In this document: piece after piece, positions 1 to 64,000 of the stretch | How positions within the stretch are numbered: position 1 is the stretch's first letter | How the letters are laid out: each line of letters begins with the position of its first letter | NCBI GenBank assembly: GCA_973895155.1 | Contig: OZ316894.1 | Coordinates: forward strand, 3,744,944-3,808,943 | Origin: Marsupella aquatica | Lineage: Eukaryota > Plantae > Marchantiophyta | Direction: 5' to 3' | Length of the DNA: 64,000 bases | Program-made: the position numbers and the translations under genes | The notes under the pieces: model-generated | Database searches by the model: none | Seen by the model: the letters and a program-made list of their open reading frames with translations, nothing else | What the model was told of the DNA's origin: nothing

Positions 1-112
1 TTTGGAATCAACCACAAACACACCTATTTAGACAGCAGGAAAAGGATGCATCCTGTTTGCGCTAGCCCATAGTGACTCTAAGGACGACTTTCCCTTTCCA
101 TTCTGCACTTAA

Positions 113-127
113 ACCGCCACTGTCCAT
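113..127 (+). repeat. Left TIR of the Kolobok-like element
   Basis: ACCGCCACTGTCCAT, preceded by TTAA; exact reverse complement of 14889-14903. Confidence 0.9.
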
Positions 128-321
128 ATAAATATCAGAAGGGGACAAGTTCCGGTCAGCTCATTCTCTCCAGAGGTGCCCAGCAAAGGCCAGGCTTCCG
201 ATTCTCAGCCAGAGCCGGCTAGCCCCAGCCAAAGGCTCCGCAAAACACTGCGTCCGTAGTTAGTACGTGGCAGTGCTGTGAAACGGGCCTGTGCAATCCT
301 GAGTGGGTTTGTGAGTGGGGT

Positions 322-591
322 GGTCACCGTGAGAAGGTGCTGCCATAGCCATCGACAAGGGGGACCCCACCGAACGAAGAAAGGACGAGAATTTGTTGTT
401 TTCGTCGTGGCAAAGGAAAGTGGGAGTAAACTACTGAAAGCCTACGGCTCTCGTGTCGGTCTGCTAAGGCCAGCTTTGCTCTGCGGCCGGGGGCGGGCGT
501 GGTTCAAGATTGGATTGGGAGCAGCACCATTCATCGATGGCGTGCATTGCCCCGAGAAGGTCACCGTGAGAAGGTGCTGCCATAGCCATCG
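322..591 (+). repeat. 33-bp subterminal direct repeat (322-354 and 559-591)
   Basis: GGTCACCGTGAGAAGGTGCTGCCATAGCCATCG occurs twice. Confidence 0.9.
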
Positions 592-3582
592 GGGTTGATC
601 AGTAGGCTGGGCTGGAAAATCTGCTGCTAAAGCTATGGACGTTCGTCACAGACGTGCTCTGCTGGGCTGGAAAAGCATCCAAGCTAAAAACATTCCAGGA
701 CTTCAAGCATGCTCGCGACACTAATGCTTATCACTAACAAAACTGCATCCTTCTTGACTTGCCGAATCCCGCTGCCAATCCATTCAATGTGGGGGCGGAA
801 AGTCACAAACATCTCTTCAAATTGCACAACATCACACCAACAGTAGTCGCAACTCAGATTTGCAAGTATGGTTCACTGCGTCACATCGCAGCATCCTCAC
901 AGCCCCACTGTCATGGACATGCCCAATGGCCCCGAATGTTGACCATTACCCAGAGCCATGTTGACCATTACGTGATCTTCCAAGATTTTATTGACTATAC
1001 AGCCAATGTGCATAATCGCTCACCATGGGATGCTTCGTCTTACGAAGTGGAGTAGGTTTCAAAGGGGAGAGACCAAATTGGATATGTGCTCTGTTTTTGT
1101 AGAAGCATGCGCGGCAAGGTTGGTAGGAACCGAAGCATTCGACCAACACTCCCGAAAATGAACAAGTCCTTGCGTGCAAAATCTTCCCCTTGAAACTTCA
1201 ATAATTCACAATGAATGCTACTAAGTTCTGGATCCAAGACGCAGCAATCTTCTCACTGACATACACAAGGCTGTTGCATTGCTAAACATGTCTGCCCTAA
1301 AGATATCCCTTTATAATTTCTTTGGAGTACATCCGCTTGATGTACAACCTAGGTCATGGATTTGCATTATCGAAGATGGCTACAAGGAGTACATCTCCTC
1401 CATCGATCCAAGTTGTAGTAGTCGCAAGTAAGTACTGACGTTGTTCAAACACACTTGATAGTAACAAAAGTGCACCAAAGATCAAATGTACTCATAAATT
1501 TTGTGCATCTTGTCACTGCCGCGTCTGTATCCTTTCGAGACAAATCAGGCGAATCGCGACAAGCAAAGTGTAACTACTCCTGCTATCAGCGAGAGATTTT
1601 ATTGATTGTTCTATTATAAGGTGCACCAGCACAACCGAGCTGTCACTCTCAAGTCATTACGGGCAAGATCGTGCTTGATTTCCGTGTCTGCCCATTTGCA
1701 TGCACCAATGAGCGCTTTACGTTTGTTGAACAGAAGATATCACAATAAGGCAAGATCATAATTCAATCTTTCATTGATACCAGACACAGAACCCTCTGCC
1801 ATAGTGGACACAAGCCATCGAGAAAACAGGGTAACAAAACTCTGCGAACCTTCTGTGTCTGTCCCCGCAATGAAGCACAATCTCTTTGAAGAAGGAAAAG
1901 TTTGGCAACGCTTCTCCTTCCTTTGGCCACTTCAACAATCCGAGGTTCTTCGTCAAACATCGGCTTCTGGTACTTGGCAGCAAAAAGCTTGTGTTGCACG
2001 CCTTTTGCAGGCTGTGCTACCCATTGTGGATAAAGCATCTCTTGCCTCAGAGTTGAATTGGAACATAGTGTTGAAGCCTTGGATGACTGAAAACACGATC
2101 GAATGGCCCATGTAAGGGCGGCAGTCAGTGAAGCTCTGAAAACCGCAAAGGTGCTCTCATCACATGACGGTCGCATCAGTAGTGACGCTAAGTTTGAATT
2201 TTCGGAACTAGCAAATCTCAGTTGTTCGCCATTTGATAAGAACAATGTGAAAAGCTTTTCATAAAAAATGAGGCGTGATTGGCTGGTCGGAAGATAGCTT
2301 GACCGCTGGTGCCTCACAGATTATCGATGATAAAGAAGAGTTCACTGAAGGTCGAGGGTGATTGAGGGGCAATTGTTCGTCTACGCAGAAGGTACGCAAT
2401 TTTGGCAAGATAATTATGTAGACAAGCATTTTTTGCAACAATGGACGTACCCCGTCTCTAGCAGCCTTCAGTCACCTGCACACTACAACAATAGGGTAAC
2501 CATCAACGTCAGCCCAAGGTCCAGCAACTCCCAATGCATGTCGCAAATTTGTTGTCTATAACTTGGGGAAACGCGAGGGGAGATGATGAACGTTATTCAA
2601 AATTATGGGCTGAACGGAGAGGCTCCAAGTATGTCAATTCAAACACATGTAGTCTATGAAATTTTTTTATGTAGCTTCTCAATGATGACGGACTGAAAAT
2701 TATGAAAAATGCACAACATCCAACTGAGGTCGGACTGTAGTATGTCCGGTTTTGCGTGATGCAGATCCAAAAAAGTAGCTTATCTTATTAGATTGTATTG
2801 GTTACTCTAGGAGTGAAAGACATTATACTGAGTCTTCCCACATTGAGGCTAGGAAAGTATGCAGGTTCATGGAGGTTATAACAAATCCGATCGACTTCAA
2901 AATGACGGGAGTTGAAAGTGAACTAGGCAGCCTCGTCTCATCCTAGGAGCTGACACAACCTGCAAAACATCTGGGACTCACGTGGGTCAAATGCAACTTG
3001 CCGAGGGAAATGACCAAGTTTTGCATAACTTGCCATCTACATTAGTAGGGTACTGACTTTGGTGAACTACCATAAATCTGGATTCGCTCTAAGGGAAGGT
3101 ATGAACCAAACCATCCACTTAGAGCATAATTGGGAATGGCGTGGGGCTCTTTTTCTCTTACTTGCTGCAATTATTATTCTCAATGTATTTTTCTGCAGTA
3201 CATTTTTCTTCATTGTAATCATGGACCTGGTGTGAACTTCTACATCTTCATTCATAAGTGCATTCTTGCAAACATGACCTTTGAGGTACTAGAAAAATAC
3301 AAGGACATATAATTTACAAATTCTTGTTTGTTGTATTGTTAGGTTGCTAGAGACGGACAAATGGACCGTCCACCGCCTGCGATTGATTATCACCAAGTTG
3401 GAGGCAGTCTTCGATGTAGGCTTCCTGGAAGTCATATACGTAGATACCATGCCTTACAAGGGGCCCTCAACATGTCTCATGGAAAGATTATGGCTTGGCT
3501 CATGGATGGTATGTCCGAGCAAATATCGGCTGTTATTAGTGCTCATCACGGACAGGATGAAGAAGGGGATGTAATGGCATTT

Positions 3583-4057
3583 TGTTGAGCATAGACGACG
3601 ATCGCAACGGCAAGCCCATGAACCATCCAACGCACAATAGTCGACACAAGAGATACGTGGTTCACCTCCTTGAGGCTACGTCCACGGGAACACACAAGAG
3701 AACTTTACTGAACTCTAAGCCCGTCGGCTATACCGAGTCTCCACAGTGTAAGCTCTCCCTATCTCTCAAGTGGCTCCATAACAATGAGCCTTGGTTCTAC
3801 CTCTCCAAGCACACATGCCTCTTATGATATAGTGTGCAACTTAGTTGTACCTAACCACATAGTTGTACCTAACCACATAGTTGTACCTAATCACGTAGTT
3901 GTACCTAACCACATAGTTGTACCTAATCACGTAGTTGTACCTAACCACATAGTTGTACCTAATCACATAGTTGTACCTAACCACGTAGTTGTACCAACCC
4001 ACGTTGTTGTACCAACCACGTCATACCTAACCTAGACGTAAGAGTAAATACCCAACA
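3583..4057 (-). repeat. Copia 3' LTR, with CATTT on both sides like a solo LTR
   Basis: Identical to 8143-8617; CATTT at 3578-3582 and 4058-4062. Confidence 0.95.
3842..4020 (+). repeat. 18-bp tandem minisatellite (~10 units) inside the LTR; also at 8402-8580
   Basis: Unit TAGTTGTACCTAAYCACR; produces the spurious VVPNHI ORF. Confidence 0.95.
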
Positions 4058-5776
4058 CATTTGAGGGTCCAGATGACTTTGGATGGATAAATAATGAACA
4101 CCTTGCTGATGAAGAGGACTTGGGAACCTTTGGGTTGATTGCTCAGGTACTTTTAATAACATTTTTCATTCTACTTTGAACTTGTTTGCCTTCCCTAATC
4201 CCTTTCTTTCCAGATTTTAATTTAATTGGAGTATAACTCTTTCACCATCTCTCCTTTTGTATGTGTTAAAAAAATTGGGTTATCCAAAATTTAGAGGTTT
4301 TATCTTTGCCGATACATCATGTTTTATTACTGTTAACCTATGTTTGTATTTATTTATTGCAGCCATTTTGTGGTGCACCATCCTCCGTTCCAAATGATGA
4401 TGATTCCAATTTTGATATGGCATCACCTTCACATGATGAGCAAGTTCATTCATACTCCAACACTTGTGTATTTGACCGCATTCAGTCTGGGAGGGAGGAT
4501 GCAGAGCACATTCCGGACTCCAACATAGAATTGGAAGATTGTTCTATGATGTCCGATTCCCAGGTAACTGTGTAGTTTAGCTTTTTCAATTAATTTGCTT
4601 TGTGCTACCTTTGTTCCATACATTGATAAGTCATGCAAATGAGGACCTCTAGTTTTTCATAGGTGTACATTAATTTAATGTAAAGCTTAGCTTCAACTAA
4701 TAAACAAATATTGTACCCTAAACCCTAAACAGATGTCAAATGAGGATGGACCCATTTGTTTGCTGGATGTGGCTGATCCAACAACATTTGGATTAGATGA
4801 TATGGTTTTCATGGATTCTGGATTTGAAGAGGCTCCAACTCAGGTATTACATTTTTGCACATTCTTGTACTTGTCATTTGTATCAATTCATAGTCTGTTA
4901 TAATTCCTCCTTGCAATTACTGCATTTTTAGTTAACTTACTAATTATTGTGTGTTGTTTTAGGCATCTACTTCTTCTGAGCAAATAGAAGTTGACTGCCG
5001 TTTGGATTATGAGTATGAGCCATCTTCTCAAGAAACTGAGTCAGACCCTGAGAGTTTGGTGGAGTATGCTTTTTGGCAAAAGAGTAAGGTCCACGAATTT
5101 TTCCAGGAGTTTTGTGTGAATTGTCGTATTGAAGGTTGTGACGGTAAGTACTCGGTTGAGGACATTGTCACACACCATCAGTTGTGGATATTGAAGCTAA
5201 AGTGCCCAACAGGGCATGCACAATCTTTCATGACCGGAGAAAATGAACTTTATAGAGGTATGCAATCTACTCAAATTAATTTTATACTTCTGTCTTTTTG
5301 TACCTAAATGGCTTAATATTGTGTACCTAATCTTGTTTAATTTATGAATACAGGTGTTCCTGCAATCACTGGATTAATTTACCACTCTGCTCTCTCTGCT
5401 GGTCTAACACACAACATGATAAGTGAACTATTCTCTCACATTCAAATCCATGTTCCAAGAAATACACATTGGTTTCGATTTCAAAATGGAGCCCGAAGAG
5501 ACATTGGATGGATTGGAGCAGTATTGCAAGTTTGGGATAATAAGAAACAAAGGTTGCAACGAGGCCTAGCAGAAAGAGACGGTATATGAGTCTTCCTTTT
5601 AGTGCACAAGCTTGTGTTAGTTAATTACATTGAGTAATGAATTTATCATTTTACTAGGTACCATGTTGTTAGAGCATCATGTAAATGGTGATTTTATAAC
5701 ATTATTTTGTGGTTTATGATAATTGTAGGTTCCACTCCATTAATTCTATATGTGGATTGTCGTTGGGACTCATCAC
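4058..5776 (+). repeat. Duplicated copy of the transposase gene segment 8618-10336, lying inside the copia element
   Basis: Line-by-line identical at offset 4560, with identical ORF translations; diverges after ...GGGACTCATCAC (5776 / 10336). Confidence 0.95.
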
Positions 5777-7718
5777 CATTCTGTTGCGGAGTATAAACTG
5801 TGGTGAGATGGCGAGTTATCCCCTGTTCTGAACAGTACTCTTCAAATTCCATTGAAGTGTACTCCCCGCCGTTGTCTGACCTCAGACTCTTCACCCTTGT
5901 ATCCAAACACTTGATCGTGTTTCCAGTCTGATTCTCCACCTGGGCCTTCCACTTCTTAAAAATGGACAAGACATCAGACTTATGCGTCATGAAATAAATC
6001 CACACAAATCTTGAGTAATCATCAATAAATGATACATAGTACAACTTTCCAGAGTGTGAGGGAGTCGGGGATGGACCCCACACGTCACTATGTATGTACT
6101 CAAGAACCGCTTTGGAACGATGAGTTCCAACACCAAAAGCACGACGATGCTGCTTTCCAAGAATGCAATGCTCACAAAACTCTAATTTACAAGATTGCAA
6201 ATCAGAAATGAGTCCATTCTTCCGTAAGATAGCCAAACCCTTCTCACTCATGTGGCCTAGCCGTGAATGCCACAGTTGAGTCATCTCCTCGTGAGACTTG
6301 GTTACATTGGCCTCTCCACATACAGTATTGCCCTGTAACACATACAAATTCTTTTGTCTACTCCCCTTCAAAATCACTGTCTCTCTCGACCTGACTTGAA
6401 GTTCACCATCAATAACGCTCCATTGATGACCATTTGAATCCAACACACCGAGTGAAATCAGATTCTTACGCATGCCAGGTACATACCTGACTCCGGACAC
6501 TATGCGCACAGCGCCATCAAACATTTGAATCTTCACAGACCCAATTCCCTCAATTTGACAGGAGTGATCATTTCCCATCAGAACTGAACCGTTTGAAACA
6601 GAGTAAGAACTGAAAAACTCACGAATGTAACAAATATGAAAAGAGCAAGCACAATCAAGAATCCACACATCATCTGCTCTCCTAGATGACGTGCACAGGG
6701 CATACCCCCGGCTTCATAAAACATACTCATCATTGAGTAAATCAGCTTCTCCATCAGCCCTAGCCACATTTGCCGATGAAGTTTCCGCTGCCTTTCCCTT
6801 ACAGTCTCGCTTGAAGTGTCCAACTTGGTTGCACTTCCAACATGTCACCTGCCTCCTCTGAGGGGATTTACCCTTGGACTTAGATCTGGATTTAGATCTA
6901 AACTGGGTTCTACGGTCCCCAGTTGGTCGCTGCATACTCCTCCCACGGTTAACATTGAGGGCAGCACCAGATGATGAAGGCTATGACGTGATGTGCATCT
7001 TCTGCTGAAGATCATCACTAAGCAGAGAACTTACCACGTCATTGTATGAAATGGTATCCCTATCACGATGCAACAACACTCGTGATAGGGACTGGTAAGA
7101 TGGAGGCAATGAACTAAGAAGCTGCAGAGCCTTCGTCTCATCATTCAAAGTCTCCCCAAGGTTTTCCAAGTCAACGACCATGTCGTTGAAAGCATCCACA
7201 TGGTCTTGCAACTTCGTACCAGATTCCTTCATCCTGAAACTCATCAGTTTGTAGGAAGTGTAGAGCCGGTTCGACAACTCCTTGCGGTGATACTTGCTCT
7301 GCAATTCCGCAAACAAGGACATGCAATCCTTATGTGCACCTAACTGCTTGATGATGGGAGGCATGAGATAGAGTGTAACACACCACACTCCCTGCTCCTG
7401 CATGCGGTCCCATTGTTTCTCATCAACATCGTCTTCACGAGGGCTCAGCAGTTGGCCCATCCCTGACGCATAAAGCACTCCCTTCACTTGCTTCTCCCAT
7501 AGCAAGTAGTCAGAGCGCCCATCATACTTTGTCACTTCATACTTGGGTCCCCCAAGCTTGAAAGTCCCCATCTTCTTCTTTACCGTGAGCTCCGGTAGTA
7601 GTACTGCTTCCTCCACCACACGCCGCACCGGTGATGGTATCGGTGTCACGTGCTCTTCCTCCTGCTCCTCTCTCTGCCCCTGAAACCTCCGCGGTGATCC
7701 TCGTGCTTCAAGTTCCAC
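5777..7718 (-). pseudogene. Copia gag-protease-integrase polyprotein, truncated within the integrase core
   Basis: One reading frame across ORFs 6981-7718, 6714-6935 and 5694-6668, with two in-frame stops. UBN2-type gag, CWKCNQVGHFKRDC zinc knuckle, WILDCACSFH protease, LWHSRLGH, HSDVWGP, RSDNGGEY, then TPQQNG followed by an abrupt junction. Confidence 0.92.
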
Positions 7719-8142
7719 GTCTTGTCAACAACGAATGTTGATCAATTGCACTTGGTGCCGTCACCAAGTCCAACAAGGTAATTGATTTTGCTTAGCCTTC
7801 CTCTTTGCATCAAAGAGCCAATCCCGGACTCAAAAACAATCGTCTTGCCTCAATCTCTCCGTTGAGTCAAAACACTTGACGCTTCTCCCTCCGAGTCGAT
7901 TGCCAACTTTCTTCACAAAATCCAGAATGACGAAAACTTAGATCTCTCTGCACCACGAGCTCCGTTCAACGATTTCTTCACACCGTTAGAAAGCTCTTGC
8001 CCTGATCTATCCGTTGAGCCCATAAACTCCAAGTTCCATGCGATGGAACTCTGGAAAATCCACCAACACTCAACGCTGGAAAAACCGTCATGAAATCCCG
8101 TCACGAACACACGTCACCTCCCAAGCATGCTCTGATACCAAT

Positions 8143-8617
8143 TGTTGAGCATAGACGACGATCGCAACGGCAAGCCCATGAACCATCCAACGCACAATAG
8201 TCGACACAAGAGATACGTGGTTCACCTCCTTGAGGCTACGTCCACGGGAACACACAAGAGAACTTTACTGAACTCTAAGCCCGTCGGCTATACCGAGTCT
8301 CCACAGTGTAAGCTCTCCCTATCTCTCAAGTGGCTCCATAACAATGAGCCTTGGTTCTACCTCTCCAAGCACACATGCCTCTTATGATATAGTGTGCAAC
8401 TTAGTTGTACCTAACCACATAGTTGTACCTAACCACATAGTTGTACCTAATCACGTAGTTGTACCTAACCACATAGTTGTACCTAATCACGTAGTTGTAC
8501 CTAACCACATAGTTGTACCTAATCACATAGTTGTACCTAACCACGTAGTTGTACCAACCCACGTTGTTGTACCAACCACGTCATACCTAACCTAGACGTA
8601 AGAGTAAATACCCAACA
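8143..8617 (-). repeat. Copia 5' LTR
   Basis: TG...CA termini, adjacent PBS, TSD CATTT at 8618-8622. Confidence 0.95.
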
Positions 8618-11600
8618 CATTTGAGGGTCCAGATGACTTTGGATGGATAAATAATGAACACCTTGCTGATGAAGAGGACTTGGGAACCTTTGGGTTGATT
8701 GCTCAGGTACTTTTAATAACATTTTTCATTCTACTTTGAACTTGTTTGCCTTCCCTAATCCCTTTCTTTCCAGATTTTAATTTAATTGGAGTATAACTCT
8801 TTCACCATCTCTCCTTTTGTATGTGTTAAAAAAATTGGGTTATCCAAAATTTAGAGGTTTTATCTTTGCCGATACATCATGTTTTATTACTGTTAACCTA
8901 TGTTTGTATTTATTTATTGCAGCCATTTTGTGGTGCACCATCCTCCGTTCCAAATGATGATGATTCCAATTTTGATATGGCATCACCTTCACATGATGAG
9001 CAAGTTCATTCATACTCCAACACTTGTGTATTTGACCGCATTCAGTCTGGGAGGGAGGATGCAGAGCACATTCCGGACTCCAACATAGAATTGGAAGATT
9101 GTTCTATGATGTCCGATTCCCAGGTAACTGTGTAGTTTAGCTTTTTCAATTAATTTGCTTTGTGCTACCTTTGTTCCATACATTGATAAGTCATGCAAAT
9201 GAGGACCTCTAGTTTTTCATAGGTGTACATTAATTTAATGTAAAGCTTAGCTTCAACTAATAAACAAATATTGTACCCTAAACCCTAAACAGATGTCAAA
9301 TGAGGATGGACCCATTTGTTTGCTGGATGTGGCTGATCCAACAACATTTGGATTAGATGATATGGTTTTCATGGATTCTGGATTTGAAGAGGCTCCAACT
9401 CAGGTATTACATTTTTGCACATTCTTGTACTTGTCATTTGTATCAATTCATAGTCTGTTATAATTCCTCCTTGCAATTACTGCATTTTTAGTTAACTTAC
9501 TAATTATTGTGTGTTGTTTTAGGCATCTACTTCTTCTGAGCAAATAGAAGTTGACTGCCGTTTGGATTATGAGTATGAGCCATCTTCTCAAGAAACTGAG
9601 TCAGACCCTGAGAGTTTGGTGGAGTATGCTTTTTGGCAAAAGAGTAAGGTCCACGAATTTTTCCAGGAGTTTTGTGTGAATTGTCGTATTGAAGGTTGTG
9701 ACGGTAAGTACTCGGTTGAGGACATTGTCACACACCATCAGTTGTGGATATTGAAGCTAAAGTGCCCAACAGGGCATGCACAATCTTTCATGACCGGAGA
9801 AAATGAACTTTATAGAGGTATGCAATCTACTCAAATTAATTTTATACTTCTGTCTTTTTGTACCTAAATGGCTTAATATTGTGTACCTAATCTTGTTTAA
9901 TTTATGAATACAGGTGTTCCTGCAATCACTGGATTAATTTACCACTCTGCTCTCTCTGCTGGTCTAACACACAACATGATAAGTGAACTATTCTCTCACA
10001 TTCAAATCCATGTTCCAAGAAATACACATTGGTTTCGATTTCAAAATGGAGCCCGAAGAGACATTGGATGGATTGGAGCAGTATTGCAAGTTTGGGATAA
10101 TAAGAAACAAAGGTTGCAACGAGGCCTAGCAGAAAGAGACGGTATATGAGTCTTCCTTTTAGTGCACAAGCTTGTGTTAGTTAATTACATTGAGTAATGA
10201 ATTTATCATTTTACTAGGTACCATGTTGTTAGAGCATCATGTAAATGGTGATTTTATAACATTATTTTGTGGTTTATGATAATTGTAGGTTCCACTCCAT
10301 TAATTCTATATGTGGATTGTCGTTGGGACTCATCACGTTCTGGATACCATGGCACTGTTCCCGTGATAGACGTGGCTACTGGTAAGATAGTAGAGCTTGT
10401 AACAATTGACCGGGTTGAGGCAGGGAATTCAGGCGCTATTGAGGCACTTGGTGTACGTCGTGCCTTGGAACATCTTCAGAATGTTGGGATTACAATCAAT
10501 GAGGTTGTTCACGATGATAACAACACTATTGATAATATAATTTATGAATTCAATATTGATAACCAGAAGGATTTGTGGCACAAATGTAAAAATCTATTGA
10601 AGCAGTTTAACAAAGAGTTGGCAAATGTGAAAGAAATAGCACCTGCTTATGGGATTGATGGTGCAACATCCTTGGAGGAATTGGGCAGATTTACAGTTTG
10701 GGTGTTGTCAGATTGGTGTAAGAACCAAAATTTGAGACACACAGGTAATAAGACAGAGTTGGTGTATCGCATTGGAAGACATAGAGGATTGCCAGAGGAG
10801 GACATCACATTGCGTACCAGGAGGCAGTTGAAGTATCCAGAATTGACAGAGAAGCAACTTGGTGATAAGTTGAAGAGTTGGTTTTACTATTGTTGTTGCA
10901 ATGCAAAAGAAAGGTAGGATGATAACTATGGTATTTATTTCCATTTACATGACTTCTGTAAATGTTACTTTTGGATTGAACTGACCTAATTCTTGAGTTG
11001 AATCTTAATGACTATTTGCAGGGGAAATGATGATGCTGCCATGTTGGCTAGGGAGATCATCACTGCAGCTGATCACTGGGCTGGTAACCATGAACTTTGT
11101 AAAAGTTTCCTTCCTCGCAAGTGTTGTGAGGAAGGTGCAATTTATAGTCCATATTATGTCGCGGGTAAGTGAAAATCTACTAGCAATTCTCCCTGGTTGT
11201 AAGTTGCATATGACATGAATAATGTGCTTGGGTTGTTATGTAATATTTTAATATTTCCAAAAAAATAAATTAATGTGGATACTTGTGGATTTTACAGGGG
11301 GCGCTACACATAGAGCTCTAAAGCAATGGTTGCACAAGAATGTCACTGCAGTCAATGTTCGCTTCTACACTAGAGCCCGGGCAAACTTCCTTAGTGAAAC
11401 ATTTCATGGAAATGTCAACAAATATGCTATGAAGAGGATTCATTTTTCCATGACCCACGAAGCCCGCATGGCTTGTGCTGCAATGTGCTGGAATGAGAAC
11501 ATCGGTCGGGAGGTGGTACGAGTTAGAACACGACAGCCTAGTAATACTTGCACTCGTCAACGGCCATCTAGGGTCCGTGACCTTGTTCCTAGAAGCATCA

Positions 11601-12405
11601 GATGGAAGAAAGACGTGGCCCGTATCATATTCGAAAGAGGTGTAGATTATGATTCATGAGCACTTGATAAATTTATTTTGGCTTGGAAAAATCCACACGT
11701 GTTGTTTATTTGACATGTAGGAGATATATAAGTTGTGGATTTTACTATATTCATTTGTCATTTTTCTAGTCCAATATATCACCTTGCCATCTATTCTTTT
11801 TTGTATTAGTGTATTAGTAGGATGTGAAAGTTAGGGTTTAGTACCATGAATGAAAGTTGTGAGTTATGTTGAGATTTGTCACACTTTTGGCAAATGGCCA
11901 TGGCCCCAGTATCCCTCATTTGCCCTGCCTATGAAGAGTAGCATGCATGGCATGGCATTACGGAAGAACCTAGTAGATATAAAAATTGAAACAATTTTCC
12001 AAAATTTGACAATACTCCAAAGGGGAATTGAACCCCTCGTGCTGCCATCCAGTAGGAGTTCCAACCCAGAGGAGGGGGAAGGAGGCACAAGCCAAAGAAA
12101 CACGTGTAAAGAGTAGCACAAAGAACCCATAAATGACAGTACTAGAAATAAACAAATAAATAAACTTAAACAAACACAAGTGAACCTCAACAAGTAAATG
12201 CAGAAAGAGGGATGGTTTTTGCCTTGCATCTCCCAAGTTAGGGTTCTTAATGCACTTGGGAGAAGAAGGAGGCACATGCCAGATAAAAATAATAAAATAG
12301 TATGATAAAACAAAGAAAGCATGGAACAATAAGCAAATTCATACTGATGAAAAGATAACCACACAACCTTAGAAAACTAAAGGCATACACCAACATGGTG
12401 TTTGC

Positions 12406-12991
12406 TTAGGAACTACTAGGTGGCCTGCACTTGTAGTTGGGAAAGAAAGGGTGGCACTTGCAATACAAAGACCCAAAAACTAGTAGAACAAATAACCTAG
12501 ACATGGAAAATAACTCAAGTGATAAGAACAATGATGAAAAGAAAAAAGTAAAAACAACCTCCAAACCTAGCTGTTGTTCACCAGGTAGCTCCCAAGTGGA
12601 CTGCCCTGCACTTGTAACTGCTGCCGGGAAGGGTGTTCTATCTGCAAAACTAGCAACATGTGCTAGTTTGCGATAGACAATGTACCTCTGTCTGCGGGGA
12701 ACAGTTTCAGTGTATGCCCATGCAGCACACATATGAAAAGCCTGAACTGTTGCGGGAGAAAGAGCCTGGGCAGAGTTGAGGTCAGCAAGGTTTTCGTCAA
12801 TTGCTGTGCAAAAATTTGGGAACCTAGCAACAATGTCTACATGTCTCAGAAGTCGGAATTTCCGACGTCCTGGTGGAGGAACTGGCCATGACAAGCGGTA
12901 TATGCCATCTCCATAGGATATCAATTCTGCCGGTCTGTTTTCATGCTCGACACTCCTACAACATGGCCAATTTAAATTCAATGTCATGCAA
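12406..12991 (-). CDS. KolX-like accessory protein (P2X7 C-terminal/ballast-like), main exon; probable upstream exon ending at 13285; 3' end uncertain
   Basis: RRQRYIVYRKLAHVASFADRTPFPAAVTSAGQSTWELPGE resembles the KolX motif RYxAYR...RxxLPxCVVxxIRxxFP. A donor at 13284 and acceptor at 12992 join YCHC...MNNL in frame to SCMTLNLNWPCCR, giving a CxC...C...CC cluster. Convergent with the transposase. Confidence 0.65.
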
Positions 12992-14888
12992 CTATAAACC
13001 TAGAAAAGTTGGGCAGGATACTAGTTGTTGTTCAATGAATACATGTTATATCTTAAATGAGATAATTAAACAAGACCAAACAACTATTATGCAAGACAGT
13101 GCATGATGGAAAGTAAATTGTACACAAACTCATTAAATTTGTGCATGTAAGACCCAAATACATGAGAAAAAATAGGGGCAACTTCTATGCATAAAAACAG
13201 GCCACAAGCAAAGTAGACATGAGCCAAAATAATTTGAAGGGGAATTAGCAATTTCTTCAATTTCTTTTGCAAGATAGAGTTTACCTAAGATTATTCATGC
13301 TGAGTGACCGGAAGGTCGATGAACAATGACAATACAACTGCACAGCATAAGGACGAAATGAATAACATAGTGGGTTGCAAAAGTGACTTGAGCATGCCCT
13401 TTCAAAAAAAAACCTCCTAAACAGAAAGAGTGAATTCAAGGCAACCAAATGAGGATGAGAATGAATGACTATATTCTTTGGTTTGGATCCAGACAACAGA
13501 CCATGTCGGCAAGGGAATATGGAGAGGAAGAACCAGGATCTGACAAGAAATCTTGTCTAGTTTGTAGACAGTAGAGAAGCCAGGGAGATCCGCAGGATTT
13601 TTGAGAGGGTGATCGGGAGCACTGTTAGAGTTCGTGTGGCCAACTAATTAACCAGTACAACATAATGTTCAAGTCAAGCCCTTTTTGTCGTCTACTCGCA
13701 ATCTAGTGTGCTATTGTTGATGGGTGAGTCTCAAACGAGATTGCAGGCGTTTCTCGGGTTCTGAGGCTTCTTGTTTTGGAGCTGCAAAATCGAGATCTTT
13801 GACAGTGAATTTTGAAGACAGAGACTTCTGGGAAAGTGCAAGACTTGTTCGATCGGGACCAAGGCAAGGGAAAGGAAGAACAAGAGATGGATGAAGTTGC
13901 AAAGATGAGCGCAGCAGAATAGAGACGGAAATGATGTGAAGTGTAAATCTTGTTCCATGAGCACTGTCCTGTTCAGGCTGACCTTTCAATTACAGCAATT
14001 ATCGAAGTTGCACTAATCGTTTTTATCCGAATTGACTTTCCACCTACTAGCAATTAATGAACGGCCGAGGCTCAATGAATGGTGAAACCCAATCAGTAGT
14101 GGCACCACCCCGGGGACCACTACAGAGAAAATAAATTAGCGCAGTTGGGTGGACTTATTCCCGACGTCTGGGACAAGATCTTGTGAATGGCAAATTGATA
14201 GTGTGACATATTCCAATTCTAAAACTTTCTCACAAGTGCAAGACGGGCCTGAAGGCCGAGCTCATTCAGTATGATGTCCACCTTGCCAGCCGAACTCGTC
14301 GAAATATAAACGTGAAGGTAACTCCTACTTCGCTGCTGCCGACAACTGAAGCTTGGCATGTGAAATCTCGATCTGTGGATGAACACTCTGCTCATGAAAA
14401 GCAGAATTTGCTGCGTAGTAGAATGGGTATGATAATTGCACGACTCGGCTGCTGAACAGTTATGTGCAGTAATATTGGTTCATAAGGAGTTCACGATCCA
14501 TTCTCCACTTGCACAACATGGGCGGAAGAGAGGTGCAGGACACTTCACATATTCAAGCAATCACGTTCCATGCTATTCAGCAGCATGGGTTCAGGAGAAA
14601 TGGTCGACTCATGTGGCTGAACACTTGCTGAACACTTGCTGAGCACCGGAGAGCAAGAATTGCTCGAGTCTGCTATTGACACTCGCGCAGCATGGGCGGA
14701 GTGAAGCTGGACCAGGACTTCCAATAACTCTCACGCCCTCCGCAAATCTAGTAGGGACACCGAGCGACATTTGCACACCTGACCCGTCCAAAAAGTATCG
14801 GCCACACTGACCGGCCAAAAACTGTCGGGGGATGCCCGGAGCTGGACATGCCCTAAATTAAGAAACCTGGTGGATCCAGGTTTCTTTG

Positions 14889-14903
14889 ATGGACAGTGGC
14901 GGT
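14889..14903 (-). repeat. Right TIR of the Kolobok-like element, with an 11-bp-stem subterminal hairpin at 14860-14886
   Basis: ATGGACAGTGGCGGT followed by TTAA; hairpin AAGAAACCTGG-TGGAT-CCAGGTTTCTT. Confidence 0.9.
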
Positions 14904-17107
14904 TTAAGACAACTTTGGCTAGCAAAAGAAGCTTTTGTGTTCCTTGTTTGATTTTATTGTTTGTTCTACTCAAACTATCATTGTCCTGTTTGGACAGGGG
15001 GCATCTGAGTCCTTGGGGTACCTTTAGGAGAGGGTGCCTTTGTGGGTGAAATTTTGCTGGCAATATTATCTTTCTTCACATTGACCAGCTGGTGGCTCTT
15101 CGTCATGTCCAGATTGTCTTCATGATATTGGTTTAATGCTTCCTCCCATGCCCATTGTACCTTCTTTGTGCTGTGCTTCCCACCCCCATATTTTTGTCTT
15201 TGCTCTCTTCATGTGACACCACTATGATTCATGAGGAGTTTTGGTTGTCTTATTAGCCCTGGAGCCCTTCATGGAGAGGATGGTTCTTTAGTTGCCTGAC
15301 AGACTACCTTGTCTCCTTCAGGTGGGGACTACATTAAAATAGCATTAGAATTGCATTTGGATTAACATACATAGTCCAATTGGGTTGCCAAACTCTCCCA
15401 CTTAGAGTGATCATAGTCTTTCATTTAGTAGACCCACTAATATTGAAACTAACCATTGAGGTATATGCTTGATATACCCCAGAACAAAAAGTGTTACTTG
15501 ATGGGATCCTTCAGTGATCCAAACCATTGACACACCTTAAATCAAAACCCAAAACCCATGGAGTTGATTTGGGAGAAACGTTTGGCATGGGGGCTCATCA
15601 AGCAAATACCTCATACTATTTGCTGTTAACTGCATTTCTTGCCAATACCAGAAATAACTCTTGCTACTTGTTATACATTTACTCTTTGGTCGATCTAGAT
15701 TTAGTATAGACCTGCAGTGAGTCTAATCATAGTCAAGTGCTTGGTTTAAGGTGAGATGAAGATAAAGGGAGAGCTTAGTCTATGGAGACTAGGTTATTTG
15801 CTTCCAACGCATCTGGGAACGCATCATGACCCAAGACAAACCAAGATTAGTAAGTTTTTGTGGAAGAACATTAGGGCATTTTAATCCAATTTGAGAAGCA
15901 TAAGAATTACAGGGATTTTTTTAACCAAATCTGGAAATGTTTTTAGATTGTAGAGTTTAGTGAAACTAGTTTGTGTGTTCCAATAATTGTAGCCTCAAGA
16001 GAGGTGAACTACATAGCTCTTGTGTGACTACTTATGTGTTAAATGTTACTCATGTGCATGCTATTGTATGAGTAACAGTTGGTTATGGAACACTACTCAA
16101 TAAAAATAATAAGCAATAAATTGTTCTTCGCCAAATCAATTGCTTTATTCATTCTTGTCCCATTATGGCATCATTAGCTCGTGAGCAAATAGATTTGTTT
16201 TTGTCCTGTTGCAAGGAAAAACATTCCTTGCATTATGACTTTTTTCATTGAGGAAAAGACCCTACATATCCATCACTTTTCTAACAAACTTATAAATTGC
16301 ATGAAAAATCCAGGAGAAGGAGAGGCAATAGAAAATAAAAAGCTGGGAATCATTCATTCAGTCTTCACGTGTCACAATATTAGGAAGGGATATTTATTCT
16401 ATTCCTTTGGGCACCTTGTTGGTATTATCAAAGCATCATCCCACCCTCCTAACCCTCGAAACAAAATAATCAGGCATCCCTCAAATCCCCAAAGTCGGTG
16501 ACTTTTTCCTGTATCTTGTGACTAAATTATTCAAATGCCTCAGAGGCAAGCTCAAATGAGGGAAAATACATGGGACCCACCTAACCCACCTAAATGTTTA
16601 TATATAAATATTAGGTATTGGTATTTGTTCCCCTGATTGTTTTTGTATCATTTTCACCAGGAGTTGGGAAGGGAGGATTTTGGCCCTATATAGCCAAGTA
16701 AAAAATCACTGGCAATAGGGCTTACCGTTGTAGTGTCATCCTGACTTGTGCAATGAGTAATAATCATTAAAACTTTATATTTAAGTACATTGTACCCATT
16801 ATGAAACATCAAAATAATTTTGTGATGCAAAGTGAAGACATTATGAGCCTGTAGATGTGAACACTGAAGTCACAATGTCTGGATTATTTTTAAAACAAAA
16901 AACAAACAAAAACAAGAGAACATGATTGCATTAGGTTTCTGATAGTATTAAAATATACATATTAAGTAGAGTGTACACAAACTAATTTACTTGTTTCTTT
17001 AAATCTCTCCTCCCATTAGTCATTGTAGGTTGTTGCCAAAGCTCAAGATGACCAACCACTAATTAATGTACCTCCACTTAGTCAAGCTTTGAGTATCCCT
17101 TTTACAG

Positions 17108-17841
17108 TGTAAAGCCCAATGCCTTGCATTGGACAGATCGCGTCAAGGTGAGACACATATGTCTGGGTAAGACAAAGGACAAGCCAAGGAAAAACTGTCA
17201 GGCAAGTTTAAATGGTTAAGGCAAGTGTTAGGATTAACTCTTAGGTCTAGAGTTACGTCTATACCACAGTTAGGGCTAACCTTAGTCGCAAACTAGGTTA
17301 GGTTAGTCATGTTGTGCACTCTATATCCCAAACAATTTTTGCTTTGATAGGAGGAACTCAGGCTCATTGTTATGGACCCATTTGAGAGATAAAAAGAGTT
17401 TATGTTGTGGATACTTGGTATGGCCGGTCAGCCTAGAGTGTAACAAAGCTCTTGAATGTGTGTTGCTGTGGATGTACCCTCAGGGGGAGGTGAGTCATAT
17501 ATCTCTCTATGTCAACTACTTGATTGCAAGCTTGATCATTGGATTGTTATGGGCATGCCATTGTGAATGTCGTCTTTGCTTAACACAAAGATGTCAGGAT
17601 GAGGCAAAGATGCCAAGCAAAGGAAAAGATTGAGACAAGGCAGACATGTCAAGGAGAGGCACTGAAGGAAATGCTATCGGTTGCTTTGGTGTGTTGTTGT
17701 GCTTAACTTATCAAGGGCTTTGTAATTAGTCATGATAAGAGCATTGCTTTGCATCTTAATTATCGCATGGGTAAGCGCCTCCGCTACCACATTCTTTTCC
17801 TTCCTATTTAGGCTTTTGCACTTGCACTAAAGAGACTTACA
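17108..17841. mobile_element. Possible degenerate LTR remnant
   Basis: TGTAAAG...CTTACA ends; no matching TSD and no partner copy. Confidence 0.3.
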
Positions 17842-18533
17842 GTGGTGAGTTCATAGTCATGTGCTGTTGCTGCGCTCTGCACTACACTACTCCCCGCACT
17901 ACTCAGCCTGTACTTGTGAGTTTGTATGGCAACACCTGCCTCCCTAGCTGCCAGGCTTGCACATTGGGTAGTCTGATTTGGTCAGGCCTTGGTTCCGAGC
18001 CTCTCCACAAGATTTCATTTAATGTTTTGTCTTGAGCTCTCTGAACACAAAGACGGAATGAATGATTGTTGGCCATTATCTCCTGTTCTTGCCATTTTTT
18101 TTTGTCTTGCATGACGATGTGGTACAGCCGTCAAGCTTGCCCAATTTCAGTTACATTTCTCTTTCGTACGTACGATAGAAATTCCATGTAGTCTCTCTCC
18201 GTTATACTTTTCCCGCTCACTATTGCTGGATTGTAGGCTGGTCTCTCTGCTGCGGCCCTGATTATGGGCCGGCTCTGCAATCTTGCTGTATTGTGTGACT
18301 AATACCAAAGCAACCCAATTTTGAACCGGAGAAGATAAGTTCCTTCTAAGCTATGATGGCCACTCCACCCATTGGTTGCTAGCAAAAGTTATCATATCAA
18401 ATTATTAAGAATTCTTGAATCGTGACCATCAAAATCTAAGAGGGATGGGAGAAGCTCACTCAAATTTATAGCGTTTAGCATGCTTCCTGTCAGGTTCCAG
18501 AAGGGCAAACATCACACCAAAACATATCAAATC

Positions 18534-19465
18534 TGTTAGGATTTGACTTGAGTTCCTGGATTAGTTAGTTTGGCCTTACAAAGGTTAGTTACCCCTACAT
18601 TACATTATGATAAGATCCGCTTAGTTTAGACCCACACATCTCGACCCCCTTAGGGTGTATAGGTTAGAGGGAGTGCATTATCTCCCTGGTTCTTCACATG
18701 TACTTTCTTATGAGCTATGTATCCTTTAGGACTTTCTCCTCGTGGTGTCTTGTTGGTGTAGTGTGAGATTGAGTGCTCTCAAGATCATAGAACACGGCCA
18801 CAATTGCAAGTAAAACACGAATAGTAGCGAACCTTTGCTGGAAAGGCCATAGCTTCTTCATAGCCAGAGGGATCTCCATCCTCAATGAGCAAAATAACAC
18901 CGGGATCATTGTTGTGCTTAGCAACGTGAACACGAGGATCTGCAAAACCACATCTATCAAAGGGTGACCAAAATTGGCTCTTGTGGAGAGCCTTGGTTGA
19001 GGAACTGCACTTCTACCAGAAGGACTAGTAGCTTCCTCATCATCACCAAGCTCCACAGTAGCGGGTGCCTCCACTTGTTCCTCCTGATTATCTCGGGGTC
19101 GTGACAAACATTCTTTGTCAAAAACAACATTTTTGCTCACAATTGCATTGCAATCGACATGATCCCACAATTTATAGCCCTTCTGTCCAGGACTAAAGCC
19201 TAGAAAATTATATTTCTTAGACTTGGGATCTAACTTAGACCTGTGTGTTTGTTCAATATGAACATAGGTAGCACAACCAAAAACTCAGAGTCTAGAATAA
19301 TCAGCAGGTTTCTTATACCATAATCCAAATGGAGTCTGCATTAACTTACTGATACCACTTGTAAAAAATTGTCGGCTCCAAACTAGACAACAATATGGAA
19401 CATTAGAGCACTCAATCTCACACTACACCAACAAGACACCGCGATGGAGAAACTCCTAAAAGATC
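18534..19465 (-). mobile_element. Degenerate, internally deleted copia remnant between LTR fragments in opposite orientations
   Basis: Minus strand encodes VFGCATYVHI..RSKLDPKSKK..FLGF..GQKGYKLWD..IVSKNVVFD (copia SH3-like region) and FATIRVLLAIVA (RT fragment). PBS TGGTATCAG at 19349-19357. About 18744-18779 is the reverse complement of about 19405-19440. Confidence 0.8.
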
Positions 19466-19637
19466 CTCTCACTCTCTTGGACTTATGGATAGTGAGCCAA
19501 GTACAAGAGATGGATTTCTCCATAAAGATCCTCTCACTCTCTTGGACTTATGGATAGTGAGCCAAGTACAACAGATGGAAAGGACAATGATTCAATAAAC
19601 AAGTTGACAGAAGTGTTACTGGAGCCCACACATCAAC

Positions 19638-19639
<2 letters not shown>

Positions 19640-19679
<40 letters not shown>
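19640..19679 (+). repeat. (GA)n microsatellite; others at ~20482, ~27728 and ~44051
   Basis: Direct reading of the sequence. Confidence 0.95.
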
Positions 19680-19682
<3 letters not shown>

Positions 19683-19830
19683 CAGACGACAACATCTCCT
19701 CATTAAAAAACTCGTTTGTAGCCATTTGCAGGTATCCAGATTCTAGTCCTGTCTCCTTCTCTGCTATCGTGAGCTCGAGTGCGCGAGCAAGACCAACCAT
19801 GAATAGAGACTTGCAGAGGACCCGATGGGA

Positions 19831-20027
19831 GACCAGGCCTCTGGAGTGAGTAGAGTCACTACTACATATTTGGCCAATTTGCCAAGGAGGTTAGGTTTGT
19901 TTGCCCCTCAGAGATTTGCCATTCCTAACCAGGCCTGTGGAGTGAGTAGAGTCACTACTACATATTTGGCCAATTTGCGAAGCAGGTTAGGTTTGTTTGC
20001 CCCTAAGAGATTTGTCATTCCTAACCC
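19831..20027 (+). repeat. ~98-bp tandem duplication (2 units)
   Basis: ACCAGGCCTSTGGAGTGAGTAGAGTCACTACTACATATTTGGCCAATTTGC...ATTCCTAACC occurs twice. Confidence 0.9.
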
Positions 20028-20481
20028 ATTGCAACATTTGCAAAACAACACGAGAGAGAGGAGAGAAGCCAGAAGAAGAAGGTGAGTGATGTGCCCGCAG
20101 CTGACATAGCAAGATCCCGGTACGGTGACCAAGATACTCGAAACCAATGGAGGACAAATCTCACGCGATGTATCGATTGGGCAAATTAGTACTTTTCAGG
20201 CCGTCAATGGTGAACTTTGCAGGTTGGACCTCAGATCCCCCGGCCAAGATTGAAAGATGCTCGAACATGTTCGATTGCTGCCAATTCGATCCTTTCTGCG
20301 TTGTTCCACACTGTGTTTGACCACCACTGGTATTGAAGGAAAACAAAAGAAGGAAAGCATGTCTCCATCATGGCTTCTAATTAATTGGGACCAGCCAGTC
20401 AGTGCTCGGGCGAGCAGAGGCACCAGCTGACCAGCATCAGCAGCAGAATGATGATCTGACAGTGGGTGGGAGACGTGCGTG

Positions 20482-20514
<33 letters not shown>

Positions 20515-22448
20515 CGCAGCTTCACCAGTCCCCCATGTCTCCTTTTCCAAATTCCGATCTCTCTTTCGACTTAGTCTATTCTCACCACGCCTCCCGGCTG
20601 AGGAGGACATGGACCAGGGCAACGGGGGAAAGACTGAGATGAGAGATCGGGACAGAGAAATCCGGAGAGCAATCACTCACACGCTTGTGCGTGCTGACTG
20701 CAGGCAGAATCAGAGTACGTAGGCCATACGAAACTCTGATCCACTCTGATCCACTTCTCTATTGCTGCATTTGCTGGTCTGAGTTATTATTCATTACGAC
20801 AGTACCAGCTATGGAGTAGATGATCATAGGTAGGTACATACATGTCCGTAGTTCCGCGACACGACATAGTGGTGTACATAACACACAACCTGCAGTGGGT
20901 AACATACTGGCGAAAAGGTTGCACTTTCTCGTCAGATAATCAGTCAGATTTGCTGCTCCATTGCATGTGTAGCTAGGTTGACGTTGAAGTGCAAAAGCGA
21001 AGGCTATTGCAGTAGCAGTCGCTACAGAATGGTACTGTACTGCAGCTCCCTAGAGCGAAAGAGCTCCGCCATCCACCATCGTAGGGAGTGGGAGACAGAG
21101 AGATGGGAAAGGGAGCTGGTAGGAAGGCAACTTTTTCACCTTTCTATCTTAGATTTCAGGATGGTCAAGCAGAGGGGAGAGATTATTGTGGTGGGGGCCA
21201 ACCCGGGACCGAGGAGCGAATAATGAAGGCTTGAATCAAGAGTCCACTCCACTACACCGGAGTAGACCGTGAGACCAGAATTTGTGAAGCAATGCCTTTC
21301 AAGAGTCGATAGTCACGTATCGCAATGGTTTGGTAGGGCCGTGATTTTAGTGAAAGGGCCTGGGCAGTTCAGCTCAGGGCGAAGTACGTTACGGCAGCGG
21401 AAGGATTGCATTACAATGCTGCACTTTGGGAGACGATTCTACCCAGGGTGGTGCTGCTGGTGCACATGATTGCGTACTTGCGTGATCGACTAGCAGACAG
21501 GTTCAATTGCAATCACGCTGTTGTATCCGATTGGCGACCACAACTGTCGCTGTGTGGTGGCCAGCTTAGGCTGACGATCAGAATCGTGCAGAATTGGACT
21601 CCCTTTCAGATTGTCCATCCCTCATTTTTCTCCACTGCAGTTGGAGAAAATCAGTCCCGTCGTTGTTGCGTGTGTACAACATGTGAGGCAACTTTCCATA
21701 TTTTGCGGAACATTTTCTTCCAGGTTTTCATGTACTTGCCACCCTAAACTGTGAGCAGATTCAGGTTATATTTTGGAACGTTCCGTTGCATCTACATGCG
21801 GAATGGCTGAATTTGCTGCATTTTTGGTCCATTTTCCCCGTCCCTCATTTCGCGAATGCGAGCATTTTCTCTCGTCGCATAGCATAATAATCGGGTTCAA
21901 TCCATGTGCAAAATCTTATCCGTTTCATTGCTACCTCTTGCCAGTAATTACCGACTCACAACGAACTCACATCACCGCTATTCATCCTTCCGTGAATAGC
22001 GCTATCAGCCAATGGAAGGGCGAAACAAACATATTTAATTCTAGTCTAGATAACTAAATTCTGAACTAAGTCATTTGACCCTGGCTGAGAACCGCAGCCT
22101 ATTCAAATGCTGAACAAAGATACTTGCTTCTAGTTTAAATAAAAGAATTTGCCAATCGAAGGGCTGAATAAAGATATTTGATTCTGGTAGTATACAGAAC
22201 TTGACGTCAAGCCATCTGTCACTCACGATTGGGTAGCCAAAAGGAATGTCGGTGATCCTGAGCCGCCCTTGACTGATTGATGGTTGGTCTCAACCATCAA
22301 TCCACAAATGGGCTAGGCAATTCCCGACAGCAATTTGGTAAATAGGCATTGATCTTTTTACGGGGACGAGCTTTTGTGAGTCACTTATAGACCATATCAT
22401 TGGTTCAGCTGGTCTCTGTTGGGATGCAGTCGGTCCTCTCATCTCCAT

Positions 22449-25400
22449 TTAGTATAACAAGAAATTTACAAGGAGCCCTAGGAAGGAAACAGAGAGCAGT
22501 GGGACAGATATCCTTTGTGCTGCGCTAGTTCCTCGTCCTGGACCTGGTGCAGCATCAACAGAAGGTGGGACTGCTCCTGAGACGGGAGTAGTTGAACCGG
22601 AGGTCGGAGCAGGTGAGTGGGGGGTACTCGGAGACACAGTGGGAGCCATAAGAGTGGAGGAAGTCTCAGAAGTGTAGCCTGGAAAACCCAAATTAGTCAT
22701 CCACAAATTAGTCCACCTTTCATTGCCAGTACGACAACAGTAGCTCCAGTTGCAGGGCTTCAAGAATAGATTGATATGGGAAATTAATCGGTTGCCTTTC
22801 TACCATTTGAGACACTTAGCTACCAAATTGAGCTCTAGTTGGCTTGACCTTCCCTAAAGCAGGGCATCTTTTCTTCGTTAAAACTGAGGTCGTGTGTTTT
22901 AAAGTAAAACCTAAGACCTGTTGCACAATGGTTCAAGAGCAAAAGGAGCTTACAGCCCGATTCTTCGAAGCCCAAAGTTGAGTCTCGGCGGTTGAAAATG
23001 AGATTATGTCCAACCATGAAATTCGCTGCAAAAGTGATGAAAGTCAGAGTGTGAGTGGTCATTGAAGGCACTAAGGTGCTTGGAGCAAACGAGAGCAAAA
23101 GAGGTTGAAATTCAGACAAATAAGACACCGACTTCTGAAACACAAGTCTCTTAAAATCTTTAGAAACCGCTAACCTCCAAAAATGCTCATGGAACCTCCA
23201 TCCAGAACTGCAAGGCAAAAGCCAACCAGGGTTCTAGTGCTCTGCAGTCACCGCGAAAAGAAGGGGTCAGAGATATTTGACGCAAATTCCGGCACATAAA
23301 CTGTGCCCCAGGGTCTAAATCTTCCCAAATCACAATTATCCTTGAAAACCATCGGCGTCAATAAAAATCACAACAAGCGAACCACCTAATCTCATCCCGT
23401 GTGTTAATGTGAATTAAGCTCTTTTGAATCATAATCAATAGAGTTCTTGTAAAAAAAATCAGAACGCACAAAATTCAGTTTGAGAGCATTACTTGTAAGT
23501 AATATGGTATCAAAGGATAGCTAATTTCGAATAAAGCCGCCCCACTCAATTCGAAAACAATGAGGGGAATTTCCACTTGTAAATCACTGCAACAAATCAA
23601 TGGCAAATCTCAGAAATCCGCCAAAAACTTCCGGGAACATCAAAGCTGACAAATGAGGAAAACTGAGCATACATGTCTCCCAGACAGGAAAGGCACAACC
23701 CACCTTGTTTGGTAGCAGGCTTCAAAAGTTTGATCAAATACCGTTTTGTTGTACTTTGTGACCTGTCTGGCAAACTGGAAAGAAGAGTTTGTCAGATGCA
23801 TGTTTAAGCTACAGGCGTCCACAGGTTCATAATTTGGGATCCTTACGGAACTGTGAAAGGCATGTGCATAGAACCCACGATTTAGGCGACTTACTGCATC
23901 AATGACAGCTGTGTAAACAGTTGAGGTCAGAAAGGTCGTAGTAGTTCCCGTGTCAAACAGGCTCACTTCGTTGACAGGTATGCTCTGATTCCCAACTTTG
24001 ATTGAATCCACTCCAATGTTGTAGTGTGGGTACCTGCAAAGTGAGTCGTTGAGATGCACATTTTTTTTCCGACGGCTATAAAAAACTGCAAAAGTTTATT
24101 TGTGCCTCAACTGGACAAGTCAGCCGTGTAATACTCTAAAGAGATGCAAAACATATGAGGTTTACTCCATCTCCGCGATAGTTACTAGGAAACTGGTCAT
24201 GAACAAAAGAAATTGGGATTCCTTGACCATTGGGTTTGCACTCCCAACAAAAGCACAACTATCTAGAAGCCAGCGACCGATCACTCAATGACTAAACTAG
24301 CTACAAGCCAACATGTCACTCAATGAATACCCATGCAAATATAACCTTAATTGAGCATTCTAGAACTCAGAGTAGGAAACAAGTGAACGTCAGGGAAACA
24401 TCTCTCCCAACTTCCTCGAAATGGTAGATCCTTCGTGATTTAGTCACGTGACTATTGTCTGTTTTCGTTGAGAAATGGATTAGATAATATTATTCATGAC
24501 ATTACTCTGCACAGGATGGAAAGTTTATAAAATCTCATACGTGGAATTGTTGATCTCTTTGAAAGGAGTTGACGCTACTGCGGAAGATCCAAAATCTCCA
24601 AATACAATTCTCCCAGACCCATCGACAGAGAAGCACATTGAAAATGAGTCCCCTACAAGTCCAGACTGAGCCAAGATAGAAGGTACCGAGTACGACTGGC
24701 GGCCCAGCCCCATCAGGCCATCCGGGACACTGGTACCATCCACCAGAGACCCAGTTTGGGTCTGACCACATCTGCGAGGGCAACAACAGAAAAAGGAGTC
24801 ATCAGTATTTATGCGATCATGATGCAGTCTCGATACACGTATGGTGAAAAAGTGCAACAATGAAATTGTTCAAAAGTTTTTCTCCAATTAACAGTGCAGG
24901 TTAGTCCAGTATTTTTTAACAAGCATGCATTACGGATATGATGAAAAAGAAGGCAGACCACAACTTGCAACCATAGATGCCAGTTTTTCAGTCAGAGCAA
25001 GCGCTTAGGCCGGCATGTGCAGCCGAAGTTCCCACCCGAGAGATGAGTCTTACCCGAGAATAATGGATGTCGTTATGTCTATCTGAGCGCCAATGTTAGA
25101 CGTAAGGTGAATGTCATCTTGATAAACTGTACCGCTTGTCGTCGTGTTAGCAGTCGCGTAGGCAATACCGTATTGGCACTGTCCGCTGTTTGGGAGATTC
25201 TGATCTTGGCACGTCGAAAAAATTGACGAACATTTGCTGCTACCGCAAGTCAGAGCTTTGCTAGTGGTGGATTGTGAAGGAGCGTACACATTCAACGACG
25301 GCTGTAGCCACGCACAAGTCAATTATGAGAAACTCGAAGCCAAAATACATTGACTCTCCAGACGATCAATGGATAGGCAGCAAGCAGACCAGAACGGCCA

Positions 25401-27106
25401 CAAAAATAGTAAAGACAAGGAACTTGTTGCACAATTCTTCAATGCAACACTCAGGAACTTAATAAAACTAGCTCGCTTGAGCTTAGAACTTGCCATCTAG
25501 AGAGCTAATGGGGCGAAGATGACTTCAGCACGAGACCACCAGAAAAATAATGAGCGGGCCTGAAGCTTGAGCCCTTTGAAAATTCCCTTTCTAGGATGCC
25601 GGTCAGAAAATCGGCCGAAATTAAAGGCTAAACGATATCTTTAGTGGATACTAAGCCCGACTAAGGTTTGTACGTTAAGCTCATTGGGACGATTGGGTTA
25701 AAACAATTTGTCAGCAGCTTCTTTCAGTACTCTGATCAGAAGACATCCACCCTGCAAAATTTGGCATGGAAGTGAAGGAAAACTTACTATTTGTGCAAAG
25801 TAAGGTGAGCTTGGGGGCGCACAAGCCTTACATTCACACGGCAACCAGAACAGGTCACTCCCAGTATCTAGCGCCACGAAGTAAGAGACGCTTGGCGTGC
25901 CAATGTTAATCAGAGTGTAATAGAGTCTGCATTCAACAATCAACACTTTTCAATTTAAACGAGCCATGGAATCGCGCGAAGACGGTCCAATTGGAGGAAC
26001 TGAAATAGGCATGAATCCGAAAATGCGTGAATGAGTACATGAACGCATGCATTGCACGATTTTTGACTCAAACCAGTAACGCAGGGAGCGCAAAGAGGCA
26101 AATAACAGCCTGAGAAGCCGAAATACAGGTTAGAAGCACTCATTAAAACTTACCAAAACAATGGGAAACGGACCGACTCAAGGATGCCCGCTAGCTAACA
26201 GTTCACCGATTACAGAAAGCAATTGAACAGCGCGGTGGGAGGAAGGAAATTTGGTGTGGCAGTAAAGCAAGGCAAATGCGACAACGACTAAGCAAAGAGC
26301 AATGCAAGTTGGACGCGCGGGTGCCGTCAAGCTAAGAGACAGACATGTCGACGGCAATTTTATCAATGAAGTGGAAGCAAACGACCAAGCTTGCAAGTAA
26401 GGAAGCGCAGAGTGACTGACAGCAATACAAGCCAAATACGCTAATGCCCACCAGCTTGTTGCTAACTTCAGAAAGCAGTTTCAGGGTCCAGTAGAAAGAA
26501 GGAAGGGAGAGAGGAAGTGTGGAATGCCTGAGAGTCGGTCAAGCGACATGGGCCACTGCCTGCAAGCTGAGAGCGAGGTCAATCATTACGGAAAGCGATC
26601 GAGTAGTGCGTTGGCATGCAGGAAGGAGGGAAGACTAGGATTGGAAGAGATAGCGATGAAGAAACAATGCAGGGAGGGGCTGCCAAGGGAAGTAGTTTGA
26701 TTTGTTAAGTGGAATGGAGGACGAGACAATGCGAGTCAAACACAAACATATCAAGAAATTCCACGAACTGACAGACTGGCAGACGAAATGTAACTCACCC
26801 GTCAATGCTCATAATGGTGCTGTTGCCCAGGAAGAAAGTCAGGGTTCTCGGAGCTGTGGCGAGATTCCTGCCATGACGAACGAAATCTCTGTGAACCAGC
26901 AATTGGTGATACTCTGGTGTGTTGACGGCCGGGAACTCCCACTCTGCCCCAGATTTCTCAGCATTCTCCTTCGCCTGCTGTGAGAGCCTGTGATAAAATG
27001 TCATCTGCGGAAGGGCTCCATCCCCACTAACAGACGCGGACGCAGAAGAGCACAATCGTACCAGCAGAGCAGCAACAATGAGCTGTTGAACCATAAACAT
27101 CTGCAT
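22449..27106 (-). CDS. A1 (pepsin-like) aspartic protease with signal peptide and likely GPI anchor; ~10 exons
   Basis: Signal peptide MQMFMVQQLIVAALLVRL; LYYTLINIGTP..FVALDTGSDLFWLPC; DGLMGLG; DSFSMCF; LFDTGTTTTFL; FCLAVL..SIFG/ANFMVGHNLIFNR; Ser/Pro/Thr-rich tail ending in a hydrophobic stretch. GT-AG exon boundaries are visible. Confidence 0.93.
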
Positions 27107-27724
27107 TGCTAACTAGATGGAACTCTTACCACCACCGAGTGGTATGCCTCCCTGTGCCTGCCTTCCTGCCCTCTAAAGCATGAGATGAACTGCAGAGCGC
27201 ACTCAATCGGTAGGCCGAATAACAAGAGTCCGCTGTCACAAACTTCTCACAGATTGAATGCCTCTGATCCAGAAATTTTAATATCCCATCCCGAGAAGCA
27301 AACGAGGTCCTTCTCTCTTACTCTCTCTCCTACGGCAACGAGATTGAAAGTACCACAAGACCTGGGTTTCCTTTAGTGTGGCGAGCACAACCCAATAGAC
27401 TCTCTGAACGAATTTATTCGAGAATTATCAGCTCCAGACTCCTGAAAGAACAGACTTGCCTTATTCAGCAACTACCCGGTGCAATCTAAATAAGAAAGCT
27501 CCCCTTAACGGATGGGTTGCTGAAAAATTTTGCTCGCTAGATAGCCGACCGATACAATGCAGCCTTTGAATTCATCAGGAAGTAGTAGCGGCCCCACCGA
27601 TCCGGACTGGTAACAACCCCCAACACCTTCAAATTCGTCAGGAGCTCAGTTCATCAGCTGCGAGTCTCCGTCTGTATCATGTCACACACACATCAGAGAC
27701 ACTCCCCCTCCCATGACGAGCCAA

Positions 27725-27763
<39 letters not shown>

Positions 27764-28429
27764 CCAGAGCTATCTTTGCCCAATGCCGCAGACAGAGACC
27801 ACCCAATGCACTCTATCTGTGAGGTACGGGTCATCACGAAAAAAAATTCGTCCTCAGCTTCGGAATAGGCTGCTTGACTGTTTGGTGCTGTTACTGTTGG
27901 TGATGATGACGATGACAATCTCAAGACCAATTACCAACAACTGAACAACACGTATATCGTGAGAGAGACCAATGCACACTGGGTCAGCTTCTAATCCCCA
28001 GCTTCTAATCATCAGCTCAAGTAGAATGCAAATATGCAATGCACTAGTGAGAAGTGAGACTGTTGCAGTGCAAGACAGAGCGGCCAAGAAGGCAGCCAAG
28101 TGGCGGTGCAGTTGACTAAAACAGGGAGCTCGTCAGCTGACAGAATAGACTCCTAGACTCAGCAGAGTTGGAATCTCAAAGCTCCTTCCAGTCGAGTCGT
28201 CGAGATCCATGGATGCTGACAAGATCACAAGACCCCAAAAGTCAAGCTGAATTAAACGCTCTCTGGGCTCAGGGCTGTGAAAAGTGGGAACTGTGGGAAT
28301 CCATCTCCCAACCTTCAAGTTAGTGCGCTGCAACTCTGCAACTAACACAGTATACAGTGCGGTACAGTACACTTACAAAAAAGAGAAGGGTGACATTGCA
28401 GAGACTGCCTGCGCACTTTATTTATTTTT

Positions 28430-28990
28430 AAATGAAACAGAGTTTGGAATGAAAAATGCATATCACGCTTCCAAACAACAAAAAGTTACCAGACCAGGAG
28501 ACGTGACTCGTTTTTAGATGAAGGGGGTTGGAATGGAAAAGATATATGTCACACTGCCCAAAGAACAAAAAGGGACCAAACCAAACGACAGGGTCACCAA
28601 ATGCACTTGAAAGGGAGATTGGAATGAAAAATATCTGCTACAGAACAAAAGGAGAGGAAACCAGGAGACAGGATCCAAAAGCAATTGATTCATTTGGAAA
28701 CGAAAAGGAAATATATATGTGTGGCACTGCCAGAGAATGAAAGGGGGCCCAAACCAGGAGACAAGGATACTAAAGGCACTTGATTGATTTTAAAATGAAA
28801 GAGACATTGGACTGAAAAATAGACAAGTGGCACTGCCAAAGAACAAAAAGGGGCCAAACCAGGAGACATGATCCCAAGGACACTTGATTACTCTTAAAAT
28901 GAAACAGAGGTTGGAATGGAAAATATATATATCACACTGCCAAAGGCTAAACCAGGGGAGACAGGATCCTAGGGGCAAGAGATCAAATAA
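28430..28990 (+). repeat. Degenerate tandem array of ~100-110-bp units (5-6 copies)
   Basis: Recurrent TTGGAATGAAAAAT...CACTGCCAAAGAACAAAAAGGG.CCAAACCAGGAGACA...GCACTTGATT. Confidence 0.8.
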
Positions 28991-31900
28991 AGAGGAGAAA
29001 ATAAAGAAAAACCAGGAAGACCAAAGAGCCAAAAAGAAGAGTCCCCCTCAATGGCAACGGAACTAAAGCCATACTAACTCTATATCTATCAATGATTCAA
29101 TGAAATCATGCCGGACATGACGTACTCATAGAGTGAACCCATAAATTGTAACTTCTTTTGTGAGAGATTTTTTTATATATTGACTTTGCTTGTGAGTAAG
29201 GATGGGCACAGAAGTCCGAGTAAAAGGCACCTTTCCTGTGCATCTGCGCTACTACGGAGGCTAGGCTAGAATGAAAAAGACATTGTTTGAAGAAAACCTT
29301 TGATAACTCATAGTCCACTATAATGTGTTTTGCAACCAAAATGATTAGAGGATGTGGCTTCCAAAGCCCGGGTTTGAATGGGACCTCCATCTAAACCTTT
29401 GAACGCTTGATTTCAGATGGGATCGGGGATGGGATACCAATATGCGCTTTTCTGTAAAAAGTTTGTGTATGTTAAATATGCTCTTGGTAAGGAAAACCAG
29501 AAGATGACGTGTACAGTGAACTGGTTATATAACAGTCCGACTTCAACCTCTGCTGTAGCATAGCCTTTAAAAATCTTAGATGGACGGTCCAGAACTCCAT
29601 TACAGTCTACACTGTACGCAACTCCATTGATCAACTATGGCATCTCAAATTTGAACATTTTTTGTTCCCCATGGACACCCGCTCATTCCGCCCACCAATT
29701 TGGCTACCAACACTTATATACCAGGTTTTTTAGTGACCCAGATGTAGTTTCTAGATTCCTTACTAGAATTAGCGGCGGAGGGAAGTACGGGTCAGCGCCA
29801 AGCTCGGCGTCGGAGGCTTGGCGACGAGCTTTTAGGGGGCCTACTAATTTAGCTACAGTAAAGAGCAACGCGCGGAGGGGACGGGAAGGTGGGGAGAGGG
29901 GTCGAGAGACATCGGCGGCGTCATTTAATGAGCTTGGTCCTAACGACGCGAGCCTGAATGATCTTCTCGGTTTGTTGGCCCTACCGGCGAGAATGATGCC
30001 GGCTACTCCGGCGTTGCTGAGTGGCCCGGTCTCATCGTGCTGGTCAGGTGGAGGACTCGGCGTTAGGAACAGTCCCTACTCCTGATCGACCTTTCAGGTT
30101 CGTGCAATGCAATAACTGTATAATTATGATTAAAGTTTTAGCTGTACATTAAAGTTCAGAACTACAGTAAAGTTCATGTTTAAAGCGGGGTTTAAAGGGC
30201 TCTATGGAATATTAGCTTATAATTACTTTGACAACATTCTCATAGTTTTTTAATATAAAAGTGTGCCATGATTTCGTATATGGATGACAAACTCACCCAT
30301 ATGTGGATGATAAGTTCACCAAGATAAATATTATAACCGTATACAAAAACTTTGATATATTTACAAATACATGAAAATAATGACAATTTAATGAATTGGG
30401 ACATATTTAATGGCAATGTACTTAAAATTGTATGTTATTCAAGGGCTCATTGTTCATTTAATGGCAATGTACTTAAAATTGTATGTTATTCAGCTCAAGT
30501 TTTCAGTGGCTATTATTACCTATAATGCTCCAAAACAGGTCCCTAGTACACTTAAGTTTCAATAAGGGCTTTTTGGTCATCCTGGTTTTCCTGTGTTTAT
30601 TTTATTAGGGTGTCTTCAACGCACGAGTTGTTTCCCCTATTTCTTTAGTCATCCAGTATGAGGAACTCTTGTTCCCCGTTTTTCTTTAGTCAGCACTTGT
30701 GTGAATTGTTTGTCTGTGACCCTAACCAAACACAAGCTTTTGGAAAAACTTAATTTAGGGGGATTCCTGTTTGAGGCGGGGTCACAAGACGCGTACACAG
30801 GTCAATTCAACATCATTGATTTTTGAATGAGAGCCAATGATTCTTGAAGGGTACCGACACATATGCGCGGAGCGCTTCCTGGCATAGACACACGTGCATT
30901 GACAGCCCAGGTAAGTGAATTTTGTATTTTTGGGCAGGCAGATTTTTTTATCTGCAACCAGGGATTTTCTCTTTGTGATTTTTGGTTCTTTCAAGGACAA
31001 GAGTGCATAGTCCAGATTTGACATAAGGATCATGAAACTTTTCAACTACATTCACTAAAAATAGTAACACTAAAAAAATTCTGAGGCAGAGAGAACGACA
31101 GTGCAGCACCAAGGCCACGACCGAGCACCCCACCATGCCACAAGAGCACAGCACCAAGGGAGAGCAAGCTACAACTGAGGGCGAGACAATGAGGGCACAG
31201 CACAGGAGACCAAAATAATGAGAGCACGAGCATGGCAAGTGTTCAGACACACAAGAGCGAATGTGTGAGCCGGGCCTTCAGCCAGGAGCTGTCCTAAACT
31301 TGCCGCTCTAAAGTGGTAGCCATCCTAAGCCCATATGCGGCACTCAACTTATTTACTGCCACTAAAAAAATATATTTCCTCTAAAAACAAAGAAATGAAA
31401 GCAAGTTCCAAGATGAACTGTCTATAATCTAGGTGAGAACCATAGGTTCCAGGGGGTTGCAACGGCCAATCAGAGTATTTGTTCCTAGAAATCTACTCCA
31501 TTTACCCTCTTTGAGGGGGTGACAGTTAGAGGGTTAGTCGTTATAAAAGCAAATAAGGAATTAAAACACCCAGACAGGTGTTGTCAGTGCCATAGTGTAT
31601 ATGGAAAATTCGTGGCAGGCCCCATCATGAATTGGTAGTGTTTAGTGTTTATTGGCACTGGGGTTTGGGAGTTTCAATTTTGGGTTTAGGGTGGCACGCT
31701 TCAGTAGGGTCCAGGCACACAACTACCAGTGGTACCTGTGAGGGTCCTTAGCTCAAATCATATGCACTTCAGATAGTTATTTAAGTTTTTAATCAAAATT
31801 TTCAGTACATAATTTTCTACATACAAAAAGTAATCATGCACACAAAGTTTTTTGTACATAATATTTTCATCCAAGAACTTTAGCCATTGACCTTGTACTC

Positions 31901-32514
31901 CTTTCTGGTCTGCAACAGTCCAGGTGCAACATGCACTCGCGCAAAGCCAGCGCAGTCCAGATGAGGATTGTGCTCCTCACAAAGTTGGTATGGCCTGCAG
32001 CATGTACACCTTACAGTCCGTGCATGGCATGCGTACTCATTTGGAGCCAACGTGATTCAAGTGCAAGCAGTTGGAACTGTTCTACAATTACGTAGACACA
32101 GATAACAATGCGAGACATTCCTTTGCACCTTGCTTTTACTATTTGTTTCTGTACCAACAATTACTTGGGAGGGTATGTACACCAGTTTTTGCCAACAGCT
32201 AATTGTCTGTCTGCTTTTTCTCTAGATTGGGGGGGGGGGGGGACACAAGAAGTAACGAAGTCACTCGTGTATGAATGACTACTTACAGGTAGAGATAATC
32301 ACTCAAATGGAGTTGTCCTTGTATACCTTGGACTGATCCCTACATACGATTTTTTTGCAAGGTTCAACTTATTTGAAAATGGCATGGTGTTTTACCAACC
32401 ACGCGAAAAATGTTCTGGGACGGATTGTACTCTGAGCTATTTATTGCGTACGGCTAAAAGCTTTCAGTCAACATACTCAGGCAATACAGGCTGCAAATCT
32501 CAGCAGACCTGGAG

Positions 32515-35500
32515 TTACTCGTCACTGTTGACATTGAAATGACCCTCGTTTCCAGCCTGAAAAATTCAGCGAAGTAGGTTATTGAAATGCCTCGCATACA
32601 CTCCCGCAAGTTGTGCTACAATGCCAAGCATGCTGAATCGATGCGTAAGAAGTGGGTACTCACTTGAACCAAAGAGCGGGAACGATTCCTTGTCTTCGTA
32701 CGTGCCTTGCTTATGACCGAATTTGGTGACATATACAACCTCTGCCAAAACATTGCCAAGATAAATATATGGGACATGAATCTTTGTAAAGGACCAGGCA
32801 AGAGAGGAAATTTGTTGCTCAATAAAATTCCTCATCAGAAAATATTGAGGTGACTGAAGATCTGTTTTCCAACTAGAAATTGTACCTTCTCTTTGGTAGA
32901 CAAAGTTTGCCGCTTTTGGCCACGTGGCTGAAACTCAAAAATTTCATGTAGGAGTGCATTTCCCTGCATCCACGACAATTCAGAAGGTACTCTACCGTCG
33001 CGCTACAGAGTCACATATACTCAAGAGATACAAGTCTGATGGAAGCAAGCACACCAATCTTCATATAGTAGCCTTATTTAATCCTCTGCTTCGTCTCCAC
33101 AGACATGCATACATTACCACCGACCGGCAGAACAAAAGACAATGTCATCAAAACTTCTCTAGTGCAATTAACGTCTCCCAAATGACATACCTGCAAATGG
33201 CGTTGAAATCCTTCTGCCAAGACTCGACGCAATGCATTCAACTGCAGCAAAAGATAACCAAAGCTTAGATGGGGAAAGACAAAACTTGCAAAAAGCAGAG
33301 GTCACATATAATCTGCTGAAGGAATTGGCTAAATGAAAATTAAGGGCAGAATTTAAGGAGGACGTGTTGTACCTGGATGGTTTGGGTCCAAGTGTTGATG
33401 GTCAAAACGTCACCACCTTGAAGCTTCACAGATATCTCCCGACACACACCATCCTAAACCATGAAATAATGAAATTACATAAATTAAACGTGCAACCCAC
33501 AAAAACTACCCGCTTCTAAACCTGAACAACTGCAAGCAGATATCTAAATTGGTGATGAACTGAAGTCTGACAAGACCCAATGAAGTCTCGGTACACTCTG
33601 GGATGACAATAATTACTACATGCGAAGGCAGAAGTTGTCCACTAATACAACCTCGATGTTTGTCAGATAATCTTTGAATGAAGCACGCTGGGCATAGCGC
33701 TCTTTTCTGGACTGCCCCTTGCCACCAGCTTGGACAGATAAAGCCTTCATCTGCTCAACAACCTGCTCAACAAGAAAACATAATAATCACGACCGTGCGA
33801 GATTGCTGTATCAAGCCAGTTCAGAAGTCGAATGACAGTACTGTCTGGCTAGGTCGAAACATGGCTAGAACATACCTCCACTTCCTTTGCCTCGAATCTC
33901 TTCCCAGCAGAGGCGGCCAGCTTATGAGTGGGCTGAGGCCCAGGCACAGAGGGAGCTGGATTGTCTGAGATTTCCTCGGGCTTTAAGTCAGAATCTTCAA
34001 GAAGGTCCTTAGAAGTCTCATACAAAAGGGCCACTGCCTCCCCAGCCGCTTTACGGACAGCCAAATCATCGTCCTTCAAGAGGAATGACAAAGTAGGGAG
34101 GCTCCTGATCACAGACAGGTCCAAAGAGGGGGTCAGAAGTGACACCCACTTGAGCACCTAGCTGTAAATAACAGACTACTAGACATAGGGGACCAAACAT
34201 GGGTTACAATTACACAAATTCTCCTGAATCTAAATCTGCAAAAACGGAGACAAATACATGGAACTTCCATCCCCACTACATTAATCCGATTCATTTCAAA
34301 CAACCCAGCTCCTAAATATGGTAAATGATACTAATCAGATGAAAAAAGGATAGGATGACCCTTACAAAGCAACATGGTGGCTAGCAATGCGCGTTGAAGG
34401 GACGGTGGATAACAGCAATGCCCAAGACAATACAGCTGCAGCCTTGACAGATCCAGAAGGCTTATTTGTCCCCATGATCTGCAAGTTTGAATGAAAGGCG
34501 TACGAGGTCAGTAACAAGAACCTCCATCCTCAAGCAGAGACATTCTGCCAATAATTTCTGGGGAGGTCACCCATGAAAATTTAGAACCCTGCTTCTACTG
34601 TAATGGTATGCATCAACCCAATTCCACCATATCCACATTATGAAAATGGTTACCTGATCTGAATGATAGTTCCCTTTGTGGCTACAAATCTGCCACAGAA
34701 CAGCCATTGCATTCTCGGTTGTTTCCAATTCAGTGTCGCTCACAAAAGGTACAATCCCCATGGTATCCAGCGTCTGCAACAACAACGCCGTAATAACCTT
34801 TCACTAGTCAGTAGAAGACTTTCAGGCAGCCAAAAATACCCATCCACACTTAGTTTTCTTTGTCTTCATCCAGTAGCATGTTGCCATGGCCCATACCCAT
34901 AGATCGATCCTCTGCCGTAGATGCATATTGTACAGACCTAGCGAGCCTGTTAGGAAGAAACAATGCAGAGGATTGTAAGCCATACCGAGACACGAGTGGA
35001 AGAAGATGAATCGGTCTTTGCGACTTTAACCAGATGAGGCCAGGCATCATTCATTATCAGGTCTGCAATATCTCCAGGCCCGGCTGTCAACGCCAATAAA
35101 CCTGCAACGAAGCGTGAACCATTCCAAAACATAAGGAGGGCGTTTCACAGGAAGGTACACACGGTCCCTAGAGATGGAGAACAGGTAAACTCATGTACCG
35201 ATTGCGCGAGCGGAAAGAGCTCTCTCAATGGCTGATCCGCGCTTGATGGATACCAGAAAGAGATGCAAAAGGGTTTCATACCTGCAAACCACAACATAAA
35301 CAGTCACAGCCAGAACTATATAAGCAAAACATCCTAATCGTCAAAAACTTTACATGAGAATCCAAATGGCAATCGGTAAAAGAAGTTCTTGGCTCAGTTA
35401 TCATAATGTCCATTCATAAGATATATACAGTTTTTTCCAGGTATTGAGATAGACGTACTTCTCGTCGACGAAGTCGCCCAACACATTGCTGGTCAAGGCA

Positions 35501-37470
35501 CCAATCAGCCCCCTTAATCCATTCTCTCGCGTGGTAGCCCTGCATCAAAGCCAGCTATGGTAAGATAGTTGAATGTCCTCCAAAACTCCACAGAGAACAG
35601 GCCTTTTGGCAATATCACAGTTATGGAACTTTCAGCCGGAGTGTTCAAAACGATAAAATCATGTTGAAGTCCCACACAATGCCTCGACTGCCGAGTTCAT
35701 TTCTTCGTTCACTCGGCAATATGACAAACAGGTCACCTCTTTGTGTCATCAGACATTCATATTAAATGACGAAAGGTCAATATGGTTGGCACGGTAGGCT
35801 CTGAAATCGAACCCGGAGAATGCGATAAATCAGTGACGTGTATGGCAGGGACAGATCTTTTGCTAGCAAACCGATGTAGTATATGCAAATGGGGGTGACC
35901 CTCCAACTCCACCCGAAGGGTCGACCTTGTTCTATGCAAGAATATTGGTGGAGCACAATACCTCTTTTCATACAAAGCTTCAATAAATCCATCCAGCACG
36001 GTTTCATCATCCTGCTCCTCTTCAACCTCTCCTCTACCAATGTCGAGGGAGGATCCAGTGGAAGTCGTACTGAGGGTGTCATCATCTGCGAAATCTTCCA
36101 CCTTAAGAGCCCTTCGATGATTCTTATCTGCAACATTACAAAAATCAACGAAGAAGATGTTATATACAAGAAGCAAAAATCGAATGAGCGAGATCAGTTA
36201 CTTTTTATTTTAAACAATCATGTTCGAAAAGTTTTCAAGATCATTCCAGAAATATCCGAAGTATTACAAGTTGGACCATGAGCTGAGGTGAACGGGTTCT
36301 TAAAACAACTTCGACTCGTAGCGACGTATTTGGAAGAGGCGCACATTCCCCACCAGTCAAAGTGCATTCAAGCCCAGCCATTAAACTTAAAAACCACTGT
36401 CTCCTAACTCATGTCCCTTCCTCCGACTTAAATAGATCCCCTGTTCTTTATGTCCATATATGACATCATCCGCAATTCTTAAACAATGACCTGTGCCCTC
36501 TATGCCCGTAAAGCCCACAGGTCCGAAACCCGACAATAGGACAGTCATTTCGACAAGGTTCTACGACACTGCTGGATTACGTCCACATGCCCGCCCGTCT
36601 TTGTGACGGTCCCTAAGTGCGACTTTCCATTCAGCAAAGCAACGATAGCGTTGCCTCGGCTCCATAGTAGGGAAAATTCAGACACGAAAGGCGATGATTG
36701 TGAGCAGAACACAACCTCTTTGCACGGAAAAAGGAGCGACTGGGCAGAAACTGGGAACAGCATACAAAAATCCAGTAGGAGGGATCTAACGACATTAAGA
36801 AAGAGTCGTCACACCACGAGGTACCCTAATTTCTCAGGAAACCAATCAAATACCGACCAAATGGTCTCACCGTATCGACACTCGGATACTGGGGTAAAAA
36901 GATCATCAACATTGAGCAGAGACCCTTACCAAATCGGACTCCATCCACACCCCAACTCTGAAGGTGGATGATCTAACACCTCAGAGATAACCTTACAACT
37001 TCAAGATCCGTCCACATTCCAATTCTAGAGATCAAAATGGACCAGACCTAATTTCCACTCTGTGGCTAGAAACTGATAGAAAAGTAGCAAACACCACTCC
37101 CGAATCACATTTCGTCCTCAAAATTAAGCTTAAACACTTATCCCGCAACAATATACTCCGAAACGACATATAGCTTCTTCTCGTCCTCAATAGGTTCAAA
37201 TCTCTCTGTGCTGTGCCTCAGGGCAATGTCCCCAGGAATGGTCCCCCCCTCTATTTCCCACCGCATGAAGTTGGATCAAGAGAGAATGCCCTTTTGCCCC
37301 TTCTTATTCCAGCACCAAAGGCTTCAGTTATCTCAAAGCTTTTAGCAAAGGGATGGCAGGTCAAATACCGGAAGTGTGCTCACATCAGCGGCTCTACCTT
37401 GCAACCAATGCGATTATTTCCACAAACATCACAAAGACTGAAAGGTATTGCACAACTCACTTTTCCCCAT
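32515..37470 (-). CDS. Interferon-related developmental regulator (IFRD) family protein, multi-exon
   Basis: Micro-exon ATGGGGAAAA (37470-37461) joined to NKNHRRA...LDGFIEALYEKR/ATTRE.GL; VRKAAGEAVALLYE; LTINTWTQTIQ/LNALRRVLAEGFQRHLQ/GNALLHEIFEF; LYMSPNSVISKARTK; final exon AGNEGHFNVNSDE-stop at 32515. Confidence 0.9.
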
Positions 37471-39307
37471 GATGCTTCGTCTTCCGTCCGCCTTCGTGCC
37501 GCCGCTACGACAAAACTCCGCTGAAAATGAAATCAGCAGTAGCAGCAGCACGCCCCCAACACTTAAAAAAATTATTTACAAAACCCGTTCGTAGAAGGCG
37601 AAAAGATTTGTACGACTTTACAATTCCTGAAAAAATTCTGTACCGAATAATATCCGGAACGATTGGGATAAATGGCAAAACAATAGTAATCCGTCGTCGC
37701 CTTGTCCTCCATTCTTCAATTTTCCTACCCTGTTCGGTCCTACCAACACCTCTGCAATGACTCCACTGATCACCAAACTCCCGCTGCTTCAAAAAGAGCC
37801 TAAATTGACTCCCCGTCCCGCTCAAACGAAGCAGGCTTCTCTGCTCTTCTTGAGCTCCTACCTGAAAATTTTCTTGTTTAGTTCACGTCCGTACTTCATC
37901 ACTTTACGACCACTTCTACCAAAAGAATCCTGTACAATTAATACGCCTGCATGCTTTTTTTCCGCTTTCGCACTCCTCCTAAGACGTCTGGTCTAATTCG
38001 CCTCCATGTCACACTGTTTCGATTCCTCCAGTAATTCTAAATCGGCGTCCTCATGCTCAGGTTTCTCCACGCGTAGTTGAGGATCTCCATTCCTGTACAG
38101 CGTTCATCCTTAAATCCCTGGTCCTGTAAAGATTTCTAGTTCGCCTCCATCCCTCGCAAATTAGCAGTCAGCTTCTCCATCCTCGCCGTCTCTTGTCCGC
38201 TGCAAATAATGAATCAGTCTTCAACCTGCTCCATGCTTTCGAGTTTCCGTTCCTCCCACGCTACGATTACCACCTCGCTTCCATATACATCTTTCAATAG
38301 ACGTGCGGTCTGCTCCTTTCTCCTCGCACTACACCCTCACCTCTCCATCCCTTCCGTATCTCCCACGCTGAAACCCATGCATCAGATTCCTACTCCTCCA
38401 TGCTTCCGCGTTTCCGTTTCTCCCACGATACGATTACCACCTCGCTTCCATGCTGCTCTCTCTGTAAACGTGCGATCCGCTACTGTCTCCTCGGGTCACA
38501 GTTTCATCGATCGACTCGCTCGAATGGCGCTGTGGACTGAACCGATTCAGACTCTTTCCGTGGCTTCAAGAGGAAGACGAAGAAATGAACCGATCGAGAC
38601 TTTTTCCTTCCTTTTTCTTCGATCGGATGACGACGACGACGACGAAGAAAAGAAGAGGACGAGGAGACGAAACAGAGGAACAGAGGAACAGAGGAAACAG
38701 AGCGATGGAGAAAAGATGGGTTCAATCGATGATCAGTCTCAACTCGACACAACAGTCAAGTCTAAACCCAGAGGCTTTAATTTCAACTCATTAGCGAGCT
38801 TCGAGAATGAATCTCCGCCGTTGGGTAGATAAATGACTGCCACGTGCATGCAGATTACGATTGTTAGAGGTAACTAGTTTATGCTAATGTGAGCTCTAAT
38901 CAGCGGCGCGCATGACGGGGACAGCAGTTTATTATTGTTTCTTTGTTTTGATGATTTGGCTTTATCGCGTCACCCAATGGGAAGCGTCAGGAGGCTTTTG
39001 TGCGAATATTCAATATTGTAAAGGAAAAAATTCCGGAGGACGATGAGGGAAGATTCGTGTGATTTTTACTTGACCAGACATGTAACACTACGTGTCGCAG
39101 AGCAGTGAATCATAGTATCTGTGTAATATGCGTTAGCATCTTTCTTGGCGAACCCATTACGTAACGTACTCATGTAACGATGCGAAATGCTCTGTACTTA
39201 GAACGTACTCATCTAACGATCCGAAATGCTCGGTACTAGTTTGATAGACATTCAAAATAATCTTGACCGTTGCCTCTGTCAAAAGTCTCGACTGGCAAGG
39301 TACTTAA

Positions 39308-39462
39308 ACCACACTTGCCCTTGGAAAGCTACGGGTTACCCTGAATTATCATTCAAAGTAACTTTTTCTTGAAAATCATGGAACAAACTCACATGGTAAA
39401 GGTGAAAAGTGATTTGAATGTGGAAAAGGTAAACACTCCCCCTTATATATGGCCGTGGTGGT
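39308..39462 (-). mobile_element. Candidate 155-bp non-autonomous Kolobok-like miniature element
   Basis: TTAA at 39304-39307 and 39463-39466. The right end read on the minus strand, ACCACCACGGCCATATA, resembles the left end of the large element, ACCGCCACTGTCCATATA. The left end (ACCACACTTG) matches only weakly. Confidence 0.45.
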
Positions 39463-42161
39463 TTAAGTTATTGATGGAAATTTCCACATAAAGGGCTTAG
39501 ATTTCCCATGCTCATCCCTATTCACTAGCATAGTCTTCATATCAAAATTTTGTGCTATTGGATATAGAAAGCACACATATGAGGCATATCTAGACGGAAT
39601 TTATTTAGATTTATTCTATTTAATTGTTTTTCATTTTCTTTGTTTTCCTATCTTCTTTAAACAGTGTTGGAGGGATGGGAGTGGTGTTGCTTTTTTTTTT
39701 TTTTTTTTTTCCTTTTGGGTTTCTGGAGTACATTTTTTCCCATTTGTGAATGCATGCAAATTGTTGTGGCAAGGTGATTCAACCTTGCACAATAGTTCTT
39801 TTTGCCCTCATTTGAACTTTATTTATTCTCTAAGGAACTCGGCAAAATAGCCACGTAACTTCGTACATTTTATTTTCTTTGCATTACCCATTCTTTGTTT
39901 GTAAGGGTTTTCCTTTATTGCTCCAACCATTTTTCTTTCCAACCCATTGGCACCTTACAGTTTTCCACCCAGAGTCTTTTGTGTTGACCTCTACATTGAT
40001 ACTACCTTGCCCCAGCTTTAAGTAGTAACTGGAAAATAACAAGGAGATCTCTCTTCAAGTAACCTCTGATCAACAATTACTACTCCATTGCCTTATGTGT
40101 AAAGAAAATGACAGAAAAATAAATTTAACTCAAGTTAGTTTGACGGTAGGAAAGAAATGACAAAAAAATAAATCTATCTCAAGCCACTGTAGTTTGAAGG
40201 TAGGAAAGGAAAACTGTGCATTGAAAGAAGAAAATACTGTCAGACATTTGGAGGATCATCATTTTCACCTAAAATTATTATTGAAAAACAAAGAAAATAA
40301 CCTGTGTTTAATTTGTTTTGAAGGCAGGAAAACAAAACGTGAGTTGAAGGAATAAAACATTCTGGGGTGGTGGTTGCTAGAAATGATCAGAGACTGACCC
40401 TTGCTTCAGATTAGACTCGGTCACTTTAGACTCACTCATCTCCTCAGCAGGATACCTGGCTTTCATATTGGACATTAAGCTCTGCCACTGGGGGAGGGGG
40501 CCTTGATGAGAAGAATCGATAGTCACCCAGCTTAACCTGCAGGCGGTCTACTTCTGCTGTTTTAAGGAATGTACTTCCTGATCTTGGAAAACCCCTCTAG
40601 GTAAGTTCAGACCAATGCACCCAATTAGACTGACTGGTGTTTCAGATTTGAAGCAGATATCATAATAACATCTCTCCCTTGCAGAGTAGAGCGCCTGGTC
40701 CGCCACTACTCCGCCTCACTGCAGCTGCTTGCTCAGCCGGGTCAGCAGGAATTTGGTACCTCTCAATCATCAGCCTTGAAATCAGATCTAGATCATTTCT
40801 GAGAAGGCAGAGATCATCCATCAAAATAGCCAGGCGTGCCTGTGCTTTGGCCCAAAATGGGTGATACAAAATAATGGCACTAACTGTCGACTGCTTGCTA
40901 GGCTCGTTGCACCCTGATGTGGGTTGAGGGAAGTCCTTAGGCATACGTACGTGTATCTAAATACTTTCTCAACAAAAGGAACTTCACTTCCTATGACATG
41001 ACGGCCAGGTACGAGCTCCTCTTGGTAAAGGCCCTACCGAAGTGCAGATAGTGTTTTGAGACTGCAGGACACGGAAAGCTGAGCTAGCCTTAAGAGTTTC
41101 TGACGTAAGGTATCCTGTTGAAGTGATGAATGGACAGAGTTTGTGATGTAAGTGATCACCTTGATAGACTTGATCCTGTATCAGGGTTATTACTTCGATA
41201 GAATCTCCCTTGAGAATATTGTGATTGCGTCACTCTGCTTCAATTCCACTTGCACGTGTAGTCTTCCCATACGCAAAAAACCGTTGTTTTGTGTGCAATT
41301 CAAGCCTACCCATACCATAATGCTTTGTTGAGAGCGGAAGATACTCAAATCAAGTATAATTGCACTTACGTCTTGACTATTCGTTTATTCATCCTATGAC
41401 TCAAACTTTACTTGCAATCCCCATTTACTTTTCCACTTGGAGCTCGACTGGAACTGGGCTTCAGGCTGATTCAATCTTGACCATGGGTGGCCAACCTCCG
41501 CGAGCAACTGGAATGACTCCGCAACAGCTCCACAGAACTAGTAGCCTCATAGTTCCCGTTCACTTTTCAAAGCTGAGAAACACCAGAAAAGTAGACAAGA
41601 TTCTGCAAAATGTTATCCTAAAATCAGAATCATGCAGAATGTTACAGCTCAAAATGTTGCCAGCCGCTTGAATTTGGACTATTTGTGATAAAAATGCCAG
41701 GAAGCCTTGTCTTCCATGCAGGAATCTGAAGAGAATGACCAAATTATCAGCCTTCGTGTCCTTTCCACCTGTCCTGTCATGCGGCATTTCCAAATACCCC
41801 TTGATCTGCTGCAAGCTGTTCCAAGGAATGACAGCTACCAAGTCTGCCATTCAAATATTCGAAATGAAAATCTTCTCACATTCTACGATAATGAGCTGTA
41901 GTCCAAGTCTTAACATAGTGACGACTCGGTAAGCGTGTGGGAAACCTACACCAATTCCCCTCAGTCCCAGTGACATCTTCCAGGGCAATTATGCCAGCAT
42001 AGAAAGTCACCCCAAAACGTAACTGATCCAACGTACAACGGATAGATCTTCCTACAGCAAATAATCTAAGACCTGCAGATATGGACACCACCGGTCAAGA
42101 CTTGACTCCAAAAACTCCAGGTTCAGTGGTGAACACCATTTCAAAGTACTGAGAAGTTCTT

Positions 42162-44018
42162 CTAGTCAGGCTTCCCTCCAAGCTCTACTCGGAGATTGTC
42201 ATATGGGTATTCACGAGGAGTCTGCCAAGCCAACAATTGACAATGAATTGTAGGCGTCAGGAGTCTGGTATACTTCCTAAAGAGATAAGTTCCAAAGGCG
42301 GGAATGAAAGACATGCCAAGATGATTAAGAAGCTTGTTCAGGGCTTCTGGACTGCAACAGATATCCATGCGCGAGACTAGACTCTGCGTAGTTGAGGATT
42401 TCAACACAATCCTTCTTACTTCAGACACTATCAGCGAAATTGAACGAAGACACTGATCTCAATAGCTTTGAGAATGGGGAGAAACTTTTGTGAAGATTTA
42501 TACCCATGGAATTTGGGATGCCTTGTCGTTCCAAGCAGCCAAGAATCCGAGAAAGGCAAAAAAGCCCAAACCCGCAGACAGCATTCCAAGAGCTTCATAC
42601 TGCAAGATAACATTCACAGCCAAATAACTGTCTTGTTGCCGAGAAATGATTATATTCCAATTACAAGCACGGATAAGTGGCAAGTGTTCAGGAGCCCAGA
42701 GTGTAAGACAACGGATGCAATTTGAACCTAGAAGAACCTTTCCAGAGCTAAGAAGGTTGTACCAGCTCTCACGAGCATTTCTGCTGGAAAAGATGACCAC
42801 ATAGCGCTCACTGTCCAGTTGACGAGGTATGACGACACCTCTGGCGTTTCAGGAGTGTCAATGATTCTCCAAGAGGCCAGGACTTTTTAGAATGCGCATC
42901 ACAGGTCAGACAAGAAGGTGACTCTATCAGGACATGTACCTTTCCCACCATTGGAGCCACGTCATCCAAACAAGGTTCAGGGGTAGGGCTTCCGTCGTCC
43001 CAAATGAGCTCCTCGTTTTCATCTAGCTGCACCCACAGAACATGACATGCAAAACTTAAATGAGAACAATGAACTCTAGGAACTGTCTTCTCATAATCAC
43101 CAAAAATATCTCTTTGAACGAGCTTTGCACAATCTATAGACAACGAAGATCTTCAGCAAATGCTTGAAACAAATGCCATGCATAGGTTACCAAGAATGCA
43201 CAATCTATAGACAACGAAGATCTTCAGCAAATGCTTGAAACAAATGCCATGCATAGGTTACCAAGAATAGTCATGATGCAAACGAAGGAAAAAAGGAAGA
43301 AATCAAAGAAAAAGACGAAAAGGAACAAGGAACGAGGAACAAGTTGAAGAAAGATCCGAAACTGGAAAAATTGGAGCTACAGTCACCCCCATTAAAACAG
43401 TACCAAACTAGCACATCCGGGGCCTCAACTTTGCTATAAACTCGGTCAGGGAAGCCAAGATAGTTGGAAATCTGGAAAGCTTCCCAATTATCGGACTCTC
43501 CTCTCCTTTCTTTAGACAACTTCTCTACCTCCCTGATTGCACGGCATAACCGCCTGGTGGCATTCGTGAGGTCGATCGGCCAGTATTAAACGAACCACAC
43601 CCAGAACTGAAAATTATTGAGACTTCTTCAAATTTCCATTCATGTTACTCAAATTTCCATTCGATTCATGCTCAGATCGAAAAGCGTTATGCGTAGGGAT
43701 TCTGAATAACCCTAGAAATGGGAAATGCCGGTCCGGCAAACGCCCTAACAAAATCTGAAGGAGAGGCACAAAAATACGGATAAGGCGATGCGATCCGGGA
43801 ATTCTCGCCAAGATCGACAGTCACATAGTTGGATAGAACACATCGACACTTGCAGTGTCGCTCTGTGATTCACTTACCGGAGCACTTGGAGCAGGTCCGG
43901 CGCCGACGGGAAGCCCAGCGCCTGCGCGGAGACGAAGCGAGGCGGAAACCTGCGATCGCAATCCTGCTCTTCGAATCAGACCTGTGAAATTCCTCGAAAG
44001 GCTCGTGCTGGAGGCCAT
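42162..44018 (-). CDS. NDUFB8: Mitochondrial complex I subunit B8 (ASHI), 4 exons
   Basis: MASSTSLSRNFTGLIRRAGLR..LRLRAGAGLPVG presequence; LDENEELIWDDGSPTPEPCLD; YEALGMLSAGLGFFAFLGFLAAWNDKASQIPW; TPREYPYDNLRVELGGKPD-stop. Confidence 0.9.
43128..43268 (+). repeat. ~70-bp perfect tandem duplication in an NDUFB8 intron
   Basis: GCACAATCTATAGACAACGAAGATCTTCAGC...GGTTACCAAGAAT occurs twice. Confidence 0.9.
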
Positions 44019-44047
44019 CTTTACTCCCTTTCTGTGACTCCGCTCGT

Positions 44048-44090
<43 letters not shown>

Positions 44091-44318
44091 CTCGACGATT
44101 TCTCGAAGAATATGAAGTGCAGAGTTGCAGGGGTACAGCCACCCTACAAAACAATGATATATCAGAGTAATACTCGGATAGACCACTCCCTTGAAGTCAC
44201 CATTGTCTTGGACCATTCCACCCAATTTTAATCTGACAATCCAGAGAGTAATACTTGGATACACCACTCCCTTCAACCATGCGCCAGATCTGCTCATAAA
44301 AGTATGGGATTACCTTAA

Positions 44319-44427
44319 ACCACCAGTGTCCACCAGGTTCCAGGTTCAGGAAGAACAGAATAGAGCACCTTTTTACTGTTTTGACCCCATTTTTGGTTTA
44401 TTTTAGTAACCTGGATCCACCAGGTTT
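44319..44427 (+). mobile_element. Terminus of a related Kolobok-like element (right-end type)
   Basis: TTAA followed by ACCACCAGTGTCCAC (12/15 match to the TIR); 44408-44427 is the exact reverse complement of 14863-14882. Confidence 0.6.
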
Positions 44428-45877
44428 TGCTTCTGAGAGGTGGCTATTTCAGGTCATGTGTTCACTTATTATGGTACTTGCCTCCTTATTTGTCTCCATC
44501 ATGTGTAGGTTTTGACATATCTTTCAGGCCATGGCTTCATTTATTATGGTCCTTGCCCTTTTATTCCTTTCCATGGGTAGGTTTCAATTTCTCGTTATAA
44601 CCCCTAAGGTCTCTGTGCAGAATTGAGCTTGACAAACACAAAAGCAATGCCAACAGGTGCAATCATATCTGAACACAAGACCTGAAAATATGATAAAATA
44701 TATATGGTTTCCTTTACAAGTATAAGCTTTTCTATATTTCTCCCCAAACACGCAGGTCGCCATATGGTCACCCTATATCTTGTAAAGGAATCCATACACC
44801 CTTAATCCTATACTTTACAAACTATAGGGCCTTAGTGCAAAGTTGAGAGTGGTTAACACAACAAATATGTGAGAACTTCCAATCATAAGTGAACACTGGC
44901 CCTGAAAGTACAACAAAATTCATACGGTCTCTTTTACAATTACATGGTCGCCTAATGAATTTCCTTTGGGTGTCAATAAGTGGTGACAACAAAATGAGTC
45001 TCCTTTTGTTTCCCAGAAGAGTCTGTGTTAGTTCTCCATTGCCTGGCTAGAGTCATAGTGTAGAGGCTTTACTCTAGACAATACCCCTTATTTTAGCTTC
45101 TCTTCACAACTACAGTATATAGTTAGATAGCATTTTCTCTTTGTAAAAAAATCAGTTCTGCAGTCCATGTATTTTCTGGATCATCTAGGTTGTGCTGGCA
45201 TCCATTCAGACATTTTGGCAAACATGGTCCATGGGGGCTTCAGTTTAGACTAACAAGTAAAGCCAAATACTTGTTTGTATCAAAATGGACTTTCTTAACT
45301 CTAAATCTGTGTAAAATTAACCATTGTCTGATGCGGTAGCCTAACAGGAACCGCAACCATGGTTAACATGCCAAAGTACCACTCAAGAACTACTGGTGAT
45401 GACATTGTTAATAGCGTCTAACCAAGTCTATAGAGAACTTAGGGGCCAAAAAGTCAGCCTCAATAGGTCCACTTTTGTGCCCTAGAATCTAGTTTTCTGC
45501 TCACTCCAATAGCAACACTGCATTCATGCATTGCCAAAACTCACTCTGCAGCCTATTTAGATCTTCAGCTGTCATGAAGTTGTGTGAATTTGGCTGCCTT
45601 CTAGTGGCACTAGTGCTTCCTGCTGGATGGAGTGTCTCTCTGGAGGTGTGCATAGGTGCTACCAGGATTTCCTGCTATGAGTCACTATGGCCGGCATATC
45701 TCAGAAGATTGTCTGGCTGGAGCAATGCGCATGGGTTGAACAACAGGAGTAGTACCAACTGAGTTTTCAGTGATTGTTAAATTCTGATTTTGATATCTTA
45801 CTATCCTGTACATTACAAACTATAGGGCCTTAGTACAAAGTTGAGAGTAGTTAACACAACAGATATGTGAGAACTGA

Positions 45878-46050
45878 AGTGAAGCTAGAGTGGCGTCTAG
45901 GCTTCTAGAGTGAACCTGCAAGTGAAGCTAGAGTGAGACCTAGGCTTCTAGAGTGAAACCTGCAAGTGAAGCTAGAGTGGAATCTAGGCTTCTAGAGTGA
46001 AACCTGCAAGTGAAACTAGAGCGGAGTCTAGGCTTCTAGAGTGAAACCTC
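45878..46050 (+). repeat. ~42-bp tandem repeat, 4 units
   Basis: AAGTGAAGCTAGAGTG..TCTAGGCTTCTAGAGTGAAACCTGC repeated. Confidence 0.9.
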
Positions 46051-46178
46051 TAGACCATAACTCTATGGCCCCACCATGTGCATGGAAAGAAGCATGGACA
46101 TGATGCATGTCAAATGATGAGCATGAATGCTTTTAGCCATGGTCACTATTTCCATTCAAAGAATGGGCAATCAGGCTC

Positions 46179-46303
46179 CTGTAGATACTAACCCACTTCA
46201 GAAGGAGCTCTTCACCTACTGATTTGTTAGTATAACAGTCTGTAGATACTAACCCACTTCAGAAGGAGCTCTTCACCTACTGATTTGTTAGTATAACAGT
46301 CTG
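46179..46303 (+). repeat. 61-bp perfect tandem duplication
   Basis: CTGTAGATACTAACCCACTTCAGAAGG...GTATAACAGT occurs twice. Confidence 0.9.
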
Positions 46304-48807
46304 CACTAGCCATGCACAAATTATGACATGCGAGAGCTTTTCACCTGACTTCAAAGTTAGCTCCTGGGCTCGTTGTAGAGAAATAAAGACCTGCTGACCG
46401 TATATTCTGAAATGGTCTATCTTCGCGAAGTATGTCTTTCGTTCTCAACTAAATTTATTGTATAGAATAACAATAAAGAGGCTATTGGATTTGGCAGACA
46501 CCTATACGGCTGAACATGTGCCATGTGTCCCAAACCCTTCCTTCATGCAATGTGCACCTTTGCACTAAAGAGTGATCTGACCAACATAATGTTCTGTATA
46601 TTTTCTTAGTGAATTTGTCTGCTTTGTTTTCTTCCTGACCAAAGGGGGGCTGTTTGTTCATATTTATTGACTTGGCCCAAACTTAGTCATCGGCTTATCT
46701 TTCCTGTATTTGGGAATTGAAAGGGTAACCCAAAATTTGTGCGTACACTGATATTGTGTCAATCAAGAAGCAAGTCCTCTGGGCCAATGTGGCTCAACTA
46801 TACGAAAACTTCCAGAGCTGATTGCATGCGCACCAGAACATCAGGCTGATCTGAACTAGATTCTAAACATTTCATGGACTTTCTGGGCATCGTCGAGAAT
46901 TTCATCAGCGTCAGGACGCTCAGGATGAATGAGAATGGCATCACAGGTACAAGGCTGGAGAAATGACTCACTTGCTCGCATACACAAATCTACAGATCAA
47001 AAAGGGAGGTTAGGATGCAGTCAGGCTATCCCTGGGACATTCACGAACATCTCCGAAGCCATCATGCTGATCTATTGCTACTTTTGGGCAGGACAGGTGC
47101 TACAAATTCTAGCAAATTGCAAACTCCAGTCCAAACCGCAGTCCAACCGCGGATCCAAATGGTCCAGGTCTTAGCTGGACCGTCATCGCGCAAAATTCTT
47201 TCTTACGAGGATATGCTGGGTCCAGTCCAAAGCGCAGCCCAACCGCGGATCCAAATGGTCCAGGTCTTAGCTGGACCATCGTTTCGCAAAATTCTTTCTT
47301 ACGAGAATATGTTGGTATGATGAACGTACGGAGCTACACAGGCAATATGATACAATGATCGACGACGTACGGAGGTACACAGGCCTGATTGATTGACGGT
47401 CCCATATATCAGTGACAATAATAAGCGTCGAGCGCAATCAGTCTTATCTTGCTAGCTGTAAGGCTGTAAGCCTTTACCATATCATACTGAAAGACTGTCT
47501 TGGTCACTGTTGAAGTTGAGCTGCGAATTTGCGATACTGCCCGGCCTCAGAAATACAGCTACCAGTCAGATGAATCAAGGCTCGAATCCTTTTCCTGCAC
47601 AGACTTTGAAAAGCCAGTCGGCAGTTTCGGAAGCCTACTATTCGCTTAAAGTTGGTGGCTTCAATCATTACACGCAAATGTCTAACTACATGACAAGGAC
47701 TTCTATAGCATAATGGCAAGCACTTTTGCCCCAGGTGGGCTTCATATATAGGTTCCATCTTGATGAGCTTCCTGGGCCACGTCCTCAAACCGAGTTGCGA
47801 GACCCTTTAAGTTTGAATAGATTATTATGTGTATTAAATGAAAGCATGTGATGTGCAATGCTAGTGCTGACATCCGTATTACCGCTTCACTGAATTCTGT
47901 GCAAAGTAGTCTCCAAATATACCATCCATTTCGCATCAAACACTGCAGCCGGTGAGTTTGGGTCCTCGAGTCAGACTGGAGGTGCTAGCTACCTGAATCG
48001 CAACGCCATCACTGCCAATTGAGATTCTGGTGAAAGAAAGAGCAAAGAAAGAGCAAAGAAAGAGTATAAGAAAAGCGGTTCACGAAGCTCTTGCAATATT
48101 TTGATCTTTACCAACTCTGAATGAATGAAAAGTATTCTGATACTCCATACTGAGGACTTTTGCTCCAATTCAGTTGCCAAGAAGGACAAGCAGAGACTTT
48201 TCGACAGTGAAGAGGATGGTTTCTCTTGGATTTCAGATCAATGGCCAAGCCAAATACATACGAATTCCCATTCCCGGACGCTTTTCACTTTGGGCAATTC
48301 CAAAGCTCCACTGGGTTCAGGATGCTCTTGCATCTTTACCGGTTCTGTATGGGTGCAAAGCAAAGTTTTGATGCCCTTTAATATGACAACGCATTCCACC
48401 AATTCAATTAAAATGGAACCCAAGATAGAAGTAACAAAAATCAAAGAGATCAAGCTCAAGTGAAACAGTTATATGAACTGTTCAAATATGTTTATTCGTT
48501 CCAATGTCAACATAATGGCAGTGCGACAAATGAGATCAACTATATTGTTGAAATGACTAAGAAATCGTATCCATTCGTACTAAATTCCACAGTAAGCACC
48601 ACTCGTAGGTACAGCCGCCTTCCTCTCTAGGCGGGAAACTGATAGTAGCGAAGACCATTATACTAGATCATTTTCTCGAGATGTAAATCCCTACGATTAA
48701 ATTCAACTTCCTCCTCCGCCTTTACCAGACAACAGTCCACCTAGCTGACTAATATGTCGTACAAACGAATCTTGAAAGTACAAAATTCTCCCTCAGGATG
48801 TTTCAGG

Positions 48808-50442
48808 TCAATCCAGAAGCTTGGTGCATGTGGCGATTCCTAAAGCAGCAGCAAGATGCCAAGCAGCATGAATATAGGGGGTCTGAGTCATAACATCATC
48901 TGCCACGAAGAGGACACCTCCAACTACAGATGACAGTTTGTGCAAGCTGTGCGCTCGCCTAAGTTTAGGTTCACTCATCACCCTTTGAGAAAACGCCGCC
49001 TACATGCAGATATGAACCATCATAGAAATCAGATTAGTGCAGAAAAGAAATGACAGAAATGCGTGCAAAACAACCATCGATAACAATATGTGACTCTGGG
49101 AATCGTTCCAGGGTAATGGGACCAACCTCTATCATCCCTGTGTGTAATAGGGTGACCAATGTCGGTTGAAAAGGTATGAGAAGCGCTGATGCCAGCATCA
49201 AACCCCTCGGCCGCTCACCCCTAACTGCCGAGTTCAAGCACTGGAAAGGAAGTATTGCCACCAAATTACATCAGCCCATCAATCTAATTAGACACCTAGC
49301 ACAGGACAGTAAGCTTTGGGAGCATTCAGCACAGTTTTCGCACTAAGTTTGGCCTTTGAAGTGAGAAAGAGATACTGCTCTTAGCGAATTCTAAACAAAG
49401 GAAAGACATGAAAACTATGAGGTTCATGTAAGGGATGCACTATTTACCAAACTTGAGAAGGCAATCGTTGCATAATCACCGAATCTAAACACCTTTCGAG
49501 CTTCCCCTCTAGATACATGGTACAAAGTTGACGCCACGCCAACGCCCACCAGTGAGTCTGCGTATAACCTTGCTGCCGGCTTCGTCCTGTAAATAAAACA
49601 GGCCAGCAATTAGTCTGTCTAAGCTGCTGTGACAGTCCACCGATTCTTTAGAAAGAAATGGCTTCTGGCCGATTAAAAGTCAGCCTGGTAGTTTCCGTTC
49701 CGAAAGAACGGAATTCAAAAACCCTGATTTCCGACAATGGGACTGTATCAGTGACCAACCTTGGAGCCTGAAGTCCGATGGCAATGAAAGGCATTGAAGT
49801 TGCAACGTTGACTATGGTCTCCAAGATTGTTCGATCGCCTGCTGAAAAGCAAATAAACAGAGTACGATGTACGGGCTATAAATATATCTGACCATTTCGA
49901 TTCAAAGAGACTTCACTTCACCCTGCCTCTTCCTTTGCAAGTCAACAAAACCATAATGAAAGGAAATCAACCGTTTTGTCCAGATAGAGGTTGAAAGTGC
50001 TGACCACAGCCTGAACAATCCAACACTCTTAGCCAACTTGGGCGTGAGTCCCACACAGCTTTCCATACTGGCAGATCTTGCTTCAAAGGGAATTCCACAT
50101 CGGTTCCGCTAGTGCTGGATTTTCTGGGAGAGTTCAGCAGAAATGTTAGCTCTCTAATACCGGTAAACTGTATGAGCCATCCAATACATTTGCATTAAAA
50201 CTTGTGGAAAGTTATCGTCACGGATTGCGTTTTACCGAAGGCAAACCGCAGAACCTCTATTTCAAAGGGCCAGAGAGTTGGTGATTGACAAGGGCAACTC
50301 ACCTGGAATGAAATCCACAACGATGTTCTGATTCCTCCTCTGAGGTACTCTCAAGCTGGCGGCCATTGATCAATCTCACACCCTGGAGCTCAGCTAGCAT
50401 CCTCGCTGAAGAACTCGGATAGTGGACGGTTGAATTCGCCAT
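48808..50442 (-). CDS. Multi-pass membrane protein with CREST-like (alkaline ceramidase/PAQR-type) motifs; ~6 exons
   Basis: Spliced: MANSTV...; GDRTILETIVNVATSMPFIAIGL; SLVGVGVASTLYH...FGDYATIA; FQPTLVTLLHTG; TPYIHAAWHLAAALG-stop. Carries the SxxxH / D / HxxWH metal-ligand pattern. Confidence 0.75.
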
Positions 50443-53400
50443 GGTGTTGTAATTCGGAACAGAGGGAGAAGTAATCGCTCGTTTAGAGCAGGATCCGGTT
50501 CACTTCCGAGTTAAGGTATGAAGGCAACTGCCTTCCTCCTTGCGTAAGGAACTGCGTCGAAGCCGCAAAGTGACTCCAACCCTTTTACTCCAATTGTACC
50601 CATTGTTGTGATCCGAGACTCCACGACTGAACTGCGCTGAAAACAAACATGTTCTTTGGCAAAAAGGGGCTAGAGCAAAATGCGAGTATCACTGATTCAG
50701 AGTAAGAACAAATCCATGAATTATGATGGCTTTACTGTATAACCTCCTACGGCTGCACCCTTTGGGAGCATTCGATCTCCTAATCCCTTGTTCTGATTCG
50801 AACACTAAAATTCGCCTTGAAGCAGAATGTGCACTTCTGAAAGGGGAATGGACAGAAGGCAATTCTCTCATGCTTGACGGCATTGAGACGGAGACTGACT
50901 CTGGAAAGGACCATCTCCGAATTTAAAAACAAATGTGCAGAAAACGGGCTAAGAAAAATGCCTCAACACTCCATACTCGCCACCCAACAACGTTGACAAA
51001 TACATATCATTTGTCTTCCAAACCTAAATTGAGCCCAAATTCAAAAAACTAGACAGGAACGGTGCCTTTCACAGTGCGGTGACGTCAAGGATACGAATCA
51101 ACAGGTTGATTATTATATCCCTCTTGAGCAGAACGAAAGGGGAACAGATAAATCCGTGCCCCTAAACATCTCTAACAATTAGGTCACGGGAGGGGTAAGC
51201 TGAAGTACTGTAAGCACCTTGAACGGAAATGTGCGCATCATCAAGATGAAGAAAAGGACAGGTCAGCAGCAAACAGCACCCGGCACCAATCTTCCACTGT
51301 CGTTGCTGGTCCTCCCGCAGCCTTCTCGTCCATAATGCCGTCTCCTCAAGTTCCCAACCCAACCAAAATAAAACCTCGATGGGAACAATTGTACGGCAAT
51401 CCGTCTCAATGGTTCATGTACATCTACAACCACATCACCACCCCACAAACACTCGGAACACCAATGGTCTCAACTAGTTTGCAACCTCAGAAACCTAACG
51501 TAACTACTTCCGTAAATCTGCATGCCCTGTCAAGCGTGCTTGGAAGTCCTCCGCAGCAAAAGCAGACATATGTTCCGGGGTGGACTGAGCCTCGTCTTCG
51601 TCAGATAGAAAAAAAGACTCTGACCCAAACCAAGACAACCCAAAAACACCTCCAAATCTCGATCGCTCAACGCAAGCTGGTTAATGTGCGCTACAATTCC
51701 TGTCAAGAGCTCAACAGAAGCCTTTCCGTTGGTCCTCGCCTCCTCACCAGACCGACAGAGCCCACAACTGCCCAGTGTCGGATTTCCAAAACAAGCTGTG
51801 ATCTGCACTGCAATTCGCCACGAGAACAAGAGTGGAGGAGTTGTTTCCGGAGCTCTCCTCTCCTCCTCTCTCCTCTCCTCTGATCTGATCTGATGTGCAG
51901 ATCTTGCGAGTTGCAGAATGCAGAGGGCGAGGGACATGCTCTGCGCCACGAGAGGAGCGAATTCCTTTGCCACGAAATCGAGCTGTGCCGTAGACAGGGC
52001 AGAGGGGCAGACCGGGCAGGATGTGTTTGCGGTAGGCTAGATTCTGCCGGGTGCGGGGATATTCCTCCTCTGTCGTTTCCGCTCTACCGGACTGGCCGGT
52101 GGAGGATCGCAAGGGCATCTCCATCTGGAGGTCTTACATTAATATTTTAATTTAACTTATAAAGTAAGCTCCTTGTGTCTACTGTCTAGACACGAATATC
52201 TTATTGATAAGACACAATCAAAACTAAGCTACTTAGTTGGGCCTAGTGTCTAGAGTGGAGCCTCTAGATTGTGACTCTAAATGTGTACATATGTCTACTT
52301 AGAGTGAAGCTTGGGCTTAGGCCTACTGTGTAGAGTAAAATTTACTTAGGCTGTGACTCTAAATCAAAAACTATAATGCAAGGTTGTGTTTTTTTAAATG
52401 GTGATAGTCTTTCAAATTTGGCGGGGCATTTTGGGTGAACAAAAAGGTTGCAAAAATTGGAGGGAATGTGAATGAATGTGAATGAAAGAGTGAATGAATG
52501 TGAAGGAAAGAAGAAGAAAAAAATGTCTTTGGCAATAGGATCAAGTGCTCCTCTCTCTACCACCTATGCATAATCAAGAAGTGCTACATTCTCCATAGGG
52601 TCTCATGATGTCCTATGGAATATTGACAGGAGCTTAATTGAAGGTATTACATAGTAGGCACGTAGTGTACAGTTGTAATCAATGAGAGAAAAAGGAGACC
52701 AAGAAAATTTTAAAAAAAGGAGAAGATTAGGGTTAGGGGAAAAGGAGAAAAAAAAGGGAAAATGATAAAAACAAACGAAAAGCACCATTCTCACTTTTAC
52801 ATACTTTGGTGGTAATTGTCAACTCTCTTTTGTGCCAGGACATCTTTTACTTGATGACCCTTTTTATGCAATGGGATCTTTTCAGCAAACAAAATCTTTC
52901 ACTCAAAGAGATCTTTTGCACCAAGATATTTTTCTCATTCAACTAGATCTTTTGCACAATGCCATATATTACGCATTGACATCTTTTGCCAAACAATATC
53001 TTTTAGTAAACTACATCTTATGCGTAATGATTTCTCTCACGTAAAGTCGTAGAACTCGACTACCTTGACACTTAGCTCCGGCGTCGCTGACTCCAACGTT
53101 GAGCTCCCTCATGGTCCGGGCCCAAAACGGCCATCCGGGGAGGACTTAGCATGGGGAGACCCCGGGGGAGACTTGTGAGCAATGGGGTGTGGCACTGGCG
53201 AAGGAGGCATTGAGTTGGGGACACACACTAAGGACTTAGACTAGCTGAGGGCTGGTCGGATCAAGGTGAAGGGGTCGGGCTCAAGGTCAACCATCTAGAC
53301 CCCTAGATGGACTTTGACTTTTGAGGGCTTGAGTGAGAGCACCTCTTGGACCCAAGGCCAATTTATGGAGTTAACTCCATGGGCAATGGACGCTTGGGGC

Positions 53401-53631
53401 ACGATGTGAGGGCCTAGGCATGTGCACTGGGTAGCCCGATCACAACGGGCTAAGGCACTGCGCTTACAGACGCCTAATTAGAAAGTTATGGGCATTGGAC
53501 ATTATCAGTTGGTGGTGCGCCCAGACATGCGGGTTGGGGTCCAAGTGGGGAGCCAAAATTTTGAAACCAAATTTGGTCCGAAGGTGGCAGGTCTCCCTGG
53601 GGGCTAAGGGCGAGCCGAAGTCGTGAACCGC

Positions 53632-54731
53632 TGTCCAGGTGACTGTGTTTTCTGGCAAGAGCATGTTGGCTCTTTTGAAGTTAACCTTGCATGCTTATAA
53701 GTTCTACACTAAAATTAAAATGATAATTCTAGTAACAAGGGTAGTGGGTATTAAGAAAGGTTAAGGTAAAACTAAAATACTGTTAAACTCTATTTCACCA
53801 TACTTGCGAACCAACACATCACGAAAATTAGTTTTCTTACGACATATGATCCTAATATCTCCAAGAGAAAATGAAACAGGAATATCATTCGGACTCCTAT
53901 TCAGATCCATGACTTCAATAAAGGACAAAGATGATGCACTCCCACTCCTCTCGGTACGACACCACTGGGTATATTATTGGCTCGTTAGAAACCATAACAG
54001 CAGTTGCAAACTGAGTTCCAAAATGATAGGTTAGATGTTGCCTCATAGATGGTTTGTCTAAAAGATGGACTCTAATCAAAAACGGATTACGAAGGGGAAG
54101 ATCAGGGATAATTCTCTCTCCTGGATTCATGATGGCTCTCCTATTCCTTTGCTATCCGGACCAAAGGACGCCCCACCCCTATATTCCCAAAGAAACCTTA
54201 TTCCCTAAGGTCCCATCTATAAATCTACCACTCATTCCTTTGCTATCCGGGCCAAAGGACGCCCCACTACTATGTTCAAGACACAAAAGAGCTTCACAAC
54301 CATGAATGATAAACACTACGGAATGAGGGGAGAGTGCCCCTCACCACTTTATTTATAGTGCACACCAAGAGGGCATGGATCAAGCCCAAGCACTTGGATA
54401 AAGGCCAAGTGTCAAACATCTAATACCTAAGAGTGTGCTAGTACTATTCATAGTTGGTGAAACTACTTTAGTAGGTGGAACTACCATGCGTTGGTGGACC
54501 TACTATGCATTGGTGGACCTACTGTGCGTTGGTAGAACTACTATGCGTTGGTGAATATTATTGTAGTTGGTGGAACTACTCATATGCATTGGTGGAACTT
54601 CTATAGTTCGTTAATATAGCTAAAGAAGTTTAATAAAGTTTAAATTTAATAATCTAACTACTAAATTACCTATATAATCTATAGCATATTAAAACAAATA
54701 ATTTTTTATAACTTAAGAGAAAATCACGACA
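53632..54731 (-). repeat. Gypsy 3' LTR, containing ~21-bp TTGGTGGAACTACTATGCG repeats
   Basis: Pairs with 61513-62611. Confidence 0.95.
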
Positions 54732-56216
54732 CATCACCCCTACCAAACCTGTGCATCCTCCGGTATGCACCACACCTAGAATCGCTACATGTCTTCTTCA
54801 TCTAAAGCCTCATAGTCGTCGGGTTCAAACTCTTCCTCTGTCACAAATCGAGTTCGTCGTTTAAACAATTTCACTCACTTCCCTGCATAGGGATTACGAT
54901 GAATTGCTCCATCAAGTTCTCTTACCACATATGTTGCATTAGGACGAACCTCCTCCACCACAAATGGTCCTCTCCAACGACGTGCAAACTTCTTCAGAGT
55001 AGAATGTTGCTGTTCCAACCCTCCCTCATAGATCAAGACCCAATCTCCATTCTGGATGGGAATTGGTCTCAAATGATGGGTCTTGTCAAATCGTTCCTTA
55101 TTCTTCTCACAAGCCTCCTTTAGCCTTAGTAACGCCTCCTCAATCTTCTCCTTGGTCTGGCTAAAGTGCTCAATCCTTCGCTCCAGCAACTTTTCTCGGG
55201 AGATTCTATCTTGCCATTCAATCATCCTCCAACTCTGAACATTTTCCTCAATCGGCATCAAAGGCAAATGTCCAGAGACTAATTCGGCAGGCGTAATTCC
55301 TGTTGTGGTAGTGCATGTCATTCGATCTGCCAAAAGAGCAAATGGTAGAAGATTGGGCCAAAGCGATGGTTTTCCTCGACAAGATTTCACCAAGGCATTC
55401 ACTATCGGTGAGTGCCCTCGCTCAATCTTTCCATTTCCTTCTGGATTGTAGGCAGTAGTGAGTTTGAGCTTGATGTTGAACTGGTCGAAAAATTCTGCAG
55501 CCTCTTCAGAATTCAGCTCTCCTCTATCTGCTCTCATTTGCACAAAACAACCATGACGTGCTATAACGTCTTCAAGTATGAACCTGCATACTGCTTCTGT
55601 AGTGTTAGAGGTTAAAGCCCTTCCTTCAACATAAGAAGATAAATCTTCTCTTGCAAGGACAAGGTACTTTGCCCCCCTAATTCCCCATGGCATGTGCACC
55701 ACATCTACTGCCCATTGAAAATGTAAAGAAAGAGGACTAGTGGGATTAAGTCCATCTCTAAACCGAACTTTAGAGTAATACTGACAACTCTCACAAGATC
55801 CAACATAGGATTTTACATCCACATACATGTCTGACCACCAGTACCACCTTTGAACCCGCTCATAGGTAGCTCTAACTCCTCGATGTCCTGCTTCAACAGC
55901 ATCATGAGAATCCCATAAAACTCTCTTCTTCTTTTCATCTGTATCAAGAACTCTACAAGGAACATGTCCTTTCTTCAAAGACCTTCTCCATAAAACACCA
56001 TCCTTGAGCATGAACTTGTAAGCCTTCTTCCGTAATTGTTGAAACTTCTCTTCTATCATTTCAACAGGCCTTTGAAGAGTACTAAGGTACCTTCCAATCA
56101 AGAGCAACTCTCCAGAATAGAGCTCCTCTCGAAATGTTAAGACCTCAAACTCTCCATTCATCACTTGAACTGCCTCCACTTCATTCTGATCATAGCGGGC
56201 TCTTGAAAGCATATCT

Positions 56217-56854
56217 GACCTCATTCACAATTGGGTGTACCTCGCAGGAACCACTTCCAAGACTCAAAAACATGCTTTTTTAGTGAAAAATGACTTTCGT
56301 AACATGGAAAAAGGTTCATCATGATTTTATCTCAAGACATTTAAGTCTAATTTTTTCACAAGACTATTTTACATGGTGTAACCTACCTCACCATGTAGAT
56401 ACATCAAGTTTTCAACTGTTTTAAGGGATCCTTTTATTGATGGCCCTAAATAAGCCAAAATTACTGATTATTTTTGTCCTGTACATAAAGGTTTAGTGTG
56501 TGTCACTATTTAAGTTTTGAAATATAAGATTATGCTATTAGTATGCATGCTTTGGTAAAATTTCATTGTCTAAAATGCATTTTTTAGAGTCCTTTTGAGT
56601 CCTGAAATGATGTGACCCGTTGCGTGACAAGTCCTTTTATCAATCTTTGAAGGACATATAAGGAAAGCTTCAAAGTCTCAAATGCTAGATAGTTTAATGA
56701 ATGTTACCAACCTATAGGATGTTTATTAAGTATAGTACATCAAATTTTCTATATCATCTCATTACACCCTAAAAATGATATCCTAAAGCATAATAAACTA
56801 TGGTCACTTTTGAGTGTGACGTTCCTTTTGGGTCCTCCAATTGTGAATGAGGCC
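56217..56854. mobile_element. 638-bp MITE with 18-bp TIRs and 4-bp TSD ATCT
   Basis: ATCT|GACCTCATTCACAATTGG ... CCAATTGTGAATGAGGCC|ATCT; removing it restores NPVADMLSRARY in pol. Confidence 0.93.
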
Positions 56855-58761
56855 ATCTGCTACTGGATTATCTTTTCCAGCAATGTGTCGAAGCTCGGGG
56901 TTGATCATCCTAATAAAAGCTATCCAACGTAACATAGCAATGTCTGGAGTATCACAGTTAGCAATCATCCCTAAAAGTGGTAAACAATCAGTCTCAAGAA
57001 TGACTTGTGCTCCAATCAAGTAGACTTTTTCTTGACACAAGGCTATCCTTGCTCCCCACAACTCTCGCTTGATTTGAGGGTAATGCCTTTGCCTTGCTGA
57101 AAAGATCTTAGCTCCAAACCTTGCTGCAAATCTTCTCCCCTCCTCATCATCTTGCCCTACCGCCCATCCAGCAGCATCAGGACTTGAATCTACAGTGACA
57201 ATGATGGGTCTTCCATCATAGCATAAGGGACGTAAAACAAGGGGGCTAAGTAAGGCTTCCTTTAACCTTTGCATAGCCTCCTTATGTGCCTCTGTCCAAA
57301 CAAAGTGCACATTCTTCCTCAATAATCCGTACAAAGGATCAGCAATATGTGCAAAGTGAGGAATCCAGATCCTATAGAACAAGCAAGCGCCAAGGAACCT
57401 TCGCACCTCCGAAGTTGTCCTACAATCTTTCATCTGATTGATTGCATCTACTTTTCCTCCATTTGGCTTCCTCCCATCAACTCCACAAATTTGTCCTACA
57501 ATTAGGACTTCACGAAGCCCAAATGAAGATTTCTCACCAGAAAGAGTGAGCCCAACCTCAATCAACCTCTTCAAGATTGCTTTCACATCTTGAATGTGCT
57601 CCCATACAAATTGTCGCAAACCATCTTCACGTATAGTCTCATCTTTCTTTGTCTCCAAGCATCCCTTGATTGGCATATCATCAAGGAATGGCTGTGTCTT
57701 CTCTGGAATGAAACGGTGTAATACCTTATTCATGGCATTCTGCATGTGAGCCACCGAGTTGGTTGCCCCTTGAGGCAAGGTACACATGCGAAGTAGCCCC
57801 AAAGGTGTCCTCATAGTGGTGATATCTCTACTACTCTGAGCCAACTGAAACTGATCATAGCCTGAATAGAGGTCACCACATGAATAGATGGCCCTACCAG
57901 CAAATTCTTCCGCAAACTCATCTACTATAGATCCTATTTCAGTATTGCGAATAATAACCTTGTTAGGTGGTTGCATGTCCTGAATAAATCTAAGTTTACC
58001 ATTTTTCTTACGAATGGTAAACCAACGATTAGAATAAGGTGCATCTGTTCTTTCCAAAATCCTAGTGGAAAGCTTCTCCTTTAATAGATCAATAAGTTTA
58101 GGTAACAAAGCCTTGGGCACTGGAATGGGTTTCAAGTCCCAAGGAACATGCGGGACAGTGAAAATTACCATAGGAGTAACAACACTAGGATCCACACATC
58201 CCATCTCTTCAGGACAAAAGGCAAAAGCCTTACCATGCTCACCAATCATTTGCTGAAACTCTTCTCTTTTTTTTTTTGTCAGCAACCCATCATCACCAAT
58301 CCTTAGTTGATTAAGGGTCTCCTTCGTGAATTTGTGGCCAATCTTAGTCCGATCTCTAAGACTGGTCTCTTTACCTGCCTTCTCCAAAATCTCCCTAGCA
58401 TCCAAAGGTAAAGGAATTGCTGCTGGTCTCACTTTCTTCTCCACTGTTTTGTACTTGGTGTTGACCTCAACAAATTGAGACAACTCGCCATACAGCTCAT
58501 GATTGATTTCCATATGAGCTTTCCCCTCTGAAAGACCTTCAATTATTTCTTTCAAAGATACTTCTACTCCTTCATCTAGAAGGCCTTCAATCTCTTCACT
58601 TTCCTCTAGCAATCCATGTATTTGCATAGTATCCTCAATCCTTGCAATTTTCTTTTTGAATTTTTTAGTAGCTTCACACACTTTCACATAAGAAATTCGA
58701 CAATGCAAGCTTTCACCTTCAAATGAGCTTGCCAACAAACTATTCACATTCCAAGTCACCA

Positions 58762-58825
58762 GCGGGTCATTGGCGATGGCGCCCCGCCTTCCCGCATTGC
58801 TTAACGAGACGCCTTCCGGAAATCC
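58762..58825 (-). promoter_or_regulatory. Putative -1 ribosomal frameshift signal (G_GAU_UUC plus pseudoknot)
   Basis: The -1 frame opens immediately after a UGA at GGA UUU C. 5-nt spacer; stem GGCGUCUCG/CGGGGCGCC; loop GCGGG can pair with downstream CCCGC. Confidence 0.7.
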
Positions 58826-61404
58826 TCATTTCCCTCCTTGGGTTCAGGTCCTCTCAACTCCTTCCGATTCCTCCAATGTCCAGGTTTCACTACAGGAAAT
58901 TGGATAACCCGCAATTCATCCCGACTCCTTACCTTTGCCATATGAGTGCCATCTGGTAGGACCTTGTACTTCATTCGAGCTTGAGTAATGTAAGGCTGCC
59001 CTAGAATGAGATCATAGGGCAAGCTATCATGCACAAAGATGTTAGTTGGTTCTATCACATGGCCAACCTTCACTGATACTCCAGGGCATCCTCCCCAAAG
59101 CATATTCTTTGAACGATTGATTGAGTTGACAGACCATTGAGTATCACAATCAATCATCCATTGCCCAAGATCATAAATGCTTCTTGACATTAGATTCACC
59201 TCAGATCCTGTGTCAATCAATGCTCGAGCTTTGCCCTCCATTCCTACAAGCTCTACCTCCACAACTGAGCAAGTTCTTGCCCAAAACGGCTCCAAGATGG
59301 ACTCCTTGTCGTCTCCTGAATCAGAATTCTTCATAGCTGAAGCACATATGACCCACACACTTTGTGAGGCCTTGAGCACCTCTTCACGACTAATTTTTGC
59401 CATATCCAGGGTCACTACAAATCCTGTTGTTGCTTTCGCCAATGGTTTCCACCTCTCCAATACCTCAACTCCTGACATCTTTGGTTCAAGAACTTCCTTT
59501 GTTGAAGACCCTAGCATCTGTGGTTTAGGGATCTTCTTCGCATTCACTTGATACACTTCACACTCCACACTGGCTTGAGAAACAATTGAACCTTCTCCAT
59601 CTTCATCAACATCAAAAAAAACCTCCATTCCCAAGGCATGAGGTCCTTCCTTGTAAAATCGTTTTCGTTTCACCTTTGCAAGTAATACATCTTGAGCCTT
59701 GGAGTTTATGCAAGCAAAAAACTCCTCATTGGTGACTCCGCTCACCTCCGCTTTCCAAAACTTCTCAGCAACTTGATCATACGCAATGTGTTGCTCAACA
59801 TCTCTTCCAAGGACCCAACCAGGTCCTTTCTTTTCCACCTTCTCTTTTTTTACCACTTCCATCTCCTTTGAGGATGAAGGAGTCGAAGTAGGCTCCTTTG
59901 TTGTACTTCCTCTATCTTCAAATCGAACACTCTTCCTTGTTGGGACTCTTGATGATGGCTGCAAAATAGAGGGTCCAGGCTCAACCTTTTGTTTTCCTTT
60001 GGCACGTTCTTCCAAAGGTTCCGACGACTTTTGTTTCTCCTCTACCATAGAATCCCATAGAGATCCCACTTCTGCAGTGAAAGAAGAGATCAACACTGGA
60101 TCACTCCAACCTGACTTCCTCCTTACAAACTCTGCTAGTCTCTTCTTGTCTGTCTCTGTTGACGAAGAACTCCCAAAGAGGGTGTAAACATCTGCTTCAT
60201 GCTCATCCTGATCTCCAAAAGCTGCTGCAATGGCTGAAGTATGATGTCTAGTCATTCTTCTCTCCACCAACACCTTCATACCGCCCTTGTTTGTGTTTAC
60301 TGGAATAAGCTCTCCTGAATCATGATAAGCAAGCTTTCTTATGCCATCATGATCAATGAACTTGACTATTCTCTCTCTCAGAGCAATAGAAAGCTCCCCA
60401 CATTCACGCCTTGAGTGCTCCTTACTATCACACCAAATACAATTCCAACTCCTTGCTCCGCCAATGGAACTCACGGCTCCTGGACCACCTCTTGACACTA
60501 GTCTTGATGCACCTCCTCCCATCTGCTCGAAGGCTTGGGTGGCAAGAATGGTAAGATTTTTCATGAGTTCAGACAACTCATCCATTTTGTCCATGCTTTT
60601 CTCACCCCTACCAGTTGTTGACTCTATTTTCTCCATTCTCCTCATAGAAGTCATAGGTGCAACCGCATGTAGAGCACCTTCATGACTCAGCTTTTTTCTT
60701 CTATGCTTTTGGCTGACCCTAAGCACAGCAATCTCAATCTCCTCCCAAGTTGGTGGACTGGCTTCACGACTTGGGTTCATCAATTCCAGAGCAAGCTCCA
60801 ACTCGTCTTGAAGCTTCTCATCAACAGCTCGGATAAGTAAAGTAGACTTCTGTACCTTGATAACTTCAGAACCAATCTCAGGAAGCTGATTGAACTTCTT
60901 CGTAAACTCCCTTATCAGTTCTTGAGGTCTCAACTTCTTGCTTCTATCGGTCACCCAATCAAGGAAAGATGCTTGAGTAACCCGATCTGGATCTTCAAGC
61001 TGAAATTCTTCTTTCATCTTCAACTCAAAGACCTTCCATGCTTTCTCCCCAGTAGCTCCATCTATCAAGGTAGTAATAATTCCCTTGAGTTCAGGTTCTA
61101 CTAAAGATACAAACTCCTTGACTGCAACTTCTGCATCAATCTTATGAATTGTAGCCTCCGTCCAGTACCCCTTGAGATACTTGGTTACATTTCGCCCATC
61201 AAATTCTCCTTGCTTGATAAAAACCGAGTGTAGGTACTTCGTGGTCCTACCAAGCAACTCCTTCTTCTTGTTCTCCTCCATCTCCTTCTCCTTCATTCCA
61301 TGTAAGTAAGCAGCAATCAAGGATGAAAACCTCTCAATGTCAGTTGGATTCATCTCAGTTCCCATGATTGCAATTCTTCCCTCTTGACTTAATAATATAA
61401 ACAA
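58801..61404 (-). CDS. Gypsy ORF1: gag plus aspartic protease
   Basis: 867-aa open frame; FDGRNVTKYL gag N-terminus, CIWCDSKEHSRREC zinc knuckle, ALIDTGSEVNLM protease, DLILGQPY. Confidence 0.9.
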   Translation of the reverse strand: MFILLSQEGRIAIMGTEMNPTDIERFSSLIAAYLHGMKEKEMEENKKKELLGRTTKYLHSVFIKQGEFDGRNVTKYLKGYWTEATIHKIDAEVAVKEFVSLVEPELKGIITTLIDGATGEKAWKVFELKMKEEFQLEDPDRVTQASFLDWVTDRSKKLRPQELIREFTKKFNQLPEIGSEVIKVQKSTLLIRAVDEKLQDELELALELMNPSREASPPTWEEIEIAVLRVSQKHRRKKLSHEGALHAVAPMTSMRRMEKIESTTGRGEKSMDKMDELSELMKNLTILATQAFEQMGGGASRLVSRGGPGAVSSIGGARSWNCIWCDSKEHSRRECGELSIALRERIVKFIDHDGIRKLAYHDSGELIPVNTNKGGMKVLVERRMTRHHTSAIAAAFGDQDEHEADVYTLFGSSSSTETDKKRLAEFVRRKSGWSDPVLISSFTAEVGSLWDSMVEEKQKSSEPLEERAKGKQKVEPGPSILQPSSRVPTRKSVRFEDRGSTTKEPTSTPSSSKEMEVVKKEKVEKKGPGWVLGRDVEQHIAYDQVAEKFWKAEVSGVTNEEFFACINSKAQDVLLAKVKRKRFYKEGPHALGMEVFFDVDEDGEGSIVSQASVECEVYQVNAKKIPKPQMLGSSTKEVLEPKMSGVEVLERWKPLAKATTGFVVTLDMAKISREEVLKASQSVWVICASAMKNSDSGDDKESILEPFWARTCSVVEVELVGMEGKARALIDTGSEVNLMSRSIYDLGQWMIDCDTQWSVNSINRSKNMLWGGCPGVSVKVGHVIEPTNIFVHDSLPYDLILGQPYITQARMKYKVLPDGTHMAKVRSRDELRVIQFPVVKPGHWRNRKELRGPEPKEGNEDFRKASR

Positions 61405-61512
61405 GTTAAGAACTCAAAGTTCCCAAACCATATCTCTCTTCATTCATTAGAACTCAAACATGCACAAGCTAACTTCCAAGTCCAGCGGTATCCCCAGTAT
61501 GGTCGCCACTTA

Positions 61513-62611
61513 TGTCCGGGTGACCGTGTTTTCTGGCAAGAGCATGTTGGCTCTTTTGAAGTTAACCTTGCATGCTTATAAGTTCTACACTAAAATTAAA
61601 ATGATAATTCTAGTAACAAGGGTAGTGGGTATTAAGAAAGGTTAAGTTAAAACTAAAATACTGTTAAACCCTATTTCACCATACTTGCGAACCAACACAT
61701 CATGAAAATTAGTTTTCTTACGACATATGATCCTAATATCTCCAAGAGAAAATGAAACAGGAATATCATTCGGACTCCTATTCAGATCCATGACTTCAAT
61801 AAAGGACAAAGATGATGCACTCCCACTCCTCTCGGTACGACACCACTGGGTATATTATTGGCTCGTTAGAAACCATAACAGCAGTTGCAAACTGAGCTCC
61901 AAATGATAGGTTAGATGTTGCCTCATAGATGGTTTGTCTAAAAGATGGACTCTAATCAAAAACGGATTACGAAGGGAAAGATCAGGGATAACTCTCTCTC
62001 CTGGATTCATGATGACTCTCCTATTCCTTTGCTATCCGGGCCAAAGGACGCCCCACCCCTATATTCCCAAAGAAACCTTATTCCCTAAGGTCCCATCTAT
62101 AAATCTACCACTCATTCCTTTGCTATCCGGGCCAAAGGACGCCCCACTACTATGTTCAAGGCACAAAAGAGCTTCACAACCATGAATGATAAACACTGCG
62201 GAATGAGGGGAGAGTGCCCCTCACCACTTTATTTATAGTGCACACCAAGAGGGCATGGATCAAGCCCAAGCACTTGGATGAAGGCCAAGTGTCAAACATC
62301 TAATATCTAAGAGTGTGCTAGTACTATTCATAGTTGGTGAAACTACTTTAGTAGGTGGAACTACCATGCGTTGGTGAACCTACTATGCGTTGGTGGACCT
62401 ACTGTGCGTTGGTAGAACTACTATGCGTTGGTGAATATTATTGTAGTTGGTGAAACTACTCATATGCATTGGTGGAACTTCTATAGTTCGTTAATATAGC
62501 TAAAGAAGTTTAATAAAGTTTAAATTTAATAATCTAACTACTAAATTACTTATATAATCTATAGCATATTAAAACAAATAATTTTTTATAACTTAAGAGA
62601 AAATCACGACA
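61513..62611 (-). repeat. Gypsy 5' LTR
   Basis: Pairs with 53632-54731; adjacent PBS. Confidence 0.95.
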
Positions 62612-64000
62612 ACGGCGGGAGACAAGTTGACCGATGAGTATCTTGCGATGCATTTGTTGATGTCGCTTCCTCAGACCTATTCAACATTGGTGACGGTCAT
62701 CACACATGACAAGTCTACGTTGAAATTGGATGAGGTGAAGGCTACCGTTCTTGCAGAATGGGGCAAGCGACAACTTTCTGGCCGTGACAATGAGTCTGCT
62801 GCCTTAGTGGTTAGAGGCAGATCGACTGAACGTACTACGGATCAGTCTAGATCTAAATCACATAGTAGATCTAAATCTAAGTCCCGTAGTAAGAAAGTTC
62901 AGTGTTGGCATTGCCATGAGAAGGGCCACACCAAGTGGAATTGTCCTTCTCTATCAAAGTAGAAGCGTCCTACTTCCAATGGTGCGTCCTCATCGTCGGC
63001 TGGTATTGTGATTGCTGATAATGAGGATGTTGCTGAAGTGCTATGTATTGGTGCTGTGAATTCTGTGTATGACAATAAATGGATGTTGGATTCGGGTTCC
63101 TCTTATCACGTGTGTCCAACACAATCGTATTTCTCCACTTACCAACCTTGTACCGGTACTACAGAAATCAGAAATGAAGTCCGATGTGCAATTGTTGGCA
63201 TGGGGACTATCAAATTCCGGATGTTTGATGGTGTTGTGCAAGCACTGACGCAAGTCAGACACATACCAGACATCTCTAAGAATTTGATTTCTCTTGGTGC
63301 TTTGGAAGCTAGTGGATCTCATTTCACTGCACGTGATGGTGTGCTCTTTGTCGTCAAAGATGATGTATCTTTGATTAAGGCGCTACGGCAGAATAATTTG
63401 TACATCTTGGAAGGAGATGTCATTGCTCCTAGAGTGGAGCATGTGGATTCTGTGGTGGAACGTTCGGATGCAACAGCAACATCTGCTATAGAGTCATCTA
63501 CGGCTGCTTCAATTGAAGCACCCTCAACATCTGGTCGCACACAAGCCATAGATTTGTGGCATGCATGGTTGGGGCACTTGAGTGGTAAAGGATTGGCAGC
63601 CTTGGCAAACAGAGATTTGCTGCAAGGCGCTCAATCTGGTAAACTCTCTTTTGTGAAGATTGCATCTTCGGCAAGCAGAGGAGAGTGAGTTTCAGTTCTA
63701 GTTCATACCATTCTCATGAGATTCTTGAGTATGTACATTCGGATGTTTGGGGTCCAGCGCCGGAGCCGTCGTTGGGTGGAGCCAGATATTTTGTGACGTT
63801 TGTAGATGATTACTCTCGAATGTGTTGGTTGTACTACATGAAGGAGAAGTCTCAAGTCTTTGAGATTTTCAAGGAGTGGAAAGCCATGGTAGAGCTACAA
63901 ACTGGGAAGGAGTTGAAGTGTGTTCAATCCGATTACGGTGGCGAGTATAAGTCCAATGAGTTTGATCAATTTGGTCGGGACCTTGGCCTCAAGCGTCATT
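62612..64000 (+). pseudogene. Degenerate copia polyprotein fragment (gag C-terminus, protease, integrase), running off the window
   Basis: LLMSLPQTY, CWHCHEKGHTKWNC, a stop at 62960, WMLDSGSSYHVC, LWHAWLGHLS, a frameshift, YVHSDVWGP, QSDYGGEY. Confidence 0.9.

Follow-up and report, generated by a model that had tools for sequence, protein, structure and literature searches.

A TTAA-bounded, probably Kolobok-related DNA transposon with a copia-interrupted transposase gene in the liverwort Marsupella aquatica

The 64,000-nucleotide stretch of Marsupella aquatica DNA that was analyzed here (the window) contains an element with an outer span, in this copy, of 14.8 kb, each end of which consists of a TTAA tetranucleotide enclosing a perfect 15-bp terminal inverted repeat (TIR). 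Within these ends lie a transposase gene, a convergent open frame on the opposite strand, and a composite copia insertion that divides the first exon of the transposase gene (Table 1). With positions 3583 to 8622 omitted, eight exons, separated by seven introns with GT-AG borders and lengths of 96 to 216 bp, splice to a frame of 2,271 nt that encodes 756 amino acids and has one terminal stop, confirming the proposal in the initial annotation of an unbroken eight-exon gene beneath the insertion. The same annotation had called the element complete; this is true of the two ends, which are intact, but not of exon 1, which is interrupted. Nothing credible was matched in Pfam by 15 further open reading frames from noncoding-looking regions of the element or by 3 left-arm frames.

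Table 1. Features of the element and of the insertion that it carries (window coordinates)
Feature	Position	Strand	Remarks
Left TTAA	109..112		Target duplication under the 4-bp reading
Left 15-bp TIR	113..127	+	Begins AC
Two identical 33-bp direct repeats	322..591	+	322-354 and 559-591; left subterminal region
Exon 1, 5' part	3361..3582	+	aa 1-74; strand-helix-helix N terminus common with Riccia relatives
Copia LTR, left copy	3583..4057	-	475 bp, TG..CA; 5-bp target duplication 3578-3582 / 4058-4062
Duplicate of transposase exons between LTRs	4058..5776	+	1.72 kb, exact copy of 8618-10336 (exon 1b to start of exon 6)
Partial copia interior	5777..8142	-	gag, protease region, GAG-pre-integrase, truncated integrase
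Copia LTR, right copy	8143..8617	-	Identical to left; 5-bp duplication next, 8618-8622
Exon 1, 3' part	8623..8706	+	aa 75-102
Exon 2	8923..9123	+	aa 103-169; acidic linker; homology support absent
Exon 3	9293..9403	+	aa 170-206; acidic linker
Exon 4	9523..9817	+	aa 207-304; Cys/His cluster, predicted zinc site
Exon 5	9914..10141	+	aa 305-380
Exon 6	10289..10913	+	aa 381-588; D390, D456, D475-x-x-H478, SAP-like insertion
Exon 7	11022..11164	+	aa 589-636; zinc finger H607, H612, C615, C623/624
Exon 8	11298..11659	+	aa 637-756; predicted catalytic E670, W-N-E-N motif at 701, stop
Second gene, 197-codon open frame	12406..12999	-	After pyrimidine-rich AG acceptor; ATG at 12987
Perfect 10-bp inverted repeat	14861..14885		5-nt loop; 3 bp inside right TIR
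Right 15-bp TIR	14889..14903	-	Ends GT
Right TTAA	14904..14907

When all pairs of the 225 TTAA sites in the window were compared, the pair bounding the element was the only one to flank an inverted repeat of at least 9 bp, and about 3e-5 TIR pairs of 15 bp would be expected by chance; the ends first described thus stand as reported. No terminal direct repeat was found in the element by repeat comparison of the window. Among the contigs listed from four public runs, a contig in two of the runs (X1 and X4) begins exactly at position 109, as might be expected of assembly branch points if several copies share the TTAA but differ in their flanks. Inside the TTAA the termini read AC..GT, in agreement with the initial annotation, whereas RR..YY termini combined with a TTAA duplication are the rule for Kolobok (PMC9587614). 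For these ends the two cannot hold at once: RR..YY is obtained only when TA is taken as the duplication, and the resulting reading, with AA..TT ends, is formally equal and describes the same sequence.

The insertion comprises a long terminal repeat (LTR), duplicated transposase exons and introns, a partial copia interior, and a second identical LTR. It had been described as a copia insertion, and copia LTRs and interior are indeed present, but the structure also includes an exactly duplicated block of the host gene: positions 3582 to 5776 and 8142 to 10336, which span an LTR and transposase exons, are 100% identical over 2,195 bp with no mismatch. The copia interior matches PF14223, PF22936, PF13976, and PF00665 and has a primer site that we take to be of the tRNA-Met type; no reverse transcriptase was found in the open reading frames of this 5777 to 8142 segment. 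An exon 1 free of the LTR (joint 3577>4058) is present in all four of the public runs analyzed and supports the earlier view that the transposase gene was intact until the retroelement arrived. We suggest that copia inserted in antisense orientation into exon 1, that a break inside it may have been repaired by synthesis that started in the other LTR and continued across 1.72 kb of the transposase gene, and that the repair copy would then have rejoined within the integrase gene; tandem duplication followed by LTR-LTR recombination could have given the same product.

The convergent second gene of the initial annotation is retained as a minus-strand open frame, but its likeness to KolX is tentative and derives from one motif drawn up post hoc. 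A frame of this length was reached in 8 of 500 shuffles; its GC content is 0.48, compared with 0.33 to 0.35 in the flanks, with a GC-rich core at approximately 12560 to 12987, and its GC content by codon position (0.57/0.50/0.36) resembles that of the transposase (0.52/0.40/0.38). The second gene is probably coding and probably specifies an accessory protein. The KolX-like C-terminal motif, which was defined after the sequence had been viewed, is found at a single place across all six reading frames of the whole window, within this frame, and turns up in 1 of 1,000 shuffles, and we put the odds that the product is a divergent KolX at about even. No match was obtained in Pfam (E of ≤10), among the 24 candidates from a protein collection restricted to 80 to 258 amino acids, or among PDB sequences, and the best Atlas score, 0.82, was below threshold. 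A single-sequence model (pLDDT of 40) gave generic helical matches only, with P2X7 absent among the matches listed, and tblastn revealed no fusion of the second gene to the collected homologs of the transposase (best E outside the transposase exons, 0.054).

The order of motifs in the transposase agrees, by eye, with the Kolobok alignment in Data S5 of PMC9587614, and by hand count the first and second D are 66 residues apart, compared with 66 in Kolobok_1_OwFu and 67 in Kolobok_1_XT. The C/DxxH signature is present in the interval from the second D to the E as D475-L-W-H478, an H..H..C..C finger lies between DxxH and E, and the last E is present; the H-W..H..C motif was found in 43 of 62 core sequences, many of which are partial. 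A CCHC finger was not found after the first D (amino acids 390 to 432), no nuclease or helicase accessory domain was matched in Pfam among the open reading frames of the element, and the transposase gave no THAP match. The catalytic core contains a SAP-like insertion (Pfam SAP E of 0.005, below the cutoff), as do the liverwort proteins of the family, and the distance from DxxH to the finger is approximately 129 residues with this domain included, against approximately 65 in Kolobok_1_XT (hand count). The insertion had gone unmentioned in the initial annotation. The sole transposase family matched in Pfam was PF20700, named Mutator-like, in 13 of 43 members at an E of ≤0.1; PF10551 (MULE) was absent among the 25 of 26 families listed for these members, a missing match that is not exclusionary.

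Fold comparisons were made with an AlphaFold model (pLDDT of 82) of P0001, a Riccia relative of the window protein, in which the three acidic residues are placed after strands 295 to 299 and 360 to 365 and within helix 578 to 590. The nearest solved structures are ISCth4 (Z of 13.0, rmsd of 4.5, 258 aligned), P, and Hermes, and since the best of these is presumably an IS256/Mutator-family enzyme, the P0001 fold fails to separate Kolobok from MULE. Neighbors of P0001 in the ESM Atlas include PF20700 clusters with THAP (cnidarian, TM of 0.64), others with a DEDDh exonuclease (mollusc) or a YqaJ exonuclease (arthropod), and parabasalid members. The KolobokD and KolobokE lineages have matching DEDDh and lambda-type exonuclease sets, and the hosts listed for Kolobok include trichomonads (PMC9587614). 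Motif order and spacing as judged by eye, the finger, and these neighbors with Kolobok-like domain sets support the original assignment of the transposase to the Kolobok type.

Of the named relatives, the nearest belongs to Calypogeia fissa, with 64% identity across 332 amino acids. Riccia P0001 is colinear with the transposase, with 45.7% identity over amino acids 189 to 748 (E of 6e-160) and a further alignment at amino acids 4 to 61 of the N terminus (E of 4e-9); identity to Chara P0059 is 29%. The 20 chosen matches comprise nine from Chara, four from Closterium, three from Riccia, one from Calypogeia, one labeled Pyramimonas/Prorocentrum, and two without a name. In a quick tree made from 62 of the 180 sequences, built without reference Kolobok or MULE sequences and accompanied by long-branch warnings, the window groups with Calypogeia (support of 100) and with the Riccia rows (97), and metagenome proteins adjoin the liverwort clade; no relatives were found in metagenome or viral contigs by the related-locus search. 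The plant lineage that had been proposed is upheld by the liverwort relatives, but its range is wider than land plants, extending to Chara, Closterium, and one prasinophyte-labeled cluster. Descent of the lineage from green algae is probable, given that Chara and Closterium have its next relatives.

The element could in principle be Mutator-like (MULE or Phantom type), with short TIRs and with TTAA as part of its ends, and the name of PF20700, the rank of ISCth4 as top solved fold, an automatic UniRef label of "MULE transposase" on one Chara relative, and AC..GT ends that break the Kolobok rule all point in that direction. We nevertheless consider this very improbable: MuDR/MULE elements generate target duplications of approximately 8 to 11 bp, whereas here no such duplication is present, the longest over 11 choices of boundary being 4 bp. 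The transposase also has the zinc finger between C/DxxH and E that is absent from MuDR, P, and hAT (PMC9587614), PF10551 is missing from the families listed, and the Atlas neighbors of P0001 bear Kolobok-lineage domain sets. Arrival in liverworts by horizontal transfer rather than by descent from green algae, or a non-plant origin of the window DNA, is also unlikely, if less so; it would accord with the lack of any moss, hornwort, fern, or seed plant name among the 28 named and 20 chosen matches, with the cluster that mixes prasinophyte and dinoflagellate labels, and with the metagenome proteins that branch beside the liverwort clade. Against it, two liverwort genera that are only distantly related have relatives on chromosome-scale contigs, streptophyte algae supply the next named relatives, and the window has abundant LTR retroelements as well as a TAXi_C/aspartyl protease fragment.

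Two further alternatives concern parts of the locus and carry more weight. The element may be real and the 2.2-kb inter-LTR duplication an assembly error at a locus with an ordinary copia or a solo LTR, which we regard as doubtful although far from negligible: the two blocks differ nowhere, and the 5776/5777 junction is bridged by none of the contigs or joints listed, but template-copy repair would likewise yield identical blocks, and at the junction host exon meets integrase in one clean join, with a likely 3-bp microhomology if the integrase kept its usual next codon. The chance that the second frame is something other than KolX, be it another accessory gene, a captured fragment, or noncoding DNA, falls only a little short of even. 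The blank searches and low-pLDDT model described above favor such a reading, as does a ballast-fold cysteine cluster that is not clearly complete, while the open length, the GC contrast, the transposase-like composition by codon position, and the C-terminal motif, for all that it was defined afterwards, argue against it.

We conclude, with a probability of roughly 0.85, that the locus holds a TTAA- and TIR-bounded element of 14.8 kb with a 756-residue Kolobok-type DDE transposase and that it likely entered a liverwort TTAA site by cut and paste before copia interrupted it. From its sequence we file it as a putative Kolobok-related variant and not as a canonical member, because, if TTAA is the duplication, its AC..GT ends violate the RR..YY rule. 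By analogy with the family, the N-terminal strand-helix-helix and Cys/His regions of the transposase would bind both TIRs, probably aided by the SAP-like insertion, and the enzyme would cut by means of D390, D456, and E670; an element of 9.75 kb would then have been inserted at a TTAA target by way of a stagger of 4 bases, although a 2-base TA stagger with AA..TT ends would give an identical sequence. An element with intact ends, related to sequences from other liverworts and from freshwater green algae, makes it likely that this lineage extends the Kolobok group to land plants. Only tentatively can one go on to envisage an undescribed green-plant Kolobok lineage that passed from streptophyte algae to liverworts and was lost from vascular plants, with a SAP DNA-binding domain in its catalytic insertion, a broken RR..YY/TTAA rule (possibly through a 2-base stagger), a plant KolX/P2X7-ballast protein, and copies that are still mobile in a present-day liverwort.

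Few cut-and-paste superfamilies are usually attributed to land plants, and Kolobok has so far been described from animals, fungi, protists, and algae. No land plant Kolobok family is described in the literature searched, a body that did not include Repbase and Dfam, and to that extent the earlier impression that the superfamily is unrecognized in land plants is borne out. In a survey of 1,007 plant genomes that relied on domain profiles and set a length limit of 12 kb, Kolobok was one of the 17 superfamilies sought; only seven had active clusters, and Kolobok was not among them (PMC12973397). Kolobok appears without detail among 67 miscellaneous elements in a spinach paper and is mentioned only for tetrapods in a Marchantia/liverwort paper; the word is absent from the supplements of the Apopellia genome paper and from the accessible part of those of the Blasia genome paper. 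A multicopy family shared by two liverwort genera and related to algal sequences represents a gap in plant repeat libraries, would account for dozens of Riccia gene models called "SAP domain-containing" as transposases, and offers a dated test of the vertical persistence and loss of a transposon lineage over the transition to land. Were an intact copy available, it would provide a TTAA-targeting transposase native to plants, the cut geometry of which could settle how Kolobok ends are defined.

Among known systems, piggyBac resembles this element in its TTAA target duplication and short TIRs. It differs in falling outside the C/DxxH superfamilies (PMC9587614), DxxH being present here, and it is absent among the structural neighbors listed for P0001. 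The KolobokP, -E, -D, and -H lineages were considered and set aside, as no long terminal direct repeats, no Pfam match to a nuclease or helicase domain, and no CCHC finger after the first D were found. The only plant kingdom Koloboks named in PMC9587614 are Kolobok_1_MicRcc299 of Micromonas, the core of which has an extra CCHC finger lacking here, and Kolobok-1_CCri of a red alga, which shares the H-W-x-G-D-H form of the finger but encodes a RecQ helicase not seen in this element. Riccia "SAP domain-containing" hypothetical proteins such as R1sor_008396, Calypogeia CAM6094701.1, Chara CBR_g34551, and Closterium CAI5480311.1 belong to the same protein family; most of these green relatives carry hypothetical or SAP annotations, a few are automatically labeled transposases, and none is annotated as Kolobok. 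With Kol0/Kolobok0 (type Kolobok-1_XT; PMC9587614), the element has in common TTAA on both sides, short TIRs, two genes, and a DDE core with DxxH, a zinc finger before E, and no CCHC finger after the first D; it departs from that group in its AC..GT ends, longer SAP-bearing insertion, lack of a THAP match, and land plant host, and in a second gene that is only tentatively KolX-like, the counterpart in Kol0 being KolX with its ballast fold. The closest cores by eye are those of Kolobok_1_OwFu, Kolobok_16_CGi, Kolobok_1_MyEd, and the Naegleria Koloboks (Data S5 of PMC9587614), which are without the long insertion but share D-x-R after the first strand, H-D at the second D, D-x-W-H, and equal D-to-D spacing.

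The element at 109-14907 is real and, as we hold with high confidence, of Kolobok type. The TTAA and perfect 15-bp terminal inverted repeats (TIRs) claimed for both ends in the initial annotation were borne out, and the similarity of the two ends is gone past those 15 bp. Among pairs of the window's 225 TTAA sites, the runner-up inverted repeats do not exceed 8 bp, and a TTAA-bounded repeat of 15 bp is expected by chance at about 3e-5 for this number of sites. When 11 boundary choices were compared, flank duplications of more than 1 bp arose in just two forms, TTAA (ends AC..GT) and TA (ends AA..TT), the two readings that had been offered earlier. Without its insert, the element measures 9,751 bp.

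Coordinates of features in and around the element
Positions	Strand	Feature	Remark
109-112; 14904-14907		TTAA, left and right	15-bp repeat inward of each
322-354; 559-591		Identical 33-bp direct repeats	Left subterminal region
1360-2180		Section of left arm (3.2 kb in all) with raised contig depth, diverged variant contigs in runs	Possibly a nested repeat
1763-2320	minus	185-codon frame in left arm	No Pfam match
3582-5776; 8142-10336		Identical blocks of 2,195 bp	Composite insert
3839-4030; 8399-8590		Tandem array of 18-bp units	Inside copia LTR
12999	minus	Good acceptor	Second gene
14861-14885		Perfect 10-bp inverted repeat, 5-nt loop	3 bp inside right TIR; no visible counterpart at left end
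15760-16061; 17315-17588; 18715-19284	opposite to copia LTR	Degenerate relatives (~70%) of copia LTR, with a retroviral SH3-like fragment	Outside element
23640-24095		Aspartyl protease/TAXi_C fragment	Probable piece of host gene
53632-62611		Gypsy-like LTR element; long gag-like, RT/RNase H and integrase frames	1.1-kb LTRs 98.3% identical
62963-63921		Additional copia fragment	

In the available text of PMC9587614, Kolobok elements are recognized by a TTAA duplication, RR..YY ends, a C/DxxH motif and, ahead of the final E, a zinc finger that is lacking from MuDR, P and hAT; some KolobokP families have 3- to 5-bp duplications, and families are assigned by homology. The window transposase carries D390, D456, D475xxH478, H607/H612/C615/C623-624 and E670, and by eye its motif order and D-to-D spacing agree with the Kolobok alignment in that text, whereas the ends read AC..GT inside TTAA; since they depart from the RR..YY rule, we class the element as a Kolobok-related variant. 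The structure model of P0001, an annotated Riccia relative (pLDDT 82, pTM 0.72), has ISCth4, P and Hermes as its best solved folds, predicted matches that place P0001 in the clan and leave its superfamily unassigned. Its ESM Atlas neighbors comprise clusters of PF20700, a Pfam transposase family named Mutator-like: cnidarian (with THAP), chordate, mollusc (with a DEDDh exonuclease), arthropod (with a YqaJ exonuclease) and parabasalid. The exonuclease domain sets resemble KolobokD and KolobokE as presented in the available text of PMC9587614, which also lists trichomonads as Kolobok hosts. The alternative that the element is a MULE is unlikely, because a long flank duplication is absent and the zinc finger is present; motifs, spacing, finger and the domain sets of the Atlas neighbors uphold the Kolobok-type transposase first proposed.

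The interruption had been read as a copia insertion, and copia LTRs, gag and integrase are indeed present, but it is not a plain copia element: it is a composite with an exact 2,195-bp duplication. Each block comprises a 475-bp LTR with its 5-bp target duplication, plus 1.72 kb of the transposase gene (exons and introns), and between the blocks the copia interior runs on the minus strand with gag, a protease region, GAG-pre-integrase and an integrase ending at the junction. Through the duplication, this 1.72-kb stretch of the transposase gene is enclosed by two identical LTRs and joins the truncated integrase cleanly. The structure may reflect repair of a break in the insert with the other LTR as the starting point of copying, or else a tandem duplication and subsequent LTR recombination; that the duplication is instead an assembly error we judge improbable, but far from negligible. 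All four compared runs contain this LTR family in great abundance.

The 197-codon minus-strand frame exceeds 492 of 500 shuffles in length, is GC-rich relative to its flanks and has a codon-position GC pattern like that of the transposase; the convergent second gene of the initial annotation is probably coding, while its identity as KolX, the second-gene product of some Kolobok elements, stands at about even odds. A short KolX-type motif, built from a KolX-like C-terminus and drawn up after the window sequence was known, has a single occurrence in the whole window, which lies in the 197-codon frame; 1 of 1,000 shuffles also contains it. Database and fold searches with the second gene returned zero matches.

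Splicing of the 8 exons across seven GT-AG introns reproduced the predicted frame of 756 codons with a single stop. The product shares 64% identity with a Calypogeia protein and is colinear with P0001 at both ends, so that exons 1 and 4-8 are backed by homology; exons 2-3, an acidic linker, lie outside this support. Exon 6 alone gave 10 protein matches, 8 from Riccia sorocarpa; a profile search gave 28, Riccia throughout, as well as 1,091 representatives at E<=0.001. Twenty matches hand-picked from the best 150 of these 1,091 comprise Chara braunii (9), Closterium (4), Riccia (3), Calypogeia fissa (1), a Pyramimonas/Prorocentrum cluster (1) and unnamed sources (2). The double labeling of cluster P0050, an 891-aa relative, with both Pyramimonas and Prorocentrum suggests contamination or transfer. 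In a quick tree without outgroup and with long-branch warnings (62 of 180 sequences, at least 200 core positions each, two near-duplicates removed), the window protein joins Calypogeia with support 100 and the Riccia sequences with 97, Chara and Closterium being placed further out. These relationships point to a leafy liverwort as the likely host.

Between DxxH and the finger, the window transposase has 129 aa, compared with about 65 aa (hand count) in Kolobok_1_XT. This gap spans 127-155 aa in the measurable liverwort, metagenome, prasinophyte-labeled and Chara sequences and 223-399 aa in Closterium and two unnamed sequences; the Closterium proteins P0105, P0117, P0118 and P0179 have far longer insertions (276-399 aa). 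The added segment gives SAP hits in liverwort and metagenome proteins: 19 of the 43 aligned members reach E<=0.1, the best value being 5e-9. P0002, P0010, P0034 and P0036 pass the Pfam cut-off, and the window protein falls below it. SAP domains are DNA-binding, and the insert may help to hold ends or target. The SAP-like insertion is absent from the initial annotation, and SAP goes unmentioned in the available main text of PMC9587614.

Parts of the right half are present in five public runs, at 0.68-0.80 of words in four; these four best runs represent two studies, and one may be the window's own sample. Against window 1-8142, all four contain a joint from 3577 to 4058 (480 bases skipped, 5 ambiguous letters); exon 1 therefore exists without the LTR, which accords with the earlier view that the gene was intact before the retroelement. 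Further joints leave the exons matching but exchange the introns between them for other sequence, the pattern expected of diverged family members. Among the contigs listed for runs X1 and X4, one in each starts precisely at 109, which we read as a putative branch point of copies with a common TTAA and different flanks.

The DDE enzyme of the Kolobok family pairs the TIRs, excises the element and integrates it at TTAA. We suggest that the N-terminus, the Cys/His cluster and the SAP insert would bind DNA, that the cut stagger would be 4 or 2 bases and that the second gene may serve as an accessory. The interrupted copy cannot encode a complete transposase. Its ends, however, are intact, and protein supplied in trans by an uninterrupted copy could mobilize it. 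The lineage may have descended from algae.

Plant Koloboks are confined to one chlorophyte and rhodophytes in the available text of PMC9587614, and that of PMC12973397, whose survey of 1,007 plant genomes applied a 12-kb length limit, records no active Kolobok. Kolobok figures among the miscellaneous elements in the available part of a spinach paper; the readable parts of liverwort genome papers and supplements leave it unnamed. The searched literature on bryophytes, liverworts, Marchantia, Physcomitr*, Chara braunii and land plants contained no Kolobok description, in line with the tentative initial remark that it does not seem to be a recognized land-plant superfamily, and a Repbase/Dfam entry may exist. 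The element appears to represent a lineage of liverworts and streptophytes that has so far gone undescribed, marked by atypical ends and a SAP insertion. We regard it as a variant of the known Kolobok superfamily that extends its range, rather than as a new kind of system.

Follow-up and report, generated by a model that had tools for sequence, protein, structure and literature searches.

Does a transposon of a land plant encode a relative of KolX, the small second protein of Kolobok elements whose relation to P2X7 has already been published (PMC9587614)? The question is raised by a 64,000-nucleotide stretch of the liverwort Marsupella aquatica (contig OZ316894.1; hereafter the window, with positions counted from its first letter), which is filled by Copia and Gypsy elements. 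A first-pass annotation, made from the sequence letters, had described a spliced minus-strand gene with cysteine clusters (CHC...C...CCR) and the C-terminal motif RYIVYRK...RTPFPAAV...W, and had read it as a divergent plant member of the zinc-binding P2X7 ballast family. The frame itself was found as described: it is open from 12999 to a stop at 12406 (197 aa), contains the RYIVYRK...RTPFPAAV...W motif and converges on a transposase that ends at 11659.

Both genes were found inside the termini of a single element (Table 1), which measures approximately 10.2 kb once a Copia insert and a duplication are subtracted. These termini are defined by a perfect pair of TTAA-anchored terminal inverted repeats (TIRs; ACCGCCACTGTCCAT at the left end). 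In a TTAA-anchored exact test of the 73 TTAA sites within positions 1-20000, this pair showed 15 matched bases and the next best pair 6, and the best match across 300 shuffles of the same interval reached 10 bases. A gapped local alignment gave the TIRs a score of 40, within the shuffle range of 32-44; significance was accordingly taken from the exact test, with a single insertion examined. In this one insertion the ends can be read as AC..GT with a TTAA duplication, or as AA..TT with a TA duplication lying inside TTAA, and published Kolobok termini follow the form 5'-RR..YY-3' (Kojima and Bao, PMC9587614). Scans of metagenome and viral contigs for related loci found none. Near the element, the window also holds an intron-split aspartic protease with Pfam TAXi_N and TAXi_C matches, in keeping with a land-plant host.

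The transposase was modelled in seven exons (8923-9123, 9293-9403, 9523-9817, 9914-10141, 10289-10913, 11022-11164 and 11298-11659), whose product carries the motifs YVD (D288), HDD (D354/355), DLWH and SETFH (E568), all kept in relatives; catalytic roles were assigned to D288, D354/355 and E568 by likeness to the rows of Data S5 of PMC9587614. Between DLWH and E568, inspection identified a Cys/His finger of the pattern C...HWAGNH..C...CC, which is also present in the alignment of relatives. The published signature of Kolobok transposases is D..D..DxxH..zinc finger..E (Kojima and Bao, PMC9587614), and by eye the window protein resembles the Kol0-type alignment rows of the same source. It further possesses a SAP-like insert (Pfam SAP, E 8e-4, below the curated cut-off). 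Ten relatives were recovered among 1950 candidates, comprising eight proteins of Riccia sorocarpa and two JGI proteins, and a tblastn match of residues 10-70 of one Riccia protein (P0001) to positions 3370-3543 (E 4e-7) located a further coding exon upstream. The window transposase thus carries the Kolobok signature, with TTAA at both ends, TIRs and the DxxH/zinc finger all present, and the accessory gene and the transposase belong to one multi-copy Kolobok-type DNA transposon.

Table 1. Features of the Kolobok-type element and its insertions, in window positions.
Feature	Positions	Strand	Basis or remark
Left TTAA, likely target-site duplication	109..112	.	
Whole Kolobok-type DNA transposon copy	113..14903	.	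TIRs and TTAA on both sides; 14.8 kb
Left TIR, 15 bp	113..127	+	Perfect TTAA-anchored pair
Transposase 5' coding exon, cut by LTR	3343..3582	+	tblastn, frame
Duplicate of 8142-10336 (Copia LTR and first transposase exons)	3582..5776	+	2195 bp, 100% identical
Truncated Copia: integrase part, gag, primer-binding site, LTR (~8143-8398)	5777..8398	-	Pfam, LTR match
DDD/E transposase, seven GT-AG exons, 654 open codons	8923..11659	+	39-47% identity to Riccia and JGI proteins
Read-through tail of window copy, 3' UTR in other copies	12406..12552	-	T 0.46, GC 0.36
Main exon of accessory gene, beta-meander and helical KolX-like C-terminal half	12553..12955	-	Synonymous excess, 12 homologs, model
Open, probably intronic stretch ending in acceptor TGTTGTAG; source of 'C...CC'	12956..12999	-	Composition, variants, model
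Candidate short exon LYCHC...MNNL, phase-2 donor	13285..13337	-	AG and GT sites
Candidate first exon ending ATG/GT, start codon uncertain	13502..13643	-	GC 0.49
Right TIR, 15 bp	14889..14903	-	Partner of 113-127
Right TTAA, likely target-site duplication	14904..14907	.	

The coding status of the accessory gene was assessed from variation among element copies, using contigs from four public runs, each contributing 33 to 85 contigs over a 456-bp exon region, with 15 to 32 per run less than 90% alike to that region. The synonymous test used 40 listed variant sites, a further 77 sites standing outside it. Among the 40, 27 are synonymous in the accessory frame against 11.8 expected, a figure reached in none of 5000 simulations; 25 of the 40 fall at third positions, and none of the 40 creates a stop. 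Read in the other two minus frames, only 3 and 6 of the 40 listed variants are synonymous, and the antisense frame that shares third positions yields 21 along with one stop. From the same listed sites pN/pS of the main exon comes to ~0.15, a rough value because differences between subfamilies and changes unique to the window copy are both present in the variant rows. Gaps follow the same division, numbering 0-1 in the exon and 6-21 in the flanking sequence of the listed pieces. The accessory gene is therefore real and protein-coding, its main exon being under purifying selection among copies, and both the claim of a conserved coding gene on a plant Kolobok-type element and the conservation among copies by which the first-pass annotation proposed to judge it are borne out. 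Its statement that the main exon is free of stops applies to the window copy; elsewhere, two contigs of one run (X3) carry a stop inside the RRQR motif, at position 12698. As this selection operates among copies of a mobile element, the protein would be expected to help the element spread.

The product is shorter than the frame in the window, which the earlier reading had followed to 12406. Translation of loose contig ends from all four runs showed that other copies end in ...GEQHVGF(R/W)F-stop near 12553-12555, in agreement with the GE.FVGF terminus of the homologs; the family-type protein would measure ~152 aa. Having lost this stop, the window copy stays open for a further 50 codons, a T-rich tail with none of its eight listed changes synonymous (p 0.0005 against the exon, with rows from few contigs). 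An alternative C-terminus, PGEQHDCGF, was rejected as a single variant with a 4-nt insertion, HVGF(R/W)F-stop being found instead in all four runs.

Loss of the stop is one of several injuries to this copy. A Copia LTR interrupts the first transposase coding exon at ~3583; the truncated element to which it belongs was recognised through Pfam matches to rve, gag_pre-integrs, Pol_BBD and Retrotran_gag_2, through the likeness of its LTR to positions 17315-17588, and through a primer-binding site called by inspection. The adjoining duplicate, 3582-5776, ends after TCATCAC at a junction into the Copia integrase, and may represent either a real rearrangement or an assembly error. The accessory gene also encodes Gly at 12605, a change private to this copy, most others having Val there. 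Given the LTR in the first transposase exon, the lost stop in the partner gene and this private V-to-G change, the window copy is probably dead in cis.

At the 5' end of the main exon there are three possible acceptors, at 12999, 12991 and 12955, and the choice among them determines whether the protein possesses the 'C...CCR' ascribed to it. If a 53-nt block (13337-13285) carrying CHC, which is bounded by AG and ends at a GT donor, is joined to 12991, the window copy encodes in frame a 213-aa protein, and the gene could be read as a complete but divergent zinc-binding ballast with CHC, C and CCR clusters. A CxxC upstream in three Riccia rows, along with the many homolog gene calls that are 5'-incomplete, could also be accommodated by such a reading. 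However, the acceptor on which it depends is lost in other copies: divergent contigs reaching that far have an altered AG at 12993-12992 (with loose ends at 12981 and 12984), and one contig also lacks the AG before 12999. The similarity of divergent contigs to the window ends at 12949 and 12961, giving way to 500-1200 letters unlike the window, and 12956-13000 has the composition of an intron (GC 0.33 and T 0.40, against 0.49 and 0.25 in the exon). One of four changes in 12956-12999 is synonymous (p 0.13, from few sites), and the structural model has pLDDT below 50 for residues 1-20.

A different acceptor, TGTTGTAG followed by G at 12956/12955, agrees in phase with the 13285 donor, and the letters TGT TGT AGG that span it read CCR. 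The closest relative reads PYCR at this position, and two of the seven transposase acceptors in the window likewise read x-C-R in one frame. Because of the altered AG, the similarity ending at 12949-12961, the intron-like composition, the low pLDDT and PYCR, 'C...CCR' is probably intron, with the exon starting at 12955 rather than 12991. With the C-terminal zinc ligand also missing from 16 of 16 rows, we regard a complete zinc-binding ballast spliced at 13285/12991 as highly improbable. The CHC block may be part of the gene; its composition is intron-like (T 0.38), and one contig type matches the window again from 13280 after a 114-nt gap. Further upstream, gaps of 7 and 40 nt in other copies suggest that the candidate first exon is mostly untranslated. 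No contig of the four runs shows a GT-AG joint, and no RNA run is among the five runs listed.

Searched with phmmer against 1.84 billion proteins, the accessory protein gave 16 hits, 12 of which are true homologs aligning over the domain. The remaining four (P0014, P0019, P0022 and P0023) were set aside as repeat proteins to which the family profile has no match. The named homologs come from Riccia sorocarpa and Calypogeia fissa (CAM6082157.1), the rest being Logan proteins, and every named relative, whether of the accessory gene or of the transposase, belongs to a liverwort. A profile built from the six Riccia proteins alone identified one place in the window, 12840-12565, with E 5.5e-18. Judged from locus-tag numbers alone, the accessory homolog R1sor_008397 adjoins the transposase homolog R1sor_008396; adjacency of one of six Riccia partner tags to one of eight transposase tags has a chance probability of ~0.004, and none of the eight transposase tags found lies beside any of the other five partner genes. 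To judge from these sequence relationships, the Kolobok-type lineage of this element, with its accessory gene, is shared with other liverworts. These homologs also bear on whether the frame might have arisen by capture of part of a host gene (Pack-type cargo), or be open by chance and of no use to the element, a reading to which the ~3 kb of unexplained sequence in the left arm (113-3300) lends some room. Such cargo is hard to reconcile with purifying selection among element copies, with several diverged homologs per liverwort genome, one of them beside a related transposase, or with the absence of a match to any known host family, and the proposal, now barely tenable, can be considered largely refuted.

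We next consider how far the protein resembles KolX and the P2X7 ballast, for which Rump et al. (PMC7016195) gave three motifs: PxWCxCx2C, LCCRx3GxCITT and (L/I/V)PSC(C/S)x3IRx2(F/Y)Px5Y(S/T)G. The cysteine clusters claimed for the gene did not survive comparison with its homologs. The CxCxxC of the first motif occurs in 0 of 16 rows, many homolog gene calls possibly being without 5' exons; none of the 15 homolog rows has the CCR of the second, which the window shows only where the probable splice acceptor is read through, and GxCITT is absent. No row of the 16 shows the third motif in its strict form: all 16 are without the Cys of 'PSC', every row long enough to include the position after F/W is without its Pro, and the A549 column is occupied by Val or similar residues. 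With these zinc motifs absent from the homolog rows, the zinc-binding ballast of the first-pass annotation was not upheld, and since the defining cysteines are missing, we term the protein KolX-like and do not assign it to ZCD/KolX.

The resemblance to KolX that had been noted in the C-terminal half stands. With relaxed letters, the spacing of the third motif occurs at the extreme C-terminus of 10 of 15 homolog rows and in 10 of 320,000 shuffles, a figure that overstates the case because the relaxed letter classes were picked after viewing the alignment, in which two row pairs are also close kin. The KolX and P2X7 skeleton kept in this half of the protein is R-x3-Y ... LP-x6-[IV]K-x2-W-x6-F-x-G-F. 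In P2X7, GDP is contacted by R546, H547, R574, R578 and K583, and animal ZCD proteins at large retain just two of these, R546 and R578 (PMC7016195); when columns were aligned by eye, Y550 corresponded to Tyr in 16 of 16 rows, R546 to Arg in 13, P570 to Pro in 14 and R578 to Lys in 12. The R-to-P distance is 20 residues, compared with 24 in both P2X7 numbering and piggyBac-2_GrCh_2p. The N-terminal beta-meander has no counterpart among the published motifs.

Profile and structure comparisons, from which the first-pass annotation expected likeness to P2X7, did not retrieve it. No Pfam family was recognised in the window exon or the 12 homologs (PF20478 being the accession of the P2X7 tail), and P2X7 was recovered neither by family profiles searched against PDB sequences at E up to 10, these profiles being shallow (10-13 rows), nor by PDB sequence searches with the exon and with its last 53 aa. 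Matches to formate dehydrogenase in the PDB (E 0.07-0.6) were taken as chance. A word-index protein search with the main exon gave eight candidates, none of which scored, and a search of the ESM Atlas with the accessory protein gave no usable match. Folded from its single sequence, the protein reached pLDDT 39; the model used here (pLDDT 80, pTM 0.74) predicts three strands at residues 25-52 followed by five helices. Foldseek found no match to this model at E 0.001 among PDB and viral models, and VIA-align found none at Z 5 among 48,161 and 994 chains (the best, Z 4.6, being an unrelated design), with P2X7 not among the best 50 of 274 and 36 of 43 matches; in both comparisons only ~50 residues would be expected in common with P2X7. 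Kinship with KolX consequently rests on motif spacing and genomic context.

This outcome leaves room for a genuine Kolobok accessory gene unrelated to KolX, in which a new small fold was recruited independently and the C-terminal likeness is coincidental. The lack of any P2X7 profile or Pfam hit, the missing zinc cysteines and the predicted beta-meander of the N-terminal half are what such an origin would predict, and Kolobok lineages carry several unrelated accessory proteins, e.g. nucleases or helicases (PMC9587614). However, it would have to attribute to coincidence the exact 22-residue spacing that 10 of 15 homologs share with the third motif, its C-terminal position, its ending in G-F/Y and the R-x3-Y that precedes it, in precisely the one transposon superfamily that is known to carry KolX. 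We therefore consider an unrelated fold unlikely. The accessory gene of this multi-copy Kolobok-type transposon is instead, in our assessment of its sequence, probably a descendant of KolX that has kept the C-terminal helical half and lost the zinc-binding cysteines, and that likely assists the transposase as a small protein without enzymatic activity of its own.

Conserved residues of the accessory protein cluster in the last two helices and the tail, and no catalytic motif was recognised in it. For a KolX descendant of this kind, we propose that a protein of ~150 aa would be made from its own transcript and would bind the transposase, or the transposition complex, via a conserved basic and aromatic face comprising R105, Y109, R121, P125, K133, W136 and the terminal G-F/Y, a surface matching the region of the P2X7 guanine-nucleotide pocket. 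This binding may promote or tune cut-and-paste transposition into TTAA, such that elements keeping the gene would spread better and selection would maintain it. The nucleotide pocket is perhaps retained, with the beta-meander standing in place of the zinc cluster. Extending this further, an intron-rich Kolobok lineage peculiar to bryophyte-grade land plants might depend on an obligatory helper with the ballast fold, rebuilt so as to do without zinc, in which a beta-meander has taken the place of the zinc cluster and selection maintains the guanine-nucleotide pocket; we put this forward tentatively, as a conjecture that is more doubtful than not. Were it true, the pocket and not the zinc cluster would be the ancestral working part of KolX and the P2X7 tail, and the liverwort family would offer a small soluble protein for testing the effect of GDP/GTP binding.

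Kojima and Bao described Kol0 from animals, and reported Kolobok among plants only in chlorophytes and rhodophytes (PMC9587614); Rump et al. reported that the ballast domain was not detected in plants (PMC7016195). A survey of 1007 plant genomes that screened for Kolobok placed all its recently active clusters in seven other superfamilies (PMC12973397), and two of its supplements contain no mention of Kolobok, Riccia or Calypogeia. In spinach, Kolobok is listed, without evidence, among 67 minor elements (PMC6337768), and the main text of the Riccia genome paper does not mention it (PMC11735767). Aside from the spinach label, the literature searched describes no land-plant Kolobok family or ballast domain; Repbase and subscription journals, which may catalogue such families, fall outside this scope. 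The present element extends two-gene Kolobok elements to land plants. Furthermore, a plant family in which purifying selection is clear, and which retains half of the motif set but not the rest, would naturally separate the zinc site from the GDP site, a separation that bears on the role of KolX in transposition and on the roles of the zinc and GDP sites in the P2X7 ballast.

The nearest counterparts of the Marsupella element are the R1sor_008396/008397 pair of Riccia and CAM6082157.1 of Calypogeia fissa, which share its transposase family (47% identity) and its partner family and differ in being annotated just as hypothetical or SAP-domain proteins. KolX-like proteins poor in cysteine have already been described on piggyBac elements (PMC9587614); piggyBac-2_GrCh and piggyBac-14_PI (Data S6 of the same source) differ from the accessory protein in being borne by piggyBac, in keeping the Cys after Pro and in having a longer loop. 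Compared with KolX of the Kol0 lineage, as presented in PMC9587614, the liverwort protein lacks the seven conserved cysteines, has a pre-Pro loop four residues shorter and bears a predicted beta-meander in its N-terminal half, and its element differs in the SAP-like insert of the transposase, its many introns and its plant host. Conversely, each is the product of a small gene that accompanies the transposase on a Kolobok-type element flanked by TTAA, and both have a C-terminal domain built on the skeleton R-x3-Y and P-x6-[IV][RK]-x2-[FW]-x6-[YF]-x-G-[FY]. Relative to the P2X7 ballast and the ZCD and Nanor proteins covered in PMC7016195, PxWCxCx2C, LCCRx3GxCITT, C572 and P582 are absent from the accessory protein, whereas alignment by eye finds counterparts in it for R546, Y550, P570, R578 (as Lys), F581 (as Trp) and the terminal Gly.

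Within-window comparison of the Kolobok-type element revealed that positions 3582-5776 are a perfect copy, 2195 bp in length, of 8142-10336, comprising the Copia LTR together with transposase exons. The duplicate block occupies the place of the reverse transcriptase/RNase H half of the truncated Copia insert, which is absent, and its junction was located within the Copia integrase, directly after TCATCAC. Template switching may have produced this duplicate, or it may be an artefact of assembly. Immediately following the LTR, within the 5' region of the transposase, are 18-bp repeats, and no clear 5-bp target duplication was found flanking the LTR. Diverged relatives of the same LTR were also identified just beyond the element boundary.

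Features of the element and of its neighbourhood
Feature	Position	Strand	Remarks
Direct repeats, 33 bp	at 322 and 559		left arm
105-aa open frame	738-1055	plus	left arm
185-aa open frame	1763-2320	minus	left arm
18-bp unit, ten copies	3842-4019 and 8402-8579		translation VVPNHI
SAP-like domain in transposase	10680-10790		between DxxH and zinc finger
Subterminal short tandem repeats, unit length 11 bp or 27 bp	14616-14646 and 14774-14828		near right end
Near-palindromic 20-mer	14863-14882		just inside right terminus
Copia LTR, diverged relatives	15760-16061 and 17315-17588		70-75% identity to LTR of the insert
Plant aspartic protease gene, intron-split	22449-27112	minus	TAXi_N, TAXi_C
Gypsy LTR pair, 1100 bp	53632-54731 and 61513-62611		98.3% identical to each other
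Gypsy element, mostly open, flanked by this LTR pair	54875-61413	minus	

Approximately 3 kb of the left arm (128-3300) carries no assigned gene, and Pfam searches with its 185-aa and 105-aa frames returned nothing above the cut-off. At the opposite end, the 20-mer recurs in inverted form at 44408-44427, possibly as a piece of a related element. Among the neighbouring genes, the aspartic protease includes a Ser/Pro/Thr-rich frame (22449-22799) with a hydrophobic end, which looks like a GPI-type tail.

The same transposase family also includes P0006 and P0010, two JGI metagenome proteins derived from short contigs, which were not recovered by our contig scans and whose genes apparently lack introns. 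For the SAP-like insert, no mention was found in the passages on Kolobok that were consulted; it is common to the Marsupella transposase, its Riccia relatives and the JGI relatives.
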